Shown here: one piece after another, positions 1-64,000 of the stretch | How positions within the stretch are numbered: position 1 is the stretch's first letter | How the letters are laid out: each line of letters starts with the position of its first letter | Source of the DNA: Spirochaetaceae bacterium | GTDB lineage: Bacteria > Spirochaetota > Spirochaetia > DSM-2461 | Assembly: GCA_051531975.1 (NCBI GenBank) | Contig: JAOPTT010000006.1 | Span: 462,977 to 526,976, forward strand | DNA: 64,000 nucleotides | Direction: 5' to 3' | Translations under genes and position numbers: made by a program | The notes under the pieces: generated by a model | What the model saw: the letters and a program-made list of their open reading frames with translations, nothing else | Told to the model about the DNA's origin: nothing | Database searches by the model: none

Positions 1-91
1 TGTTACCTTGATATCCACCACCTTGACCTTGGGGTCTATTTCCTTGGTATCCACCTTGACCTTGAGGTCTATTACCTTGGTATCCACCACC
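1..91 (-). repeat. In-frame 33-36 nt tandem repeat encoding (G)GGYQGNRPQGQ in IF-2
   Basis: About 2.5 copies of ...tccaccttgaccttg(g/a)ggtctatt(t/a)ccttggta... with synonymous variation. Truncated by the window edge. Confidence 0.85.
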
Positions 92-400
92 TGTATCTGT
101 TCTTCTTTCAAAGCTACCAGATTGTCTAGGTCCAGCAGGTTTATTTGGTGTAAACGAACCGGCCTGTCTTGGGGTTGTTGGTTTTGTTGGTGTGAAAGAT
201 CCAGACGTTTTTTTTGTCTTGTCACTTTCAGTTTGATCACCACTTTTGGCTTTTACAACAACTTTATGGTGTGGTTTAGTAGAGGGACTTTTCCTACGGA
301 CAACAACAACCTTCTTTTTCTCAGTTTTGCTTACGGAGGGAGTTTCACTCTTGTGCTTTATTATTTCTGCATGTTTTTTTTCTTTATTATCGTCACTCAT
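1..400 (-). CDS. infB: Translation initiation factor IF-2, N-terminal part (runs off the window)
   Basis: Not in the ORF track. ATG at 398-400 on the minus strand opens MSDDNKEKKHAEIIKHK...KKKVVVVRRK...GGYQGNRPQGQGGYQGNRPQGQGGGYQGN to the window edge. It lies 12 nt after nusA, giving the canonical rimP-nusA-infB order. Confidence 0.85.
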   Translation of the reverse strand, partial: MSDDNKEKKHAEIIKHKSETPSVSKTEKKKVVVVRRKSPSTKPHHKVVVKAKSGDQTESDKTKKTSGSFTPTKPTTPRQAGSFTPNKPAGPRQSGSFERRTDTGGGYQGNRPQGQGGYQGNRPQGQGGGYQGN

Positions 401-412
401 AAATATTATCTA

Positions 413-1861
413 CTATTCTCCATCTTCTTCGTCTTCTACTTCAAAACTTAAGCCAACTCCACATTTTGGACAGGCTTCCATATCTAAAGTAATAGGTTCT
501 CCACATTCAGGGCATTCGAATTCTTCTTCAAATTCCTCTTCTGGGATCTCCTCATTCTCTGTATATTCTTCATCAACAATTTCTACATTGTCTCGTATAA
601 TACCTTCAAGAATCTCTGTATCTTTTTCTGAAAGACCAGGCAGATTAAGAAGTTCTGTATGGTTAGCAGCAACTAAAGTCTCTATAAGTTCAATATTATT
701 CTGATGTAAAACATCAATAAGTTTCTGAGTTATACCAGGTAGTTCTGCAATGTGAATTATTTCATCAGCTTCATCACTAAATAGTGCATGAGCTGCATCA
801 TTAGCCTCAATTGAAATATCCATATCAGCAAATTGCTCTGGAGTCTTAACATCAATACTCCAATCTACTAATCTGTTAGCTAATCGAACATTTAAACCCT
901 GCTTACCAATTGCTAGTGATAACTGATCATCTTCAACAATAGCTAAAGCTGATTTTTTCTCTTTATCAACAATATAAACATTAGATACTCTAGCTGGAGA
1001 TAAAGCATTCTTAATATATGTAGCAGGATTACTCTCATGCTTAACAATATCAATCTTTTCACCTTCAAGTTCTTTTACAATAGCTTGAATACGAATACCT
1101 TTTAAACCAACACATGCTCCAACAGCATCTACATCGTCTCTTAGAGAAGAAACAGCAAACTTTGTTCTATAACCCGGCTCTCTAACAATCTTATGAACCT
1201 TTACAGTACCATCATAAATTTCAGGAACTTCAAGCTCAAAAATATTTTGTACAAACTCAGAATGAGTTCTAGTTAATACTATTTGTAGACCACCTCGCTC
1301 ACGATTTACTTCATAAACTAAAGCTTTAATCCTGTCTCCTGGTCTGTAAATCTCTCTTGGTGATTGGTATCTTTTTGGAAGAATACCTTCTGATCTACCT
1401 AAATCAACAAAAATGTTTCCATTTTTCTCTCTCTGGTAATAACCAATTATCATTTCACCAACTTTATCCTTGTATTCAGAATATAGAGAGTCCTTTTGAA
1501 TATCTCGTAAATCTTGCTTAGCTTTTTGCTTTGCAGATTGTACTGCAACTCTATCAAAACTAGACTTATCTACTGGAATTAGAAGGTCGTCACCCAGTTC
1601 ACTTTCGCTATTATAGGTTAACGCATCCTCTAGAGTCATCTCTTCCATAGGAAATAGAACTTTTTCCATTACCTTTTTCTGAGCAAAAATCTCTACATCT
1701 GTTCTGTCTTCATTAAACTTAACAACAGCATTGTCACAATGACCGTGTTTCCTTTTATAAGCTGCAAGTAGAAAATTTTCTACTGTTTTTAATACAAGCT
1801 CTTCGGAAATACCTTTCTCCTGTTGTAGTTGTTTAATAGCTTCTGCAAAATCAGAAACCAT
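413..1861 (-). CDS. nusA: Transcription termination/antitermination factor NusA with a C-terminal zinc ribbon
   Basis: S1 and KH motifs (REPGYRTK, GACVGLKGIRI, LAIGKQGLNVRLA); C-terminal CPECG...CPKCG. Confidence 0.98.
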   Translation of the reverse strand: MVSDFAEAIKQLQQEKGISEELVLKTVENFLLAAYKRKHGHCDNAVVKFNEDRTDVEIFAQKKVMEKVLFPMEEMTLEDALTYNSESELGDDLLIPVDKSSFDRVAVQSAKQKAKQDLRDIQKDSLYSEYKDKVGEMIIGYYQREKNGNIFVDLGRSEGILPKRYQSPREIYRPGDRIKALVYEVNRERGGLQIVLTRTHSEFVQNIFELEVPEIYDGTVKVHKIVREPGYRTKFAVSSLRDDVDAVGACVGLKGIRIQAIVKELEGEKIDIVKHESNPATYIKNALSPARVSNVYIVDKEKKSALAIVEDDQLSLAIGKQGLNVRLANRLVDWSIDVKTPEQFADMDISIEANDAAHALFSDEADEIIHIAELPGITQKLIDVLHQNNIELIETLVAANHTELLNLPGLSEKDTEILEGIIRDNVEIVDEEYTENEEIPEEEFEEEFECPECGEPITLDMEACPKCGVGLSFEVEDEEDGE

Positions 1862-1876
1862 TGATGCACCTCCTTC

Positions 1877-2320
1877 CTAGTAATCTAGTTTACATTTTTG
1901 TATATCGTCGATTTTAATTTCGATCATATCATTTTTACTTTTTATGGTAACAATTCCGTCTTCCGACTTTATTAGTTCACCTTTTATATAGTCATCGTCA
2001 TCAAAAGTTAATATTTTAACTTTATTCCCAACAAAAATTGTATATTCTTCTGGGTTTTTAAAAACCCTTGTTATTCCTGGAGAAGCGATTTCTAAATAGA
2101 AGTCAAAATCTTCAGCTAACATCTCTAATCTAGGAAATAGTACTTTATGTATCGCACCACAATCATCTAAACTAACTCCACTTTTTCCATAAATAATAAC
2201 ACCAGATTTTAGCTTATTACCACTAAGTCTCTGAATATTAAAATCTACTAAAGAAAAGCCACTTTTTTCTACGATTTTCTTAGAAGCATCTCTTAAAATA
2301 TTGTCTATACTGTCAGACAT
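1877..2320 (-). CDS. rimP: Ribosome maturation factor RimP
   Basis: GVSLDDC and YLEIASPGITR motifs; upstream of nusA. Start moved to the ATG at 2320 (GGAGG upstream); the longer ORF-track start runs through the leader hairpin. Confidence 0.93.
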   Translation of the reverse strand: MSDSIDNILRDASKKIVEKSGFSLVDFNIQRLSGNKLKSGVIIYGKSGVSLDDCGAIHKVLFPRLEMLAEDFDFYLEIASPGITRVFKNPEEYTIFVGNKVKILTFDDDDYIKGELIKSEDGIVTIKSKNDMIEIKIDDIQKCKLDY

Positions 2321-2337
2321 TAATTTCCTCCGGCCAT

Positions 2338-2365
2338 AAAAAAAGAGTCTCCAAAGGGACTCTTT
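2338..2365 (-). terminator. Intrinsic terminator/attenuator in the rimP-nusA-infB leader
   Basis: Minus strand AAAGAGTC-CC-TTT-GG-A-GACTCTTT followed by further Ts, between the promoter and the rimP RBS. Confidence 0.75.
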
Positions 2366-2391
2366 AAGCTCCAAAAATAATAATTTGTTTT

Positions 2392-2420
2392 AATATAAAG
2401 TTTAATAGGGAAAATGTCAA
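2392..2420 (-). promoter_or_regulatory. Sigma70-type promoter of rimP-nusA-infB
   Basis: Minus strand TTGACA (2420-2415), 17 nt spacer, TATATT (2397-2392). The -35 overlaps the comF stop codon. Confidence 0.75.
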
Positions 2421-3064
2421 TCTCGGGACAGTGTTATAGAATAGATTCTACTACCATAAACACTAATTTTTTTTGCACAAGCATTAATTGTTGCGCCAGT
2501 AGTAAAAACATCATCAAATAATACAATATCTGATTCAATAATCAATTTTGGTGATTTCAAATAAAAACTACTATATAAGTTTTTAATTCGGGATTCTCTA
2601 TCTAATTTTTTTTGTGTTTTACTATAATGTTTTCTTAACAAATACTGTATGTTGATTCCATTTTTTACTAATTCTTTACATATTGAATCTAGTTGATATC
2701 CATTTTTTAATTTTCGTTTTAATCTAGATGTTGGTACAGGACATAAAATAGGATTATTAAAATTATTTTTAATATAATCAGATATTAAATCTGAATAATA
2801 TATAGCAAAATTTTTATCTTTTTTAAATTTAAATTGTGATAAAATTTCTTTTGGAAGACCACTGTAGCTAAAAAATGAATAATTAGAATTATATACAATT
2901 GCCTTTTCTCTACATGCTGGACAAATCTTTACAAAAGTTGAAGTTGGAATCCCACAAAACGTACATAATAATTTTTTATTTAATGTTTTTGGAAAACAGC
3001 TAGTACATAGAGGATATTTATTATCAGAAATTTCTCCACATTTGAAACAGTATTTTTTAAACAT
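2417..3064 (-). CDS. comF: ComF family protein (double zinc ribbon plus PRTase-like domain)
   Basis: Four N-terminal CxxC pairs, PVP motif, and PRPP-binding-like LFDDVFTTGAT. Confidence 0.9.
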   Translation of the reverse strand: MFKKYCFKCGEISDNKYPLCTSCFPKTLNKKLLCTFCGIPTSTFVKICPACREKAIVYNSNYSFFSYSGLPKEILSQFKFKKDKNFAIYYSDLISDYIKNNFNNPILCPVPTSRLKRKLKNGYQLDSICKELVKNGINIQYLLRKHYSKTQKKLDRESRIKNLYSSFYLKSPKLIIESDIVLFDDVFTTGATINACAKKISVYGSRIYSITLSRD

Positions 3065-3086
3065 GTAAACTATTTAGATATATTTT

Positions 3087-5675
3087 TTATAATATTTCAG
3101 ATTTTAACTCTTTCTGCCACTTAGAAACAAAATTAAGTGCTTCTAATGGTGTAGTATTATTAAAATCGATACCTTTAATTGCATTTAAAATATACTCTTC
3201 AGATGGAAAAAGTTCTTGGGAATATAAAGATTTTTTAGCAGCTTTTTTAGGTACTTCTTTTAGTTGTGTATTGTCGTCACTAATATGTTCTAGAAGAGAA
3301 TTTGCTCTATCTATAACCTGTTCTGGAACACCAGCAATTTTTGCAACATGAATACCATATGAGTTATTTGAAGCACCATTAATAACTTTTTTTAAAAACA
3401 ATATATCCTTGCCAGTCTCTTTTACAGCCATAGACAAGTTAAACATATTTGCCTCTTTTAGCTCTGTTAATTCATGATAGTGAGTTGCAAAGAGTGTTTT
3501 TGCTTGTATGTTTTCTAATATATATTCACAAATGGCCCATGCAATTGATAAGCCATCGTTTGTGCTTGTACCACGACCAACTTCATCCATTATGATTAAA
3601 GATTTTTTTGTGGCGGATCTTAAAATATTTGCAGTTTCATTCATTTCGACTAGAAAAGTTGATTCACCTCTAGCTAGATTATCGCTTGCACCTACTCTGC
3701 AAAAAATTCTATCTACTACCGATATTTTGGCACTATCTGCTGGTACAAATGATCCTGTCTGAGCCATTAAGACAATTAAAGCAACTTGCCTTAAATATGT
3801 AGATTTACCAGCCATATTAGGTCCAGTAATTAACGCAAAATTTCTCTTCTTACAGTTTATTAAAATATCATTAGATATAAATTCCCCCTGTGGTAGATGG
3901 GCTTCAACAACAGGATGCCTTCCATTAACAATATCAAGTTCACCACTATTGTTTAAATCTGGTCTTATATAACCATGAACAGTGGCTGAGTATGTAAAAG
4001 ACTGGAGAGTATCTAGATCTCCTAAATTAATAGATAAGTCCATTAAAAACTCTATTTTTGATTTAACGTTATCTCTTATATCTAAAAATAATTTTTTTTC
4101 GAGTTCTACAAGTTTTGAATGAGCACTATTAATCTCTACTTCAAAGCTATTTAATTTTTCTGTAGTAAAACGTTCACCATTTACTAATGATTGACGCCTA
4201 ATATAATTATCAGGTACTTGAGCTACATTTGATTTAGATACATCAAAAAAATAACCCAGAATCTTATTATATTTAATTTTTAAATTATTAATACCAGTTT
4301 TTTGTTTCTCTTCTGTTAGATATTCTTCTAATATAGATTTACTATGATTCTTCATATTTCTATATCTATCTATTTCACTATTAAATCCATCTTTAATCAA
4401 ATTACCTTCAGTTAACAGTATTGAAGGTTCATCATGAATGGCTTCTTCTATAACACTAAAAATCAATTCTATTTCTATACGTTGATTACTGTCGTTAAAT
4501 AGAGAAAAATCGTCCCACTCATCTAAGGTTAGATCTATTTCTAAAGATTCCTTTAAAGAATTCTTAATAGCAATTAAATCTTTCCCATGAGCTTTATCCA
4601 TAGCTACCCTAGATGACAACCGCTCTATATCTAAGATTTTATTTAATTTCTCTCTTAATGATGAAAGAAGTGATTGTGAAATGTAAAGATATTCAACCTT
4701 ATCTTGTCTCTGTTTAATCTCTTTTAAATCCTTTAAAGGATGTGTTAGCCATCTTCTAATGTTTCTTCCACCCATTGGTGATTGTGTAAAATCTAAAACA
4801 TCTAATAGAGTATAATTTTTTGTATTATCCTGAAGGTTCCTAACAATTTCTAGATTTTTTTGAGTTGATTCATCTAAGTTAAGATAATCGGAATCTGTAT
4901 AAAATTTCAGTGTCCTTAAATGTGGTAACATAGATTTGGATTTTTCTGAAATATATTCTAGTATAACTCCAGGAGCCAATAATGATATATCAAACTCAGT
5001 AAATCCAAAACCTTTTAAAGTATTTACTTCAAATTGCTGCTTTAATCTCTCAACGGAAGTATCAAGTTGAAAGGACCATTCTGGATATCTATTTAAAACA
5101 TAGGTTCCAGAACTTAATATTTGCTCTAATATCCTGTCTTCTAAAAGAGTCTCTTGAATTATGATTTCTTTAGGGAATACTCTGGCAATCTCTTTACGTA
5201 ATTTATCTCCACGCTCTGCCCAATCAAAGCTAGTAGTTTTAAATTCTCCAGTAGAAAGATCAACATATGAGAAAGATAGTCCTTTTTCAGAACCTCCAAA
5301 AGCAGCCAAATAATTATTACTTGCAGAATCCAAGAATTTCTCATCTACAATTGTTCCAGGAGTAATAATTTCAACTACTTCCCTTGTTGCTATACCTTTA
5401 CCACCTACAGGCATAGCAGTCTGTTCACATATGGCTATTTTTTGTCCCTGGGATAAAAGCCTTCCAATATAGTTAGGAGCAGAATGATATGGTATTCCAC
5501 ACATCTGTATTCCGCCTCTTTTTGTTAAAGTTATATTAAGCATTTTACTGACTTCTACAGCATCCTGATTAAACATTTCATAAAAATCTCCTAACCTAAA
5601 AAAAAGAACTGATCCTTTATTTTCTGCTTTGAGTTTATTGTATTGAATCATCATTGGTGTATCATTAGAAGCCAT
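3087..5675 (-). CDS. mutS: DNA mismatch repair protein MutS
   Basis: TPMMxQY, FFRLGDFYEMF, Walker A TGPNMAGKST, STFLVEM, DEVGRGTST. Confidence 0.99.
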   Translation of the reverse strand: MASNDTPMMIQYNKLKAENKGSVLFFRLGDFYEMFNQDAVEVSKMLNITLTKRGGIQMCGIPYHSAPNYIGRLLSQGQKIAICEQTAMPVGGKGIATREVVEIITPGTIVDEKFLDSASNNYLAAFGGSEKGLSFSYVDLSTGEFKTTSFDWAERGDKLRKEIARVFPKEIIIQETLLEDRILEQILSSGTYVLNRYPEWSFQLDTSVERLKQQFEVNTLKGFGFTEFDISLLAPGVILEYISEKSKSMLPHLRTLKFYTDSDYLNLDESTQKNLEIVRNLQDNTKNYTLLDVLDFTQSPMGGRNIRRWLTHPLKDLKEIKQRQDKVEYLYISQSLLSSLREKLNKILDIERLSSRVAMDKAHGKDLIAIKNSLKESLEIDLTLDEWDDFSLFNDSNQRIEIELIFSVIEEAIHDEPSILLTEGNLIKDGFNSEIDRYRNMKNHSKSILEEYLTEEKQKTGINNLKIKYNKILGYFFDVSKSNVAQVPDNYIRRQSLVNGERFTTEKLNSFEVEINSAHSKLVELEKKLFLDIRDNVKSKIEFLMDLSINLGDLDTLQSFTYSATVHGYIRPDLNNSGELDIVNGRHPVVEAHLPQGEFISNDILINCKKRNFALITGPNMAGKSTYLRQVALIVLMAQTGSFVPADSAKISVVDRIFCRVGASDNLARGESTFLVEMNETANILRSATKKSLIIMDEVGRGTSTNDGLSIAWAICEYILENIQAKTLFATHYHELTELKEANMFNLSMAVKETGKDILFLKKVINGASNNSYGIHVAKIAGVPEQVIDRANSLLEHISDDNTQLKEVPKKAAKKSLYSQELFPSEEYILNAIKGIDFNNTTPLEALNFVSKWQKELKSEIL

Positions 5676-5680
5676 TACTA

Positions 5681-5992
5681 TTATTTCTCCGATTTAGGTG
5701 GGTGTAGTACTCTATCAGACTTTTCTTCGAATGGTTTGTAATATATTGCAATATGCCCAATTATTCTTACTAACGATGAGTCAGTAAACTCTTCTAATTC
5801 AATTGAGATATCTCTTTTAAGTTCCCTATTACTACTAAATTTAACTTTTACAAGTTCATTATGTTTAAATGCTTCATTTGTAGCTTTTCCGATGCCTTCT
5901 GTTAATCCATCTTTTCCAACATAGACTACAGGTTTTATTTTATGTGAGTTCTTTGTTAGATAGTTTCTCTGGGAGCTTGTTAGTTTTATCAT
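5681..5992 (-). CDS. yhbY: YhbY/CRM-domain RNA-binding protein
   Basis: LTSSQRNYL, KPVVYVGKDG, HNELVKVK, IIGHIAIYY. Start at ATG 5992 behind GGAGG. Confidence 0.9.
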   Translation of the reverse strand: MIKLTSSQRNYLTKNSHKIKPVVYVGKDGLTEGIGKATNEAFKHNELVKVKFSSNRELKRDISIELEEFTDSSLVRIIGHIAIYYKPFEEKSDRVLHPPKSEK

Positions 5993-6073
5993 TGATCCTC
6001 CATGATACAATTATTATTACTTAAATTAACCTAAATCCTATAAAAATAATAGTATCCAGTGTAAAATCAAGAC

Positions 6074-6790
6074 ATGAATTTAATACTTTTTAAAGATGAT
6101 GAAACTTTAGGCTTTTTAGATGCCTCAGACTACAGAACTATACATATAAATAAAATTATCAAAAGTTGTATTGGTGATACTTTAGATATAGGTGTTATTG
6201 GTGGAAAAAAAGGAAAAATGACTATAAAATCGATTTCAACTAAAGGAATAGATTTTGAATATAAGTTAACAGCTGATTCCCCAGGTTTATATCCAATAAC
6301 ATTAATAATTGGGACTCCAAGACCTCCTGTGGCTAAAAGACTTTTAAAAGATCTCTCAACATCAGGGGTAGAGAAAATAATAATGTGTGCAACAGATTTA
6401 GGTGAAAAAACATATCTAACAAGTAAACTCTGGAGAGAAGAACAGTATATAAACTATGTAATAGATGGTGGAATACAAGGAGAATCAACAATTATCCCTG
6501 AGGTTGATAAATTTTATTCACTTAAAAAAGCAATAGATTCAATCCCTGATGGCTATGATAGGCTAGCAATGGATAATATAAGCCCTGATCTAACCCTTTC
6601 TTCATATAAGCCAATTAATGATAAAGTTGTAATTTGTATTGGTGGCGAACGTGGTTTTTCTGATAGAGAGAGAGAACTACTAAAAGATTCAGGTTATAGT
6701 ATATTTAAAATTGGTGACCGAATATTAAGAACAGAGACAGCTTGTCACCATGTTCTAGGTAGTATTTTAACCATTAAAGGTCTAATTTAA
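6074..6790 (+). CDS. rsmE: 16S rRNA m3U1498 methyltransferase RsmE
   Basis: SPOUT motifs IGGERGFS and IGDRILRTETA. Confidence 0.9.
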   Translation: MNLILFKDDETLGFLDASDYRTIHINKIIKSCIGDTLDIGVIGGKKGKMTIKSISTKGIDFEYKLTADSPGLYPITLIIGTPRPPVAKRLLKDLSTSGVEKIIMCATDLGEKTYLTSKLWREEQYINYVIDGGIQGESTIIPEVDKFYSLKKAIDSIPDGYDRLAMDNISPDLTLSSYKPINDKVVICIGGERGFSDRERELLKDSGYSIFKIGDRILRTETACHHVLGSILTIKGLI

Positions 6791-7541
6791 AAGTTACTAT
6801 AAGTGGATTATGATCGCTATTTTTTGTTTTTAAAACATAGGGTTCTTTTTCAACTTTTAGATTTCTATAATATATATGATCTAAAGGATGGATAAACATA
6901 AATTTCTTAACATGTTTTTGATGTTCTAATGGAAAGTTTACTTTTTTTAGACCAATATTTGTTAAAATTATATCAAGTATTTTAGTTCTTTTTTTATTCC
7001 ATGTATTAAAATCACCACTTAAAATTACTGGACCACTGAAAGATTTTATAGTCGATTCTAGTTGTTGGACCTGGCTTATAAACTTCCAAAACCCTACAAA
7101 ATTAATTGCATGTATATTAATAACTAATAAAGTTTTGTTATCTATGGAATATGTTGTGGATAAAAATATTTTTGGTATCTTGATAAAAGGTTCATAAGCA
7201 TGTGAATGTATAACATTTACACTATTATAGTTACTCAAACTTGCAGATAATACACCAGAATGATGGTTTTTAAAAAGATCTATAAAATTTGGAGCAAAAA
7301 CAAATCCATAATGTTCAAAATTAAGTAAATACTCTAATCCTTTCTTAAATTGACACTCTTGTAATAAGATTATAGAGGGTTCATATTCTTCGATTAAGTT
7401 TTTAAACTCATCTTGCCACTTATTGTGACTGTTTCTTTTTTGAATATTCCAGTTTAATAATTTTATAGTATTAGATAATTGTATATTTGACTCTGTGTGA
7501 TTCTCAATGAAATAGCTAGTTTTTTTAAACCTTTTTTTCAT
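6774..7541 (-). CDS. Endonuclease/exonuclease/phosphatase family protein (YafD/UPF0294-like)
   Basis: LNWNIQK, LLQE, NIHAINF, GDFNTW, LDHIYY and SDHNP motifs. Confidence 0.85.
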   Translation of the reverse strand: MKKRFKKTSYFIENHTESNIQLSNTIKLLNWNIQKRNSHNKWQDEFKNLIEEYEPSIILLQECQFKKGLEYLLNFEHYGFVFAPNFIDLFKNHHSGVLSASLSNYNSVNVIHSHAYEPFIKIPKIFLSTTYSIDNKTLLVINIHAINFVGFWKFISQVQQLESTIKSFSGPVILSGDFNTWNKKRTKILDIILTNIGLKKVNFPLEHQKHVKKFMFIHPLDHIYYRNLKVEKEPYVLKTKNSDHNPLIVTFKLDL

Positions 7542-7566
7542 AATAAATCCTAGTTATAAAGTATAA

Positions 7567-7597
7567 GGGCTTCTCTTATTAATAATAGGAGAAGCCC
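7567..7597. terminator. Stem-loop downstream of typA (probable terminator)
   Basis: gggcttctc-ttatt-aat-aatag-gagaagccc inverted repeat about 20 nt after the typA stop; weak U-tract. Confidence 0.6.
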
Positions 7598-7618
7598 ATA
7601 CAATTGTCAAAAAAATGA

Positions 7619-9448
7619 CTATGATTCTTTTTTATTTTTAGCCTGTTTTCTAGCATTAGCTGTAAGTAATTTTTTTCGAAGTCTGATTGATTTTGGTGTA
7701 ACCTCTACCATTTCGTCTTCTAAAATAATATTTATAGCTCTCTCTAAACTCATTGGAGTTACAGGAGTTAATACTACAGCATCATCTTTACCAGATGCTC
7801 TAACATTTGATAACTGCTTTGCTTTACAAGGGTTAATTGTTAAATCATGTTCTTTATTTCGAACACCAATAATCATACCTTCATATATTGGAGCACCAGC
7901 TTCAATATACATTGTACCCCTTGGTTCTAAGTGGAACAGAGCGTAAGGAACAGCGTTTCCAGGTCTATCAGCAACTAATGACCCTGTAAGTCTTGCTGGA
8001 ATTGCACCTTTATACTCTTCAAATCCTGCAGATATTGAGTTCATAATACCAGAACCCTTAGTATCAGTTAAAAATTCATCTCTATAACCAATTAAAGATC
8101 TAGAAGGTACTAAGAAATCAATCTTACATCTTCCACCATGTTCAGTTATGAAGTTAGACATTATACCTTTTTTCTTTGATATTTTCTCAATTACAATACC
8201 TGAATGTACTTCTTCACAGTCAACACTTAAATGCTCCATTGGCTCCATTAGTTTTCCATCTTTTTTATGACAGATAACTTCTGGTCTACCAACACAAAGC
8301 TCAAAACCTTCACGTCTCATCTCTTCGATAATAATAGCCATTTGAAGTTCACCACGACCTTTAACTATCCAACCGTCACCGTCTTCTGCAGGTGCAACTT
8401 GAATTGCAACATTATTTAATGTCTCTTTTTCTAGTCTAGCCTGTATTTTACTACCTTGTACAAGTTTACCCTCTTTTCCAACTAATGGAGAAGTATTAAT
8501 TGTAAACCTCATAGATACAGTAGGCTCTTCAACCTCTAATCTTGGTAAAGCTTCAGGACCATTTTCTGCACAGATAGTATCACCAATAGAAACCCCGGTC
8601 ACTCCGGATAATACAACAATATCACCTGGTTGAGCTTCAGCTACGTCTTCGTATCCAATCCCTTTATACACTTGAAGTTTTGATACTTTAAGTGGAGTGC
8701 GGTCACCATTTTTATCGATGCAAATTAATTTGTCTTTTACACCAACTGTTCCATTATGGATCTTACCAATTGCTAATCGACCTAAAAAGTCTGAATAACT
8801 TAGGTCACAAACTAACATTTGAAATGGTATATTAATATTATGTGTTGGTCCTGGAATCTCTTCTACAATAGAATCAAAAAGTACATTTAAGTTTGTATCA
8901 GTATCTTCTAAGTTTTTCTTAGCAATACCGTCTCTACCAACTGCATATATTACAGGGAACTCTAACTGCTCATCTGTTGCATCTAAATCAATTAACAAAT
9001 CGTTAACTTCATCAAATACAGCTAATGGTCTAGCATCATGTCTATCAATTTTATTAATTAAAACTGTTAAATGTAGTCCTAGTCTTAAAGCTTTGTCTAA
9101 AACAAATCTTGTTTGAGGTAAAGGTCCCTCCGATGCATCTACAAGTAATATTACACCATCAACCATAGATAAAGCTCTTTCAACTTCTCCACCAAAGTCG
9201 GCATGTCCTGGTGTATCTAATATATTTATTTTAATACCTTTCCAATCTACTTCACAGTTTTTGGCAGATATTGTAATACCTCTTTCCTTTTCAAGATCCT
9301 GGCTATCCATTAATCTTTCTTCTACGGATGCCCCTTCTCTAAAAGTTCCAGCCTGTTTAAACATTGCATCTACAAGTGTAGTTTTACCATGATCAACATG
9401 GGCTATTATAGCGATATTTCTTATCTTTTCATTCTGTCTTATTGGCAC
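7619..9448 (-). CDS. typA: Translational GTPase TypA/BipA
   Basis: AHVDHGKTT, RGITI, DTPGHADFGGEVER, GRGELQM, VEVTPKSIRLRK. GTG start. Confidence 0.98.
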   Translation of the reverse strand: MPIRQNEKIRNIAIIAHVDHGKTTLVDAMFKQAGTFREGASVEERLMDSQDLEKERGITISAKNCEVDWKGIKINILDTPGHADFGGEVERALSMVDGVILLVDASEGPLPQTRFVLDKALRLGLHLTVLINKIDRHDARPLAVFDEVNDLLIDLDATDEQLEFPVIYAVGRDGIAKKNLEDTDTNLNVLFDSIVEEIPGPTHNINIPFQMLVCDLSYSDFLGRLAIGKIHNGTVGVKDKLICIDKNGDRTPLKVSKLQVYKGIGYEDVAEAQPGDIVVLSGVTGVSIGDTICAENGPEALPRLEVEEPTVSMRFTINTSPLVGKEGKLVQGSKIQARLEKETLNNVAIQVAPAEDGDGWIVKGRGELQMAIIIEEMRREGFELCVGRPEVICHKKDGKLMEPMEHLSVDCEEVHSGIVIEKISKKKGIMSNFITEHGGRCKIDFLVPSRSLIGYRDEFLTDTKGSGIMNSISAGFEEYKGAIPARLTGSLVADRPGNAVPYALFHLEPRGTMYIEAGAPIYEGMIIGVRNKEHDLTINPCKAKQLSNVRASGKDDAVVLTPVTPMSLERAINIILEDEMVEVTPKSIRLRKKLLTANARKQAKNKKES

Positions 9449-9574
9449 GGTTTTTTCCTTATGTCAAATACTAATTTCTATTAAGTATGGAAGATACTCT
9501 TATTAAGGTATAATTACAATAGTAAAGAAAACTGATAGACAACATTTTATGAATTAAATTAGACTGTTAATTGA

Positions 9575-9811
9575 AATGCAGATAAAGTAATACAAGATAG
9601 TGTCGGGTATGCAATTAAATTACAAACTTTTCTACTAAAATCGAGTGTAGATATCTCATCTGTTCACCCTCCTATATTAAATAACACTTATTTTTTTGTT
9701 GGTAAAAACCAAGAATTTCTTGAAAAATTAGAAGAGATTCTACGTGTTCTCGCTAGGTTTACTAACATTATGAGAGCACCTCACGTTATAGTTTTTAATA
9801 ATAAATCATAA
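9575..9811 (+). pseudogene. Possible gene remnant (78-codon open frame without a 5' start)
   Basis: Frame NADKVIQDSVGYAIK...VHPPILNNTYFFVGKNQEFLEKLEEILRVL...KS* is bounded upstream by a stop and has no canonical start near its 5' end. Confidence 0.3.
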
Positions 9812-9827
9812 ATTTCATATTTAAACG

Positions 9828-9855
9828 TTGACATATAATAAATCTGTGATAAGTT
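9828..9855 (+). promoter_or_regulatory. Sigma70-type promoter of the lacI-family gene
   Basis: TTGACA (9828-9833), 16 nt spacer, extended -10 TGa-TAAGTT (9847-9855). Confidence 0.55.
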
Positions 9856-9859
9856 TAGA

Positions 9860-9897
9860 TGGTACCGTTACCGGAAACGTTACCGAGAACGGTACCA
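9860..9897. promoter_or_regulatory. Tandem LacI-type operator array
   Basis: GGTACCGTTACC / GGAAACGTTACC / GAGAACGGTACC, with outer inverted repeat TGGTACCGTT...AACGGTACCA. A GC-rich island in AT-rich DNA between promoter and RBS. Confidence 0.7.
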
Positions 9898-9919
9898 AAA
9901 TGTGATAAAGGAGATACAG

Positions 9920-10945
9920 TTGAAGAATGTAAATATTAAAGATGTTGCTAAAGCTGCTGGAGTTGCTGTAAGTACTGTATCAAGAGTTTTAAATAATCAC
10001 ACAGATGTAAAAGAAGAGACTAAACAACGTGTTTTAGAAATAATTAAAAAATTAAACTATGTTCCAAATACAAACGCTAGAAACTTAAAAAGAGTTGTTA
10101 CAAATAGTATAGGAATCTTTGTTCTAGGTGAATATAACCCATTTTTTGGGGATTTGGTTGAATCATTAGAGAGTGAAATCTCAAATAATGGCTACTCAGC
10201 AGTAGTTCACTTTCATCATAATGATAGAGATTCAGTAGAATCTGCGGTGCAATTTATAGTAGAGAAAAAGCTTATTGGTTTAATATATTTAGGTGGAATT
10301 GTTTCAAAAGATAAACAGGGCTATTTAGAGAATTTAGACGCTCCTGTAGTATTTACATCTGCGATTATTGATGAAGATGTTAACAGAGGACTGTTTTCAA
10401 GTGTAATTATAGATGAATACGAAGCAGTTAATACTCTTATAACACACTTAATAGAGTGTGGGCATAAAAAAATAGGTATAATAACTGCCGAGAGAACGGG
10501 AAAGTGTGCTTCTGAACGTCGTTTTGAAGCATATAAAAGTATTCTTAGTTTAAATGGTTTAAATTATTCTGAAGATTTTATAGAGAGAGGAAATTATTCT
10601 ATAAAGTCGGGGTACGATGCAATGAATAACCTATTAAAAAAGGATTGTGGATTAACTGCCGTATTTGCAGTAAGTGATATGATGGCAATAGGAGCCGCAA
10701 AAGCAGTTTTTGATGCTGGTCTGTCAGTTCCAGAAGATATATCAATTGTTGGTTTTGATGGTTTACAGTACGGAAAGTATTTTAATCCATCTTTAACTAC
10801 TATAAAACAGCCTGGTAAAGAGTTTGGTAAAAAGAGTTGTGAAATTCTTTTTAACTTAATTAAAGATAGGAATATGGTTCAACACATAGTTTTAGATACA
10901 GAGCTTGTAGTTCGTGAATCGTGTAAAAACTTATTTAGACTGTAA
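9920..10945 (+). CDS. LacI family transcriptional regulator
   Basis: HTH NIKDVAKAAGVAVSTVSRVLN, YVPNTNARNLK hinge, VPEDISIVGFD, PSLTTI. TTG start at 9920 behind AAGGAG. Confidence 0.95.
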   Translation: MKNVNIKDVAKAAGVAVSTVSRVLNNHTDVKEETKQRVLEIIKKLNYVPNTNARNLKRVVTNSIGIFVLGEYNPFFGDLVESLESEISNNGYSAVVHFHHNDRDSVESAVQFIVEKKLIGLIYLGGIVSKDKQGYLENLDAPVVFTSAIIDEDVNRGLFSSVIIDEYEAVNTLITHLIECGHKKIGIITAERTGKCASERRFEAYKSILSLNGLNYSEDFIERGNYSIKSGYDAMNNLLKKDCGLTAVFAVSDMMAIGAAKAVFDAGLSVPEDISIVGFDGLQYGKYFNPSLTTIKQPGKEFGKKSCEILFNLIKDRNMVQHIVLDTELVVRESCKNLFRL

Positions 10946-11019
10946 CCCTTAGGGTTTATATATAGAAGTAAATGTATATAAATTTAAAGTTAATATTGCA
11001 GAATAATTAAAAAAAATAT

Positions 11020-11049
11020 TTGACAAGTATGAAAACGCTTGCATAATAT
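11020..11049 (+). promoter_or_regulatory. Promoter of the sugar ABC operon with an embedded LacI/cre-like operator
   Basis: TTGACA (11020-11025) with CATAAT or TAATAT at 16 or 18 nt spacing. TGAAAACGCTTGCA (11030-11043) lies between the boxes. Confidence 0.65.
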
Positions 11050-11168
11050 AATATAGGGTTAGGATGGTGCTTACATTAAAATGTATTGTGCAGAAATAAC
11101 CCGAAATTTACTAATGAATGATTTGTGAAATGAGTTTACTTACATTCTGGAAAAAAAAGGAGAACAAA

Positions 11169-12470
11169 ATGAAAAAATTGCTATTAGTTTTAATGGTATG
11201 CTTGACAGCGGCATTTACTTTTGCCACTGGAAACAAAGAGGCTGCTGAACCAGCAGAGACTGTGGTTGTAGAACCTGTGGCTGCAGAGCCTGTAGAGTTA
11301 ACAATGAGTTATTACAAGCAGGAGATTACTGAAACTCTACCTAAACTTTTAGATGCATTTAATGCTGCTTACCCGGACATTACAATTGTAACAGAGATTA
11401 ATCCTAATGATGGTGGAGCAGCAAATGCTGCAAGAGCTGCAGCTGGAAATCTTCCTGATATTATGCAGCAACCAGGTTGGACTGCAATAATTGAAAATGC
11501 AAAAAACGGTTATGTTCTTGATCTAAGTAATCAACCAATTATGAGCCAGGTTATCGATGCTTCTATGCCTGCAGTAACATATAAAGGTAAACAATGGGCA
11601 GTTCCAATGGACTTTGCCGGAATTGGTATTATCTACAATACAGATATATTTAAAGAGTATGGGTTAGAGGCTCCAACAACTTACCTTGAACTTCAGCAGG
11701 TTTCTGCAACTTTAACTGAGAATGGTGTTACCCCTTTTGCAGGTCTATTAAAAGAGAACTGGTCAATCGGTCATTTTATCTCTTTATTACACGGATCTAT
11801 GTTAGCTGCTAGTGTTGGTGCTGATGGTGTTGCAGAATTCGCAGCAGAAATGAATGCTGGAGCTGAAAGCTATGGTGACGTTGTTGATACTGCAAAAATG
11901 TTTAAAATCATCGACTGGTATGTTGCAAATATGGATGAAACAGCATTTGAAATGAACTGGGATGAGCAACAGGCTGCATTTGCTGGTGAAGAAGCTGCAA
12001 TGATGGTTCAGGGATTATGGTCATACGGTGCTGCTGTAGGTACAAATCCTGACTTAAATTGTGGATTTATTCCATTCCCATGGTCTAACAAAGCTAATGA
12101 AAATAAATTCTTTGCAGATGTAGACTCTACATTTACTGTATCTGCTCAGTCTACTCCTGAAAAACAGGAAGCAGCTCTTAAGTTTGTAAACTGGTTAAAC
12201 TCCCCGGCCGCTGTTAAAATATGGACTGAAGATATTAAACTTACTTCAACTTTCAAAGGTGCTGACTTAAGTGCTATGCAGAAACCATTCCAGGACCTTA
12301 TGGAAAGTTCAGCAACTGGTGCTTACCCTTGGGAATTTGGATTAGCTCCAACTCCTACATGGGAGCAGGCAATGAAAAACGGTGCACATAGTTATGTGTT
12401 TGGTGTAATGACTGCTGATGAAGTTGTTGCTGATATTAACAAATCCTGGACAGAAAACTACCAGGACTAA
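11169..12470 (+). CDS. Carbohydrate ABC transporter substrate-binding protein (CUT1 family)
   Basis: Signal peptide MKKLLLVLMVCLTAAFTFATG; AGNLPDI, GIIYNTDIFKEYGLEAPTT, AAMMVQGLW. ATG 11169 behind AAGGAG. Confidence 0.93.
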   Translation: MKKLLLVLMVCLTAAFTFATGNKEAAEPAETVVVEPVAAEPVELTMSYYKQEITETLPKLLDAFNAAYPDITIVTEINPNDGGAANAARAAAGNLPDIMQQPGWTAIIENAKNGYVLDLSNQPIMSQVIDASMPAVTYKGKQWAVPMDFAGIGIIYNTDIFKEYGLEAPTTYLELQQVSATLTENGVTPFAGLLKENWSIGHFISLLHGSMLAASVGADGVAEFAAEMNAGAESYGDVVDTAKMFKIIDWYVANMDETAFEMNWDEQQAAFAGEEAAMMVQGLWSYGAAVGTNPDLNCGFIPFPWSNKANENKFFADVDSTFTVSAQSTPEKQEAALKFVNWLNSPAAVKIWTEDIKLTSTFKGADLSAMQKPFQDLMESSATGAYPWEFGLAPTPTWEQAMKNGAHSYVFGVMTADEVVADINKSWTENYQD

Positions 12471-12486
12471 TAAAATCTAATACAAG

Positions 12487-12509
12487 GAACGCTCCAATTT
12501 GGAGCGTTC
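12487..12509 (+). terminator. Intercistronic stem-loop after the binding-protein gene
   Basis: gaacgctcca-att-tggagcgttc followed by tattttct; typical partial terminator or mRNA stabiliser. Confidence 0.75.
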
Positions 12510-12539
12510 TATTTTCTAAAAAAAAGCAAGGAGTTTTTT

Positions 12540-14084
12540 ATGGTTACTACCAGGGCTAAAAAATGGAGTACCTATGCAATTTTTGTACTTCCGGCTCTTA
12601 TTTTATATACTATGTTCGCAATTATCCCTTTAATAATGGGAGGGTGGCTTTCAACAACTAACTGGGATGGGGTTAGTCCCTGGGTACCTGTACAGATCCC
12701 TATTGAACAATTTGAAAATGAAATAATTCCTAAAATGAGTTCGTCTCAAAGGGAGTTTGTAAATAGTTATTATATTAAAGATGAAAGTCAGGGAACTTAC
12801 AGGAAACAGGTGTCTTCTGATCACAATCTTAAAGGTTTAAGAAAATATAAAATGATGGCTACTTTTACAAGTGCAGGTTATGTAAATAAAAACTTTAAAT
12901 TTGTAGGTTTAAATAACTATAAATCAGTTTTCTCTGCAGAGAGTGATCCAACATTCTGGCCAAGTAAATATCAGGTTAAAAGATTTAAGGCAGGTTATCC
13001 TCTTACTAAAGCTTCAGAAATTGAGGTAAAAGATTATGAGAAGAATCTACTACAAAATATATCTAATGCAGATGATCAAGATATAATTATAAGTTTGTAT
13101 AATAAAGTAGGAGATAATTATGTCCTTGATATGGCTAAATTTCCTAGAAAAGGTCAAAAATTTACAATTGCTGGTGAGCTTATTGAGTTACCTGATGTAG
13201 GTGATGATTGGGAAGGTTTTCTCGATATGGTAGAAGAAGCTGCTTTAAATAATGAGAAAATGAATTTGGATGACATAGTGTTAAAAACTATAACTTCAGC
13301 AACTGATGGAACATTAAGTGAAAGCTCAGATATAGCTCTTAGAGTTGGTGCTAAGGAAGTTTACGATTCAGCATCATTAAAGAGAGTTTTAAGTGAGAAC
13401 TGGTATACCAACGGTCAGAGAATGGGAGTTTTAGTATTTACTATTTTCTTCTCGTTTTTCTTTGTTCTCTTTTCAAATGTAATTGCTCTTTTAATTGCTC
13501 TTGCTCTGGATCAGGAGTTAAAACGACGAAACCTGTTAAGATCTATGTTTTTTATACCAAACGTACTTTCAATGGTTGTTGTAGCATTTATATGGCAACT
13601 TGTATTCAGTCATATATTCCCGATGATCACAGGAGTGAATAGATGGCTTTCAAATCCTGATTTAGCACCGTGGATAACTATTATAGTAGCTTCATGGCAG
13701 GCTATGGGTTTTTATATGATAGTATACCTTGCAGGTCTACAAAGTGTTCCTGGGGAAATTTTAGAATCTGCAGCAATTGATGGTGCCAGCGGTTGGAAGA
13801 AATTTTACTATATAGTAATGCCAATGCTTGTTCCTGCAATTACAATTGCTCTGTTTATGAGTATCTCCGGATCATTAAAAACATTTGATATTATATTTGC
13901 ATTATTCCCTTCTACTACAAGAAATATGGGGGTTGAGAATATAACAATAAATATCTACCGAAATGCCTTTGTTGATAGGCAGGCTGGAATGGCGACAGCT
14001 AAAGCTATCCTGTTAATGATCTCTATAGGTATTGTGACCTTTATTCAGCTTAATTATACTAAGAAAAAGGAGGTGGAACTATAA
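12540..14084 (+). CDS. Carbohydrate ABC transporter permease with large extracytoplasmic insertions
   Basis: FVGLNNY, YLAGLQSVP, EAA motif ESAAIDGA. At 514 aa it is far longer than the usual ~300. Confidence 0.92.
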   Translation: MVTTRAKKWSTYAIFVLPALILYTMFAIIPLIMGGWLSTTNWDGVSPWVPVQIPIEQFENEIIPKMSSSQREFVNSYYIKDESQGTYRKQVSSDHNLKGLRKYKMMATFTSAGYVNKNFKFVGLNNYKSVFSAESDPTFWPSKYQVKRFKAGYPLTKASEIEVKDYEKNLLQNISNADDQDIIISLYNKVGDNYVLDMAKFPRKGQKFTIAGELIELPDVGDDWEGFLDMVEEAALNNEKMNLDDIVLKTITSATDGTLSESSDIALRVGAKEVYDSASLKRVLSENWYTNGQRMGVLVFTIFFSFFFVLFSNVIALLIALALDQELKRRNLLRSMFFIPNVLSMVVVAFIWQLVFSHIFPMITGVNRWLSNPDLAPWITIIVASWQAMGFYMIVYLAGLQSVPGEILESAAIDGASGWKKFYYIVMPMLVPAITIALFMSISGSLKTFDIIFALFPSTTRNMGVENITINIYRNAFVDRQAGMATAKAILLMISIGIVTFIQLNYTKKKEVEL

Positions 14085-14950
14085 TGGATAATAATATTGA
14101 AAAGAACCAGGTTGCTGGATTATTACGTAGACGTAGAATACTTCTTATTCTTGAAATTATAATGGGAATTCTCGCATTAATTTATATATACCCAGTTGTA
14201 TTTGTATTTATCAATGCTTTTAAGTTTGATGCTGAAATAACTACAAATCCTATAGGATTGCCTTCCCAGCTTACTCTGGATAACTTTAGAAGAGTTTTAA
14301 CAGCTTCCGGGGATGGTGTAACCTTTTTCAAGGCATTAATTAACACTTTATTTATATCTGTAAGTAGTGTTCTTGGTATTATTTTAATAAGCTCTACAGC
14401 TGCATGGGCAATGGTTAGAAACCCAGGAAAAGTTGCAAACATCACATTCTCGTTTTTTGTACTGTTTTTAATTATTCCATTTCAGATAATTATGGTTCCT
14501 CTTGTTGTACAGGCATCAGATATGAGTTCCATGAATCTAGTAGGTCTTGTATTCATGTATTTAGGTCTGGGAGCTCCAATTGGGATATTCTTTTTCCATG
14601 GATTTATTAAAGGTGTTCCTTTATCACTAGAGGAGTCTGCATCTATTGATGGTGCAAGCCCGGCAAGAGTTTTCTTTCAGATAGTGTTCCCTATGCTTAC
14701 TTCAATTACAGTAACTGTTGCAATAATGGATATTATCTGGATCTGGAACGACTTCTTACTACCTTTTATTATTCTTAAAAAAGGTACTCTGGTTCTATTC
14801 CAGTTCTCTAACTTTACTGGAACTTTCTCGACCGATTATGGTGGTCAGACTGCTTCCCTTGTATTAACAGCAACTCCTGTTGTTGTTCTATTCTTATCTA
14901 TGCAGAAGTATTATATTAAAGGTATTGCTGCAGGTGCGGTTAAAGGTTAA
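14084..14950 (+). CDS. Carbohydrate ABC transporter permease
   Basis: LEESASIDGA, WNDFLLP, QKYYIKGIAAGAVKG. Confidence 0.95.
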   Translation: MDNNIEKNQVAGLLRRRRILLILEIIMGILALIYIYPVVFVFINAFKFDAEITTNPIGLPSQLTLDNFRRVLTASGDGVTFFKALINTLFISVSSVLGIILISSTAAWAMVRNPGKVANITFSFFVLFLIIPFQIIMVPLVVQASDMSSMNLVGLVFMYLGLGAPIGIFFFHGFIKGVPLSLEESASIDGASPARVFFQIVFPMLTSITVTVAIMDIIWIWNDFLLPFIILKKGTLVLFQFSNFTGTFSTDYGGQTASLVLTATPVVVLFLSMQKYYIKGIAAGAVKG

Positions 14951-14965
14951 TAGCTAGAAATTAAC

Positions 14966-15003
14966 ATAAAAAAACAGTCTATTTTTATAGGCTGTTTTTT
15001 TAT
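14966..15003 (+). terminator. Rho-independent terminator of the ABC operon
   Basis: A-tract, cagtctat-ttt-t-ataggctg stem-loop, then a T-tract. Confidence 0.8.
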
Positions 15004-15260
15004 GTTATTAGACTAAGAGTTGAGTTTGTTTTATATTCTTTTTTATAATGATTCAGAGAGATGTACTGGATAATTTTTCTATAATACTTGAAGTTTATGG
15101 ATCATTTTCGTGGAATGGTAATAAAGATAAGTTTAAACTTGAAATAGTTGGGAAATTGAGTCAAATTATATTATAAATATTAATAGAGGCATTAGAAGTA
15201 TTACTGGTGAATAAAGGATGTCAGATAATGTTGCAATAAAATTTATAGCGGAGTGATATA

Positions 15261-16547
15261 ATGGGTAGAGATCTTTTAAGAGGCGAATCTGTATATAGTG
15301 TATTTATACGAAACCATTCAGCAAGTGGGAATATTCAGGGAGTAATTGAGGATCTAGATCGAATCAAAGATCTTGGGGTAACAATATTGTGGATTTTACC
15401 CCACTATCCTATAGGGAAAACAGATAAAAAAGGTGATTTAGGTTCTCCATATGCAATATCTGATTATCTATCTGTTAATCCAGATATTGGTGGGATTCAT
15501 GATTTTAAAGAGTTAGTAAGCAAATGTCATGAAATTGGATTAAAAATAATTATTGATATTGTATTTAACCACACTTCACCAGATTCTATATTATTTAATG
15601 AGCATCCTGAATGGTTTTTAAAATCTGATAATAATCATAATTTTTCTAAAATTCCTGGCTGGTCAGATGTAATAGATTTAGATTTCACTAATAATTATTT
15701 AAGAAAGTATTTAATTGATGTATTACATTATTGGGCAGATTTAGGTATAGATGGATTTAGATGTGATATAGCTGCAGTAATTCCATTAACATTTTGGAAA
15801 ATGGCTAAAGATACACTCAATAGTGATCATAAAGAGTTAATTTGGATAGGTGTTAGTGCAGATAAAGAATTTATTTCGTTTATTAGACATAATAGGTTCC
15901 AATGTCATTCCGATTCAGAATTGTACAATGTATTTGATATTTTATTTGACTACGATATCCAAAGTACTTTAAACGGATATATTAACAAAAAAGTTTCATT
16001 TGAAACATTTATAAAAGAGAGACGAAATCAAGAAGTAGTCTACCCTGCCGATTATTTAAAATTACGGTTTATTGAAAACCATGATACGCCTTTAAGAGCT
16101 GCAACATTAATTAAAGATAAGTACCACCTAATAAACTGGAAATCATTTTCTATGTTTGAAAAAGGTATACCTTTAATTAATGCAGGTGAAGAATATATGT
16201 TAGAGAAAAAAGTAGATATGTTCTCTTCAGATAAAATAAAGTTGAATAATGAAGACTTAAGTTTTTTTGATTTAATTAAAAGGTTATTAAAGATAGAACA
16301 CATGCATATTGTAACAAATGGTATTTATACAATTAATCCCTTAGCTCTAGATTGTGTTCATATAAGATACAGATACGATGGAGAAACATTACACGGAATA
16401 TTTAATTTTGGTTTAAAAGACAGATGTATTGAGTTAGAGGTCTTAAAAGGAAATTATTTAAATATTGTCAACGATAAAGATTTTGATATATTAGAAGAGT
16501 CATTAGATCTAAACGAAGCTCCTTTTATCTTTAAATCTATTCCTTAA
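15261..16547 (+). CDS. GH13 alpha-amylase family protein (catalytic Glu apparently substituted)
   Basis: GSPYAISDY, DIVFNHT, DGFRCDIA and FIENHD regions present. Region III reads WIGVS. Confidence 0.88.
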   Translation: MGRDLLRGESVYSVFIRNHSASGNIQGVIEDLDRIKDLGVTILWILPHYPIGKTDKKGDLGSPYAISDYLSVNPDIGGIHDFKELVSKCHEIGLKIIIDIVFNHTSPDSILFNEHPEWFLKSDNNHNFSKIPGWSDVIDLDFTNNYLRKYLIDVLHYWADLGIDGFRCDIAAVIPLTFWKMAKDTLNSDHKELIWIGVSADKEFISFIRHNRFQCHSDSELYNVFDILFDYDIQSTLNGYINKKVSFETFIKERRNQEVVYPADYLKLRFIENHDTPLRAATLIKDKYHLINWKSFSMFEKGIPLINAGEEYMLEKKVDMFSSDKIKLNNEDLSFFDLIKRLLKIEHMHIVTNGIYTINPLALDCVHIRYRYDGETLHGIFNFGLKDRCIELEVLKGNYLNIVNDKDFDILEESLDLNEAPFIFKSIP

Positions 16548-16571
16548 TGAAATTTTTGATTATAGTAACGT

Positions 16572-16919
16572 ATGAATATATTAAAACAATTATGGATTAT
16601 TATTTTAATTTATCTTCTTGGTGAATTAACTGCTTTTTATATACCATCACCTCTCCCTGGAAATGTAATAGGATTTATATTTCTATTTTTATCACTAAAA
16701 TTTGGTTTTATAAAAGAAGAGAGCGTAAAAGATGTAATTAATTTCTTTTTAAAAAACTTAGCTATACTTTTTATACCTGGAGGTGTTGGGATATTAAAAG
16801 TAATGCATCTGTTTAATGGTAATATAATAAAAATAGCTCTGATTCTAATTATCTCAACTATTTTATCACTTCTTGCTACAGCCTGGACAGTAATATTGAT
16901 AGGGAGGATTAAAAAATGA
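16572..16919 (+). CDS. CidA/LrgA family membrane protein
   Basis: PLPGNVIG, LFIPGGVGI; small and hydrophobic; overlaps the next gene (ATGA). Confidence 0.92.
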   Translation: MNILKQLWIIILIYLLGELTAFYIPSPLPGNVIGFIFLFLSLKFGFIKEESVKDVINFFLKNLAILFIPGGVGILKVMHLFNGNIIKIALILIISTILSLLATAWTVILIGRIKK

Positions 16920-17587
16920 ATTATGTTTTTATGACCTTAACATTTTATATTTTTTATTCATGGATACAAAAAAAAGCTAAGATTGCAATATTGAATCCAG
17001 TATTACTTTCCATTATATCAATAATAATTATACTAAAAATAACAGGCATAAGTTACCAAGAATACAGTAGTGGTGGCCGTGTCATATCACTATTTCTAGG
17101 ACCAGCAACTGTTGCATTAGCACTGCCTTTATATAAAAACTGGGATATTCTAAAAGAAAGAGGTATTAGTCTGGTTTTAGGAGTTTTGATTGGTTCATTA
17201 GTAGCGATATTATCTGTTTGGGGTTTATCTAATTTATTTAAAATTGATTCTGAAATAATACTTAGCCTACTACCTAAAAGTATTACTACACCTATTGGTA
17301 TGGAAGTTTCAAGAAAGATTGGAGGAATACCAGCGTTAACGGTTTCTGTTATAGTTTTAACAGGAGTTTTAGGTAATATGTTAGGTCCAGTTATTTTTAG
17401 AATATTTAAAATAGAAGACCCAGTTGCAGTTGGTGCCGCATTTGGTACAGCTTCCCATGCTATTGGAACATCTAAAGCTATTGAAATCGGTGAAGTTGAA
17501 GGAGCAATAAGCGGTGTGTCAATAGGCCTTGCTGGTCTAATTACATCACTACTTATTCCCCTACTACTACTAATATTAAATGTGTAA
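16916..17587 (+). CDS. LrgB/CidB family membrane protein
   Basis: LGPATVALALPLY, PKSITTPIG, GTASHAIGTSKA. Confidence 0.95.
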   Translation: MNYVFMTLTFYIFYSWIQKKAKIAILNPVLLSIISIIIILKITGISYQEYSSGGRVISLFLGPATVALALPLYKNWDILKERGISLVLGVLIGSLVAILSVWGLSNLFKIDSEIILSLLPKSITTPIGMEVSRKIGGIPALTVSVIVLTGVLGNMLGPVIFRIFKIEDPVAVGAAFGTASHAIGTSKAIEIGEVEGAISGVSIGLAGLITSLLIPLLLLILNV

Positions 17588-17695
17588 CTACTCTTTAACG
17601 GATCCAGCAGTAATATCTTTTACCCATTGTAGTGAACCATTAACATCATCCTCTTTAGTCCACAACTCAATATAAACACTTTCACAGTTACATAT

Positions 17696-18052
17696 TTAAG
17701 AATCTTGCTCTTCAACATTATCTTCATCTAATAGGTCTAATATTTCTTTAAAATCAATTTTACTATCAGAGCTTAAGTCTTTAACAAGTGACCATAAAAC
17801 ATGACTAATTTTGTATACTTGTAGATCCTGTGCTCTATCTTTAAAGTATTCTTGATCTGTTAATACATCACCTTTACCACCAATGATTTTGAAAATAATA
17901 TTACCAGCTGTACTTTTAGCAATCTCTATTTGACCATTTCCATTTTGCAATAAAAAAACACCTGCATATGATGTTTTTTCCCATATAAGCTCACCTCGTT
18001 CTGTTCTAATAACAAGATCATTCATAAGTTTTATATTTTCTATTTTATCCAT
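17696..18052 (-). CDS. Hypothetical protein
   Basis: 118-aa ORF with GGAG RBS at the end of the htrA-uvrB run; no recognised motif. Confidence 0.65.
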   Translation of the reverse strand: MDKIENIKLMNDLVIRTERGELIWEKTSYAGVFLLQNGNGQIEIAKSTAGNIIFKIIGGKGDVLTDQEYFKDRAQDLQVYKISHVLWSLVKDLSSDSKIDFKEILDLLDEDNVEEQDS

Positions 18053-18069
18053 AATAACTCCAATTTATA

Positions 18070-18447
18070 TTATTTAAACATTTTTGATGCTGTGGTAGCC
18101 TGTTCTTTAGATTCATAAATACTTAAATCTGAACCTAAAACCCATCCTTCAACATCATCTAATACTGTATAAAACCAGAATAGGTCACCATCTTCAGCCA
18201 ATGTTGTTGTCTCAGATGACTTTAAAATCTTAACAATATCACCTTGCCTAAATGCTGAACTAATAACTTCTCCTATATCTGCACTTTTACGCACTCTGAC
18301 ATATGGGTCTTTTACTACACCCCAACTACTATTACTACTTACAACAGAAGTTTCAGGGAGTACTATATCTATCTGAAATCCTTCTTCTTTACAACTGAAA
18401 ATAGTAAAGAATAGAAAAAATACAATAATATACTTATAATTTATCAT
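18070..18447 (-). CDS. SH3b-domain lipoprotein
   Basis: Lipobox IFSC; VRVRK...GDIVKIL...WF...EGWV pattern. Confidence 0.75.
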   Translation of the reverse strand: MINYKYIIVFFLFFTIFSCKEEGFQIDIVLPETSVVSSNSSWGVVKDPYVRVRKSADIGEVISSAFRQGDIVKILKSSETTTLAEDGDLFWFYTVLDDVEGWVLGSDLSIYESKEQATTASKMFK

Positions 18448-20432
18448 TTTCCATCCTTTAACTTCTGTATTTCATCCCGCAGTGTTGCTGCTTCTTCAAA
18501 CTCCATACGTTTAGCATGTTCCATCATCTCATTTTCTAATGCTTTAATTAATCGCTTTTTCTGTTTTGGATCTAGTAAATTAGTGGAATCTTTAAGAACC
18601 TTAATATTAGCTTTTTCAGCTTCAGTTCTTTTATCAATTTCTCTTTCTAATATATCTTTTATTGCTTTTTTAATTGTTGTAGGAGTTATACCATGTTTTT
18701 TGTTATATTTATCTTGAATTTCTCTTCTACGTTTAGTTTCAGATATAGCTTCTGTCATTGCATTAGATTCTCTATCAGCGTACATTATCACGTAACCTTC
18801 TGAGTTTCTAGCAGCTCTACCTATAGTTTGAACTAGTGCTGTAGTTGATCTCAAAAAACCAATTTTATCAGCATCCATAATAGCGATAAGAGAAACTTCT
18901 GGTAAGTCTAAACCCTCTCTTAAAAGATTTATTCCAACTAGTACATCAAAAGTTCCCTCTCTAAGTTCTTTTAGAATTTCTACTCGTTCAAATGTTTTAA
19001 TATCAGAATGTAAATATTTGACCTTTAGATCTAATGAACAAAGATATTCAGTCATGTCCTCAGCCATTTTTTTTGTTAAAGTAGTAATTAATACTCTTTC
19101 GTTCTTTTTTAATCTGTCATTGATCTCTTTATACAGATCTTCAATTTGACCCTCTGTAGGTCTTATATCAATAATTGGATCTAATAGTCCAGTTGGCCTT
19201 ATTAGTTGTTCTACCACTCTAGATGATAGATTAAGTTCTCTATCAGTAGGTGTTGCTGAAACAAATAATTTTTGTGGTGTTATTTTATCAAACTCAGCAT
19301 ATTGTAAAGGTCTATTATCTAAAGCTGAGGGAAGTCTAAAACCATAATTAACTAAATTGGTTTTTCTTGACTTATCGCCTTCATACATTGCTCCAATTTG
19401 TGAAATTGTAACGTGAGATTCATCAATCATTGTTAAAAAATCACCATTAAAATAGTCTATTAAAACTGCTGGACGTTCTCCAGCTGGTCGATTTGATAAT
19501 ATTCGTGAATAATTTTCAATACCAGAACAGTATCCCATCTCTCTCATCATATCTATATCATAATTAGTTCTAGTTTCTAATCTTTGAGCTTCAACTAATT
19601 TATTCTGTGCCTCAAACTCTGCTACTTGTTTTTTCTTCTCAGCTTCAATTACATCTAATGCACTTAATACTTCATGTTCTTCTAAAACAAAATGCTTAGC
19701 TGGATATATTTCACATGAATCAATATCGTCTAATACTTTTCCAGTTAAAGGGTGTATTTTTTTAATAGAAGAAACTTCATCCCAATCATATTCAATTCGA
19801 TATGCGACGTCTTTTAAATATGCAGGATATATTTCTAAAACATCACCTTTAATCCTAAAAGACCCTCTATCTGGAGTATAATTATTTCGATCATATTGTA
19901 ACGTAATTAATTGCCTAGCATAGTCATCTATATTTTTGGGGTTATCTTTTGATACTTGTAATCTCATATCAAAAAAAGCTTTAGGATTTCCTAAACCATA
20001 AATACAAGAAACTGTAGCTATAACGATCACATCTCTTCTCTCCATTAGGGATGCTGCTGTTGATAATCTTAGTCTATCAACTTCATCATTAATTGAGGAA
20101 TCTTTTTCTATATATAGATCTTTTGAAGGAACATATGCTTCAGGCTGATAATAGTCATAATAAGAAACAAAATATTCAACAGCATTTTCTGGGAAAAATT
20201 CTGAAAATTCTCTATATAATTGTGCTGCTAAAGTTTTGTTATGAGATATTATAAGTGTTGGTTTTTGGATTCTTTCAATTATTTTGGCCATACTGAATGT
20301 TTTTCCAGATCCAGTAACTCCTTTTAAAGTAAGATACTTTTCTCCATTTTCTAGCCCTTCTGATAACTGTTCTATTGCATTTCCTTGGTCTCCTGATGGA
20401 GAAAAAGGAGATACGACTTTGAATTTTGCCAT
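18444..20432 (-). CDS. uvrB: Excinuclease ABC subunit B
   Basis: GVTGSGKT, HNKTLAAQLY, FVSYYDYYQPEAY, LREGLDLPEV, QTIGRAARN, C-terminal UVR domain. Confidence 0.99.
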   Translation of the reverse strand: MAKFKVVSPFSPSGDQGNAIEQLSEGLENGEKYLTLKGVTGSGKTFSMAKIIERIQKPTLIISHNKTLAAQLYREFSEFFPENAVEYFVSYYDYYQPEAYVPSKDLYIEKDSSINDEVDRLRLSTAASLMERRDVIVIATVSCIYGLGNPKAFFDMRLQVSKDNPKNIDDYARQLITLQYDRNNYTPDRGSFRIKGDVLEIYPAYLKDVAYRIEYDWDEVSSIKKIHPLTGKVLDDIDSCEIYPAKHFVLEEHEVLSALDVIEAEKKKQVAEFEAQNKLVEAQRLETRTNYDIDMMREMGYCSGIENYSRILSNRPAGERPAVLIDYFNGDFLTMIDESHVTISQIGAMYEGDKSRKTNLVNYGFRLPSALDNRPLQYAEFDKITPQKLFVSATPTDRELNLSSRVVEQLIRPTGLLDPIIDIRPTEGQIEDLYKEINDRLKKNERVLITTLTKKMAEDMTEYLCSLDLKVKYLHSDIKTFERVEILKELREGTFDVLVGINLLREGLDLPEVSLIAIMDADKIGFLRSTTALVQTIGRAARNSEGYVIMYADRESNAMTEAISETKRRREIQDKYNKKHGITPTTIKKAIKDILEREIDKRTEAEKANIKVLKDSTNLLDPKQKKRLIKALENEMMEHAKRMEFEEAATLRDEIQKLKDGK

Positions 20433-21641
20433 TTACTTCTTCCGTGATGATAATTTAATCTTTGTACGTATCAGTTTGTTACCTCTGATATATTCAAGAT
20501 TAACAGATTCTCCCGGTTTTGTATCCTCTAAAGCAGTAAATAAATCTGAAATAGTTTCAAGTTTATAGTCATTTATTGAAACAATAATGTCTCCACCTAA
20601 ATATTTTACACTATTTTGGTATCTAATTGCATTATTTTTATTTCCGCCCTTTAAACCTACTTTTTTTGCATTTCCACCATTAGTAACTGATGAGACTAAA
20701 ATACCTTTTGTTGTCTTTAAATTTGAATATCTTACTAGAGCTGGTGTTAATTGAATTGGATCTATATCAATCCAGCCTCTTCTAACTTCTCCAAATGTTA
20801 TTATTTCGCTAACAGAACGTTTTGCCGTATCTATTGGTAATGCAAATCCAATACCATCGGAACCACCACTTTTAGAATAGATCATAGTATTTACACCGAT
20901 CATTTTACCCGTAGAGTCGATAAGTGGACCACCAGAGTTTCCAGGATTGATTGAAGCGTCTGTTTGAATCATATCTTGCATTAAAAATCCAGATCCATTA
21001 TTTAATGGTCTACCTGTACCAGATATAACACCTGTAGTAAGTGTTCTATCAAAACCAAAAGGATTTCCTATAGCTAATACTTTCTGACCAATTCCGAGAT
21101 CATCGGATATTCCAAATGGAATTGTTGTTAGATCTTTTCCTTCTGGCTTAATTTTGATAACAGTTAAATCATTTTCAATATCAGTCCCAACGACCATTCC
21201 TTCATATTCTGTCCCGTCATATAATGTTACAAAAACTTTATATACATTTTCTACAATATGATGATTAGTTAAAATATATCCATCATTATTTATAATTGTA
21301 CCAGAACCTGTCCCACTATCTTTAGGAACAACTTCAAACATCCAATTATAGGATAATGTTTTTGTAGTAATATTAACTACAGCTCTGTTTACCCTTTTAT
21401 AAATAGCCATAGTATTTAATTCATCTGCAGAAAGCTCACTTTGATGTGCAATTGTTTTTACAGTTCCTTCACGGTCTCTAAAATCAAAATCTGATATAGA
21501 TAACTCATATGTTTCTGGATTTATTGCGGGACTAAATTTTTCTCTATTTTCAATAATCCCAGATAATAGAATTAAAAACAACAAAATTAAAACTGAAACA
21601 ATACAACTTTTAAATATTTTTACTGGTAATATCAAAATCAC
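20433..21641 (-). CDS. HtrA/DegP-like serine protease with one PDZ domain
   Basis: TNHH, DLTVIK, TDASINPGNSGGPL triad motifs; N-terminal TM segment. Confidence 0.95.
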   Translation of the reverse strand: MILILPVKIFKSCIVSVLILLFLILLSGIIENREKFSPAINPETYELSISDFDFRDREGTVKTIAHQSELSADELNTMAIYKRVNRAVVNITTKTLSYNWMFEVVPKDSGTGSGTIINNDGYILTNHHIVENVYKVFVTLYDGTEYEGMVVGTDIENDLTVIKIKPEGKDLTTIPFGISDDLGIGQKVLAIGNPFGFDRTLTTGVISGTGRPLNNGSGFLMQDMIQTDASINPGNSGGPLIDSTGKMIGVNTMIYSKSGGSDGIGFALPIDTAKRSVSEIITFGEVRRGWIDIDPIQLTPALVRYSNLKTTKGILVSSVTNGGNAKKVGLKGGNKNNAIRYQNSVKYLGGDIIVSINDYKLETISDLFTALEDTKPGESVNLEYIRGNKLIRTKIKLSSRKK

Positions 21642-21683
21642 TCCTAAGATAGAATAATAGTTTTACATATGTTAAATTAAAGT

Positions 21684-23195
21684 ATGGAAATTCTATTAAC
21701 AACGCTTAATGCTCGTTACTCTCATACTTCAATAGCTCTAAGATATTTATATGCAAACTTAAATGAGTTAAAAGAGATAACTCAGATAAAAGAGTTCACA
21801 ATCAACGATAATATCCACGAAATAGCGGAGAAAATCCTTAGATCAACACCTTCTATAATAGGTATCGGCGTATATATATGGAATTCATTAGAAGTTTATA
21901 AATTAATTACTATAATAAAACAGATATCACCTAAAACTATAATCATACTAGGTGGACCAGAAGTAAGTTATACACCACACAGAGTAGACTTTACAGCTGC
22001 AGATTATATTATTGAGGGTGAAGGTGAGGTTAGTTTATATAATTTACTAAAAGATATATTAAGCGGTATATCCCATGAAAAAACAACTATTAAAGGTATT
22101 TCTCCATCGTTAGAGTCTTTACAATTGCCATATAAATATTACACAGACAGTGATATAAAAAACAGAGTGATTTATGTTGAAGCTTCTAGAGGGTGTCCAT
22201 TTACCTGTGAATTCTGTTTAAGTTCAATAGATAAAATTGTTAGAAATTTTAATATAGAGTTATTATTAGTTGAATTTCAAAATCTTTGGGATAGAGGTGC
22301 TCGTAATTTTAAATTTATTGATAGAACATTTAATTTAAATGTAAATAAAACAATTTTAATCTTGGATTTTTTCTTAAATAAAGTTGAAGATTATTCATTA
22401 CATTTTGAAGTTATTCCAGAATACTTTCCTACAGAATTAAGAACAAAGATAGCAAGTTTTAAACCTGGGACGATACAATTAGAAGTTGGTATTCAGACAT
22501 TAAATCCTGAGATTGCAAATAGAATTAATAGAAATATGAATTTTAAAAAAATCAGTGAGAATCTACAATTTCTACAAAACAGTACAAATAGCCATCTTCA
22601 TGTAGATCTAATTATTGGCTTACCAGGTGAAACTATAAAAAGCTTTGCTGATAATTTAAACAAACTTGGATCTTTAACCAATTGTGAAATTCAACTTGGA
22701 GTATTAAAAAAACTTTCAGGAACTACTATTGATAGACACGATACAAAATTTGGGATGACATATCAAAAACAACCACCTTATGAAATCTTAGAAAATGATC
22801 TTATTCCATTTTTTGAGATGCAAGAATTAAAACGTTTTGCTAGATATTGGGATATTGTATATAACAGTGGTAATTTCAAATTGACAGTTAATTTAATATG
22901 GCCAGATGGGGATATATTTACTGGATTCTCAGAATTCACAAAGTGGTTATACAAAACTAGTGAAACAACCTATCAAATAAGTCTAAATAGGATATCTGAA
23001 TATATTTTTACATTTTTAACTGAAATAAAAAATTATGATAAAATTGTTGTTGCTGACTCAATAGTATTAGATATTAGCAAAATAAGCGGTAGAAAGTTAC
23101 CATCCTTTTTGAGAGAACATGCTTCGTTTATACCAAAAACAAAAATAAAATCAGCTACTAATATTGGTAAAAGGCAAAAGAGACATATAGACTAA
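21684..23195 (+). CDS. B12-binding radical SAM protein (DUF4080-type C-terminus likely)
   Basis: LGGPEVS, GEGE, SRGCPFTCEFCLS, DLIIGLPGE. Confidence 0.9.
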   Translation: MEILLTTLNARYSHTSIALRYLYANLNELKEITQIKEFTINDNIHEIAEKILRSTPSIIGIGVYIWNSLEVYKLITIIKQISPKTIIILGGPEVSYTPHRVDFTAADYIIEGEGEVSLYNLLKDILSGISHEKTTIKGISPSLESLQLPYKYYTDSDIKNRVIYVEASRGCPFTCEFCLSSIDKIVRNFNIELLLVEFQNLWDRGARNFKFIDRTFNLNVNKTILILDFFLNKVEDYSLHFEVIPEYFPTELRTKIASFKPGTIQLEVGIQTLNPEIANRINRNMNFKKISENLQFLQNSTNSHLHVDLIIGLPGETIKSFADNLNKLGSLTNCEIQLGVLKKLSGTTIDRHDTKFGMTYQKQPPYEILENDLIPFFEMQELKRFARYWDIVYNSGNFKLTVNLIWPDGDIFTGFSEFTKWLYKTSETTYQISLNRISEYIFTFLTEIKNYDKIVVADSIVLDISKISGRKLPSFLREHASFIPKTKIKSATNIGKRQKRHID

Positions 23196-24571
23196 TCATT
23201 TTTTTTAAGAAATTCATCCTCTAAACCATAATCATGAATTTTTCGATGAAGTGTTTTTCTTCCAATTCCAAGGATTTCTGAAGCCCTACTTTTATTTGAA
23301 TTTTCTGACCTTAAAGTTTCCGATATGATAATTTTTTCTGCTTCAGCCATGGTGGAACCAATCGGTATTGTAATACTGTTATGATCAGACCCGTCTTTTA
23401 TAGTAGCTGGTATATCCTGTAAATAAATAGTATCACCAGAACAAAATACTACAGCACTCTCAATTGTGTTTCTTAGTTCTCTTATATTACCAGGCCACTG
23501 ATACTGTGAAAGCACCCTTAAGGCCTTCTTATCGATTACTGATACTGTTTTGTTATTTTCTTCAGAGAACTCCTTAATGAAGCTATTTACTAATAATGGA
23601 ATATCTTCTTTTCGTTCTCTTAAGGGTGGTATATGTATATTTACAACATTTAATCTATAATATAAGTCTTCTCTAAAATTTCCATTTTTAATCTCTTTAA
23701 GAAGGTCTTTATTTGTAGCAGTGACAACTCTTACATCTATATCGATAGAAGCTTCAGCACCTACCCTTTCAAATGTTCTTTCCTGTAAAACTCTTAACAG
23801 TTTAATTTGTGTAGAAGGATTAATTTCACCAATTTCATCAAGAAATATTGTACCTTTGTGTGCTAATTCGAAACGACCTTTTTTGGTTGTTGTAGCACCT
23901 GTAAATGCTCCCTTCTCATGACCAAAAAGCTCACTTTCTAATAGTGACTCAGAAAGTGCTGCACAATGAACATTAACCAAGGATTCATTTGATCTAGATG
24001 AAAGACTATGTAATGCATTTGCTACAACTTCTTTTCCGACACCACTCTCTCCAGTAATAATAACTGAAGCTTTACTATCTGCAACTTGGTTGATAAGTTC
24101 TACAAGCTTGATCATTGCGGAACTTTTACCTATAAACTTCGATATTTTAGTTTTGTTTTCTAACTTTTTAACTTCTTTCTGTAGTTCTCTATGTTCGTTA
24201 ACTAATTTTCTTCTATTTAATGCTCTATTAACTAAAAGTGTAAGATGATCCAAATTAATTGGTTTTGTTATAAAGTCATATGCCCCGTCTCTCATTGCAA
24301 CAACTGCATTTTCTACAGTTCCATGACCAGTTAAAATAATAACTGGTATGGTGGGATATTTATTTGAAATCTTTTTAAGTAGTTCAGAGCCGGACATTTT
24401 AGGCATTTTAAGATCTGATATAACTAGATCTATATTAGTTTTTGTTAAAAGATTAAGAGCACTTTCTCCATCTTCAGCTATATATGTATTAAACCCATCA
24501 ATCTCTAATGATGTTGAGAGACCTTCTCTAATATTTTTTTCATCATCAACTATTAGTATATTAAAACTCAT
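23192..24571 (-). CDS. Sigma54-dependent NtrC-family response regulator (Rrp2-like)
   Basis: REC domain, GESGVGKE, GAFTGA, FLDEIGE, WPGNIREL, Fis-type HTH. Confidence 0.95.
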   Translation of the reverse strand: MSFNILIVDDEKNIREGLSTSLEIDGFNTYIAEDGESALNLLTKTNIDLVISDLKMPKMSGSELLKKISNKYPTIPVIILTGHGTVENAVVAMRDGAYDFITKPINLDHLTLLVNRALNRRKLVNEHRELQKEVKKLENKTKISKFIGKSSAMIKLVELINQVADSKASVIITGESGVGKEVVANALHSLSSRSNESLVNVHCAALSESLLESELFGHEKGAFTGATTTKKGRFELAHKGTIFLDEIGEINPSTQIKLLRVLQERTFERVGAEASIDIDVRVVTATNKDLLKEIKNGNFREDLYYRLNVVNIHIPPLRERKEDIPLLVNSFIKEFSEENNKTVSVIDKKALRVLSQYQWPGNIRELRNTIESAVVFCSGDTIYLQDIPATIKDGSDHNSITIPIGSTMAEAEKIIISETLRSENSNKSRASEILGIGRKTLHRKIHDYGLEDEFLKKND

Positions 24572-24580
24572 ACCTACACC

Positions 24581-25732
24581 TTAATTTAGAAGTAATTTTT
24601 CTTTATCAATGATACCTGGAAAAAGGAAATTAAATATTGTACCTTCGTCTTTTTTAGAAGTAACAGTGATATCACCTTTATGCTCTTTTATTATTTTGTA
24701 AACTAAAGTTAATCCTAAACCAGATCCAGTATCTTTTGTAGTAAAATGTGGTTCGAATATTTTATCCTGTATCTCTTGACTCATGCCATGTCCTGAATCA
24801 CATATTGAGACTAGTACCATGCTATTTTTCTCTTCGGTTTTAATTCTTAAAATTCCACCACCTAACATAGCCTGAATTGCATTTTTAATTATATTTAAAA
24901 AAGCTTGTTTGATAAATTTTGAATCCATATAGATTTGTGGAATATCATTATTCAGTTCTAATTCAACTTTTATATTGGATTCTTCTAGTTCGTACTTTGT
25001 AAAATCTATTAGTTCGTTTATAACACTATTAATATTATTTTCAGAAAGTTCTACATCCATCGGTCTTACTGCAAACAGGTAATCGACAACTATACTATTT
25101 AATCTTTCAACTTCATCACTAATTATGCTTAGATATTTTTTAAAATTATCTTTATTAAAATCATTTTTATTTAATAATTTTTCCATAATCTGAATGTGAA
25201 TACTCATAGATCCTAAAGGGTTTTTGATTTCATGGGCAACACCAGCTGCCATAGTAGTTAATGATGCTAAACTCTCTGCCCTTTTAAGTTTTATCTCTTT
25301 CTCTTTGATCTCGGTTACATCGTCAACTATAAGAACATTCCCATAAATTTTACCTTTACTAGCTAAAGGAACAATGGATACAGATAATATTAATGCTGCA
25401 AGACTTTTATCTAATATAAATATTTTATCATGAACTGTATTATGTTCGTATAAGTTTTCTTTTACAAAATGATATAGATCATCATTATCAATAATAGACC
25501 ACACTAGAAGCTCGGAATGATCCCCATGCCTTAGAGGTAGAAGTCTATCAATAGCTTTATTAGAATAAACTACACGATCTTCCTGATCTGATACAAGTAT
25601 ACCTTGTGTTAACGAACCCATTACCATTTCATTTAATATAAGTTCATCTTTTAAAGATGTTAAAAAAGACTCTAATTGACTTTTATTCATCTTAGGAATT
25701 CTATTAATAGCTCTTTCTAGAAACTTACGCAT
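24581..25732 (-). CDS. Cytoplasmic PAS histidine kinase (Hk2-like)
   Basis: AHEIKNPL, NIIKNAIQA, DSGHG, GSGLGL; PAS-like N-terminal region; no TM segment. Confidence 0.93.
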   Translation of the reverse strand: MRKFLERAINRIPKMNKSQLESFLTSLKDELILNEMVMGSLTQGILVSDQEDRVVYSNKAIDRLLPLRHGDHSELLVWSIIDNDDLYHFVKENLYEHNTVHDKIFILDKSLAALILSVSIVPLASKGKIYGNVLIVDDVTEIKEKEIKLKRAESLASLTTMAAGVAHEIKNPLGSMSIHIQIMEKLLNKNDFNKDNFKKYLSIISDEVERLNSIVVDYLFAVRPMDVELSENNINSVINELIDFTKYELEESNIKVELELNNDIPQIYMDSKFIKQAFLNIIKNAIQAMLGGGILRIKTEEKNSMVLVSICDSGHGMSQEIQDKIFEPHFTTKDTGSGLGLTLVYKIIKEHKGDITVTSKKDEGTIFNFLFPGIIDKEKLLLN

Positions 25733-26906
25733 TAAATATACCTTTTATTTCATAAAAAAGTGTTTCTAATAATAACATTGGACTCTGATTAAAATGTACC
25801 TGTTTAATAATTTTATCTTTAATATACTTATTAATTGATTCTAATTGACTGAGTGATAATCTTTGTTGATTTTCAGTATAAAAGATATCTCTTAACTTAT
25901 TAGTAAAAACTTCTAAAAATTTATTGAAATATTCTGTTTCTATTTTCGTTTCCAAAGCATCATTAAAAGATGATTTATCATCAAAACTACTATTTAAATA
26001 TGTCTCGACCATAATATTAAAACTATCACCACTATAATTAGAGAATGAGAAAAAATAATCCTTTATTGTTAAACTAATATTATCATGCTTAAACAGTTTA
26101 TTTAAAATTAATGTCTGCTCTTCAATGTTTCTTTCTCTAAATCCATATGCTCTAACCCTTGATAAAATCGTAGGAAGAACAGTACTTTTTTTCTCGGATA
26201 TTAGAATAAAATATGTATCTGCTGGTGGCTCTTCTAAAATCTTTAGTAGAGCATTTCTAGAACTATCTAACATCAATTCAGCTCTTTCTAATATAACTAC
26301 TTTTTTACTACCATTTGCACTTCTTCTGACCCAACTTGATAATTTACGAATTTGGCTAATAGGTATATTCCCTTTGGGTAATTCATTAGATAATTTTTGA
26401 CATTCAGCTGTTATTTTTTTTATACTACTTATTAGTTTTTTTTCTGTAGGTAGTTTTTGAGTAGGATCAACTAAGTATATAACTTCTTCAATTTTATTTA
26501 ATGCTGTTATGGCTTTTTTATATTTATTATCTTCTCGATCCCATAAATCTTCATTAAATCGTTTAATTAATTTCCTGACATTTCTTGTAAACATGAATTG
26601 TGATGATATACTTTGTTCCTTTATTAGAAATTCACCTGATTGAGATATTTCTTGCATAGAATATCTAGAACCAGTTAATAAAGTATATGGATGTTGAAGT
26701 GTTAAGTTTTGATTACAACTTTTACATTTACAACCCCATGTTCCGTCAAATTCACAGTTTAAAACTCTAGCTAGTTCTAAAGCGGCTGTTAATTTACCTG
26801 AAAATTCATCACCGTAAAAAAGTAAAGATTGAGGAAGAGTTTTTGCATTAATTTCATTAGTCAAAGTTGAAACTATTTGTTGTTGAAATAGAAGATTTTC
26901 AAACAC
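25725..26906 (-). CDS. DNA polymerase III delta-prime-like clamp loader subunit
   Basis: Degenerate Walker A GDEFSGK, Cys cluster, NALLKILEEPP, LPTILSR. GTG start. Confidence 0.85.
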   Translation of the reverse strand: MFENLLFQQQIVSTLTNEINAKTLPQSLLFYGDEFSGKLTAALELARVLNCEFDGTWGCKCKSCNQNLTLQHPYTLLTGSRYSMQEISQSGEFLIKEQSISSQFMFTRNVRKLIKRFNEDLWDREDNKYKKAITALNKIEEVIYLVDPTQKLPTEKKLISSIKKITAECQKLSNELPKGNIPISQIRKLSSWVRRSANGSKKVVILERAELMLDSSRNALLKILEEPPADTYFILISEKKSTVLPTILSRVRAYGFRERNIEEQTLILNKLFKHDNISLTIKDYFFSFSNYSGDSFNIMVETYLNSSFDDKSSFNDALETKIETEYFNKFLEVFTNKLRDIFYTENQQRLSLSQLESINKYIKDKIIKQVHFNQSPMLLLETLFYEIKGIFNA

Positions 26907-27514
26907 TATTTTTTATCCGAACCTATTTTATCTAATATCTCTTTTGCAGTGGGTATTTTATTATCTAATACATCTTCAATTTCATCTTTTATTTTATCTG
27001 CATCAGGAACATCAATATCAAATTCATTTAAATATTCTTCTGCTTCTGGAATAATTTTTTCTAATCTAGGTAATACTTCAACTATTTTTGAACCAATTAT
27101 ACTATCTTCAAATATAGGTTCAGGATCAAAGAGCGGTTGAACAGTTAATAAGTATGTAATACCTATACAAATTATTAAACCTTGAATTAATCCAAAACTA
27201 AATCCTAAAATTTTATCTAATCCTTCTGTACCAAGTTGTTCTAAACTATCTTTTAAAAGTTTATTTATAATAACTGAAAACAGGATTATTCCTACAAATA
27301 TTAGAATAAAGGCTAATAAAACATTCCAATCATGTTTACCTATAAACTCAGAAAGTTTTACTGCTAATTTATCACTTTGAGAGTACGCAACAAAAAGTCC
27401 TAAAATAACACCCAAAATAGTAACTACCTGGGAAAAGAACCCTTTTTTTAGACCTGTAAATCCTACAACCAACATTATAACAATAAATATAATATCAATA
27501 ATTTGAAAACTCAT
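26906..27514 (-). CDS. cvpA: CvpA family membrane protein
   Basis: IDIIF...GLKKGF...LDKILGFSFGLIQG. Confidence 0.9.
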   Translation of the reverse strand: MSFQIIDIIFIVIMLVVGFTGLKKGFFSQVVTILGVILGLFVAYSQSDKLAVKLSEFIGKHDWNVLLAFILIFVGIILFSVIINKLLKDSLEQLGTEGLDKILGFSFGLIQGLIICIGITYLLTVQPLFDPEPIFEDSIIGSKIVEVLPRLEKIIPEAEEYLNEFDIDVPDADKIKDEIEDVLDNKIPTAKEILDKIGSDKK

Positions 27515-28578
27515 AAAAACTCCTTAATAATGTTACAGATTACTTCTGCACAATTTTTCTTCTCTATTTTAGAAATATTAAACTCAATTTCTTTTCTATT
27601 TATAGAAAAATAGTCATCAATGGTTTTTATTAATTCATTTTTGTTAACTTGCTCATCTTTTAGAACTAACGCTAAACCTTGTTTCTTAAAATAATTTGCA
27701 TTTAATACTTGATCACCTCTACTCCCACCTGTTAGTGGAATAAACAGTGAGGGTGTACCAACAGTTATAGATTCCCAAATTGCACTTGCTCCCGATCTAC
27801 TTATAATAAGATCGGCAGCTTTTATTATATCTGCCATAGAATTGTTTATAAAGGATACCGTTTTATAACTTTCTTCATCTATTTCTAAATAATTTTTATC
27901 CCCCATCTGATGATAAATATTATATTTGTCTTTTAATTCTGATGCACAATCCAATATGACGTCATTAATCTCTTTTGCACCTAAACTTCCTCCAAGGATT
28001 AAAATGATAGGTTTATTTGTAGAGAAATCCATAATATCTAAGCCATTTTGTTTGTTTGTATTAAAAAAATCTTCTCTAACTGGATTTCCTGTTACAATAA
28101 TTTTATCATGTAATGATTTGTTAAAATAATCTTTTGTCTCAACATATGGAATAAATATTTTATTTACAAACTTTGAATTGATTTTTGTAGCAAGTCCAGG
28201 TGAGAAATCTGACTCATGTGTAACGGATTTTATTTTTAATAAACGTCCAACTATTATTGGAGGTACACTAACATAACCACCTTTAGAAAATATAAAATCA
28301 GGTTTAGCTGATAAAAGAATAAAAAATGATTTAATAAAACCTGCAAATATTTTAAATATATCGATGAAGTTTAACAGCGAAAAATACCTTCTAAGTTTAC
28401 CACAAGGTATCGAGTAAAATTTTATTTGTTTATCACTTATTATTTTATATTCAATTCCTTTTTTAGAACCAATCCAAGAAACTTTATAACCATCTTCTAT
28501 TAATGAATCTATAATGGATAATACCGGGTAAACATGACCACCAGTACCACCACCAGTAAATATTATGTGTTTTTTCAT
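27511..28578 (-). CDS. murG: Lipid II N-acetylglucosaminyltransferase MurG
   Basis: TGGGTGGHVYP, KGGYVS, TGNPVR, GGSLGA, DQVLNA. Confidence 0.97.
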   Translation of the reverse strand: MKKHIIFTGGGTGGHVYPVLSIIDSLIEDGYKVSWIGSKKGIEYKIISDKQIKFYSIPCGKLRRYFSLLNFIDIFKIFAGFIKSFFILLSAKPDFIFSKGGYVSVPPIIVGRLLKIKSVTHESDFSPGLATKINSKFVNKIFIPYVETKDYFNKSLHDKIIVTGNPVREDFFNTNKQNGLDIMDFSTNKPIILILGGSLGAKEINDVILDCASELKDKYNIYHQMGDKNYLEIDEESYKTVSFINNSMADIIKAADLIISRSGASAIWESITVGTPSLFIPLTGGSRGDQVLNANYFKKQGLALVLKDEQVNKNELIKTIDDYFSINRKEIEFNISKIEKKNCAEVICNIIKEFL

Positions 28579-28623
28579 GATTATAGATTATCATTATTGT
28601 GTGTCAAAATGCAACATTTATAA

Positions 28624-28658
28624 ATAAAAAAGACCATACATTAGTATGGTCTTTTTAT
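28624..28658 (-). terminator. Terminator of the tRNA-Val cluster
   Basis: aaaaagaccatac-atta-gtatggtcttttt inverted repeat immediately 3' of the last tRNA. Confidence 0.85.
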
Positions 28659-28730
28659 GAGCGAAGAGGGACTTGAACCCCCGACATTCTGCTTGTAAGG
28701 CAGACGCTCTCCCAACTGAGCTATTCGCCC
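28658..28730 (-). tRNA. tRNA-Val(TAC), copy 3
   Basis: GGGCGAATAGCTCAGTTGGGAGAGCGTCTGCCTTACAAGCAGAATGTCGGGGGTTCAAGTCCCTCTTCGCTCA folds as a cloverleaf with anticodon TAC; CCA not encoded. Confidence 0.97.
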
Positions 28731-28759
28731 ATCTATTTATAGTCTGATGAAGACTTTAT

Positions 28760-28832
28760 TGAGCGAAGAGGGACTTGAACCCCCGACATTCTGCTTGTAA
28801 GGCAGACGCTCTCCCAACTGAGCTATTCGCCC
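28760..28832 (-). tRNA. tRNA-Val(TAC), copy 2
   Basis: Identical 73-nt copy; 102-bp period. Confidence 0.97.
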
Positions 28833-28861
28833 ATCTGTTTATAGTCCGATGAAGACTTTAT

Positions 28862-28934
28862 TGAGCGAAGAGGGACTTGAACCCCCGACATTCTGCTTGT
28901 AAGGCAGACGCTCTCCCAACTGAGCTATTCGCCC
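28862..28934 (-). tRNA. tRNA-Val(TAC), copy 1
   Basis: Identical 73-nt copy; first in the transcript. Confidence 0.97.
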
Positions 28935-28967
28935 GCTAAGTTACAATACTTGCGACTAACGAAACGT

Positions 28968-28997
28968 AAATTACCATAACTAGGATAAAATGGTCAA
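28968..28997 (-). promoter_or_regulatory. Probable promoter of the tRNA-Val cluster
   Basis: Minus strand TTGACC, 18 nt spacer, TAATTT preceded by TGg. Confidence 0.45.
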
Positions 28998-29644
28998 TAG
29001 TTTATCAAAAAAAAGTCAAATCTATCTGTTATTTCCCCTTCTTTATTAACATTATATATAAATAAGTTTTCTTTTAAAGGTTTTACTCTAAGAACAAAAC
29101 TTTTTTCCACAAAACTAAGATTTAAAATGTCAAAATTCCCCTTGAAAATTGGTTCTTCTAAATATTGACCACTTAAGATTACTACTCCATTATTTTTTAA
29201 TATAGATATAGAATCTAAATTACCATCAGAAAAGTTAACTACAGAGACATTTGTATTATTATATTCTTCTATGGCATATCCAACCCACTTCCAATTTTTA
29301 TCTAAAAGAACTGAATTATGGATATCACTTTTAACCCAGCTATGAAATAACTCTATTGTAGTAACGGAATATCCTATAACTTCCCCAAATGTTAAAGCTG
29401 TAGATCCACTACTAACAGCCCTATCAGAAACTTGGGAATTATTTAAACCTAAATGAGATATAAAACCATTTTGAATTAAATAATCTAAATGATTTACTGA
29501 GGCTCTTTCTAGATTTTTTGATAAAGTAACCTTCTCAATATTATGTTTCACACGATATTCATTAATCAAAAGTAGTAATTCATTACTATAAATCAGAGAG
29601 CTATTTAATAAAAATATTAGAATTACAACTTTGGAAAACTTAAT
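28994..29644 (-). CDS. CAP (SCP-like) domain secreted protein
   Basis: INEYR, H...FISHLG, GEVIG, SWVKSDIHNSVLL. The frame extends 25 codons above the ORF-track start (29569) through a signal-peptide-like segment to ATT at 29644; start uncertain. Confidence 0.75.
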   Translation of the reverse strand: MKFSKVVILIFLLNSSLIYSNELLLLINEYRVKHNIEKVTLSKNLERASVNHLDYLIQNGFISHLGLNNSQVSDRAVSSGSTALTFGEVIGYSVTTIELFHSWVKSDIHNSVLLDKNWKWVGYAIEEYNNTNVSVVNFSDGNLDSISILKNNGVVILSGQYLEEPIFKGNFDILNLSFVEKSFVLRVKPLKENLFIYNVNKEGEITDRFDFFLINY

Positions 29645-29964
29645 TGTTTACCACCTAAAATATGAGCATGAAGGTATTCTACTTCTTGTCCGCCCTCTAC
29701 TCCATTATTAAATATAACTCTATAACCTTTTTCTAAACCTAGCTCTTTAGCAACTAAAGCTACTCTTTGTATAAATTCTCCAGTTAAAGATATATCTTGA
29801 TTCTCGAATTCACTAAATCTCTCAATCTTAACTTTTGGAATTACTAAAACATGGACAGGAGCAATTGGATTTATATCTTTAAAAGCATAAACCTTTTCAT
29901 CTTCGTATACCTTTGTTGATGGTATCTCATTTCTCAAAATTTTATCAAATATTGTATCTATCAT
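29623..29964 (-). CDS. HIT family nucleotide-binding protein (HinT-like)
   Basis: AFKDINPIAPVHVLVIPK; GQEVEYLHAHILGG (first triad His replaced by Tyr). Confidence 0.93.
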   Translation of the reverse strand: MIDTIFDKILRNEIPSTKVYEDEKVYAFKDINPIAPVHVLVIPKVKIERFSEFENQDISLTGEFIQRVALVAKELGLEKGYRVIFNNGVEGGQEVEYLHAHILGGKQLSFPKL

Positions 29965-30044
29965 ATGTCCATTATAAAAGTGTTAGAAATATTTGTACAG
30001 AGTGTATTAATTAACCATAACAATTATGTTATTATTTTTTCATT

Positions 30045-32072
30045 ATGACTGATAAAACAATGAGAAATATAGGTATAATGGCACATATTGATGCCGGAAA
30101 AACAACTACGACTGAGCGTATACTCTATTATACAGGAAAAAATCACCGTATTGGTGAAGTTGATAATGGTAATGCTACTATGGACTGGATGGAGCAAGAG
30201 CAGGATCGTGGAATTACAATAGTATCTGCTGCAACAACATGTTATTGGTTAGAACATCAAATAAATATTATTGATACTCCAGGACATGTTGACTTCACTG
30301 CAGAGGTAGAAAGGTCTTTAAGAGTATTAGATGGAGCTGTTGGAGTTTTTTGCGCTGTTGGTGGTGTAGAACCTCAATCAGAGACAGTTTGGCATCAGGC
30401 TGACAAATATAATGTTCCAAGAATAGCATATGTTAATAAAATGGACAGAATTGGGGCAGATTTTTATAATGTAATATCTGATATAAAAAATAGATTAAAA
30501 GCAACAGCTGTTCCTGTTCAAATACCAATGGGTGAAGAGTCTTCATACTGTGGTAATATTGATTTAATCACGATGGAAGAGTTAACTTGGGATTCTGAAA
30601 GTGATGGTTCAATAATTATTAGAGGACCAATAAAAGAAGAATGGATAGAGAAATCAAATGAGTGGAGAGAAAACCTACTTGATGAACTTTCTAGTTTTTC
30701 AGATGAAATGACTGAGTTATATCTTGAAGGTGAAGATGTTCCGATGGAATTAATACGAAAGGTATTAAGAGAAAATACTATAAATAGGTCAATAGTACCT
30801 GTTTTTGTTGGTTCTTCACTAAAAAATAAGGGTGTACAACCAGTTTTAGATGGTGTTATTGATTTTTTACCATCACCTGAAGAGCTTCCTCCTGTATTGG
30901 CTCATCATGTAAAAAAAGATACCGATATTGAGATTCCTAGATCAGAAAATGGTGATCTAGCAGGTCTAGTATTTAAAATACAGCAGGATAAAGATGCTGG
31001 TGCACTGTGTTTTATTAGAATTTATTCTGGAATCCTTAAAACAGGAACTGCAGTTTTTAATGTTAATAAAAAGAAGAAAGAGCGAATTGGAAGAATCTTA
31101 AGAATGAGTGCTAACTCTTCTGAGCAAATTTCTACAGTAGAAGCTGGAGATATTGCAGTTGTTGTAGGAATGAAATTTGCTCAAACAGGAGATACCATTT
31201 GTTCTGAAGGTGTACAAGTTTTACTTGAAAAAATGGATTTCCCAGAGCCTGTTATATCAGTTGCAATTGAGCCTAAAACTGTAAGTGATCAAGAAAAAAT
31301 GAATAACGCTCTTGAGAATTTAAGACGAGAGGATCCAACATTTAAAGTACATGAAGATATAGAAACAGGGCAACTTGTAATCTCAGGAATGGGTGAGCTT
31401 CACTTAGATGTTCTTGTAACGAGAGTGCTTAAAGAGTATAAAGTTGCAGCAAATGTTGGAACACCACAAGTTTCTTATCGTGAAACTATAACGGCCCCAG
31501 TTACCCATAATGAAATTTTTGAAAAGACATTAGGTGGCAAAGATAATTTTGCAGATATTACATTAAAATTAGAACCTCGAGATAGAGGAGAAGGTAATGT
31601 TTTTATATGTGATCTAAAGAAAACCGTTTTACCTGTTAATTTTCAAGAAGCTGTAAGACGTGGTGTTGAAGCAGCATTTGGAGCAGGTAGTTTAATGGGC
31701 TATCCTACTGTAGATATTAAAGTAACACTTGAAAAAGTAAATTACGACGAATTAACTGCAACTGAAAATGCATATGAAGCAGCTGGTTCTATAGGATTTG
31801 ATAGTGGATTTAGAAAAGCAAAACCTGTACTTTTAGAACCACATATGAATTTAGATGTATTATGTCCCCCTGATTATGTTGGAGATGTTATAAGTGGTCT
31901 ATCTAAAAGAGGTGGAATTGTAAGTAGTATGGAAAGCAAACCTGCTCACGAACATGTAAAAGCTCAAGCACCATTAATTAAAATGTTTGGATATACAACA
32001 ACACTTCGAAGTCAAACACAGGGCCGAGGTACCTTTGCCATGGAATTTAGCCATTATGCACCTAAAGTTTAA
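30045..32072 (+). CDS. fusA: Elongation factor G paralog (probably spirochetal EF-G2)
   Basis: [38 protein letters not shown]; stand-alone, outside the str operon. Confidence 0.95.
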
Positions 32073-32891
32073 TTATAAATAAAAATCCATAAGAGTCATC
32101 ACTTGGCTCTTATAACTATTACCAAATATATTAAGGTGGTTCAGAATGTGATAGAGCTTATATAAATTCTCTCGCTTCTGCCACCCTTTTTTTAATGGAT
32201 TAATCTCGTTATAGGAATTATAGAATTCCATACTAAATCCACCAAACAGTTTAGTCATAGCAAGTTCCATCTCTCTATGACCATAATAAACAGCAGGATC
32301 AATTATAACTGGTTGGTTTTCATTATTACAAATAACATTTCCTCCCCATAAATCACCATGTATTAAACTTGGTTCCTCATGGGATCCATCTAATATATCA
32401 GGAATAAGAACTCTTAATAATTTATATTTTTCATGAATAAAACTATATGCTTTTTTGTTTAACAGAGAAACTTGATAATCTAATCTGTTTTTAATATAAA
32501 AAGTGTCCCAACATTCATCATATGAATTTATTTGTGGTGTCTCACCTATATAGTTATTTTCGTAAAAGCCAAACTTACTCGAATTATTTAGATGTAATTT
32601 ACCGATACTAATCCCTAATTTAGTCTGAAAGTCTAATTTTTGTTTTGCTTGTTTTATATATTTTAAAACAAGACAATTCTCTGTAACTTTTTTGATTTCA
32701 GGGACTAAAACATATTTACCAATCTCTTTTAATCCATTTGCTTCATTTTGTGATATTCCAACTTTTTTATATGTTTTAATAAAATAATCATTTTTCTCTG
32801 TAAGAACTCTATAACTACTACCTATACATCCACCTGAAATGGGTAGTATATTAGATATTTTTTCATTAATTAAAGATTCAAAGTTTATCAT
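32073..32891 (-). CDS. Fructosamine/ketosamine-3-kinase family protein
   Basis: ISGGCI, PSLIHGDLWGGN, IDPAVYYGHREMELAMTKLFGGF, LYHILNHLNIFG. Confidence 0.95.
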   Translation of the reverse strand: MINFESLINEKISNILPISGGCIGSSYRVLTEKNDYFIKTYKKVGISQNEANGLKEIGKYVLVPEIKKVTENCLVLKYIKQAKQKLDFQTKLGISIGKLHLNNSSKFGFYENNYIGETPQINSYDECWDTFYIKNRLDYQVSLLNKKAYSFIHEKYKLLRVLIPDILDGSHEEPSLIHGDLWGGNVICNNENQPVIIDPAVYYGHREMELAMTKLFGGFSMEFYNSYNEINPLKKGWQKRENLYKLYHILNHLNIFGNSYKSQVMTLMDFYL

Positions 32892-33354
32892 TAGATTTTA
32901 AGTACTCTAAAAGCCCTAGGCAACTCTCTTCAAGAATTGTAATTACATTATCAAAACCATCAGGGCCTCCATAATATGGATCAGGGACGTCAGTATTAGA
33001 ATAGTTTGTAGAGAAACTTGTCATCATCATTATCTTATCAGAATAATCACCATCGATATCAATATTTTTTACATCAGTAAAATTACTTTGATCCATAACA
33101 ATAATCAGATCAAAATCATTAAAATCCTTATGTACAAACCTTCTTGATAAAGAAGTGAGTTGATACCCTCTTTTATACGCATGTTGTCTCATTCTTGAAT
33201 CAGAACGCTCACCTACATGGTATGCTGATGTTCCAGCTGAATCGATATAGATATCATTTTGTAGATTATGATCTATAATAAGTTTTTTAAAAATTCCCTC
33301 TGCTGAAGGACTCCTACAAATATTACCTAGACAAACAAATACAATTTTAAACAT
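32878..33354 (-). CDS. Low-molecular-weight protein-tyrosine phosphatase
   Basis: VCLGNICRSP, DSAGT, VPDPYYG. Confidence 0.97.
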   Translation of the reverse strand: MFKIVFVCLGNICRSPSAEGIFKKLIIDHNLQNDIYIDSAGTSAYHVGERSDSRMRQHAYKRGYQLTSLSRRFVHKDFNDFDLIIVMDQSNFTDVKNIDIDGDYSDKIMMMTSFSTNYSNTDVPDPYYGGPDGFDNVITILEESCLGLLEYLKSNDKL

Positions 33355-33487
33355 ATAATCCCCTATATTTATTATTCTACATATTATTCAATAAATCTAT
33401 AATAGTATTACTAAAAGTTTATATTTTGAATATTGAAACTTAGTTTGTTAAGATGTATTTTTATTAAAACTATATTAAGGATAAAAA

Positions 33488-33769
33488 ATGCTAAAATCTA
33501 ATGAATATTTTGATGGTAAAGTTAAATCTATTGGAATGAAAACTGAAAAAGGGCCAGCCACTATCGGTGTAATGGAAAAAGGTGAATATGAATTCTCAAC
33601 TACAAAGAATGAAATTATGGATGTCATCTCTGGTAGATTAAAAGTTAAGTTACAGGGAAAAAAAGAATTTAATACAATTTTAAAAGGCAAATCATTTAAA
33701 GTTAATGAAAACACTACATTTCAAGTTATTGCTGAAGTAGAAACTGCATACATCTGTTATTATAGTTAA
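33488..33769 (+). CDS. ppnP: Pyrimidine/purine nucleoside phosphorylase (YaiE family)
   Basis: NEYFDGKVKSI, ATIGVM..GEYEFST...EIM; C-terminal YIC.Y. Confidence 0.92.
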   Translation: MLKSNEYFDGKVKSIGMKTEKGPATIGVMEKGEYEFSTTKNEIMDVISGRLKVKLQGKKEFNTILKGKSFKVNENTTFQVIAEVETAYICYYS

Positions 33770-33770
33770 T

Positions 33771-34538
33771 TTAATTGTTAATAGCGTTATATATGGAAAG
33801 TGCAACAAGATTGGCATTCTCCATATTTTTATTTTTAAAGAAAGCTTCTAGTAAATTTACTGCAAGTTCATCTTGTTCAAGATAAAATGCACAAACAGCA
33901 GACAAATATTGTAATTCCTTGGGTAACAGATGAACAACACTGGAATCCGGCTCACTATAATGTAAAAACATAAAGGCTTTATACAAAGCCCCTTGAAAGT
34001 CCTCCATAACCATTAAACAGTATGTATAATAGATATAATAATCTTCCACATCAAAATCAGAATAATCAGGATCATCAATTTTAGCAAAAATATTAATTAC
34101 TTGCTGATATTCTCTATTATTTAATTCAATTAGTGCCTGTTTATACAGTGATATTTCTTGGTTATTAGTTAATTTATTATCTCCAACTAAATTTATAATT
34201 TTATCAATAGATTTAAAAAACATATTTAAATGTTCAATGCTTGTAATTCTTCTATCAGTTAGAAAAGTTGAAATATCACTAAATCTTAGGGGCGATATAG
34301 AATAAAAAGAATCGCCTATCATTATATCTACCCAAGTTTCTCTTCCAGTTATAATTAATGAGTCTAAATATAATAAATTTCCAATTTCAGCTTTAGCATA
34401 ACCCCCAATTTGTGAATCAAACAGTTCTGCATCACCTGTAACATTTAATATTACACCTTTATCCTCTCTACAATAAATAGAAATTGAAAATGATATTAGA
34501 GATAATAGAATTAATAATCGAACAAAATGAGAGATCAT
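33771..34538 (-). CDS. Hypothetical exported protein (FecR-like N-terminus, TPR-like C-terminus)
   Basis: Signal-like N-terminus; VTGDAE...IGNLL...IITG pattern; helical repeats. Start uncertain. Confidence 0.55.
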   Translation of the reverse strand: MISHFVRLLILLSLISFSISIYCREDKGVILNVTGDAELFDSQIGGYAKAEIGNLLYLDSLIITGRETWVDIMIGDSFYSISPLRFSDISTFLTDRRITSIEHLNMFFKSIDKIINLVGDNKLTNNQEISLYKQALIELNNREYQQVINIFAKIDDPDYSDFDVEDYYIYYTYCLMVMEDFQGALYKAFMFLHYSEPDSSVVHLLPKELQYLSAVCAFYLEQDELAVNLLEAFFKNKNMENANLVALSIYNAINN

Positions 34539-34669
34539 ATAACAACAATAATACACAGAAAATGTTTTTTCAAATAAAAAGTATTAATTATTTTTAATAT
34601 ATGTTTCAATTTGTATATAATTAAATTGAAACATATGTATTAATGCCAAAAGAAAATATAGTTCATATA

Positions 34670-34699
34670 AATAAAAAGATGCCTAGGCACCTTTTTATT
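34670..34699 (-). terminator. Terminator after alaS
   Basis: Minus strand aataaaaagg-tgcc-ta-ggca-tctttttatt at the stop codon. Confidence 0.7.
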
Positions 34700-36479
34700 A
34701 TTTTAATACACCTTTTATTCTTCTAACACCAGCAGAAGATGATTGCTCTTTTTTTATTTTAAATGTTCCAAGAGAACCTGTATTTTCCATATGAGGACCA
34801 CCACATACTTCTAAACTAAAATCCCCCATCTGGTAAACTTTAACTTGCTCTCCGTACTTACTAGAGAAAAGAGCCATTGCACCTCTCTCTTTTGCTTGTT
34901 CAACAGTCATAGTTTCCATGGAAATTTTATGATTATCAGAAATTGCTTTATTAACCATATCTTCTACAGATTTTATCTGCTCTGGAGTCATTTTTTCAGG
35001 ATGACTAAAATCAAACCGTAAACGTTCAGATGTGATATTACTACCTTTTTGATTGACATGATCACCAAGAATAACTTTTAGAGCTTTATGAAGCAGATGT
35101 GTTGCAGTGTGATATTTTGTGGACATTTCAGAATCATCAGCTAATCCACCTTTAAATATTTTGTCGGCACCTTTTTTTGACATCTCTTTATGTTTTAGAA
35201 ATGCTTTATCAAAACCATCCCTATCAACTGTCATACCCTCTTCCTTAGCTAACTCTTCAGTTAATTCTAAAGGGAATCCATATGTATCAAAGAGATTAAA
35301 TGCTACCCTACCTGGGATTATCATTTTAGGGTTTCTTTTTAAGTTTGGCAGTAGTTTTGCAAATTCAGCTTCACCTTTTTTTAGTGTTAAACCAAATTTA
35401 TCCTCCTCAGCTTCGAAAACTGAGAATATAAATGATTTTTTCTCTAATAATTCAGGATACTGGTCTTTATACATTTCTATTACCATATCTGAAGGTTTAG
35501 AAATAAACTTGCCCTCTAATCCAAGTTTTTTTCCATGTCTAATTGCTCGTCTAAGTAGTCTTCTAAGAATATAACCTTGCCCTACATTAGAAGGTTGCAC
35601 ACCTTTCTCGTCTCCAATAATAAAAGTTGATGTTCTTATATGATCACAAATAATTCTAATTGACATATCAGTTTCTTCATCTGTTCCATATGTTTTTCCA
35701 CTTAGATCTTCTATTAATTTTATTAAAGGTTGGAAAAGAACAGTTTCATAGACAGATTTTTTTCCTTGTAACATAGTAATGGTTCTTTCAACACCCATTC
35801 CAGTATCAACACAAGCTCGTTCCATAGGGACAAAAGAACCATCTTCTTGCTTGTTATATTGCATAAATACGTTATTCCAAATTTCAAAATATTTACCACA
35901 ACTACAACCTGGTATACATTCACTTGAACATGCATCAATACCAGTATCAATAAACATTTCTGTATCAGGACCACAAGGACCAGTAGCTCCAGCAGGACCC
36001 CACCAGTTATCACTTTTGGGTAGTTTATATATTTTATTATCAGGTATACCTAGCTCTTTCCAATACCCTATAGATTCATCATCACAGGGTGCATCATCAT
36101 CGCCCTTAAAAACTGTTACTGATAACTTATCAATATCTATTCCAATAACATCTTTTAAGAAGTGGTAACTCATATTTATTGCTTCTTTTTTAAAATAGTC
36201 TCCTAATGACCAGTTACCTAACATCTCAAAAAAAGTTAAATGTGTAGCATCACCAACATCATCAATGTCACCTGTTCTAATACATTTTTGAACATTAGTT
36301 AATCTTTTACCTGAAGGGTGTTCTTCTCCTAAAATAAAAGGTACTAGAGGGTGCATTCCAGCAGTAGTGAAAAGAACTGTTGGATCGTTCTCTGGGATTA
36401 ATGATTTACCAGAGATCTCTTTGTGGTTGTTAGAGACAAAAAACTCAATATATTTTCTTTTTAATTCCTGTATATTCAT
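34698..36479 (-). CDS. alaS: Alanine--tRNA ligase, short form lacking the C-Ala domain
   Basis: DPTVLFTTAGM, FFEMLGNWS, DTGMGVER, HTATHLLH, EVCGGPH; ends at GVRRIK. Confidence 0.98.
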   Translation of the reverse strand: MNIQELKRKYIEFFVSNNHKEISGKSLIPENDPTVLFTTAGMHPLVPFILGEEHPSGKRLTNVQKCIRTGDIDDVGDATHLTFFEMLGNWSLGDYFKKEAINMSYHFLKDVIGIDIDKLSVTVFKGDDDAPCDDESIGYWKELGIPDNKIYKLPKSDNWWGPAGATGPCGPDTEMFIDTGIDACSSECIPGCSCGKYFEIWNNVFMQYNKQEDGSFVPMERACVDTGMGVERTITMLQGKKSVYETVLFQPLIKLIEDLSGKTYGTDEETDMSIRIICDHIRTSTFIIGDEKGVQPSNVGQGYILRRLLRRAIRHGKKLGLEGKFISKPSDMVIEMYKDQYPELLEKKSFIFSVFEAEEDKFGLTLKKGEAEFAKLLPNLKRNPKMIIPGRVAFNLFDTYGFPLELTEELAKEEGMTVDRDGFDKAFLKHKEMSKKGADKIFKGGLADDSEMSTKYHTATHLLHKALKVILGDHVNQKGSNITSERLRFDFSHPEKMTPEQIKSVEDMVNKAISDNHKISMETMTVEQAKERGAMALFSSKYGEQVKVYQMGDFSLEVCGGPHMENTGSLGTFKIKKEQSSSAGVRRIKGVLK

Positions 36480-36512
36480 GAAAAATATAATACAATAAAT
36501 AATAGTTTTTTA

Positions 36513-37634
36513 TCAATAGATCCAATCATCATCACCAAGGATTCTGAGTTCTCCAGATTCTTCTTTATTTCTAATTAAATTTATAAAATCTTTAGTCATG
36601 CGATCAGCATCACTTTTTTTAACAAGTCCAAGGATTTCCATTTCAGCTTCTACTAAAAGCCTTCGACCTTCAGACATAGCACCCCAGATTCGCCCTTGAA
36701 TATCCTTTGATTCACCTTTAATCAAAAAAACTAAATCTTGGTCTGTAATTTCTTGAATTATTTTTTGAAAATCAATAGGTTCAATATTATAAATTATATC
36801 AATCGTATATAACCTGTCTCTAATGGTTTCTCCTAAATCAGGATCAGAACTTTCAATATGTTGTAATATATTGTCTTCAGATGATCTATCCATATGTTTT
36901 AGAATATCTGCTAATGCCCCTCTACCATCTAATTCCACACTATCTGTATTTCCCATCTTAATAATTTTTTCAGTTAAACTTTCAGAAATGATACTAATTA
37001 CTTGTGGGCTTACTTGTTTTAATTTTGACATTCTTAAAACAATTTCTTTTTGTTGATCTGGTGGTAACGATTCAATTATAGGGGAAGAATATATTGGAGA
37101 TAAATGATGTAAAACTATAGTTAAGACTGAAACACTCTCTTTTCGTAATACCATCATTCTTTGAGTGAAATCTAAATCATTTAAAAATGCAAACGGTTTA
37201 TCAGCACTATCAGGAACAGCTTTATATAATAGTTCATTACCTTTATCCTGGCCAAATGCTGAAATTAAAATACTTCTAGCAGTTTCAACCCCACCTTGGT
37301 TTCTATTATATGCAGTACTATCTTTACCAAACTCTTGTAAAAGTAGATACGCCTCACTTTTACCAACTCTATCAATCTTGGTGATTTCCATTGATACTTT
37401 TTCAATTTCATTTGGTGGCAAGTGTGATATAACTTTCGAAGCTTCATCTGTACCTAAAATCAAAAGTAATTTTGCAACTTTTGTATATTTATTTTCTTCT
37501 TTTGTAGTTTTTATTAAACCTTGTTTAGGTTGTGGGGTTTTATGGATTACAGGTGTTTCTAAAGGATCAGTTTTAACTAGTGATCCTGTAGAAACTGATT
37601 TATATGCCTGAATACCTCTTTTATACTGATTCAT
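36513..37634 (-). CDS. fliG: Flagellar motor switch protein FliG paralog (FliG1-like)
   Basis: KVAKLLLILG, GGVETARSIL, PFAFL, GRGALADILKHMD. Divergent, and outside any flagellar operon. Confidence 0.85.
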   Translation of the reverse strand: MNQYKRGIQAYKSVSTGSLVKTDPLETPVIHKTPQPKQGLIKTTKEENKYTKVAKLLLILGTDEASKVISHLPPNEIEKVSMEITKIDRVGKSEAYLLLQEFGKDSTAYNRNQGGVETARSILISAFGQDKGNELLYKAVPDSADKPFAFLNDLDFTQRMMVLRKESVSVLTIVLHHLSPIYSSPIIESLPPDQQKEIVLRMSKLKQVSPQVISIISESLTEKIIKMGNTDSVELDGRGALADILKHMDRSSEDNILQHIESSDPDLGETIRDRLYTIDIIYNIEPIDFQKIIQEITDQDLVFLIKGESKDIQGRIWGAMSEGRRLLVEAEMEILGLVKKSDADRMTKDFINLIRNKEESGELRILGDDDWIY

Positions 37635-37675
37635 ATGTTATAGTACCTACTAGTTTAATTTATTTACAATAGTTA

Positions 37676-37704
37676 TTGACTAAATTACAAGATTTTAATA
37701 TAAA
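37676..37704 (+). promoter_or_regulatory. Probable tRNA-Phe promoter
   Basis: TTGACT, 17 nt spacer, TATAAA, 13 nt upstream of the tRNA. Confidence 0.5.
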
Positions 37705-37717
37705 TATATTCGTAAAT

Positions 37718-37790
37718 GCCGCTGTAGCTCAGTCGGTAGAGCAGGGGACTGAAAATCCCTGTGTCAAGAGTTCAAGTCTCTTTGGTGGCA
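37718..37790 (+). tRNA. tRNA-Phe(GAA)
   Basis: GCCGCTGTAGCTCAGTCGGTAGAGCAGGGGACTGAAAATCCCTGTGTCAAGAGTTCAAGTCTCTTTGGTGGCA; anticodon GAA; followed by TCA rather than CCA. Confidence 0.96.
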
Positions 37791-37792
37791 TC

Positions 37793-37828
37793 AAGAGTTA
37801 AAAGATCTAATCTTTTAACTCTTTTTTT
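37793..37828. terminator. Hairpin between tRNA-Phe and the convergent operon
   Basis: aagagttaaaagat-cta-atcttttaactctt followed by a T-tract on the plus strand; overlaps the stop of the convergent gene. Confidence 0.7.
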
Positions 37829-39015
37829 ATGTACTTTATAATTGCAGGAGTAAGTCTCTTAACAGTTTCTTCGATGAGTTCCCTGGAATTATCAATAGAA
37901 TAATCTTGCACTTCAACCTGAGGAACGATAGGATCTCCCATACCAACAAGTCCCATTAAAAGAGAATCAGTACCACTAGAACTACCTGAAGAATGATTTG
38001 CTGCTGCTTTTAATAGGCTAGTTAACTCACTTTCATCAGGATTAATAATTAAATCACCTTCATCATTTTTATAATTCTCAGCTTCTTGTTGTAATAAAAA
38101 ATCATCACCTGCATCAAAAGAGTCAATAATTAACTGTATAATCTGCATATCTTTAGCAAATACAAAACCCATATAAAATATAATTACTGTTAAAATAACT
38201 AAAAGAGTTGTTAATAACGACAACATAATACTATTTAAATAATCAGTAATTTGACCCTGTTCCATTATTATTCCAGTTATTGGAAGTATTAAATTATCAA
38301 TAGGTGAATATACGCCCTCTTCTATCTGCATAATAAGATAAGTATCTAATTCACTGCTTATTAGATCAGATATAATAGAATAGTCAGTAATCTTTTGTCC
38401 TTCCCTAGAAAAGAGTATAGAGTCATTTGTATAAAACAATATATCTTTTCGATTTTTAACTAACGTTAGGATTTCTCCATTGGCTGCAATATAATCAGAT
38501 TCCAAAATTCTAGATTCTTGCATCTGTAGACTACTTGTTGCTTTATTATCTATAACGATAATCCCTACAACAAATATCATTACTATTGTGACACCAATTT
38601 TCATAATTCTATCTTGGATCCAAATAGAGTCTGATTTCATCTTTTTTAAGAAACTAAAAACTCTTAAAAATCTAAGTATTCTTATTATTTTAAAGAAACG
38701 TCCAACCTTAATAATCTTAAAAACTGCAAATAGTGGTGTATTATCTAAGAAGAAAAATATTCCTGGGAGACTGGCTAAAAAGTCCACCCAACCATAACCT
38801 TTAGTTAGATATAATATAGGTTTATAGCTGATTATTCTTAATGCAAAATCAAAAACGAATATTACCGAAATAATTTTATTAGGTAATAAGACATAGGCTT
38901 TCAGAAAAGTATATTCACAAAACAGACCTATTATAGATATTATTATAAGAAAAGGATTAATTATATCTAAAATTTTTACAATATTTTTAAAATTATCTCT
39001 AGGATGTATAACCAT
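37807..39015 (-). CDS. Voltage-sensor-domain (Ion_trans S1-S4) membrane protein without a pore loop
   Basis: S2 F-x-x-D-x-x-x-R (IFVFDFALR), S3 WVDFLASLP, S4 KxxKxxRxxKxxRxxRxxR; then TM, ~105-aa soluble loop, TM, and a cytoplasmic tail. Confidence 0.8.
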   Translation of the reverse strand: MVIHPRDNFKNIVKILDIINPFLIIISIIGLFCEYTFLKAYVLLPNKIISVIFVFDFALRIISYKPILYLTKGYGWVDFLASLPGIFFFLDNTPLFAVFKIIKVGRFFKIIRILRFLRVFSFLKKMKSDSIWIQDRIMKIGVTIVMIFVVGIIVIDNKATSSLQMQESRILESDYIAANGEILTLVKNRKDILFYTNDSILFSREGQKITDYSIISDLISSELDTYLIMQIEEGVYSPIDNLILPITGIIMEQGQITDYLNSIMLSLLTTLLVILTVIIFYMGFVFAKDMQIIQLIIDSFDAGDDFLLQQEAENYKNDEGDLIINPDESELTSLLKAAANHSSGSSSGTDSLLMGLVGMGDPIVPQVEVQDYSIDNSRELIEETVKRLTPAIIKYIKKELKD

Positions 39016-39032
39016 TTGACTCTCCGCTAAAT

Positions 39033-40205
39033 CTAAGATCTATAATCATTTTGAAAGATATCTTTTACAGATATCAAATCTTTTTTATTTGACATAAAAC
39101 GCTTTATTGCATTTTGAACTTCTAAGGACTCACTTTTATATGAAGATATTTTTCTAGAAGCAATACTTATAGCATTTTGAACTAATAATTGTCTTCTATT
39201 ATCTGCACTATATAACTTTTCTAGTTTCAACCTTTGTTCTAAAGGACTATTGTGATATTTAGCTGAAATTTCAAATATTTGAGCAGCTAATATAACAGAA
39301 AAAGTATGAGCAAAAAGCATAGCAACATAATAAACACTTCGAACACGACCAATTCTATCAGTTATAAATGCTTCTAAATTAGAGCTTAGATTAAGATTAC
39401 TTGTTTGGGCTGTAGTAGAACCATGAAATAAAATATAGAAGCCCATATATGTAAATATTTCTTGAGCATCATCCCCTCTTTGACTAATAAAAAAAGTCAT
39501 GAAATCTGTCAGAAAGTCAATAAATTTCTTATTGTTTCTACCTAGACAGAGTGCTAATACTTGTGGATTAATACGTCTTTTTTTAATTGCATCGGTAATT
39601 ATTGATGAAACAGCATCTTCATTAATACTTTTACCATTAATTTTTTTAATATTATGAGCATTTAGGTTAAATGCCTTTACTGCTAATTGGTATAGTTCAG
39701 TTGGATAATCGATATCTTCATTAACTATACTATTAGATGTGTTATTTGTTGAAGAATTACTAAGCTGATTTATCTTTATAAGATTGTAATATAGCAGTAC
39801 ATCATTAGAACTTAACCCAATAGATTCTTTTATTAATGTATCCATTATATGTTTCTGTTTTATACTATCAAGTTTAACTAAATCTAATCCTTCTAAGTGG
39901 GATCTAAAAATATCTTTATTAATCAAAATTTTCTCTTCTGGTAAAAATGAAGAGAGCTGTTCTTCCGTTGTTATATCTCTACTAAAACCTCGACTTAATA
40001 ACATTGGTTGACTTATATCTGCATTATTATTCCCACTCTCTCTACATTTATTGTTCCAAATATCTTGAAATAATTTATATGAACTTTTGCTGTCACCTGG
40101 AAGAATTGTTGCAATTTTTTTAAATAATTGTTCAGCGCTTATCTTTTCACTTAATATAGAGTCAGTTAAATAACTTCCTAATTGGACAATATCTTTCTTA
40201 TCCAT
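39033..40205 (-). CDS. Hypothetical protein (390 aa, likely soluble and helical)
   Basis: Long ORF translationally coupled (TAATG) to the kinase gene; no recognised motif. Confidence 0.75.
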   Translation of the reverse strand: MDKKDIVQLGSYLTDSILSEKISAEQLFKKIATILPGDSKSSYKLFQDIWNNKCRESGNNNADISQPMLLSRGFSRDITTEEQLSSFLPEEKILINKDIFRSHLEGLDLVKLDSIKQKHIMDTLIKESIGLSSNDVLLYYNLIKINQLSNSSTNNTSNSIVNEDIDYPTELYQLAVKAFNLNAHNIKKINGKSINEDAVSSIITDAIKKRRINPQVLALCLGRNNKKFIDFLTDFMTFFISQRGDDAQEIFTYMGFYILFHGSTTAQTSNLNLSSNLEAFITDRIGRVRSVYYVAMLFAHTFSVILAAQIFEISAKYHNSPLEQRLKLEKLYSADNRRQLLVQNAISIASRKISSYKSESLEVQNAIKRFMSNKKDLISVKDIFQNDYRS

Positions 40206-42166
40206 TAAGCTTTTAATAAAATTCTGAATTCACAGAATTTCCCTACTGAAGATTTAATATTTAGTTTACCACCTGCATTATCTACATAATTTTTTATCAC
40301 ATTCATACCTACCCCTTGCCCTGCGAGATTATCAATATCATCTACTGTTGAAAACCCAGGGTTAAATATTAACTTAACTGCATCAGAAGACTTTAATTTT
40401 CTTGCTATTTCTACTGTTATTATATCTTTTTTTATAGCAGATTTAACAATTTTATTAAGATTTAAGCCTCTTCCATCATCTCTATAGATAAATTCTAATA
40501 CATTTTCCTTCTTTTTTAAAGAAATAAATATCTTTCCAGTAGGTTCTTTACCTTTTGAAAATCTTTCTTCAACATCTTCTATACCATGAGCAACAGAATT
40601 TCTAACAAATTGGTTTATAGAATCTTTGAATAATCTCCTATATTTTTCTGGAATTAATTTATTATCATATTGTGTTACATCTAGCTCTAACTCTCTATTA
40701 TATTCAACACCTAGTCGAACTAAAGATTTTTTTAATGACTCTTCAAAAATATATTTTTTATTTTTTATCTCTCCGCCAGCTTGTCCTTTGAAAGCAATAA
40801 TTTTTTCAATTAAAACATTAATTCCATCTAAATCATGTTTTAAATCTGCTAAATTAACTGTTAGTTTTAAAAGTTCACGCCATGTTGGTTTAGTATTACG
40901 TAATTCTTTAATATAGTCTTCAAAATCTTTTAGTTTATTTGCAATAGTTTTTAACCCTAATAACATAGCGTTACCTTTAATACTATGAACAGATGCAAAA
41001 ATATGGTTTATCAATTTACTGGTTTCATTAGTTTCAACTTTAAGGAAATCGTTTATTATACTTATTTCATCATGAGAATCTTTTAAAAATTCTTCCATTA
41101 GCTCTGGGTTAACATGGATTATTTGGAATAAACTTTCCATATTTTTTAAACTTTCATTTTCCTCTCTTGTTAACCGTTCTTCTAATAATACTTGAGTTGT
41201 AACATCTTTAAAAAGACCTAATATCTGTATCTCTCCATTTTTTAATAATATTCTTTCAAAATTGAATTCTAACCAAACTTGTGATTTCTCTGCATTTTCA
41301 CCATCGAAGTTCATTAATACTTTTTCAATTGGGTTAATTGAAGTTAAAAGTGTTGGATTAACTGTTTTATTATAAAACAATTCTAGATAATCTTTAGTTG
41401 CAATATAATCCCTTTGTGGGAGTTTACCTTTAATCAATTCCATAAAAGAATGGGATACAGTTGTTGATCCAAAAAGATTATTAAAATATGTTGATCGTTC
41501 ATCTGCTAAATTTAGATTTTCATCCAATAAAAATATACCCTGTTTAACATTATTTAATATCATAGTAGTTTGTCGTCTTTTAGCTACGAGGTTATCTGAA
41601 GTTTGCTCTAATTTATTAAATGCTTGAATACGTATTAATTCAAACGCAACAGTAAAAAGAGTTACTCCAATATATGCTCCGATAGCCCTACCACCCATTG
41701 CGACATTAACAGGGAGAGCTTCTAAACCAGTAATTTTAAATATAAGGAAATATGCTAGAATTCCAAAAATGAGGGTTAAAATGGATCCATGGATAATTCC
41801 AAGAAAAAATATCGATACTAACGGGAATAACATGATCCAAAAATAACCAGCTTTTTCTGATCCACTAGTGAATATCAACAACGCAAACAGTGTAAAAGCA
41901 ATATAACTTACATAAGTAGTACCTATTATTAGTTTTTTTGTTATGCCTACTAAAATTATAGAAATAGTTATTGTTATGGCTGTGATCCCTGTGAAAATTG
42001 AAATCAGGTAGGATTCCTCTATTATATCAACGACTGTAAAAGTTATTAAAATGATAACACTTATTAACGAAATACTACTTAAAACGGCACTTCGAGATCT
42101 TTCTTTTAAACCAGAATTTTCGGTACAACCAATATATAAAAATGATAAAAATGGATTCTTTTTCAC
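40205..42166 (-). CDS. Membrane-anchored CheA-like histidine kinase (TM region, PAS-like, Hpt, HATPase; no CheW domain)
   Basis: About 6 TM helices; ILNNVKQGIFLLD; Hpt VHSIKGNA; VRNSVAHGIE, DDGRGL, IFNPGFST, GQGVGM. The protein ends right after the ATPase domain. Confidence 0.88.
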   Translation of the reverse strand: MKKNPFLSFLYIGCTENSGLKERSRSAVLSSISLISVIILITFTVVDIIEESYLISIFTGITAITITISIILVGITKKLIIGTTYVSYIAFTLFALLIFTSGSEKAGYFWIMLFPLVSIFFLGIIHGSILTLIFGILAYFLIFKITGLEALPVNVAMGGRAIGAYIGVTLFTVAFELIRIQAFNKLEQTSDNLVAKRRQTTMILNNVKQGIFLLDENLNLADERSTYFNNLFGSTTVSHSFMELIKGKLPQRDYIATKDYLELFYNKTVNPTLLTSINPIEKVLMNFDGENAEKSQVWLEFNFERILLKNGEIQILGLFKDVTTQVLLEERLTREENESLKNMESLFQIIHVNPELMEEFLKDSHDEISIINDFLKVETNETSKLINHIFASVHSIKGNAMLLGLKTIANKLKDFEDYIKELRNTKPTWRELLKLTVNLADLKHDLDGINVLIEKIIAFKGQAGGEIKNKKYIFEESLKKSLVRLGVEYNRELELDVTQYDNKLIPEKYRRLFKDSINQFVRNSVAHGIEDVEERFSKGKEPTGKIFISLKKKENVLEFIYRDDGRGLNLNKIVKSAIKKDIITVEIARKLKSSDAVKLIFNPGFSTVDDIDNLAGQGVGMNVIKNYVDNAGGKLNIKSSVGKFCEFRILLKA

Positions 42167-42184
42167 TTATGTTACATCCTTTAA

Positions 42185-42655
42185 TTACTTTATGATATTT
42201 TCTAAACCTACTGATACATAAAAAATCCCCTCAGAGAGTTCAAAAGGAATTGTTATTATTGGAATATTACTTGAGGGCCATGCTATTTTATGTGATGTCC
42301 CTTGCACAATTGATGGAAGAGAAATAACTAGTCTAAATTGTTCTAAACCTTTCTTAGCATTTCCTGCAATAATATTAACAACTTCTCCTGTAGAATCAAT
42401 TACATCATCATCAATATCTAGTATATCATAACCAACTAACTTCTGGGTTAACATAATAATTAGTTCTTTTGGAAAACTTAATGTTATGACACCTTTAGTC
42501 TCTCCTGCAATTCCAATAACTGCCGAAAGATCCCATCCTAAATCCTCTTCTTTACTAAATAGAAATGGATTTTTCATTATTGGTGTTTCATTATAAAATT
42601 CTTTAAAAATATTAATTGTAGCCTCAATAAAAGGTTCAATGTATTTTGTATCCAT
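42185..42655 (-). CDS. cheX: Chemotaxis phosphatase CheX
   Basis: YIEPFI, SAVIGIAG, active-site GEVVNIIAGN, ISLPSIVQG. Confidence 0.92.
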   Translation of the reverse strand: MDTKYIEPFIEATINIFKEFYNETPIMKNPFLFSKEEDLGWDLSAVIGIAGETKGVITLSFPKELIIMLTQKLVGYDILDIDDDVIDSTGEVVNIIAGNAKKGLEQFRLVISLPSIVQGTSHKIAWPSSNIPIITIPFELSEGIFYVSVGLENIIK

Positions 42656-42663
42656 GAGCTGTC

Positions 42664-43041
42664 CTACCTTATAGTATCTAATACCTGTGTTATTTTATTT
42701 ACTAAATTACCTTCGCCTAATGGCTTTATTAAATAGTCGTTAACTCCTGCTTTAACAGCTTCTATTACATTATATTTTGCTGCTTCAGAAGTGATCATGA
42801 TTATAGGAAGTTTAGAATATTTTGCCATTGCTCTAAGTTCTTTTACAAGATCAAGACCATTTAAGTGTGGCATATTCCAATCAACAAGTAAGATGTCTAT
42901 TATTTCTCTTTCTAATATATTAAAAGCGTCTATTCCATTAGATGCTTCTACAAATTCAAAAGAATAAGATTTGCTTTGTAATAGTGTATTTTTTACAATA
43001 CTACGCATTATCCGGGAATCATCAACAACTAATACTCTCAT
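42664..43041 (-). CDS. cheY: Single-domain CheY-like response regulator
   Basis: VVDDSRIMR, LVDWNMP, PIIMITSE, GVNDYLIKP. Confidence 0.9.
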   Translation of the reverse strand: MRVLVVDDSRIMRSIVKNTLLQSKSYSFEFVEASNGIDAFNILEREIIDILLVDWNMPHLNGLDLVKELRAMAKYSKLPIIMITSEAAKYNVIEAVKAGVNDYLIKPLGEGNLVNKITQVLDTIR

Positions 43042-43100
43042 AATTATATTTTCCTATTAATATGATTTTTTAAAATACTAGCATATAAAATTAATAACGG

Positions 43101-46100
43101 TCAAATAGTTCTTTCTATTTCATCTAATAACTTTTCAAGTCTAGTATCTGAAACTTTGACTGGAAGTTTTATATTCCCAGCAAATATAGATACACGATAT
43201 TCCTCTAACATGGTTTTATATTGAATAAGCAGATCTAATTTATCTATTGAAGCTGCAGGTGATAGATTGGACATAATATAGTCATATTCATCGTGAAACC
43301 ATTTAATGTCCTTTTGCCTCTCTAAATCTTTAATTAAATTCAGAGATCCTTTATTAATTCTATCGTTTAATCCTTTTAGATATCTTAATAAACTAGTAAA
43401 AGAAATACTTGAAACTATAAAATCTTTAGGCATTAATCTTTCTAATTCGAAGTTTACATCTTCTAAAAACAGTTTTCCTCTTTTTATTAGATTTTTTGAT
43501 ACCCTAGAAAGGCTTTCTCTTACAAGTTTATATTCTGTAAATACTTCAGAGATATCATCATTTAAGTCATTTGCTTTATTTAATAGTAAAGGAGATAATT
43601 CTTCAATAAAATTATTAAATTCAACTTTATTACGTATTTCAATATTAATGTTATTTTTTATTAATCTATAAAAGAACTGAAAATAATAAATTTTCTCTCC
43701 ATCAAAATAGTTAGTTAAAAACCTATTTTCTGCTGTTAATTGAACTTCTGATTTAATTGCTTTTATTTGCTTATTTAAACTATTTAATACTAATAATGCG
43801 GTGCCATCTTTATGTATTCTTTTAGCTTCTTTTTCTCGATCGAATAACAATAATGACGTTGTCTCTTCTACAATTTTTAACCCAGGATAATATTGTATAC
43901 CTTTAATGATAATACTTTTCTCAATTGGTTCGTTAAAATCCCATTTTGTAATATTCGTTCTTTCATAATTTTCTTTAGCTTTTTTTATCTTTTTAATATT
44001 ATGAAGTCTATTAGAATAATCATCATATAATATTTCACCATCTCTACTAGATTTAATTTCCTTACCTCTTGTATCTAATATTGCGATTCGAACTCTTAAG
44101 TGTTCAGGTAATTTTGTATCATCCCATGTATTAACAGGAATATTAAATCTCCAGTTCTGATAAATATAATTACTTAATTGAGTATGAAGGCTTGAAGAAG
44201 TTATCTCCATGTTTTTGATTATATCCTCTGCAGTACTATTAATAGGAATGAGTTTTTTTCTATATTCTTTTGGTAATCCTTTTATTAAAGCAGTAATTCT
44301 CTCTTTTAAAAGGCCTGGTACAGCCATCTCTAGTCGTTCTTTAGGAACATCCATAGCTACAGTAGCTGGAACTTTTATAGTAACTCCATCTAACTCTTTA
44401 CCAGGATCAAAATGATAATCAATTTTAAAGGTAGATTCACCTATGGTATAGGTATCAGGAAATTCATTTAATCCTCCAGGAATTTCTGAATAAAGATCTT
44501 CCTCTTTCATTCTAAGGAATTTATCTCCACCTTGTTTTCTAATTAGAGATGTTAACTCGTTTAAAGAAGAGACATTTTGAATTCTAGAGTCATAAAAATT
44601 ATCTATAGAACTTTGATCTACTAGTATGTTTCTTTGTCTTAATTTATCTTCCATTTTTGATATTTTTTCGATTAAAGTTAGGTTAAAATCTAAAAAACCA
44701 TACTCTTTTCTCTGTTTTGGTGTTAGTTCACCTTCAACAAGGCATGATTTGATAAATATTTTTGTAGATTCTTGTTTATTATATTGTCCATAGGATACGT
44801 CTCGATTATAAACAATAGGTAATCCAAAAAGAGATACCCTTTCTAATGCCCTAACCTCACCTAACTCAACACTATAATAGGGTGCTGAGTAACTTTTTTT
44901 ACATAGATTTTCACCTAACCTCTCAAGCCACTCTACATCAATATTACCTACAGTTCTTAAAAACAGTCTACTAGTTTTAACTTGTTCATATGAGCAAACC
45001 CACTCTCCTGATGAGTTGAAAATACCAGACCCTGGATAAATCATACCCTCTCGATCTTTAGTTAACCTGTAAAAATTTTTCTCTTTTTTTAATGCTATGG
45101 TACTTAAATACCCTGCTAATATTGACCTATGGATTCTTCCATAATTATTATTTAGTTCTTTATTTGTCCAGTCTTCTTTAGGTAATGTTGTCTGTTTTAT
45201 ATTGTTTTCTTTGTTTTGTACTAAAAGCTGTCTATAAATATCACTCCACTCTCTCATTCTTTTATACGATATAAAATTTGTTTTACACCATTTTTTAATT
45301 TTTCCATTAGTACTGCTTTTTTGTTTCTTCTGTAACTGGTATTCATTCCAAATATTTAAAAGAGTTAAAAAGTCTGATTCAGGATGTTTAAATTTTGCCT
45401 GTCTCTCATCTGCTAGCCCTGATTGTTCTTTTGGTCTATTTCTTGGGTCATGCACGGATACTACTGCAGCTAATGCTGTTATTTCTTCAACACAACCCTC
45501 TATTTTTGCTTCTAATATCATTCTAGAGTCTCTTGGATCAATTGGATATTTCGACATTATTAAACCATATTGAGTCAAATGCCACAGATCTTTTACTTTT
45601 TTTATTGCTCCTAGCTCAATTAAAAGATCATATCCATCTTTAATTCCTGAGTTTGAAGGAGAATCTATAAATGGAAAGTTTTTTACATCATTTAATTTTA
45701 ATGCAATCATTCTCATGATAACTTCGGCTAAATTGGTTCGTTGAATTTCTGGCGGAGTAAACAGTGATCTTTTATTAAAATCAGCTTCTGAATATAAACG
45801 AATACAGATACCATTTTCTATTCTACCACAACGTCCTTTTCTCTGGTCAGCACTACTACGAGATATTGGGGATACAGGTAAACCCATTGTTCTTGTTTGT
45901 GGAGAGTACTGAGAAATTCTTGCAACACCAGAGTCAACAACATATTTAATACCTGGAATAGTCAAAGATGTTTCTGCTATATTTGTAGATACTATAACCT
46001 TACGACTATTTGTTTGTTTAAATACAGCTCTTTGTTCACTTTGAGTTAATCTAGCATACAGTGGTAGCAGTTCTACTTTACCATTATATCTTTTAGTTAA

Positions 46101-47006
46101 CTGATCGATACAGTCTCTAATATCCTGCTCAGTTGGTAAAAATGTTAAAATATCTCCACTATTTGTACTATCTAATAAATCAGAGGTTGCATTAGCAGTT
46201 CTTTCACCAAAACTTAATTCTAAATCCTCTTTCTCTTCTTCTTTGTAAATAACTTCAACAGGATATGTTCTTCCAGTTACTTCAATAACAGGAGCATCAT
46301 TAAATGCCTTTGAAAATTTCTCCGTATCAATTGTTGCGGAAGTTATAATAATTTTAAGATCTTTTCTTTTTTTTATTAAGTCTCGTAAGATACCAATAAT
46401 AAAATCGATATTAAGACTTCTTTCATGTGCTTCATCTATAATGATACAGTCATAGTTATTTAAAAATCTATCACCCTGAGTTTCTGCTAATAACATTCCG
46501 TCTGTTAAAACTTTTATATATCCGTCTTTAGAAAATTCTTCTCCAAATCTAATTTTATATCCAACATCTTTTCCAAGTGGAGTTTTTAACTCCTCAGCAA
46601 GTCTAGTTGCAACAGATATGGCAGCTATTCTTCTAGGTTGTGTACAAGCGATAATACCACTCTCTCCACAACCTGCCTCAAGGCAAAATTTTGGTATCTG
46701 AGTTGTTTTTCCTGATCCAGTCTGACCAGAAATAATTACAACCTGGTTTGTTCTAATTGTTTTTACAATTTCATCTCTTCTTTTTGTTACTGGTAGATCA
46801 TTATTGTAATACAATTTAGGTTTTTTATTTACTCTGGATATTCTTAAATCTATTGACTTTTGAATTCTTTTATCTAGTTCTAAAAGTTTTAATTCATTAG
46901 GATTTTTTTCAAGTTTTTTAAGATCTCTGAATAGATAATACCAATCCCTTTTATATACTTTATTAAGTTTATTATAAACTTTGTTATTGTTATTCATAAA
47001 ATACAT
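43101..47006 (-). CDS. hrpA: ATP-dependent RNA helicase HrpA
   Basis: GQTGSGKTTQ, TQPRR, DEAHERS, SAT, TNIAETSLT, QRKGRCGR; C-terminal LEEYRVSIF. Confidence 0.97.
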   Translation of the reverse strand: MYFMNNNNKVYNKLNKVYKRDWYYLFRDLKKLEKNPNELKLLELDKRIQKSIDLRISRVNKKPKLYYNNDLPVTKRRDEIVKTIRTNQVVIISGQTGSGKTTQIPKFCLEAGCGESGIIACTQPRRIAAISVATRLAEELKTPLGKDVGYKIRFGEEFSKDGYIKVLTDGMLLAETQGDRFLNNYDCIIIDEAHERSLNIDFIIGILRDLIKKRKDLKIIITSATIDTEKFSKAFNDAPVIEVTGRTYPVEVIYKEEEKEDLELSFGERTANATSDLLDSTNSGDILTFLPTEQDIRDCIDQLTKRYNGKVELLPLYARLTQSEQRAVFKQTNSRKVIVSTNIAETSLTIPGIKYVVDSGVARISQYSPQTRTMGLPVSPISRSSADQRKGRCGRIENGICIRLYSEADFNKRSLFTPPEIQRTNLAEVIMRMIALKLNDVKNFPFIDSPSNSGIKDGYDLLIELGAIKKVKDLWHLTQYGLIMSKYPIDPRDSRMILEAKIEGCVEEITALAAVVSVHDPRNRPKEQSGLADERQAKFKHPESDFLTLLNIWNEYQLQKKQKSSTNGKIKKWCKTNFISYKRMREWSDIYRQLLVQNKENNIKQTTLPKEDWTNKELNNNYGRIHRSILAGYLSTIALKKEKNFYRLTKDREGMIYPGSGIFNSSGEWVCSYEQVKTSRLFLRTVGNIDVEWLERLGENLCKKSYSAPYYSVELGEVRALERVSLFGLPIVYNRDVSYGQYNKQESTKIFIKSCLVEGELTPKQRKEYGFLDFNLTLIEKISKMEDKLRQRNILVDQSSIDNFYDSRIQNVSSLNELTSLIRKQGGDKFLRMKEEDLYSEIPGGLNEFPDTYTIGESTFKIDYHFDPGKELDGVTIKVPATVAMDVPKERLEMAVPGLLKERITALIKGLPKEYRKKLIPINSTAEDIIKNMEITSSSLHTQLSNYIYQNWRFNIPVNTWDDTKLPEHLRVRIAILDTRGKEIKSSRDGEILYDDYSNRLHNIKKIKKAKENYERTNITKWDFNEPIEKSIIIKGIQYYPGLKIVEETTSLLLFDREKEAKRIHKDGTALLVLNSLNKQIKAIKSEVQLTAENRFLTNYFDGEKIYYFQFFYRLIKNNINIEIRNKVEFNNFIEELSPLLLNKANDLNDDISEVFTEYKLVRESLSRVSKNLIKRGKLFLEDVNFELERLMPKDFIVSSISFTSLLRYLKGLNDRINKGSLNLIKDLERQKDIKWFHDEYDYIMSNLSPAASIDKLDLLIQYKTMLEEYRVSIFAGNIKLPVKVSDTRLEKLLDEIERTI

Positions 47007-47069
47007 TATGACAAAGTTAAAAGGAATTGACTAGTAATTATATTTTATATTTTTGTTCATTAATATGTT

Positions 47070-48230
47070 CTAGATTTTTTTATATCTTTTTAAAAGAATT
47101 AAAACAGGTATACCAATTAAAGCACATAATCCAAAAATCTGATATGTGAAATCAATTGAGTACATATCTGATATCTTTCCAGCTATAATTAACATAATTG
47201 ATGTTATACCAAAGTTTAGAGTTATAAAAATACCATTTGCCGTTGTTGGAAACTTAAAACCTCTGCTTTGTATTAGTGTGTATATTGCAGGCATAGATGC
47301 AAATGAGAAGAAACCTATTAAAATTAACATTGGGTATAGTGGTAAACTTGGTATTGTTACAAAAAGAACAATAAACAATGTTGCTCCAGATAATACAATA
47401 TACAATATTTTTTTTGGACCAATTTTATCAATAATGAAACCAACTACGACTACTCCTAAAACAGTAGAAGCCTGAACTATTGAAAGTGCGGCATTAGAAG
47501 TTAATAAAGACTCTCCTTTACTTTGTAAATAAAGTGGTAAAAAACTTTTCATTATTGTAGAAATTAATGATTTCTGAATTGATATACCAATAATAATTAA
47601 AAAAACACCTCTTCCTTCTTTTATTGTTTCAATTATAGATCCCTTCTTTTTTTCTTTTGCAGTCAATGATACATCGATTTTATTAAATGCAAAATAAAAG
47701 CCAAGGGATACTAACATTGAGATAGGTATTAAATAGTACATATTTTTAATACCAATAGTAGCAATTATTAATACGATTATCATTGGTCCTAAGGTTCTAG
47801 CAGCTTCTCCACCAATTTGAAACGATGTCATTGCAGCGCCAATACGATTTGGTGCTGATCTTTTTAGTAAAGTTGGAGCAGGTACATGAAAACCTGCAGC
47901 ACTTAATCCTGAGATAAAAACTAGTAATAATATCATATAATAATTAGGAGCTATTCCTAATAAGGTAATTGCAATTGAAGTGATTAATGGACAAAATATA
48001 ACAAACCATTTTGGATTATGTTTTTCTGCAAATCCTGCAATATTTGCGCTTAATAAAGATGGTATCCTTACAGCAATTAATATCCACCCTGTTTGAAGAT
48101 AATCCAGTTCAAAGGTTTGTTTTAAGACTGGCATAAGTGGTGTAACAAAAGCTGTAAAAATATCATGCCAAAAATGCCCAAAAGAGACTAAACCAATAAT
48201 GGATATAGCCCTTAATTTATCTCGATTCAT
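47070..48230 (-). CDS. MFS transporter (Fsr-like)
   Basis: About 12 TM segments; GHFWHD, AGFHVPA, IDKIGPK. Confidence 0.88.
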   Translation of the reverse strand: MNRDKLRAISIIGLVSFGHFWHDIFTAFVTPLMPVLKQTFELDYLQTGWILIAVRIPSLLSANIAGFAEKHNPKWFVIFCPLITSIAITLLGIAPNYYMILLLVFISGLSAAGFHVPAPTLLKRSAPNRIGAAMTSFQIGGEAARTLGPMIIVLIIATIGIKNMYYLIPISMLVSLGFYFAFNKIDVSLTAKEKKKGSIIETIKEGRGVFLIIIGISIQKSLISTIMKSFLPLYLQSKGESLLTSNAALSIVQASTVLGVVVVGFIIDKIGPKKILYIVLSGATLFIVLFVTIPSLPLYPMLILIGFFSFASMPAIYTLIQSRGFKFPTTANGIFITLNFGITSIMLIIAGKISDMYSIDFTYQIFGLCALIGIPVLILLKRYKKI

Positions 48231-48970
48231 AAATGTCCAGTTAAAACCTTGTTACCTGTTTCTGTTATTAAAACCATATGTTCACACCGTGATGAAAGTT
48301 TTCCATCCCGGGTTTTTGTTACCCAGTTTCGATCTGTGATAGCTCGTCGACCTTGATTAATCATCGGCTCAATACAAAATATCATTCCAGGCTTTAAAAC
48401 TTCACCAACTCCAGGTGTACCATGATTAGTAACTGAAGGAGATTCATGCATATCTAAACCTATGAAGTGACCACTGTATTCGCGAACAACAGTATAGCCA
48501 TTTGATTCAGCATGACTTTGTATTGCATAACCTACATCACCTAATGTATTTCCTGGAATTGCTGCTTTAATGCCATTAAACAGACATTCCTCGGTAGTAT
48601 CAATTAACTTTTGTGCATCTTTAGATATTTTACCTACCCCAATAGTTCTAGAACAATCTGAATAATAACCATTTCTTTCTATAACTAAATCAATATCAAC
48701 AATATCTCCCTCTAACAGTTCCCTATCGTTAGGGATACCATGGGTTACATATTCATTAACAGATATACAACTTACACATGGGAAGCCATAATAACCTTTA
48801 CATGGGCCACTTACACCCATTTTATTCATCTCTTCTTCTATTAATCTATCTAATTCCAATGTTGTAATACCTGGTTTAACCCAAGACAGACTTTTGTTAA
48901 TTAAATCTGTAATAAGTTCTGCCATTATTGAAATTTCTTTTATCTCTTTAGTTGTTTTAATCATCGCCAT
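48227..48970 (-). CDS. map: Methionine aminopeptidase type I
   Basis: CISVNE..THGIP, DIVDID, GYYSD, GHFIG..MHESP, IEPMIN, EHMVLIT. Confidence 0.97.
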   Translation of the reverse strand: MAMIKTTKEIKEISIMAELITDLINKSLSWVKPGITTLELDRLIEEEMNKMGVSGPCKGYYGFPCVSCISVNEYVTHGIPNDRELLEGDIVDIDLVIERNGYYSDCSRTIGVGKISKDAQKLIDTTEECLFNGIKAAIPGNTLGDVGYAIQSHAESNGYTVVREYSGHFIGLDMHESPSVTNHGTPGVGEVLKPGMIFCIEPMINQGRRAITDRNWVTKTRDGKLSSRCEHMVLITETGNKVLTGHL

Positions 48971-49009
48971 AATATAAAACTACAACAAAGTTATATCTTA
49001 GTCTATAAC

Positions 49010-49240
49010 CTAGGAATCAAGACTTAGTGTTTGTGCTTTTGCCATTAATCTAATTATTAAATTATCAAAGCTTCTAGTTAATCTCATCTGCTTATATATT
49101 GATCGAAGTTCCTTGTTTGCAATACTCTGTGTTATACCACCAATTTTGTATAACTTAATAACTCTTTGTTGTTGTAAATGCAGTGTTGCATACCATTTTA
49201 TTACAAAATATTCAGTACTTTTTAATATGTCTCTAATCAT
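49010..49240 (-). CDS. Hypothetical basic 76-aa protein
   Basis: ATG at 49240 with AAGGAG 6 nt upstream; directly downstream of the WYL gene. Confidence 0.6.
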   Translation of the reverse strand: MIRDILKSTEYFVIKWYATLHLQQQRVIKLYKIGGITQSIANKELRSIYKQMRLTRSFDNLIIRLMAKAQTLSLDS

Positions 49241-49277
49241 TAGTGACTCCTTCTGCAAACAATTTAACAAAGCGATG

Positions 49278-49292
49278 CGAAGGGTTGGTTCG
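49278..49292. promoter_or_regulatory. Candidate WYL-regulator binding site CGAA-N7-TTCG
   Basis: Palindromic half-sites in the 52-nt gap between the WYL gene and the small ORF, upstream of TGtTAAATT on the minus strand. Confidence 0.4.
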
Positions 49293-50153
49293 TTATAAAT
49301 ATTCTTTTAAATCTTTTTTTATTTCATCTTCTAATGTTTTAGGTTCTACCACAATTATTTTTGGTAACCAATATTTAATTAAACCTTTAATCTCATCTAT
49401 AGAGTTAACTTTTAATTTTACAGTTAAAGAATTGTCAGAATTTGTAATTACACTGTCTCTGTCTGAAATTATATTTCGATCTAAAAAATATTCAGCAAAA
49501 TCAGATTTTATTTTTAAGACAATATTAACTTTATCCTCTCTAAACCATGGACTTGGATTATCTTCTATATCCTTTAAAAGTTTATCATCGATAATAAAGT
49601 GATTAATATCTCGTCTAACCTTTTTCATTTTATGAACACAATAACTTTTTACAACACCATCACTTTTTGCAAGTAAATACCATATCCCACTGTTATTTAG
49701 TAGTTTATATGGCTCAGAGACTAATTGTTTATTATTATAACTAAATTTGATTAATAATGAGTTAATGATTACATAATTAATCTCTTTAAAATCAGATGCT
49801 TTTGGAATACAACTTTTATTAACACTTGATTTAACTAATATTGTATCTCTAATTCTATTTCGTAATACATCATCAAGATCTGGATAAAGATCGATTATAC
49901 CAGATAGTTGACTAAAATCTTTAATATCTTTAGGTGTAATATTACCTAGATAACCAGGTACAAGTCTATAAATACCATTTCCAAGAGGTTCTATAATTTT
50001 AGGATCTAACCTCTCATTTAGATCTTTTTGAATAGTTCTTTCTGATACAGAAAACTCAATTGCTAGATCTTTTACATTTATTGATAATCCTGTATTTAGT
50101 TTCTGTAGAATCTCTGCTAAACGGTTTGCTAATAAAACTGCTTTTTCACTCAT
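49293..50153 (-). CDS. WYL-domain transcriptional regulator (wHTH-WYL-WCX)
   Basis: LAIEFSVSERTIQKDL HTH; EPYKLLNNSGIWYLLA; C-terminal YWLPKIIVVEPKTL. Confidence 0.93.
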   Translation of the reverse strand: MSEKAVLLANRLAEILQKLNTGLSINVKDLAIEFSVSERTIQKDLNERLDPKIIEPLGNGIYRLVPGYLGNITPKDIKDFSQLSGIIDLYPDLDDVLRNRIRDTILVKSSVNKSCIPKASDFKEINYVIINSLLIKFSYNNKQLVSEPYKLLNNSGIWYLLAKSDGVVKSYCVHKMKKVRRDINHFIIDDKLLKDIEDNPSPWFREDKVNIVLKIKSDFAEYFLDRNIISDRDSVITNSDNSLTVKLKVNSIDEIKGLIKYWLPKIIVVEPKTLEDEIKKDLKEYL

Positions 50154-50214
50154 TTTTTAATATTATCACTGTTTTTCTATTTATCAAACAAACTGATTCA
50201 ATTATTATGCTTAG

Positions 50215-51570
50215 ATGATTAATTTAAAAGAAATAATACAAAATAAAAAAGCACTTTTATTCATGATAATAACAATGTCTTTACCAGCAATAATGGAAAT
50301 GTTTCTAAACACTATGTTAGGTGTGGCAGATACAATAATGATAAGTAGATTTATAGGAAAAGAAGCACTTGCTTCAGTCGGATTTGCGAACCAAATAGTT
50401 TATACATTGATATTTATATTTTCTGCATTTAATACTGGTGCTGTAGCATTAATATCCCGAGCTTTAGGAGAAAAAAACTATAAAAAACTTGAAGCCATAG
50501 CGGAGCAAAATATTACTCTGAACTTAATAATCGGTATAATTATTTTAGCTTTAGGATATATTTTTAGTAATTCTATTTTTAAAATTTTTGATATTTCAGA
50601 TAAAGTATATAACGATGCTATTAGTTATTTTAAAATAATAATGATCGGTTTTGTACCAATGTTTTTATGCTTTTCATTTGCCGCGACATTAAGAGGTTCT
50701 GGAAATACTGTAACTCCCATGGTAATTACAGGTGTATCAAATATTATTAATATTATTGGTAATTTTGTTCTAATATTAGGTATTGGTCCATTTCCAGAAC
50801 TTGGGATTGAAGGTGCTGCTTGGTCAACTTCTGGATCAAGAATGATTGCACTTCTTTTATATGTTTTTGTTATATATATTAAAAAAAGTAACATTCGATT
50901 AAAAATGAAATTTTTCTTTAATAAAGATATATTAAAACCATTATGGAAAATAAGTCTTCCAGGTGGTATTGAACAAGCTTTAATGCATATATCATTTGTT
51001 GTTATGGCTGTTATTGTATCTAAACTTGATACTGTTGCTGAAGCTACATTTAGAATATTAATTCAGATAGAATCTCTATCATTTATGCCAGCAGTTGGAA
51101 TGTCTATAGCTACTGCTACATTAGTAGGAAAATCTCTTGGTGAACAGGATCCAGACAAAGCATCTGAAGTAGGTTTTCTTTCTGCAGGAATGGGTGTTTT
51201 CTGGGGCATATTTATAGGTACTATATTTATAATTTTCCCTAACCAGATTATTGGAATTTTTACAAAAGATTCTGTCGTTATAAATACTGGAGCTCCTGTA
51301 ATGTTATTTATGGGGCTAAACCAGATGTGGTTAACGTTTACAATTGTAATTTCAGGAGCACTTAGAGGTGCTGGAGATACAAAGTATGTAATGACTAATA
51401 CATTATTAAGATTATGGATTATTTTTATACCCCTATCATTTCTATTTGTAAATATATTGAATTTGGGGATAGTTGGTGTTTGGTATGCAGAAATAGCTTC
51501 TTTTTTCTTTTTTGCAGCTCTTCTATTTTTTAGATTTAAAAGTAGAAAATGGGTAAAAGAATTAGTTTAA
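50215..51570 (+). CDS. MATE family efflux transporter
   Basis: DTIMISR, LRGSGNTVTPM, PELGIEGAAW, LRGAGDTK. Confidence 0.95.
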   Translation: MINLKEIIQNKKALLFMIITMSLPAIMEMFLNTMLGVADTIMISRFIGKEALASVGFANQIVYTLIFIFSAFNTGAVALISRALGEKNYKKLEAIAEQNITLNLIIGIIILALGYIFSNSIFKIFDISDKVYNDAISYFKIIMIGFVPMFLCFSFAATLRGSGNTVTPMVITGVSNIINIIGNFVLILGIGPFPELGIEGAAWSTSGSRMIALLLYVFVIYIKKSNIRLKMKFFFNKDILKPLWKISLPGGIEQALMHISFVVMAVIVSKLDTVAEATFRILIQIESLSFMPAVGMSIATATLVGKSLGEQDPDKASEVGFLSAGMGVFWGIFIGTIFIIFPNQIIGIFTKDSVVINTGAPVMLFMGLNQMWLTFTIVISGALRGAGDTKYVMTNTLLRLWIIFIPLSFLFVNILNLGIVGVWYAEIASFFFFAALLFFRFKSRKWVKELV

Positions 51571-52734
51571 TTTTAAAGTCTGGTAGTTGAATATTTTTCT
51601 ATCTATCACTACCTGTTTAATAAAAATATTAAGTTTAGAATTTTGTAAAATATCTTCTAACCCATTTGTTAATATTAAGAATTTTAATTTATCATCAATA
51701 TCTGTTGTTGGGAGACTTTTTTTACGATTAAAGTTTTTTTTCTCATCTGTTAGATATATTTTTAATTTTTTATAAGCTTTTTCTAACCTGACAGTTTCCA
51801 TTCCACGCCAGCTATATAGTTGAATCATATGCTCTAATAATATAATTATTTCACAGTAGAGAGGCATCGTTCCTCTATAATAATAGTGTGGCGGAAGTGT
51901 ATTTATATCTTTTAACAGTGGCGATATAGAGTTAAAGAAACCTTCAGTATAACTATTAATTGGCATCCCTGATTGTTTCTGATCTCTATATAATTTGTTA
52001 TATAATTGTAATTTTTCAGGATAATATTTTTCAATTGTATTTAAATAGAATTCTTTCTGTCTTCCAGGCCTAAGTGTAACTGGAAATGGCATAATATAAT
52101 CAACTTTTAAATCCATTAAAGTAGTTATAAGTTTTTCTATCCCTTTATAATCATCTGAAATCCCAGGTAACAATGGCTGCATATAAATACCTACATTACA
52201 CCCTTCATCTTTAAATATCTTAACAGTCTCTAATCTCTCTTCTACAGTTGAGGCGTTTGGCTCCATATTAGATCGAGTGGTCTCATCTAGTGTATTTATA
52301 GACATCTGTAGAGTAAATCCACCCTTTTGATTAACTTTTTTCCAATTATCCAGATCTCTTAATACAAGTTTTGATTTAGTTAATACGGAGACATGAAATC
52401 CATATTCTGTAAACAGTTCACTACACCTTCCAGTTAAGTTATAATGTTTCTCTGCTTCTTGATATATATCGCTAATTCCTGAAGATAGATGAAATGGTGC
52501 ATTTTCTCGTACTTTTGGCAGTGCTTCATGTAATAGATCAGGGATATTAACTCTTGCTTTTATATCTTTAGAAAAATCACCTTCCAAATGATATTTTTCT
52601 GCTCTACCATCACAATAACTACAGTCATGTGAACACCCCATATAAGGTGAAAAAGCATACATGTTTCCAAACATAGACCCTGCAAAATAACTTTTACTAA
52701 AAGCTTTTTTTACTTTTATCTCAGTTAAACCCAT
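51562..52734 (-). CDS. Radical SAM protein, SPL/Rv2578c-like family
   Basis: SPYMGCSHDCSYC, SDIYQEAE, LTKSKLVLRDLD, EPNA...ERL, PLLPGISD. Confidence 0.88.
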   Translation of the reverse strand: MGLTEIKVKKAFSKSYFAGSMFGNMYAFSPYMGCSHDCSYCDGRAEKYHLEGDFSKDIKARVNIPDLLHEALPKVRENAPFHLSSGISDIYQEAEKHYNLTGRCSELFTEYGFHVSVLTKSKLVLRDLDNWKKVNQKGGFTLQMSINTLDETTRSNMEPNASTVEERLETVKIFKDEGCNVGIYMQPLLPGISDDYKGIEKLITTLMDLKVDYIMPFPVTLRPGRQKEFYLNTIEKYYPEKLQLYNKLYRDQKQSGMPINSYTEGFFNSISPLLKDINTLPPHYYYRGTMPLYCEIIILLEHMIQLYSWRGMETVRLEKAYKKLKIYLTDEKKNFNRKKSLPTTDIDDKLKFLILTNGLEDILQNSKLNIFIKQVVIDRKIFNYQTLKLN

Positions 52735-53402
52735 CTTTTAAGAAATTCCTTTCTAGATAATATTTTAGCACCTAACTTCTTTTTATATTCCATATATGGA
52801 TGACCTAAATTCCAAAATTCTATGCCTTTAGACTCTAGCTCCCTTGCTAATAGTACAAGTTGAAAAGTTCCCCAATTATTAAACTCTTTATTATAAAAAC
52901 CAGTTAGACTAGTAAATGTTTTACCTATATAATAACCAACTTCTCCAGATGTAATAACATCCCCATGGTATAATAGAATTGTTGAAATTTGAAAGTTATC
53001 TTTAGCTAAGGTATATTCTTTTAATTTATATAATAGAGATATATAACTATCTGTAAACCAACACTCATCTCCATGATAAAGTTTTAACAGAGGTATAAAT
53101 GTATCAAGATCAAGTTTTTGCTCTAACTTATAATTTTTGTTGTATAATTTATTAGTTTTTTTGCTTATATGAAGATTTTTGAAATCTAATACAGCATATG
53201 CTTCTTGTATTTCTGGTAATAGAATATCTCCAATTCCTTTATAATTAACACTTGTTGAAATAAAACCTTTAATAGCTAATAATATATAAAGTTCAGGAGT
53301 AAAGTTATCGGTCCAATAATATCTGTTTTCTAAATCGTTATATATTCGATCTATCTCATGATTAATTTTTGAAATAGTTATAAATTCAATTTCATTTGAC
53401 AC
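52725..53402 (-). CDS. Leu/Phe-tRNA-protein transferase-like (GNAT-fold) protein
   Basis: LHISKK, GEVGYYIGKTFTSLTGF, GTFQL, WNLGHPYMEYKKKLGAKILSRKEFL. Confidence 0.6.
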   Translation of the reverse strand: MSNEIEFITISKINHEIDRIYNDLENRYYWTDNFTPELYILLAIKGFISTSVNYKGIGDILLPEIQEAYAVLDFKNLHISKKTNKLYNKNYKLEQKLDLDTFIPLLKLYHGDECWFTDSYISLLYKLKEYTLAKDNFQISTILLYHGDVITSGEVGYYIGKTFTSLTGFYNKEFNNWGTFQLVLLARELESKGIEFWNLGHPYMEYKKKLGAKILSRKEFLKRWV

Positions 53403-53490
53403 TAATAAACCTCAATAATTAATTTTATATTATTTCCCATGACTTTTAAAGAGACATAAATTATACTTTACATGATTTAAAGGACTAACA

Positions 53491-55392
53491 TTGAAACATA
53501 TAACTACTTTTTTATTTATTTTCATCTCTTTTTTTTTAACATCATGCCAGCAAATAGTTACAAGGAATAATGTATTAAATGGTCAAGTAGATTTATCTAT
53601 GATTAGCTCCACAGATAGTGAATTATCTAGATTAAATGGTTATTGGTATTATTGGCCAGATGAACTCTTGGATTATCAGGATGTTAAAAATCAGATCGAT
53701 TCAGGATATAATAATTATAGTTATTATCCCTTAGTCTGGCAAAAACTTAAAACATTTGATAAATATGAAGCTTTACAAAAAACTGGAACCCTAGCAATAG
53801 AATTATCTCTACCTTATGATATTGCTACTTGGGCTGTAAGAATCCCAAATGCAAACTCTGCAACAACACTGTTTTTTAATGAGCAAATAATATCCAAAAC
53901 TGGGAATACTTCAGAAACAATTGACAACTTTATTCCAAGTAATAAACTTAAAATTGGGAATATAACATCACCTAATGAAAAAAATATATTAATTGTTCAT
54001 GTATCAAATTTTTCAACTCCTTATACTGGTACATGGGATAGTCTAATCATTGGGAATCAAGATGATATCAACAACAAAAGAGTTTTGGATATAATATTAA
54101 CCTGCTTGATAAGTGGTGCCCTTTTTTATATGGGTCTATATCATTTATCTCTACATCTACTTAGAAGAGATGATAAAAGTACATTATGGTTTGGGTTTAT
54201 TTGTCTTTTAATGGGCATAAGAAACATGATTATGGGTGAAAGAATCATACTAGAATTATTACCAGACAGTTGGTTCTGGTGGAGATTTGGTTTTAACCTA
54301 GAACATTTGTCTGCTCATATGGTGTTACCCTTATTCTTTCTGTTTTTCAATGATATTTTTCCTAATCAGATACATAAGATTTCTGTTAAAATAGTTTCTT
54401 TTGTTGCAATTTTGTGGGCAATATTACAACTATTTACACCTATAATGTTTCATCAAAGGTTTCTTTCTTGGTATGAATATTTCTTATTTTTGAGTGCCTT
54501 ATATATGTTGAGTGTAATTATTAGGGCTTTTATTGCTAAAGAAGATGGATCTTTAATTACAATAACTGGTCTTACAATTCTAATTTTAACAACAATTAAC
54601 GATGTATTATTATCTAATGGTATTTTACAAAGTTTTTATATGTCTTCAGTTGGAGTTTTTGTCTATACATTTAGTCAAAGCTTCTTTTTATCAAAAAGGT
54701 TTGCAAAACTATTTAATATAATTGCTAGGTTCACTAAAGATCTACAAGAATTAAATAACTCCCTTGAACGATTTATTCCACATAGAATGTTAGAATTTTT
54801 AGGAAAAAAAAGTATCGTTGATATTAAGTTAGGTGACTATTCAAAACAAGAGATGTCTGTATTTTTCTTAGATATAAGAGATTTTACAACTTTCTCAGAA
54901 ACAATGAGCCCTCAGGATAACTTTAAATTTATTAACTCATTTTTAAAGAGGTTTGGACCAATAATTAGACAATGTGGTGGATTTGTTGATAAATATATTG
55001 GTGATGGTATTATGGCGCTTTTCCCTGATTCACCTGATAGTGCTTTTAATGCAGCTCTTTTAATTAGAGAAGAGTTAGTTAGTTTTAATATCGAAAGAGA
55101 GAGTTATGGACATATACCAATAGCTCTTGGTATTGGTATAAACACTGGAGAACTAATGCTAGGAACGATCGGGGAAAATCAGCGTATGGATTCAACTGTT
55201 ATATCTGATGCAGTTAATACAGCTAGTAGATTGGAAAGTTTAACAAAAGAGTTAAATATTGATATTCTGGTTTCTGAAACTTCAATGAATAAACTAATAG
55301 ATAAAAATCTATTTAAACTTTCCCATGCTGGTAACCAACATGTAAAAGGAAAGTCTGAACAGATTAATATCTATACTTTAAATAGATTATAG
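53491..55392 (+). CDS. Class III adenylate cyclase with extracytoplasmic and 7TM (7TM-DISM-like) sensor
   Basis: FLDIRDFT, VDKYIGDGIMALF, GIGINTG, TVISDAVNTASRLE; seven TM segments; N-terminal LTSC. TTG start. Confidence 0.92.
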   Translation: MKHITTFLFIFISFFLTSCQQIVTRNNVLNGQVDLSMISSTDSELSRLNGYWYYWPDELLDYQDVKNQIDSGYNNYSYYPLVWQKLKTFDKYEALQKTGTLAIELSLPYDIATWAVRIPNANSATTLFFNEQIISKTGNTSETIDNFIPSNKLKIGNITSPNEKNILIVHVSNFSTPYTGTWDSLIIGNQDDINNKRVLDIILTCLISGALFYMGLYHLSLHLLRRDDKSTLWFGFICLLMGIRNMIMGERIILELLPDSWFWWRFGFNLEHLSAHMVLPLFFLFFNDIFPNQIHKISVKIVSFVAILWAILQLFTPIMFHQRFLSWYEYFLFLSALYMLSVIIRAFIAKEDGSLITITGLTILILTTINDVLLSNGILQSFYMSSVGVFVYTFSQSFFLSKRFAKLFNIIARFTKDLQELNNSLERFIPHRMLEFLGKKSIVDIKLGDYSKQEMSVFFLDIRDFTTFSETMSPQDNFKFINSFLKRFGPIIRQCGGFVDKYIGDGIMALFPDSPDSAFNAALLIREELVSFNIERESYGHIPIALGIGINTGELMLGTIGENQRMDSTVISDAVNTASRLESLTKELNIDILVSETSMNKLIDKNLFKLSHAGNQHVKGKSEQINIYTLNRL

Positions 55393-55397
55393 TCAGC

Positions 55398-57512
55398 CTA
55401 TTCAGTAAAACCTGATACTAAAAATAGTAGTGGTGAATTCCAATATATAGTAATTTCATTTGTTGAATAACTAGGCTCTAGATCAAGATAACATTTTGCA
55501 GGAGCTTTTTTTGCAAGTTTCATTTTTGCAAAAGGATCTTGTAAACTCCTATTTGGTCCCCCTGCTAACATACCTGGAACTACTTTACCAACAAAAGTTG
55601 ATGGTCTATGATGTGGAAATTTCATGGAGACATCACCAAAACCTGATACAAAACTAATACCTAATGAGTTAATACCTAATAGATAATTCAAGTGATCTAA
55701 AGCTTGTTCTTTATATAGTTCGTTACCAGTAAGTCTATTTGCAAGTAATAATATAATTCCATTATCTGCAACTATTTCGTTACTTCCCCATTGATAATTA
55801 GTTCCTAACGAAATTCCAAAACCATCTTCTAGACTTTTAGAGCTTATTTTATCAGCTTTTTTAATAAATTCTTGTCTTAATTCTTCAGAAAAATTATCAT
55901 CTTTCACATCAGAATCAGTAAAGATATATGATATTACTCCATATGTACCCATATCAGCCCATCCTAAACCACTCCATGGTTCACCTTCAAAACTCTCTTT
56001 TGCATATGAGTGAAACATAGGATTTTCTGTAGCCAAAAAAAGTTCAACTGAAGCCCAAAACTTTTCATCTTTATCAATAAAATCGCCATACTCTCCTGTT
56101 GTAATACCTTCAGGGTTTTTAAAACCGGGGTATAGTTCATGCTCATCTAACCATGCCCAAGCTTTTAAAGCAGCTTCTAGAGCGATTTCTGAATAAACTG
56201 GATCTATCTCCCTATATAATCTAGAAGACATTGCCATAACTGCAGCAAAATCTCCTGTCGCTGTTGATGAAATAGGAGATATTATTAATTTATCTGAGTT
56301 TTTATCTGGCATTATGTTATCGATAAACTTTTTAGTCGTTACCTTATGATAAACACCACCAGTTTCTGGATCTTGCATTTTTAATAGCCAGTCTAATTCA
56401 TATCTAATTTCATTATATAACTCAGGAGTTTCTGTATAAAATATAGATGTTAACATTAAATCTGTTACTGCTTTTATACCAGGGCTGGTATATCTTCCAT
56501 AATCCCCTGCATCATGCCAACCACCTGTAACATCAACTTTTGTATCAGTATTATATACTGTAGCAAGATCAGTATGACAAGCAGAATGTGTCCAATCATG
56601 GGTAATATTTTCATCTAGATCAAAACCACAACGCTGATAATAAAACATTTCAAAAATAGATTTTTTTAATGGGTTGAAAATATCAGATTTAATTTCAAAA
56701 GATACAGAACTACCAATTTCAGGTACTTCAATAATATATTGTCCCTCTTTTACAAAAGCGGTAAAATCCCCAGTTACTACTTTATCTTTTGATGCTGGAT
56801 CATCTATGAAATCACCAAATAAGCCTTCATAAACTGTCTCATTAGTAGTTGCATCTTTTAAATAAAAAGATTTAACATCACTATTTACTCTAACAATTTT
56901 ACTACTATTAGTTAAATAACCTACTTGATTAACTGAAACATATGTTTTTACAATTTCAACTTTTTCTTCAATTGTATTATTATCTGTTGTTATAGATAGA
57001 TTATCAACTTTTACTGTATGAGCTGGTAGATCTCCATCTTCGAAATATCCTATATTATAACACAATTTTGCAAACTCATCTGTATCTTTTTCCATAACAA
57101 AATCAAATGTAAAAGTTTGCATATCTGGAGTTAACTGAATGTTTTCTTCTAAATATGCTGTATAAGGAGCGAAATCTAATTGAATTCTAATCTGAGCTTC
57201 TTTTGGTATTGTAGAAGCCATGTCTACCTGAAAAGTATAACTGTGACCTTTGATAAATGTTAAACCTGCATAATGAGCTTGTATATGCCATTCTTCGGTT
57301 CCAACATTGTCTATATTATAATGAATTTGACCTTCATTTACTTCAAACGAACCCTCGCCAGGGGATTTTACAAACAGTCCCCACCCCTCAGAACCATTAC
57401 TTAAATCACCATTTTCAATTAAATTCACCAATTCACCATCATTACTACTTTTGACTGATATACAACTTGATATAAAAGCTATAACAGAAATAATAAATAA
57501 AAATTTCTTCAT
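55398..57512 (-). CDS. GH9 endoglucanase lipoprotein (CBM4-like, Ig-like, GH9)
   Basis: Lipobox ISSC; VNQVGY; GGWHDAGDYGRY; PHHRPS; YSTNEITIYWNSPL. Confidence 0.95.
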   Translation of the reverse strand: MKKFLFIISVIAFISSCISVKSSNDGELVNLIENGDLSNGSEGWGLFVKSPGEGSFEVNEGQIHYNIDNVGTEEWHIQAHYAGLTFIKGHSYTFQVDMASTIPKEAQIRIQLDFAPYTAYLEENIQLTPDMQTFTFDFVMEKDTDEFAKLCYNIGYFEDGDLPAHTVKVDNLSITTDNNTIEEKVEIVKTYVSVNQVGYLTNSSKIVRVNSDVKSFYLKDATTNETVYEGLFGDFIDDPASKDKVVTGDFTAFVKEGQYIIEVPEIGSSVSFEIKSDIFNPLKKSIFEMFYYQRCGFDLDENITHDWTHSACHTDLATVYNTDTKVDVTGGWHDAGDYGRYTSPGIKAVTDLMLTSIFYTETPELYNEIRYELDWLLKMQDPETGGVYHKVTTKKFIDNIMPDKNSDKLIISPISSTATGDFAAVMAMSSRLYREIDPVYSEIALEAALKAWAWLDEHELYPGFKNPEGITTGEYGDFIDKDEKFWASVELFLATENPMFHSYAKESFEGEPWSGLGWADMGTYGVISYIFTDSDVKDDNFSEELRQEFIKKADKISSKSLEDGFGISLGTNYQWGSNEIVADNGIILLLANRLTGNELYKEQALDHLNYLLGINSLGISFVSGFGDVSMKFPHHRPSTFVGKVVPGMLAGGPNRSLQDPFAKMKLAKKAPAKCYLDLEPSYSTNEITIYWNSPLLFLVSGFTE

Positions 57513-57527
57513 ACACTATCCTTGTTT

Positions 57528-57568
57528 AATAATTATATTAGTTTCCGTAAACAACTAATATAATTATT
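57528..57568. promoter_or_regulatory. 16-bp-arm inverted repeat upstream of the GH9 gene
   Basis: aataattatattagtt-tccgtaaac-aactaatataattatt directly upstream of the RBS. Confidence 0.55.
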
Positions 57569-57598
57569 ATTGTAGTGTTTTTTTAATTAGTCAAGAAA

Positions 57599-58060
57599 TT
57601 ATAAATTAATATATTTAAGTATTTCATTTTTATGTTCATCATTTTTTAAACAGTCAAAATACATTGTAGGTCGATTATTAGTCTTTATTTCAATTAAAGA
57701 TTGACTAAAAAACCGCCAAAAACCTTTTGGTGCTTCTTCTAAAATATATTCATCACCACTGTTTTTAATAGCATTTAATGCATCTTGTTCACGAACTTCT
57801 CTGATACTTTTAAGTTCTTCGGCTTTTACACCAAATTCTAATTTACTATAATTTGATTTCTTATTCATTGTTAAAATTGATGGCGCTGGGGCAAAATCTT
57901 CGAAATATAAAATCTTATTGATAATATAAAACAGACCACTTGTTCCTATCTGTTTATTTCCTTTCGAATTACCTACATATTTTGCAAAAGAAGAGTATAT
58001 AATTTTTCCATCATATCTCTCTTCACGCTCTTTAATAAACTTCTTTCTTTCTTCATCCAT
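57599..58060 (-). CDS. Hypothetical protein
   Basis: 153-aa ORF; no confident motif. Confidence 0.7.
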   Translation of the reverse strand: MDEERKKFIKEREERYDGKIIYSSFAKYVGNSKGNKQIGTSGLFYIINKILYFEDFAPAPSILTMNKKSNYSKLEFGVKAEELKSIREVREQDALNAIKNSGDEYILEEAPKGFWRFFSQSLIEIKTNNRPTMYFDCLKNDEHKNEILKYINL

Positions 58061-58099
58061 ATAAGAATAATATGCTTTTAATATAAATTTTAAAAGAGA

Positions 58100-59653
58100 T
58101 TACATATTTGTTTTTGCTTTATCTAAGTGAACAGAAAATGCACGCATTAAATGAACAAGTTTATTAAGTTTATCTGAACAATCTTCAAGCTCTTTAGCTA
58201 ATTCAGGGTTTGTGTTTTTAAAATAGATTACATTGTTAAGAATATTGGGTTTCATAGCAATAATATCAACGTTAATCGCAGTAATAAAGGCATTCATTTT
58301 AATTGCACTTTCAAATAATGCTTGAATTATACCATCTGCTTCGTTGTTTACAAACTTGATTGCATCTTGTGCTTTTAATTTAGTTTTACTATCTAAAATA
58401 CTATTTTTAATAATTTTTAAATATGGATCAACCTTTGAAAATGAAGGAATAGTTAAATCTTCTTCAAATTTCTTAATATCTTCAGATACCTGATTTAATG
58501 ATTCAAAATATCCATTAAATATGTTTTGCTTCTCTTTATGCATATACTCTGCGTTAACTTGAAATAATTTTAATGATTTTGAAATTTGATTATCAAAATA
58601 ATATACGTAAAAACTTTTGATAATCCTTATTGTTTCGATATATTTAAAAATTGGTAAACCGGCATCAAAAAATAAATTGCTATTTTCATCAGAATATACC
58701 TGACAAGTTAATAACTCTAAATCTTCAAATAGTTGATAAATTCTGGAATTTAGAACTTTATTTTTTTCCTGTTGTAAATATCTCTGCCTATCAACTCTAA
58801 ACTTATCTATTATTGGCTGATAAACATCTATTGGAAATGTATTTTCATATACTTTTACTGGTGGTTTGTTATTAAAATCTTTACTTATTAAGCATAAAAG
58901 ATCTTCAAGAAAACTATTTGTTAATATATTATCAAAAATATTATATAGACGTAAAATATCTTTAGTTAAATGCTCATAAGTATATGATTCCGCTGCTTCA
59001 GAATAACTTAAAGAAATAGTCATTATTGGGTCTACGACAATTCTTTCAAACTCAACAATTGCTCCAGATAAAAAATATAGGTCTAAAATAGATGCTTGTA
59101 TACTCTCCCCACTTACTGGATATGTTTCTCCATTACTTTTGAATTGAAACTGGTTAATAAGATTATCATAATTAAAAAGGACTAAATCTGCTAAGACCAT
59201 ATTTTTATTTAAATATTTATTACAGATTTTAAAATCTTTATGTTTAAATGATTTCATTCTCTCTTTAAAAGTAGAATCAACGGTTTTAATACCACCAGAA
59301 CCATGACCAGTCAATTGTGTTATAATATTTTTTAATTCTAGATCTTCTAATGTATAATTTACTTTTTCTAAAATATTGGATACTACAGCTTTTTCGAAGT
59401 TCTCCTCATGTTCTTCTCCTCCATTTAGATTGTTTTGATATACAGGTCGAAGTCTTTTAGAAATATCTGCCATGTCTTCAATTATTTTTAAAAATTCTAA
59501 TTTAAATGAATCTGAAATAGGATCATACAGATCTCTTTTATGCTTCCTAATTGTAATTATAGCTCTTTTAATACTTCTTTTATTATCTTGATCTTGTCCC
59601 ATAATAGGTCCGTAAGCTAATATGAAATTTTTTAATTTATCTACTAAGCTCAT
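58100..59653 (-). CDS. Hypothetical helical protein (possibly a spirochete-restricted family)
   Basis: 517-aa ORF coupled (ATGA overlap) to the response regulator gene. Confidence 0.7.
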   Translation of the reverse strand: MSLVDKLKNFILAYGPIMGQDQDNKRSIKRAIITIRKHKRDLYDPISDSFKLEFLKIIEDMADISKRLRPVYQNNLNGGEEHEENFEKAVVSNILEKVNYTLEDLELKNIITQLTGHGSGGIKTVDSTFKERMKSFKHKDFKICNKYLNKNMVLADLVLFNYDNLINQFQFKSNGETYPVSGESIQASILDLYFLSGAIVEFERIVVDPIMTISLSYSEAAESYTYEHLTKDILRLYNIFDNILTNSFLEDLLCLISKDFNNKPPVKVYENTFPIDVYQPIIDKFRVDRQRYLQQEKNKVLNSRIYQLFEDLELLTCQVYSDENSNLFFDAGLPIFKYIETIRIIKSFYVYYFDNQISKSLKLFQVNAEYMHKEKQNIFNGYFESLNQVSEDIKKFEEDLTIPSFSKVDPYLKIIKNSILDSKTKLKAQDAIKFVNNEADGIIQALFESAIKMNAFITAINVDIIAMKPNILNNVIYFKNTNPELAKELEDCSDKLNKLVHLMRAFSVHLDKAKTNM

Positions 59654-60117
59654 GAAAAAGACTTCCTTTTTGTTGCTTTATTCAGTTTATCTACAACTAA
59701 TTTCAACTTTTCTAAAATTAGTTTTCTATCTAATGGTTTTACAATGTAATCTTTAGCTCCACTATTAATTAATTCTAAAACTATTTCTGTATCACTTTCA
59801 GATGTAACCATAATGACATGAACAGATGGATATTTTTTTTTCAACTGTTTTAATACAGCCATACCATCCATTTTTGGCATAATATAATCCAACAAAACTA
59901 AATGAGGAAGTTCATTCTCTATCATGAAAATACCTTCAGCTCCATCTTCAGCTTCGCCAATAACTTCAAAACCAGTTGATTTTAATATTTGACTCATAAT
60001 TCTTCTATCAATAAATGTATCATCAATAACTACTACTTTAACAGTACGTCCATTTTTAAGAACACCAATAGGTGTCATTGGTTTACTAGAAACTAATTTA
60101 TCACTATTATTACCCAT
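59650..60117 (-). CDS. Single-domain response regulator, spirochete CheY-like with N-terminal extension
   Basis: VVIDD, LLDYIMPKMDG, IMVTS, DYIVKP; ~25-aa extension ending P-x-G-x4-G. Confidence 0.88.
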   Translation of the reverse strand: MGNNSDKLVSSKPMTPIGVLKNGRTVKVVVIDDTFIDRRIMSQILKSTGFEVIGEAEDGAEGIFMIENELPHLVLLDYIMPKMDGMAVLKQLKKKYPSVHVIMVTSESDTEIVLELINSGAKDYIVKPLDRKLILEKLKLVVDKLNKATKRKSFS

Positions 60118-60226
60118 AGTATTAATAATATTAGATTATTTAACTATTGACTACTAATTATTTAAATAAGAATTTATTAATTCTAAAACATATAATTAAG
60201 TAATACTGAATTAAGGCTATATTTAA

Positions 60227-63200
60227 ATGAGAATAACTAGAAAACTAACACTTATATCATTATTTTTTTCGATATCAATATCTTTAATATCTACATATAA
60301 ATTAAAAAATGATCTATATACCAATAAATTACATTTGCAAACAGAAATTCTTCAAAAAGAGCTTTTTCATGTAGAAGCTATGATGTTAAATTTTAAAAAT
60401 GAAATCCAAAAAGATATTTTGTTATTACTTACTGAACCTACAGTTATTATAAATGAAAAGAAACTATACACATCATATTTGAATGCGGCTTCCGATGAAT
60501 TTGTATATAATCCTTCAATAGAAGAAAATAGTATAATTACAACTTTTAATAGATATTCAGAGAATAATCCTCAAGTCGATTATATCTATTTAGGTTTAGA
60601 AGATAGTTCTTATGTTATGAATGTTCCAATTATGGATCAATTTTCAGATGCATCAACTAGGTTTAATTATGACCCTAGAACTAGACCATGGTATAAAAAT
60701 GCAAAAAATAGTCCTGAAAAGCTTATATTAACTAAATTTTATCATGCACCACAAAATAAAGTTTATTTTATAACTGCTACTTATGGGATTACACAAGACA
60801 ATGTTTATTTAGGAGCTATTGGTTTAGATATAAATGTAGATAATCTAATAAATTATCTACAGGGTGTTGGTATCAGACAAGTTGGTGCTTTTGGAATTAT
60901 ATTTAAAGATTCAACATTATTAATTGAAGATAATGATAATATACTGATTAATGATATTGATAAAAGTAGCTCCTCATTATTATCAGATTTAACTTACAAC
61001 AATCAAAAGGGTTTTGGAAGTTTAGAAGATTCTTATATCTTTGCATTAAAGTCAGAAAAGCTACCCCATGTATATTTTTTCAAAGTTCCGAAGAGCAATA
61101 TTGAGGAAAGTATATTAAGTTTTGTAATTAATTTTGTCATAATATTTGTTTTAACAATTCTTCTACTTAGTATGTTATATTTTATTTCTGTCCATATATT
61201 TGTTACAAAACCTATTTTAGCATTAACTAATGAAGCAATTAATTATAAAAAAAGTGGTACTTTTAATGATAACAATCTAAAAAAATCAACTGATGAAATC
61301 GGAAGTTTAACAAATACTTTCTCATTAATGTTTCATGAAATTAAGGATCATAGAGAGAATCTTGAAAATTTAGTCCAAGATAGAACCATAGAATTAAAAA
61401 AACTAACTAGAGTTGTAGAACAGAGTCCAACAACAATTCTAATCACCGATCAAGATAGTTATATAGAATATGTAAATCCATATTTTACTGAAATAACAGG
61501 TTATACTCCTGAAGAGGTTATTGGAAAAAAGCCGAATTTTTTTAGTGCTAATGTTAACCCAAAATTGAATTTTAAAGATCTTCAAGAAATTTGTTTATCT
61601 GGAAAAGTATGGAATGGTGAATTTCTTAATAAGAAAAAAAATGGAGAATTATACTGGGAACATGCATCTATATCTGCTTTAAAAGTAGAAAATGATAAAA
61701 AAGTTCACTTTATCTCTGTTAAAACTGATATAACTGAGCAAAAAAAATATGAGACTGAGTTAGCATTAGCAAAAGAAAAAGCTGAAACTGCTGTAAAGAT
61801 AAAATCAGATTTTTTAGCTAATATGAGCCATGAAATAAGAACGCCAATGAATGCTGTCATTGGTTTAAATAACCTAATTTTAAGAAGTGAATTAAATGAT
61901 AAACAGAGAGATTTTTCTAATAAAATTGAAAAATCAGCCTCAAATTTATTAGGGATTATTAATGATATATTGGATTTTTCAAAAGTAGAAGCTGGAAAAC
62001 TTAGTATTGAAGATGTTGAATTTTCTTTAGATGTACTCTTAGATGATATAGTAACAATTGTAGCAGAAAAAGCTCATATAAAAGGTTTAGAACTTATAAT
62101 TCATAATAAAAACACACCTAATAATCTAATTGGTGATCCTTTAAGGCTACAGCAAGTAATTATCAATTTAGTTAGTAATGCAATTAAGTTCACATCCCAG
62201 GGTGAAATTACTATAACATTATGTTGTGAGGTTATTGATGATAAGAACTCAATTTTACATTGCAGTGTTAAAGATACTGGGATTGGACTAAGTGCGAAAC
62301 AATTAGCAACTCTTTTTAATGCATTTTCTCAAGGAGATACATCAACAACTAGAGAATATGGAGGCACCGGATTAGGTCTAATAATATCTAAAAAATTAGT
62401 AACAATGATGGGAGGGAGTATTAATGTTGAAAGTAAAATAAATATTGGTTCTAACTTTTACTTTAATATCAATCTAAAATTACCTTCAGAAAAAGATGAA
62501 AAACTTTGTTATCCACAAAAAACATTAAATAAACAAATAATCATAATTGATAATAATTATAGTAATAGAATGCTTTTATCAAATTATTTTATTGATAATT
62601 TTTTTCATGTAATAAATAAAGCTACACTAGAAGATTTAGATGAAGATATTATAAATAACATTGATGATAATACATACATCTTTGTGGATCATATTGCTCT
62701 TCTTAGTTTAAATAAAGTTATTCCAAAATATGCTCATATTATATTAATGACTAAAATGTGGGATGTCAATGTAGCTAAATTCTTAGAAAATTTTAAAAGC
62801 ATTCACTATATAAACAAGCCTATTTTAGAACATCAATTATTTAAAAGCATAATTAATAAATTTAGATTTCCCGATATCCCTCTACAAAATATAGTTGAGT
62901 CAAAAAGCTATTCAAAAAACTTAATAAATATTAAAGGATCTAATATTCTACTTGTTGATGATAATGAAATAAATACGGAAATTGCGAAAGAGTTATTATT
63001 ATCTGAAGATTTTAATATTGATATTGCAACAAATGGTTTAGAAGCTGTTAAGTTGGCGGCAGTTAAAGAGTATCAAATAATTTTTATGGATTTACAAATG
63101 CCTGTAATGGATGGTTTCCAGGCTACGAAACAGATAAGACAATTTAAGGACTATTATGAATTACCAATAGTTGCTTTAACAGCGGATGTATTAAGTAGTG

Positions 63201-63898
63201 TAGAACAAGATGCGATGGACTGCGGAATGAATGATTTTTTAACAAAGCCTTTAAAAGAAAAAGAACTGTTTAAATCATTGATAAAGTGGATAAAACCAAA
63301 AAATAATGAATCTCGTTACCTGTTTACTGGAATGGCAGAAGCACTTGATCGTGTAAATAATAATGATGAGTTATATAATAAACTTTTAAATACTTTTTTT
63401 TCTAAGCACCATAATGACATTGTTGATATAACTCAATATATTGATAGTGACAATTTTGAACAAGCTGAAAACTTAGCCCACTCGTTAAAAGGTATTGTTG
63501 GTAATATAGGCTTTAATGATTTATCGATATTTGTTACTGAGTTAGTTGAAGAAATACGTTCTGATATTCCGATAAAACAAAACATTTATAATCTTATTGA
63601 AAAGATTTTTTATAAACAATTTGAACTTAAAAAGATATTAAAACCAAGATTGGAAAATAAAGCAAAAAAGTTGGAAGAAACGAATAATGAAGATTATATT
63701 GAAATAGAGATGTTAAAAATTATTGATAATTTAAAAAAATCATTAGAAGAATATGATATAAAATCTAAAGATTATATATTACAACTTAAACCTCTATTTA
63801 GTAATAGAGGACAAACTGAATTTTATTTAGACTTATTTGAAAATATTTCAGCATATAATTTTGAAGAAGCATTAAGTTTATTAAAGAAGGAGTATTAA
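60227..63898 (+). CDS. Hybrid sensor histidine kinase (dCache, HAMP, PAS, HisKA, HATPase, degenerate REC, REC, Hpt)
   Basis: YDPRTRPWY, DEIGSL, FLANMSHEIRTPMN, NLVSNAIKFT, GGTGLGL, IFMDLQMP, AHSLKG. Confidence 0.96.
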   Translation: MRITRKLTLISLFFSISISLISTYKLKNDLYTNKLHLQTEILQKELFHVEAMMLNFKNEIQKDILLLLTEPTVIINEKKLYTSYLNAASDEFVYNPSIEENSIITTFNRYSENNPQVDYIYLGLEDSSYVMNVPIMDQFSDASTRFNYDPRTRPWYKNAKNSPEKLILTKFYHAPQNKVYFITATYGITQDNVYLGAIGLDINVDNLINYLQGVGIRQVGAFGIIFKDSTLLIEDNDNILINDIDKSSSSLLSDLTYNNQKGFGSLEDSYIFALKSEKLPHVYFFKVPKSNIEESILSFVINFVIIFVLTILLLSMLYFISVHIFVTKPILALTNEAINYKKSGTFNDNNLKKSTDEIGSLTNTFSLMFHEIKDHRENLENLVQDRTIELKKLTRVVEQSPTTILITDQDSYIEYVNPYFTEITGYTPEEVIGKKPNFFSANVNPKLNFKDLQEICLSGKVWNGEFLNKKKNGELYWEHASISALKVENDKKVHFISVKTDITEQKKYETELALAKEKAETAVKIKSDFLANMSHEIRTPMNAVIGLNNLILRSELNDKQRDFSNKIEKSASNLLGIINDILDFSKVEAGKLSIEDVEFSLDVLLDDIVTIVAEKAHIKGLELIIHNKNTPNNLIGDPLRLQQVIINLVSNAIKFTSQGEITITLCCEVIDDKNSILHCSVKDTGIGLSAKQLATLFNAFSQGDTSTTREYGGTGLGLIISKKLVTMMGGSINVESKINIGSNFYFNINLKLPSEKDEKLCYPQKTLNKQIIIIDNNYSNRMLLSNYFIDNFFHVINKATLEDLDEDIINNIDDNTYIFVDHIALLSLNKVIPKYAHIILMTKMWDVNVAKFLENFKSIHYINKPILEHQLFKSIINKFRFPDIPLQNIVESKSYSKNLINIKGSNILLVDDNEINTEIAKELLLSEDFNIDIATNGLEAVKLAAVKEYQIIFMDLQMPVMDGFQATKQIRQFKDYYELPIVALTADVLSSVEQDAMDCGMNDFLTKPLKEKELFKSLIKWIKPKNNESRYLFTGMAEALDRVNNNDELYNKLLNTFFSKHHNDIVDITQYIDSDNFEQAENLAHSLKGIVGNIGFNDLSIFVTELVEEIRSDIPIKQNIYNLIEKIFYKQFELKKILKPRLENKAKKLEETNNEDYIEIEMLKIIDNLKKSLEEYDIKSKDYILQLKPLFSNRGQTEFYLDLFENISAYNFEEALSLLKKEY

Positions 63899-63903
63899 TT
63901 TAA

Positions 63904-64000
63904 ATGTTAACAAACCTAGATTCAACAATATTAATTGTTGATGATATAGTTGAAAATCTAGATGTATTATCTGGAATATTAGGCAAAAAATATAATTTAA
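63904..64000 (+). CDS. Response regulator, N-terminal part (runs off the window)
   Basis: MLTNLDSTILIVDDIVENLDVLSGILGKKYNL..., starting 5 nt after the kinase stop. Confidence 0.85.
   Translation, partial: MLTNLDSTILIVDDIVENLDVLSGILGKKYNL

What the first reader, a model, noticed from the sequence alone, without database searches (positions are those of the whole stretch)
37807..39015. Pore-less voltage-sensor domain fused to a TM-periplasm-TM-HAMP-like receptor module
Seen: S4 has seven basic residues at every third position (FKIIKVGRFFKIIRILRFLR), with the S2 Phe/Asp/Arg and S3 Asp counter-charge positions intact. Where a channel has S5-pore helix-filter-S6, this protein has a TM, a ~105-aa hydrophilic loop and a TM, with no TxGYG or TLESW filter. 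After the last TM, DMQIIQLIIDSFDAGD...ESELTSLLKAAAN resembles the two HAMP helices; a Ser/Gly linker and a short terminal helix follow. Established: pore-less VSDs are known mainly from eukaryotes (VSP, Hv1). Inference: a non-conducting bacterial voltage receptor with no catalytic output of its own.
Basis: partly seen in the sequence, partly recalled or inferred. Interest (0 to 1): 0.8.

Follow-up and report, generated by a model that had tools for sequence, protein, structure and literature searches.

The report
Pore-less bacterial voltage sensor with partner
A marine spirochaete makes a membrane protein that keeps the complete voltage-sensing half of a nerve-type ion channel but has a receptor-like outside domain where the pore should be, and it is inherited with an unknown partner gene, so it probably reports membrane voltage rather than conducting ions.

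Summary

The HAMP idea is not supported.

New here: a 390-aa all-alpha protein of no known family (39033..40205) sits immediately upstream in 17 of 18 related loci. It co-occurs with the sensor in 9 of 9 family-bearing genomes among 401 sampled Spirochaetota.

In this genome the pair ends a cheY-cheX-cheA-like operon.

Best reading (about 0.55): a non-conducting voltage receptor signalling through that partner. Conduction, oligomeric state and binding are untested.

I found no description in print (five searches). The scan noted the same kind of protein before on another genome (e1-6752815).

The parts
37807..39015 (-). Whole gene: 402-aa pore-less VSD protein (P0001)
   Evidence: ORF and translation; 80 homologs at E<=1e-3, all named ones Spirochaetota
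38641..38997 (-). Voltage-sensor domain S1-S4 (residues 7-125)
38641..38721 (-). S4 helix with seven basic residues at every third position (residues 99-125)
   Evidence: Sequence; basic in 80 of 80 homologs at all seven positions
38548..38640 (-). Short S4-TM5 link and TM5 (residues 126-156), highly conserved
   Evidence: Model helix starts at 131 after a 5-residue break. Mean majority fraction is 0.72, with invariant M126, S130, Q134, M138, G141 and V145. Hydropathy peak at 135-163.
38230..38547 (-). Periplasmic alpha/beta domain in place of pore helix and filter (residues 157-262)
   Evidence: Model has H182-188, E192-197, E200-203, H213-220 and four more strands, pLDDT 77-89. It is the least conserved folded part, 0.35. 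It is absent in L017, L018, G005, P0110 and P0111.
38158..38229 (-). TM6 (residues 263-286)
   Evidence: Model helix 254-302; hydropathy 259-293; G283 invariant, F280 and Y281 nearly so
37981..38157 (-). Conserved acidic cytoplasmic helices after TM6 (residues 287-345); HAMP-looking but not HAMP
   Evidence: Invariant A287, D289, L295, D298, S299, A302, L307, E311, E330 and L334. 13 D/E vs 3 K/R. HAMP tests negative.
37894..37980 (-). Disordered Ser/Gly-rich linker of variable length (residues 346-374)
   Evidence: pLDDT under 50 for 346-378; linker runs from about 30 to over 200 columns in the family
37810..37893 (-). Conserved basic C-terminal helix (residues 375-402)
   Evidence: Model helix 375-401; consensus AVKxxTPxIxxYIKKxL kept across the family
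39033..40205 (-). Partner gene: 390-aa all-alpha protein of no known family (P0122)
   Evidence: Directly upstream in 17 of 18 family loci, with gaps of -4 to +18 nt. Co-occurs in 9 of 9 family genomes of 401. No Pfam, NCBIfam or PDB sequence match. Model pLDDT 85.5.
40205..42166 (-). CheA-like kinase (MASE6 membrane domain, Hpt, HATPase_c); its stop overlaps the partner's start
   Evidence: Pfam and NCBIfam; TAATG overlap; this synteny is shared only with L012
42185..43041 (-). CheX phosphatase and CheY receiver genes upstream in the same orientation
   Evidence: Pfam CheX 2.2e-20, Response_reg 9.7e-27

Best explanation
The gene encodes the membrane half of a two-gene, Spirochaetota-restricted voltage-sensing module. 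Shown: a canonical, fully charged S1-S4 voltage sensor joins through a very short link to a conserved TM5/TM6 hairpin. The loop of that hairpin is an optional periplasmic alpha/beta domain instead of a pore helix and filter. TM6 continues into conserved acidic cytoplasmic helices, a disordered tether and a conserved basic terminal helix. No enzymatic domain is present. A 390-aa all-alpha protein of unknown family is co-inherited, nearly always immediately upstream. Inferred: S4 moves with membrane potential (down at the strongly negative resting potential, up on depolarisation or loss of proton-motive force). This movement is passed to TM5/TM6 and the cytoplasmic helices, as S4 drives the enzyme in voltage-sensing phosphatases or as TM2 drives the cytoplasmic module in two-helix receptors. 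That changes how the cytoplasmic part engages the partner protein, which is the output. In this genome the pair is the distal end of a cheY-cheX-cheA-like operon, so the output may feed motility behaviour here. That link is lineage-specific.
Confidence: 0.55

Rival explanations
1. It is an unconventional voltage-gated channel or transporter. TM5/TM6 of several subunits would form a pathway without a classical P-loop, or ions would pass through the VSD itself as in Hv1 or omega currents. The 390-aa protein would be a cytoplasmic auxiliary subunit.
For: TM5 and TM6 are highly conserved, with invariant G141, G283 and V145 and nearly invariant G151 and D156. NCBI's automatic name for relatives is 'ion transporter'. 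Kv channels do have cytoplasmic beta subunits (established knowledge).
Against: No pore helix or filter is seen in sequence, profile or model. The TM5-TM6 loop varies from almost none to about 115 aa and is poorly conserved. S1 has no mid-membrane acidic residue; S27 and G30 sit there, whereas Hv1 needs one (recalled knowledge).
Confidence: 0.2
2. It is a pore-less regulatory subunit that co-assembles with, or modulates, a genuine channel, in the manner of silent Kv subunits. It would lend or tune voltage dependence.
For: In 4 of 17 loci whose neighbours were scanned (L005, L007, L008, L011), a complete cyclic-nucleotide-binding 6TM K+ channel with a TTIGYGD filter lies directly upstream of the partner gene on the same strand.
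Against: This genome has no other VSD-bearing channel; its only other Ion_trans match is pore-only, on another contig. The channel neighbour is confined to one clade. The VSD of that neighbouring channel is only 24 % identical over 82 aa to the family protein.
Confidence: 0.1
3. It is mainly a periplasmic-ligand receptor. The alpha/beta domain would bind a signal, and the VSD would be only a membrane anchor or a modulator.
For: The TM-periplasmic domain-TM-cytoplasmic helix layout is that of sensor kinases and chemoreceptors. The top whole-chain Foldseek row is the WalK model 9a5d (E 0.02, not significant). The language-model look-up lists sensor-kinase and HAMP clusters at 0.83-0.85, which are leads only.
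Against: The periplasmic domain is the least conserved folded part (0.35) and is absent in several members, while S4 and its counter-charges are kept in 80 of 80. No Cache or PAS family is detected.
Confidence: 0.1

Closest known systems
Voltage-sensing phosphatases (Ci-VSP / TPTE)
   Different: No phosphatase or any enzyme domain. Two extra TM helices and a periplasmic domain follow S4. The presumed effector is a separate gene product. The protein is bacterial.
Voltage-gated 6TM cation channels (Kv, NavAb/NaChBac, CNG/SthK type; Pfam Ion_trans PF00520)
   Same: Homologous S1-S4 with the charge-transfer centre and seven S4 charges. Six TM helices in all.
   Different: Homology ends at the start of S5. 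There is no pore helix or selectivity filter. An alpha/beta periplasmic domain replaces the P-loop. The S4-TM5 link is very short.
Two-helix bacterial sensors (sensor histidine kinases such as WalK, chemoreceptors): TM1-periplasmic PDC/Cache-like domain-TM2-HAMP
   Same: The second half has the same layout, TM-alpha/beta periplasmic domain-TM-cytoplasmic helices. The WalK model is the top, non-significant Foldseek row.
   Different: No HAMP, kinase or MCP signalling domain. The N-terminal VSD is foreign to these receptors. The periplasmic domain was not searched alone, so its fold class is an inference from its secondary-structure order.
Hv1 proton channel and SLC9C1 (VSD-regulated Na+/H+ exchanger)
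   Different: No transporter domain. No mid-S1 acidic residue of the Hv1 type (the Hv1 feature is recalled). Seven rather than three S4 charges.

Membership tests
[quoted passage not shown] | Four-helix antiparallel S1-S4 bundle | tested here: met
[quoted passage not shown] | S4 with basic residues at every third position | tested here: met
   Seven positions (100-118), basic in 80 of 80 homologs
[quoted passage not shown] | Charge-transfer centre: S2 Phe and acidic residue, S3 Asp | tested here: met
   F53, D56 and D78 (plus R60, E34) are kept in 80 of 80. They are aligned to the Kv2.1 S2/S3 equivalents.
[quoted passage not shown] | Pfam PF00520 score above the gathering cut-off (25 bits) | tested here: inconclusive
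   The six-frame search of the genome gives 44.4 bits, E 2.6e-11, positions 5-140/241. hmmscan of the protein gives no family even at E<=10. 23 of 27 aligned homologs hit PF00520.
Tetrameric 6TM voltage-gated cation channel | Re-entrant pore helix and selectivity filter between S5 and S6 | tested here: not met
   An alpha/beta domain sits in that position. There is no filter motif in the loop. PF00520 positions 141-241 are unmatched. hhalign to channels ends at A1 position 143.
Tetrameric 6TM voltage-gated cation channel | Tetrameric assembly around a central pore | not testable with these tools
HAMP domain (Pfam PF00672) | Sequence-profile match to HAMP | tested here: not met
   0 of 27 members at E<=0.01. 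None of the 70 genome matches lies on the gene. Nothing at E<=10 for six proteins. hhalign vs 12 HAMPs of the same genome gives probability 0.28 %, with 20 columns of the second helix only.
HAMP domain (Pfam PF00672) | Conserved Pro at the start of the first helix just after TM2, with a ~14-residue connector | tested here: not met
   P is invariant in the 12 genome HAMPs. Here TM6 runs on as one helix to 302 with no Pro (FAKDMQIIQ), and the gap to the next long helix is about 17-27 residues.
Cache/PDC-type periplasmic sensor domain | Long N-terminal helix, then an alpha-beta-beta-alpha-beta-beta-beta core between two TM helices | tested here: inconclusive
   The secondary-structure order in the model fits. 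No Pfam Cache/PAS hit was found, and the domain was not folded and searched by itself.
Voltage-sensing phosphatase | PTEN-like phosphatase domain after S4 | tested here: not met
   No phosphatase family in Pfam or NCBIfam
Class I cyclic-nucleotide phosphodiesterase / HD fold (for the partner protein) | Conserved His/Asp metal ligands | tested here: not met
   No His, and only D382 among Asp, in columns at least 80 % identical in 29 sequences
Class I cyclic-nucleotide phosphodiesterase / HD fold (for the partner protein) | Fold similarity to the PDE catalytic domain | tested here: inconclusive

The most novel reading that the evidence does not exclude
Bacteria possess a dedicated membrane-voltage receptor. 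A seven-charge VSD drives, through a receptor-type TM hairpin and acidic cytoplasmic helices, a novel all-alpha partner protein. In this lineage the signal is wired into a CheA-like/CheY/CheX pathway, giving direct voltage (energy) taxis without any ion flux.
Probability: 0.35. Interest if true: 0.85.

Novelty: new variant of a known kind. Interest (0 to 1): 0.7.

Why it matters
Voltage-sensor domains that act without a pore are known from a few eukaryotic proteins (VSP, Hv1, SLC9C1). How bacteria read their own membrane potential is an open question, usually answered indirectly through redox or PAS sensors. This family offers a compact candidate: a fully charged, strongly conserved VSD coupled to a receptor-style module and a dedicated partner. 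A cultured relative, Thiospirochaeta perfilievii, carries both genes. That makes direct voltage sensing in bacterial signalling testable by gating-current recording, pull-downs and genetics. It also shows that the automatic label 'ion transporter' is probably wrong for this family.

Tried and rejected
**Complex prediction.**
The verdict was 'no answer': scores 0.30, 0.34 and 0.21 against a mark of 0.32.
- This is neither support for binding nor evidence against it.

**HAMP.** Rejected as a membership claim.

**Partner protein.**
- No Pfam or NCBIfam family.
- No PDB sequence match at E<0.1.
- No Foldseek match.
- The Atlas gave no usable hit.

**Fused forms.**
- A search among proteins of 705-2010 aa found none. 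That is weak evidence.

**Expression.**
- No RNA holder was listed for the locus.

**Chemotaxis and FliG link as a general feature.**
- Rejected. Only L012 shares the HrpA-CheY-CheX-CheA-like and FliG synteny.
- A convergent tRNA-Phe separates the gene from fliG.

**Bacteroidota and other loci L020-L035.**
- Of the eleven inspected (L019, L021-L023, L025, L026, L028, L029, L032, L034, L035), the nine from L021 to L034 are ordinary K+ channels with T(V/I)GYGD or TVGFGD filters.
- L019 is a sister pore-less form. L035 gave no meaningful ORF.

**Other attempts.**
- Promoter and terminator scans were at chance level: 84 promoter-like sites found against 84.6 expected.
- Atlas part search: apart from the family's own three clusters, only sub-0.9 leads.

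**Literature.**
- Five searches returned no paper on a bacterial pore-less VSD family.
- Of the 2025 VSD review PMC13661669 I saw six passages. None mentions bacterial non-channel VSD proteins.
- All other papers were seen only as search listings with the start of the abstract. No supplements were read.

Full report
**1. The observation.**
- The ORF at 37807..39015 on the minus strand encodes 402 residues.
- Residues 99-118 read FKIIKVGRFFKIIRILRFLR, with basic residues at 100, 103, 106, 109, 112, 115 and 118.
- S2 carries F53-x-x-D56-x-x-x-R60 and S3 carries D78. These align with the F-x-x-E-x-x-x-R of S2 and the Asp of S3 in Kv2.1.
- I aligned all 80 homologs returned. All seven S4 positions are basic in 80 of 80, and E34, F53, D56, R60 and D78 are kept in 80 of 80.
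They lie in the cytoplasmic S2-S3 loop at the start of S3, not between TM5 and TM6, and T71 is not conserved.

**2. A real voltage-sensor domain.**
- An AlphaFold2 model built on a 27-sequence alignment has mean pLDDT 76 and pTM 0.63. It shows helices 7-34, 39-63, 75-91 and 105-125.
- The family profile hits Kv2.1 in the PDB at E 3.6e-6 over profile positions 14-118 only.
- A six-frame search of the genome with PF00520 hits the gene at 44.4 bits (cut-off 25), covering model positions 5-140 of 241.
- hmmscan of the protein itself returned no family. 23 of 27 aligned homologs do hit PF00520. I report both results and cannot explain the difference with certainty.

**3. No pore module.**
- As a positive control I aligned six real channels: four cyclic-nucleotide-binding 6TM channels from related loci, plus P0117 and P0121. 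All carry T(T/V)GYGD.
- Profile-profile comparison with the family gives probability 96.9 %, E 1.8e-10. The alignment covers family positions 3-143 only and ends at the start of TM5.
- In the model, TM5 (from 131) extends into the periplasm to 177. Then come a helix, two strands, a helix and four strands (182-252, pLDDT 77-89), and then TM6 (254-302).
- This loop is the least conserved folded region (majority fraction 0.35, against 0.78 for S4).
- It is 87-115 aa in most members, but nearly absent in L017, L018, G005, P0110 and P0111.
- A selectivity filter would not tolerate that variation.
- Conduction itself was not and cannot be tested here.

**4. The cytoplasmic part and HAMP.**
- TM6 runs on into a conserved acidic segment (consensus FAKDMxIVQLIIDSxDAxDYxLLxxEA...EDEIxSLLK; 13 D/E against 3 K/R).
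- A disordered linker of very variable length and a conserved basic terminal helix follow.
- The HAMP reading fails every test I could run.
  - No member of 27 hits PF00672.
  - The genome has 70 HAMP matches, none on this gene.
  - A profile of 12 HAMPs from the same genome aligns with only 20 columns at probability 0.28 %.
  - The Pro that is invariant at the start of those HAMPs is absent here.
- The second half does have the layout of two-helix bacterial sensors. The WalK model is the top, non-significant Foldseek row (E 0.02).

**5. The conserved partner.**
- The ORF immediately upstream (39033..40205, 390 aa) has relatives directly upstream of the sensor gene in 17 of 18 family loci from other genomes.
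- The intergenic gaps run from -4 to +18 nt. Here the gap is 17 nt, with a GGAGAG site before the ATG.
- The exception, L013, has an HflX-like GTPase upstream.
- In an even sample of 401 Spirochaetota genomes, 42 matched the sensor profile at E<=1e-10.
  - Only 9 had matches reaching beyond the VSD: G000, G264, G244, G078, G059, G057, G005, G368 and G350.
  - The partner profile matched 10 genomes: exactly those 9, plus a contig-end fragment in the 80 %-complete G105.
  - The two genes are adjacent on one strand in 7 of the 9, and on different contigs in G244 and G264.
- Both genes are single-copy here.
- The partner has no Pfam, NCBIfam or PDB sequence match.
- Its model is all-alpha with pLDDT 85.5. 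Foldseek finds nothing.

**6. Context in this genome.**
- HrpA, CheY, CheX, a CheA-like kinase (MASE6-Hpt-HATPase_c), the partner and the sensor all lie on the minus strand.
- The kinase's stop codon overlaps the partner's start codon.
- After the sensor comes a convergent tRNA-Phe, then a FliG paralog, one of three FliG_C matches in the genome.
- Only the closest locus, L012, shares this synteny.
- Elsewhere, the gene upstream of the pair is a cyclic-nucleotide-binding K+ channel (4 loci), a 5TMR-LYT/PAS histidine kinase (2 loci), or something unrelated.
- The chemotaxis link is therefore local. Only the two-gene pair is general.

**7. Mechanism.**
- Shown: the anatomy, the strict conservation of the voltage-sensing residues, the lack of a pore module and of any enzyme domain, and the co-inheritance with the partner.
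- Inferred:
  - S4 movement with membrane potential is passed through the very short S4-TM5 link and the conserved TM5/TM6 hairpin to the acidic cytoplasmic helices.
  - This changes their engagement with the partner, whose many conserved basic residues include K316, K327, K330, R337, K357 and K368.
  - The tethered basic terminal helix may compete for, or latch, this interaction. That step is speculation.
- I put this reading at about 0.55.
- Rivals: an unconventional channel (0.2), a pore-less modulator of real channels (0.1), and a ligand receptor in which the VSD is secondary (0.1).

**8. Relatives and caveats.**
- The family is small: 64 representatives at E<=1e-3 among 1.84 billion, and about 38 at E<=1e-30. 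All named members are Spirochaetota.
- Five divergent relatives have degenerate S4 helices. They sit inside the family on long branches in a VSD tree of 36 rows that I chose (family split supported 99/99).
- Two other pore-less groups appeared. One is L019/P0120/P0116, with a more HAMP-looking tail but no Pfam HAMP hit. The other is the short P0109/P0112/P0113/P0118/P0119 type. In both, PF00520 matches cover only the first ~140-160 model positions.

**9. Novelty.**
- Five full-text searches returned nothing on such a bacterial family.
- Six passages of a 2025 review on VSD diversity list only eukaryotic non-channel uses.
- Earlier notes of this scan describe the same kind of protein on other genomes (e1-6752815, e1-931121). 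I saw them after forming my reading, and they are not independent evidence.

Noticed in passing
window 40205..43041 (-): A CheA-like kinase carries an N-terminal MASE6 membrane domain, Hpt and HATPase_c, but Pfam finds no CheW-like domain. CheX and CheY precede it. Its stop codon overlaps the start of the partner gene (TAATG). It looks like a membrane-anchored, receptor-independent CheA variant.
   Followed up: partly
window 37717..37823: tRNA-Phe (GAA) lies on the plus strand, convergent with the sensor gene. It is followed by a 14-pair hairpin (37793..37823) that overlaps the sensor's stop codon and has a T-run on the plus strand. This is probably the tRNA's terminator, and it separates the sensor gene from fliG.
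   Followed up: partly
window 34698..37634 (-): A FliG paralog (373 aa, one of three FliG_C matches in the genome; the best match is on another contig) lies next to a short 593-aa alanyl-tRNA synthetase. From memory this resembles the fliG1-alaS arrangement of Borrelia; that was not tested here.
   Followed up: partly
L005:5292-6599, L007:5435-6742, L008:5292-6599, L011:5398-6726: In one spirochaete clade, a complete cyclic-nucleotide-binding 6TM K+ channel (Ion_trans, Ion_trans_2, cNMP_binding; TTIGYGD filter) lies directly upstream of the partner-sensor pair on the same strand.
   Followed up: partly
L019:7791-8900; P0120, P0116; P0109, P0112, P0113, P0118, P0119; P0115: Other pore-less VSD architectures exist. 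One is a spirochaete sister family, VSD-TM-periplasmic domain-TM with a HAMP-looking tail (no Pfam HAMP hit). A second is a short 277-320 aa type ending soon after the second extra TM. A third is a tandem of two VSD-plus-hairpin units. PF00520 covers only the VSD half in each.
   Followed up: partly
P0096, P0106, P0110, P0111, P0114: These divergent family members have lost most S4 charges. Two also lack the periplasmic domain. All keep the motif after TM6 and the terminal helix, and they sit on very long branches within the family.
   Followed up: partly
window 37810..39015 (protein P0001): hmmscan against Pfam returns no family for this protein, even at E<=10. The six-frame genome search with PF00520 scores the same stretch at 44.4 bits. 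A speed or bias filter probably drops it, which may explain why close relatives are left as 'hypothetical protein' in some annotations.
   Followed up: no

What the first reader, a model, noticed from the sequence alone, without database searches (positions are those of the whole stretch)
37807..43041. Five-gene receptor-less chemosensory-like operon containing a voltage-sensor protein
Seen: five co-oriented genes with gaps of 8, 18, -1 and 17 nt, in the order cheY, cheX, TM-anchored CheA-like kinase, unknown 390-aa protein, voltage-sensor-domain protein. No MCP, cheW, cheR or cheB is in the operon or the window. Established: CheA, CheY and CheX form a complete kinase-regulator-phosphatase cycle, but canonical CheA is soluble and needs CheW and MCP arrays. 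Inference: this is a self-contained pathway whose input arrives through the kinase's own TM region and/or the S1-S4 protein (membrane potential or ion-motive force), with the 390-aa protein as adaptor or CheY target. I know of no described system with this composition.
Basis: partly seen in the sequence, partly recalled or inferred. Interest (0 to 1): 0.85.

Follow-up and report, generated by a model that had tools for sequence, protein, structure and literature searches.

The report
Chemotaxis-like operon joined to voltage-sensor pair
A marine spirochaete has placed a receptor-less CheY/CheX/CheA-like kinase unit directly in front of a pore-less voltage-sensor protein and its private partner, two units that are separate in other spirochaetes, which hints at a possible route from membrane voltage to swimming control.

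Summary
Five co-oriented minus-strand genes have gaps of 8, 18, -1 and 17 nt: cheY, cheX, a membrane-anchored CheA-like kinase (MASE6 + Hpt + CheA-type ATPase, no CheW-like domain), an unknown 390-aa protein, and a protein with a true S1-S4 voltage-sensor domain but no pore.

The locus is not one indivisible system. It is two separately conserved modules.
- **Trio (cheY-cheX-kinase):** it stands alone in 5 other Spirochaetia loci.
- **Pair (390-aa protein + voltage-sensor protein):** it is obligate, found in the same 10 of 401 genomes and adjacent in 17 of 18 evaluable loci. Outside the genus Thiospirochaeta it has no che neighbours.

The two modules abut only in this genus.

The pair is a divergent version of a much commoner, undescribed spirochaete two-gene module. 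That module is an unrelated ~310-aa partner plus a ~371-aa pore-less voltage-sensor protein, present in 171 of 401 genomes.

Evidence for functional coupling of voltage sensing to the kinase-CheY circuit:
- the operon fusion, with a TAATG stop/start overlap;
- phyletic co-occurrence, 8 of 10 pair genomes against 23 of 391 others.

This makes coupling plausible (about 0.45) but unproven. No described system of this composition turned up in the literature searches.

The parts
43075..43104 (-). Promoter-like site (TTGACC, 18 nt, TAGTAT, preceded by TG) in the 59-nt gap between the hrpA stop and the cheY start.
   Evidence: 9 of 12 consensus positions; such sites are as frequent in shuffles; sequence. 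It is a consensus match only.
42664..43041 (-). cheY: single-domain response regulator, 125 aa. It has D7, D8, D54 (in DWNMP), T84, Y103 and K106.
   Evidence: residue numbers counted from the translation. Orthologues lie next to cheX and the kinase in L071-L074 and L055 at E 3e-25 to 1e-45.
42185..42655 (-). cheX: CheY-P phosphatase family, 156 aa, with an E91-x-x-N94 motif.
   Evidence: PF13690 at 73 bits; NCBIfam CheX_Thtogales E 1.2e-14, below its cut-off; motif.
40205..42166 (-). Membrane-anchored CheA-like histidine kinase, 653 aa. About six TM helices (MASE6), an unassigned middle region at 190-350, Hpt with H394, and CheA-type ATPase (P4). There is no P5/CheW-like domain.
41612..42097 (-). 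MASE6 membrane domain of the kinase (residues 24-185).
   Evidence: PF20966 at 33.3 bits against a cut-off of 27.4; hydropathy segments between residues 24 and 180.
40844..41104 (-). Hpt (P1-like) domain of the kinase, residues 355-441, with His394 in HSIKG.
   Evidence: PF01627 E 2.1e-7; CheA P1 structure 2ld6 E 7e-4; motif.
40211..40621 (-). CheA-type catalytic (P4) domain, residues 516-652, with the N, G1, F and G2 boxes present.
   Evidence: PF02518; CheA P4 structure 1i58 E 1.6e-25; motifs.
39033..40205 (-). 390-aa all-helical protein of an unnamed family (P390). It is the obligate partner of the voltage-sensor protein. Its start overlaps the kinase stop (TAATG).
37807..39015 (-). Pore-less voltage-sensor protein, 402 aa. 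It comprises S1-S4, S5, an extracytoplasmic alpha/beta domain, TM6 and an acidic cytoplasmic tail.
38635..38997 (-). S1-S4 voltage-sensor domain (residues 7-127). S4 carries K100, K103, R106, K109, R112, R115 and R118. F53, D56 and R60 lie in S2 and D78 in S3.
   Evidence: Model helices; invariant columns; charge positions; alignment to the Kv2.1 voltage-sensor domain at E 1.1e-5.
38260..38472 (-). Predicted extracytoplasmic alpha/beta domain (residues 182-252) in the place where a channel would have its pore loop.
   Evidence: strands at 192-252, block pLDDT 81-90. Sequence conservation here is poor.
37810..38157 (-). Cytoplasmic tail (residues 287-402), net charge -13, with a conserved membrane-proximal motif and a conserved C-terminal helix.
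37793..37823 (.). 14-bp-stem hairpin overlapping the last codons of the voltage-sensor gene, just after the tRNA-Phe gene on the opposite strand. It is the likely end of the transcription unit.
37717..37792 (+). tRNA-Phe (GAA) on the opposite strand. It separates the cluster from the fliG-like gene.

Best explanation
The locus is a genus-specific fusion of two independently conserved signalling modules into one probable transcription unit.

**Module A (cheY-cheX-kinase).** This is a receptor-less, CheW-less phosphorelay. A kinase anchored by a six-helix MASE6 domain autophosphorylates His394 of its own Hpt domain using a CheA-type ATPase. It passes the phosphoryl group to a canonical CheY, and CheX removes it. 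The likely output is flagellar motor switching (inferred).

**Module B (P390 + voltage-sensor protein).** The membrane protein is a complete S1-S4 voltage sensor. Its pore loop is replaced by a small extracytoplasmic alpha/beta domain, and its acidic cytoplasmic tail is read by the dedicated cytoplasmic partner P390 (inferred). It would turn changes in membrane potential, perhaps combined with a periplasmic cue, into a protein-protein signal.

In Thiospirochaeta that signal is proposed to reach the kinase-CheY circuit, so that membrane voltage biases swimming reversals.

My odds for each step:
- two-module composite: 0.9
- real voltage sensing: 0.7
- P390 binds the sensor's tail: 0.6
- coupling of module B to module A in this genus: 0.45

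The confidence given below is that of the last, weakest step.
For: **Composite origin (shown).**
- P390 and the voltage-sensor family occur in exactly the same 10 of 401 Spirochaetia genomes.
- They are adjacent, in the same order and strand, in 12 of 12 evaluable genome loci (14 examined, 2 cut by contig ends) and in 5 of 6 evaluable metagenome loci (8 examined, 2 cut).
- che genes flank the pair only in the same-genus loci L057/L033 and L032.
- The trio stands alone in L071, L072, L073, L074 and L055.

**Voltage sensor (shown at the sequence and fold level).**
- Seven K/R residues at every third position of S4.
- Invariant F53/D56/R60 and D78, aligned to the Kv2.1 voltage-sensor domain.
- VIA Z 8.0-8.6 to solved voltage-sensor domains.
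- Pfam Ion_trans matches in relatives cover only profile positions 3-151 of 241.
- The model puts strands, not a re-entrant loop, between S5 and TM6.

**Partner (inferred).**
- Strict co-occurrence of the two families.
- A conserved acidic tail (net -13) against a basic P390 (net +5) whose invariant residues include K92, K144, K316, K327, K330, R337 and K368.
- The two sensor families are homologous only up to the start of the extracytoplasmic domain (hhalign 99%, columns 24-211), and each has its own unrelated partner.

**Coupling (circumstantial).**
- Gaps of 24 nt or less in three genomes at 55-65% protein identity.
- A TAATG stop/start overlap in the window.
- Kinase, P390 and sensor hits whose longest-contig lengths coincide for five contigs (34552, 12363, 9279, 26041 and 3667739 bp).
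- 8 of 10 pair genomes hold the MASE6-type kinase, against 23 of 391 others. By genus this is 4 of 6 against 17 of 149, Fisher p 0.003.
- A kinase whose sensor domain is wholly membrane-embedded is the kind that tends to take its input from another membrane protein (general knowledge).
Against: - Outside the genus the two modules are never neighbours. They lie about 700 kb apart in G250, about 715 kb in G178, about 380 kb in G271, and on different contigs in G236.
- 23 genomes have the kinase without the pair, and G212 has the pair without a MASE6-type kinase.
- Co-occurrence is confounded by kinship. The trio is common in the very families (f18, f34, f41) that hold the pair.
- Within the genus the whole block hrpA...alaS is syntenic, so conserved adjacency there says little.
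- The commoner sister pair (P310 + VSD-371) has no che neighbours in 20 wider loci.
- Nothing here shows transcription, binding or phosphotransfer.
Confidence: 0.45

Rival explanations
1. The two modules are functionally independent and became neighbours by rearrangement in the Thiospirochaeta ancestor. The trio senses something through MASE6 and its middle region. The voltage-sensor pair serves a different end, such as ion or K+ homeostasis or envelope signalling. Co-transcription, if any, is incidental.
For: - Separate locations in all other lineages.
- Each module is complete without the other in many genomes.
- Neighbours of the pair elsewhere include an SthK-like cyclic-nucleotide-gated K+ channel, directly upstream in L066, L068, L069 and L070, and a Kup K+ transporter in L080.
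- The sister pair has its own conserved non-che neighbourhood.
Against: - The tight spacing and TAATG overlap.
- The excess of kinase-bearing genomes among pair holders.
- The four channel-adjacent loci are related MAGs with shared synteny, so they amount to about one observation.
Confidence: 0.4
2. One reading: all five proteins form one indivisible, self-contained pathway in which the 390-aa protein is an adaptor to the kinase, or the target of CheY-P.
For: One probable operon in at least three genomes and no MCP or CheW in the window.
Against: P390 follows the voltage-sensor protein, not CheY or the kinase, across genomes. The trio works without it in 5 loci. The P390 family has no fused forms pointing to a che role: 57 clusters, none longer than 431 aa.
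Confidence: 0.1
3. The 402-aa protein still forms, or gates, an ion pathway. It could conduct through the voltage-sensor domain itself as Hv1 does, or act as a subunit of a channel, with P390 as its cytoplasmic regulator. In that case it is a conductance rather than a signalling sensor.
For: It derives from 6-TM channels. S5 and TM6 are retained. There are K+-transport neighbours in some lineages.
Against: - No P-loop or Ion_trans_2 match.
- The S5-TM6 span is a poorly conserved alpha/beta domain.
- The strongest conservation outside S1-S4 is in the cytoplasmic tail.
Confidence: 0.15

Closest known systems
Canonical chemotaxis core (MCP-CheW-CheA-CheY with CheX phosphatase, as in spirochaetes and Thermotoga)
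   Same: It has a CheA-type Hpt and P4 catalytic domain. Its CheY carries the residues listed for E. coli CheY (passage of PMC2829493). It includes a CheX-family phosphatase.
   Different: There is no P5/CheW-like domain and no P2 or P3 detected. The kinase is an integral membrane protein (MASE6). No MCP, CheW, CheR or CheB lies in the operon.
Non-classical CheA homologues of Rhodobacter sphaeroides (CheA3 = P1+P5, CheA4 = P3-P5)
   Same: These are CheA relatives that lack some of the five domains (passage of PMC2829493).
   Different: Those proteins keep P5 and work in receptor clusters. This kinase keeps P1 and P4, lacks P5 and has its own membrane domain.
Voltage-gated cation channels (Kv2.1, Kv1.2-2.1 chimera, NavAb-type, SthK of Spirochaeta thermophila)
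   Same: It shares the S1-S4 fold, the S4 charge ladder and the S2/S3 counter-charges. An SthK-like gene lies next to the pair in four loci.
   Different: It has no pore loop or selectivity filter. An extracytoplasmic alpha/beta domain lies between S5 and TM6.
Non-channel voltage-sensor proteins of eukaryotes (Ci-VSP, Hv1, SLC9C1)
   Same: Here too a voltage-sensor domain drives something other than a canonical pore. Ci-VSP and SpSLC9C1 are among the structural matches (ranks 5 and 36).
   Different: In those proteins the effector is fused (a phosphatase or an exchanger) or is the voltage-sensor domain itself. Here the effector candidate is a separate protein encoded upstream. The protein is bacterial and carries an extra sensor-like module.
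Sensor kinases with a TM / extracytoplasmic PAS-like domain / TM input module and accessory membrane partners (WalK-YycH)
   Same: The second half of the sensor has the same layout: a long helix, a small alpha/beta domain outside, then a long helix back. A WalK-YycH model is the second Foldseek match (E 0.03, prob 0.98).
   Different: No kinase or other output domain follows, and the match is weak. A HAMP-like look of the tail, judged by eye, was not confirmed by Pfam (0 of 40 members).
P310 + VSD-371 pair of Spirochaetia
   Same: It has the same gene order, with the partner first, and the same sensor topology. The sensors are homologous over S1-S5 (hhalign 99%).
   Different: The partner is unrelated (hhalign prob 0.8%) and the tail is different. 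It is present in 171 of 401 genomes against 10, with only G212 holding both. It is never seen next to che genes.

Membership tests
CheA (five-domain chemotaxis kinase, P1-P5 as defined in PMC2829493) | P1: Hpt domain with the phosphorylatable histidine | tested here: met
   PF01627 E 2.1e-7 at residues 355-441; H394 in HSIKG; CheA P1 structure 2ld6 E 7e-4.
CheA (five-domain chemotaxis kinase, P1-P5 as defined in PMC2829493) | P3: dimerisation domain | tested here: inconclusive
   No H-kinase_dim family at E <= 0.01. Matches to CheA structures start after their P3. Only about 47 residues lie between Hpt and P4. No structure was predicted.
CheA (five-domain chemotaxis kinase, P1-P5 as defined in PMC2829493) | P4: CheA-type ATP-binding catalytic domain | tested here: met
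   CheA P4 structures at E 1.6e-25; 11 of 11 matches among solved structures are CheA. The N, G1, F and G2 boxes are present.
CheA (five-domain chemotaxis kinase, P1-P5 as defined in PMC2829493) | P5: CheW-like receptor-coupling domain | tested here: not met
   The protein ends at residue 653, right after P4. No PF01584 was listed. None of the genome's 16 CheW-domain matches lies in the window.
Chemosensory pathway in the classical sense | MCP and CheW encoded with the kinase | tested here: not met
   None among the 48 window ORFs scanned and none beside the trio in L071-L074.
CheY | Single REC domain with the acidic pocket, the phospho-acceptor Asp, and the Thr, Tyr and Lys | tested here: met
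   PF00072. D7, D8, D54 (in DWNMP), T84, Y103 and K106 were counted from the translation (motifs). The residue list is from PMC2829493. The NCBIfam CheY equivalog cut-off of 189 bits is not reached (100.3 bits).
CheX phosphatase | CheX domain with the E-x-x-N catalytic motif (motif recalled) | tested here: met
   PF13690 at 73 bits against a cut-off of 27; E91-V-V-N94.
Voltage-sensor domain | Four-helix S1-S4 bundle with basic residues at every third S4 position | tested here: met
   Helices. K100, K103, R106, K109, R112, R115 and R118. VIA Z 8.0-8.6 to solved voltage-sensor domains. PF00520 at 44.4 bits.
Voltage-sensor domain | Charge-transfer centre: an aromatic plus an acidic residue in S2 and an acidic residue in S3 (layout recalled from Shaker and Kv) | tested here: met
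   F53, D56, R60 and D78 are invariant in 40 sequences and align to the Kv2.1 motifs.
Voltage-gated ion channel (6-TM, Ion_trans) | Pore domain: S5, re-entrant P-loop with selectivity filter, S6 | tested here: not met
   Ion_trans matches stop at profile position 151 of 241 or earlier in 11 relatives, and there is no Ion_trans_2 match. The model has an alpha/beta domain at 182-252 followed by one continuous helix at 254-302.
MASE6 membrane sensor domain | Match to PF20966 above the gathering score | tested here: met
   33.3 bits against 27.4; also found in L071 and L054.
HAMP domain (for the sensor's tail) | Match to PF00672 | tested here: not met
   0 of 40 members of A2 and 0 of 9 members of A4 at E <= 10. 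The resemblance is by eye only, and the Atlas leads score 0.83-0.85.
HD / cyclic-nucleotide phosphodiesterase fold (for P390) | Conserved His/Asp metal ligands and a clear fold match | tested here: inconclusive
   Best VIA Z is 6.6 (rmsd 6.0 A, 186 aligned), in the range the tool calls uninformative for helical proteins. There is no invariant His or Asp among the 26 invariant columns. Foldseek found no match at E <= 0.001.

The most novel reading that the evidence does not exclude
Free-living spirochaetes carry a dedicated, pore-less voltage sensor with a private cytoplasmic partner that converts changes in membrane potential into a biochemical signal. In Thiospirochaeta this device is wired directly to a CheW-independent CheA-like kinase, CheY and CheX.

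That would give a molecular basis for the membrane-potential-dependent chemotaxis reported for Spirochaeta aurantia in 1981-83. I saw only the titles, in a reference list; the content is recalled. It would also offer a fast electrical way to coordinate the flagellar motors at the two ends of a long cell.
Probability: 0.2. Interest if true: 0.9.

Novelty: new variant of a known kind. Interest (0 to 1): 0.7.

Why it matters
Voltage-sensor domains that drive something other than a pore are known from a few eukaryotic proteins. A bacterial example with a separate partner protein has not, as far as my searches show, been described.

One form is in 171 of 401 genomes and the window's form is in 10.

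The Thiospirochaeta fusion to a kinase-CheY-CheX unit supplies a concrete, testable hypothesis for what the sensors talk to. A related species, T. perfilievii, has a named genome in the public records.

If the link holds, it reopens an old, unresolved question with defined genes: does membrane potential carry chemotactic or pole-to-pole signals in spirochaetes?

Separately, the trio defines a CheA-type kinase that needs neither CheW nor receptors.

Tried and rejected
- **Complex prediction.** The sensor (A2) with P390 (A1) scored 0.12 and 0.23, under the mark of 0.32. The tool gives no verdict, so this is evidence neither for nor against binding.
- **Expression.** No RNA holder is listed. The only holder is the probable source DNA run, and a metatranscriptome of the same sample holds next to none of the words. 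I did not lay reads.
- **P390 fold and family.**
  - Pfam and NCBIfam gave nothing.
  - Foldseek against the PDB gave no match at E <= 0.001.
  - VIA wide gave a best Z of 6.6 to phosphodiesterase/HD-like helical domains, which I judged uninformative.
  - The PDB sequence profile gave only one hit, at E 0.017.
  - The Atlas gave no usable hit.
  - The profile search of 1.84 billion representatives found 57 clusters, none with an added domain.
- **P390 against P310.** hhalign gives prob 0.8% and E 0.068, aligning only a short EEQ-L..FL stretch. I rejected this as homology.
- **HAMP in the sensor tails.** Pfam did not find it.
- **Positional equivalence of the two pair types.** The large gene upstream in f18 loci is a BcrAD/DUF2229 protein. 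The ~1600-aa gene beside the P310 pair has no Pfam family. No link was shown.
- **Literature.**
  - MASE6 gave one irrelevant paper.
  - The voltage-sensor/chemotaxis/kinase and non-channel voltage-sensor searches listed nothing relevant.
  - In the VSD review PMC13661669, the passages shown mention bacteria only for NavAb.
  - The spirochaete and voltage-sensor search found only SthK papers.
  - The CheA-like/transmembrane/P5 search found nothing matching.
  - The two S. aurantia papers are not held.
- **Earlier findings of this scan.** Nothing by place, sequence or words.

Full report
**What is in the sequence.**
Five ORFs lie head to tail on the minus strand between 43041 and 37807, with gaps of 8, 18, -1 and 17 nt.
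- Each ORF is preceded by a Shine-Dalgarno-like site.
- The kinase stop and the next start overlap as TAATG.
- Upstream, hrpA (43101-47006) ends 59 nt before cheY, and a promoter-like site fills that gap.
- Downstream, a tRNA-Phe gene on the other strand and a 14-bp-stem hairpin that overlaps the last codons close the unit. A divergent fliG-like gene follows.

**The five products.**
- **CheY.** A canonical CheY by its residues (D7, D8, D54 in DWNMP, T84, Y103, K106). It scores below NCBI's equivalog cut-off.
- **CheX.** A CheX-family phosphatase with E-x-x-N.
- **Kinase.** A MASE6 membrane domain, an unassigned middle region, an Hpt domain with H394, and a catalytic domain that matches only CheA among solved structures (11 of 11; P4 at E 1.6e-25). 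It stops there, with no CheW-like P5.
- **390-aa protein (P390).** It matches no family.
- **402-aa protein.** It has an S1-S4 voltage sensor:
  - seven basic residues at every third S4 position;
  - invariant F53/D56/R60 in S2 and D78 in S3;
  - a profile match to the Kv2.1 sensor at E 1.1e-5, with 8 of 8 PDB matches being Kv channels;
  - a predicted structure (pLDDT 78) whose residues 4-144 superpose on the sensors of Nav, Kv, Cav and Ci-VSP at Z 8.0-8.6.
  - hmmscan of the protein listed no family, but the six-frame genome search gives Ion_trans at 44.4 bits over profile 5-140.
  - It is the only voltage-sensor match in the genome. The only other Ion_trans hit covers the pore part of the profile.

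No MCP, CheW, CheR or CheB domain is in the window. The genome holds 16 CheW-domain and 59 MCP matches elsewhere.

**The sensor has no pore.**
- In relatives, Ion_trans matches end at or before profile position 151 of 241.
- In the model, S5 is a long helix leading out of the membrane to a small alpha/beta domain (residues 182-252). One continuous helix (254-302) returns through the membrane. Cytoplasmic helices follow.
- The weak Foldseek list is headed by Kv channels and a WalK-YycH model. This fits a voltage sensor fused to a sensor-kinase-like input module that lacks any output domain.
- The extracytoplasmic part is poorly conserved. The membrane-proximal cytoplasmic stretch and the C-terminal helix are highly conserved, and the tail is strongly acidic.

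**Two modules, not one system.**
The genus is Thiospirochaeta. G001 is "same genus", and its 3,667,739-bp contig is the one that the protein tables name as T. perfilievii.

In G001 and G002 the whole block hrpA-cheY-cheX-kinase-P390-sensor-fliG-alaS is syntenic with short gaps.

Beyond the genus the picture splits.

*The pair.*
- A profile of P390 finds 10 of 401 Spirochaetia genomes, and a profile of the sensor finds the same 10.
- The two genes are adjacent in 9 of these. In the tenth they lie at two contig ends.
- In named genome records the sensor gene follows P390 in 12 of 12 evaluable loci (14 found, 2 cut).
- In metagenome contigs it does so in 5 of 6 evaluable loci (8 found, 2 cut). 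In L084, P390 is followed by a convergent 421-aa ORF instead.
- Several of these loci are near-duplicates (L058/L082/L083 and L063/L075/L085), so the independent count is smaller.
- Only the same-genus locus has che genes beside the pair.
- Elsewhere the neighbours vary: OmpA, sugar kinases, MaoC, DM13, a sigma-54 regulator. Exceptions are an SthK-like cyclic-nucleotide-gated K+ channel directly upstream in four related MAGs and a Kup K+ transporter in L080.

*The trio.*
- cheY-cheX-kinase occurs in that order, without the pair, in L055 (another genus of the same family) and in L071-L074 (two other families). L054 has a lone kinase and L056 is cut.
- Its neighbours there are unrelated to chemotaxis.
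- In G250, G178 and G271, which hold both modules, they lie about 700, 715 and 380 kb apart. In G236 they are on different contigs.

**A wider family found on the way.**
- Weak hits of the sensor in related genomes led to a second family of ~371-aa proteins (A4). These have the same topology and Ion_trans matches over the sensor part only (9 of 9).
- The second family is homologous to the window's family from S1 to the start of the extracytoplasmic domain (hhalign 99%) but has a different tail.
- It is present in 171 of 401 Spirochaetia genomes and 78 of 155 genera, mostly as one copy.
- Within the window's own family it is in 33 of 37 genomes, but in none of the Thiospirochaeta genomes. Only G212 holds both kinds.
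- Immediately upstream and co-oriented lies a ~310-aa protein (A3) in 30 of 30 loci. The same holds in all 20 wider loci (8 of those genomes are also among the 30). In that script both sensor profiles hit these ORFs and the label printed was the first listed.
- The ~310-aa partner has no Pfam family and no detectable homology to P390.
- Its neighbourhood is also conserved:
  - a divergent ~1500-1700-aa protein without Pfam in 18 of 20 loci;
  - DUF503 in 11 and a ComFB-domain protein in 8 of the 18 loci whose ORFs I sent (63 of 90 ORFs);
  - no che genes.
- "Partner gene, then pore-less voltage sensor" is therefore a general and apparently undescribed theme of spirochaetes. The window's pair is its rarer variant, and in this genus it seems to stand in for the common form.

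**P390.**
- The family is small: 37 hits in the word-indexed search and 57 clusters among 1.84 billion representatives.
- It is confined to proteins of 431 aa or less, with no fused domains. A subgroup of ~220-250-aa proteins corresponds to the C-terminal half only.
- The model is confident (pLDDT 84) and all-helical, with uncertain domain packing (pTM 0.57).
- No fold assignment survived scrutiny.
- Its invariant residues are rich in Lys, Arg, Asn and Tyr, and it has one borderline hydrophobic helix at 290-313.
- That it binds the acidic tail of the sensor is an inference from strict co-inheritance, from complementary charge, and from the fact that each sensor family has its own tail and its own partner.

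**Is voltage sensing coupled to the kinase?**

For:
- the fusion into one tight gene string in at least three genomes at 55-65% identity;
- five sets of kinase, P390 and sensor hits whose longest-contig lengths coincide;
- the TAATG overlap;
- a kinase whose input domain is buried in the membrane;
- genome co-occurrence. By my reading, 31 of 401 genomes have a kinase matching from the MASE6 part onward. That includes 8 of the 10 pair genomes, against 23 of 391 others. By genus it is 4 of 6 against 17 of 149 (Fisher p 2e-8 and 0.003).
- G271 has a trio whose kinase has a different N-terminus.

Against:
- the tests ignore kinship, and the trio is common in the families that hold the pair;
- most kinase genomes lack the pair. 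By my tally, the 31 kinase genomes comprise 8 with the P390 pair, 9 with the P310 pair and 14 with neither;
- the modules are far apart wherever they are not fused.

I put coupling at about 0.45 and independence at about 0.4.

**Comparison with what is known.**
- The trio works like a chemotaxis phosphorelay but fails the membership test for CheA (no P5) and for a chemosensory pathway (no MCP or CheW).
- The R. sphaeroides non-classical CheAs keep P5 (passage of PMC2829493).
- The sensor works like the voltage-sensor domains of channels and of Ci-VSP or SLC9C1 but is not a channel by the pore criterion.
- My literature searches and the passages I saw of a 2025 review of voltage-sensing domains show no bacterial pore-less sensor with a partner, and no voltage sensor in a che operon. 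Subscription journals are largely outside the library.
- Goulbourne and Greenberg's papers on membrane potential and a voltage clamp in Spirochaeta aurantia chemotaxis are known to me by title from a reference list. Their content is recalled and the papers are not held. They are the reason a voltage sensor beside cheY in a free-living spirochaete deserves attention.

**Verdict.**
The locus is a genus-specific fusion of a receptor-less CheA-like/CheY/CheX unit with a variant of a widespread, uncharacterised spirochaete voltage-sensor pair. Interest is 0.7. The composition is new and points to a testable link between membrane voltage and motility, but the link rests on gene order in one genus and on co-occurrence among relatives.

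Noticed in passing
L088-L137 (for example L118:5989-8041): A widespread two-gene module in Spirochaetia: a ~310-aa protein without a Pfam family directly upstream of a ~371-aa pore-less voltage-sensor protein. It is in 171 of 401 genomes. It is usually flanked by a divergent ~1500-1700-aa protein without Pfam, a DUF503 gene and a ComFB-domain gene.
   Followed up: partly
L066:8667-9977, L068:8538-9848, L069:8528-9838, L070:8649-9980; L080:1-1941: In four related MAGs an SthK-like cyclic-nucleotide-gated K+ channel gene (Ion_trans + Ion_trans_2 + cNMP_binding) lies directly upstream of the P390/sensor pair. In one metagenome contig a Kup K+ transporter does.
   Followed up: partly
window 36513-37634 (-): A divergent FliG paralogue (373 aa, below the TIGR00207 cut-off). 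The genome has three FliG_C matches and the best one is on another contig (C17). This gene is syntenic with the cluster only within the genus.
   Followed up: partly
G000:C9:65070-66476 and similar places in G001, G003, G006, G019, G029: A second class of ~920-1030-aa proteins shares the middle region, Hpt and CheA-type ATPase of the kinase (about 30% identity over residues 186-650) but has a different N-terminus.
   Followed up: no
L084:1314-2492: This is the only P390 relative seen without a voltage-sensor gene after it. A convergent 421-aa ORF follows, and a DUF4389 protein lies upstream.
   Followed up: partly
P0160, P0164, P0167, P0168, P0172, P0176: Complete ~225-250-aa proteins that correspond to the C-terminal half of P390 only. 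Their gene neighbours could not be looked up.
   Followed up: no
L037 (G014:C529:1-2430): A 2.4-kb contig in a genome of another genus carries a kinase fragment 64-65% identical to the window's. No P390 or sensor of the window's type was found in that genome (88% complete). This may be incompleteness or a stray contig.
   Followed up: no
window 34698-36479 (-): The alanyl-tRNA synthetase is only 593 aa: a tRNA-synt_2c core plus the SAD domain at the very end. It is conserved at the same length in G001.
   Followed up: no
window 53491-55392 (+): A 7TMR-DISM membrane domain fused to an adenylate/guanylate cyclase domain. Cyclic-nucleotide signalling is thus present in the same genome region.
   Followed up: no
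window 28657-28934 (-): Three tandem tRNA-Val (TAC) genes.
   Followed up: no
window 37807-39015 (-): hmmscan of the translated protein listed no Pfam family even at E <= 10. The six-frame genome search scored the same stretch at 44.4 bits for PF00520. The reason for the discrepancy between the tools is unexplained.
   Followed up: no
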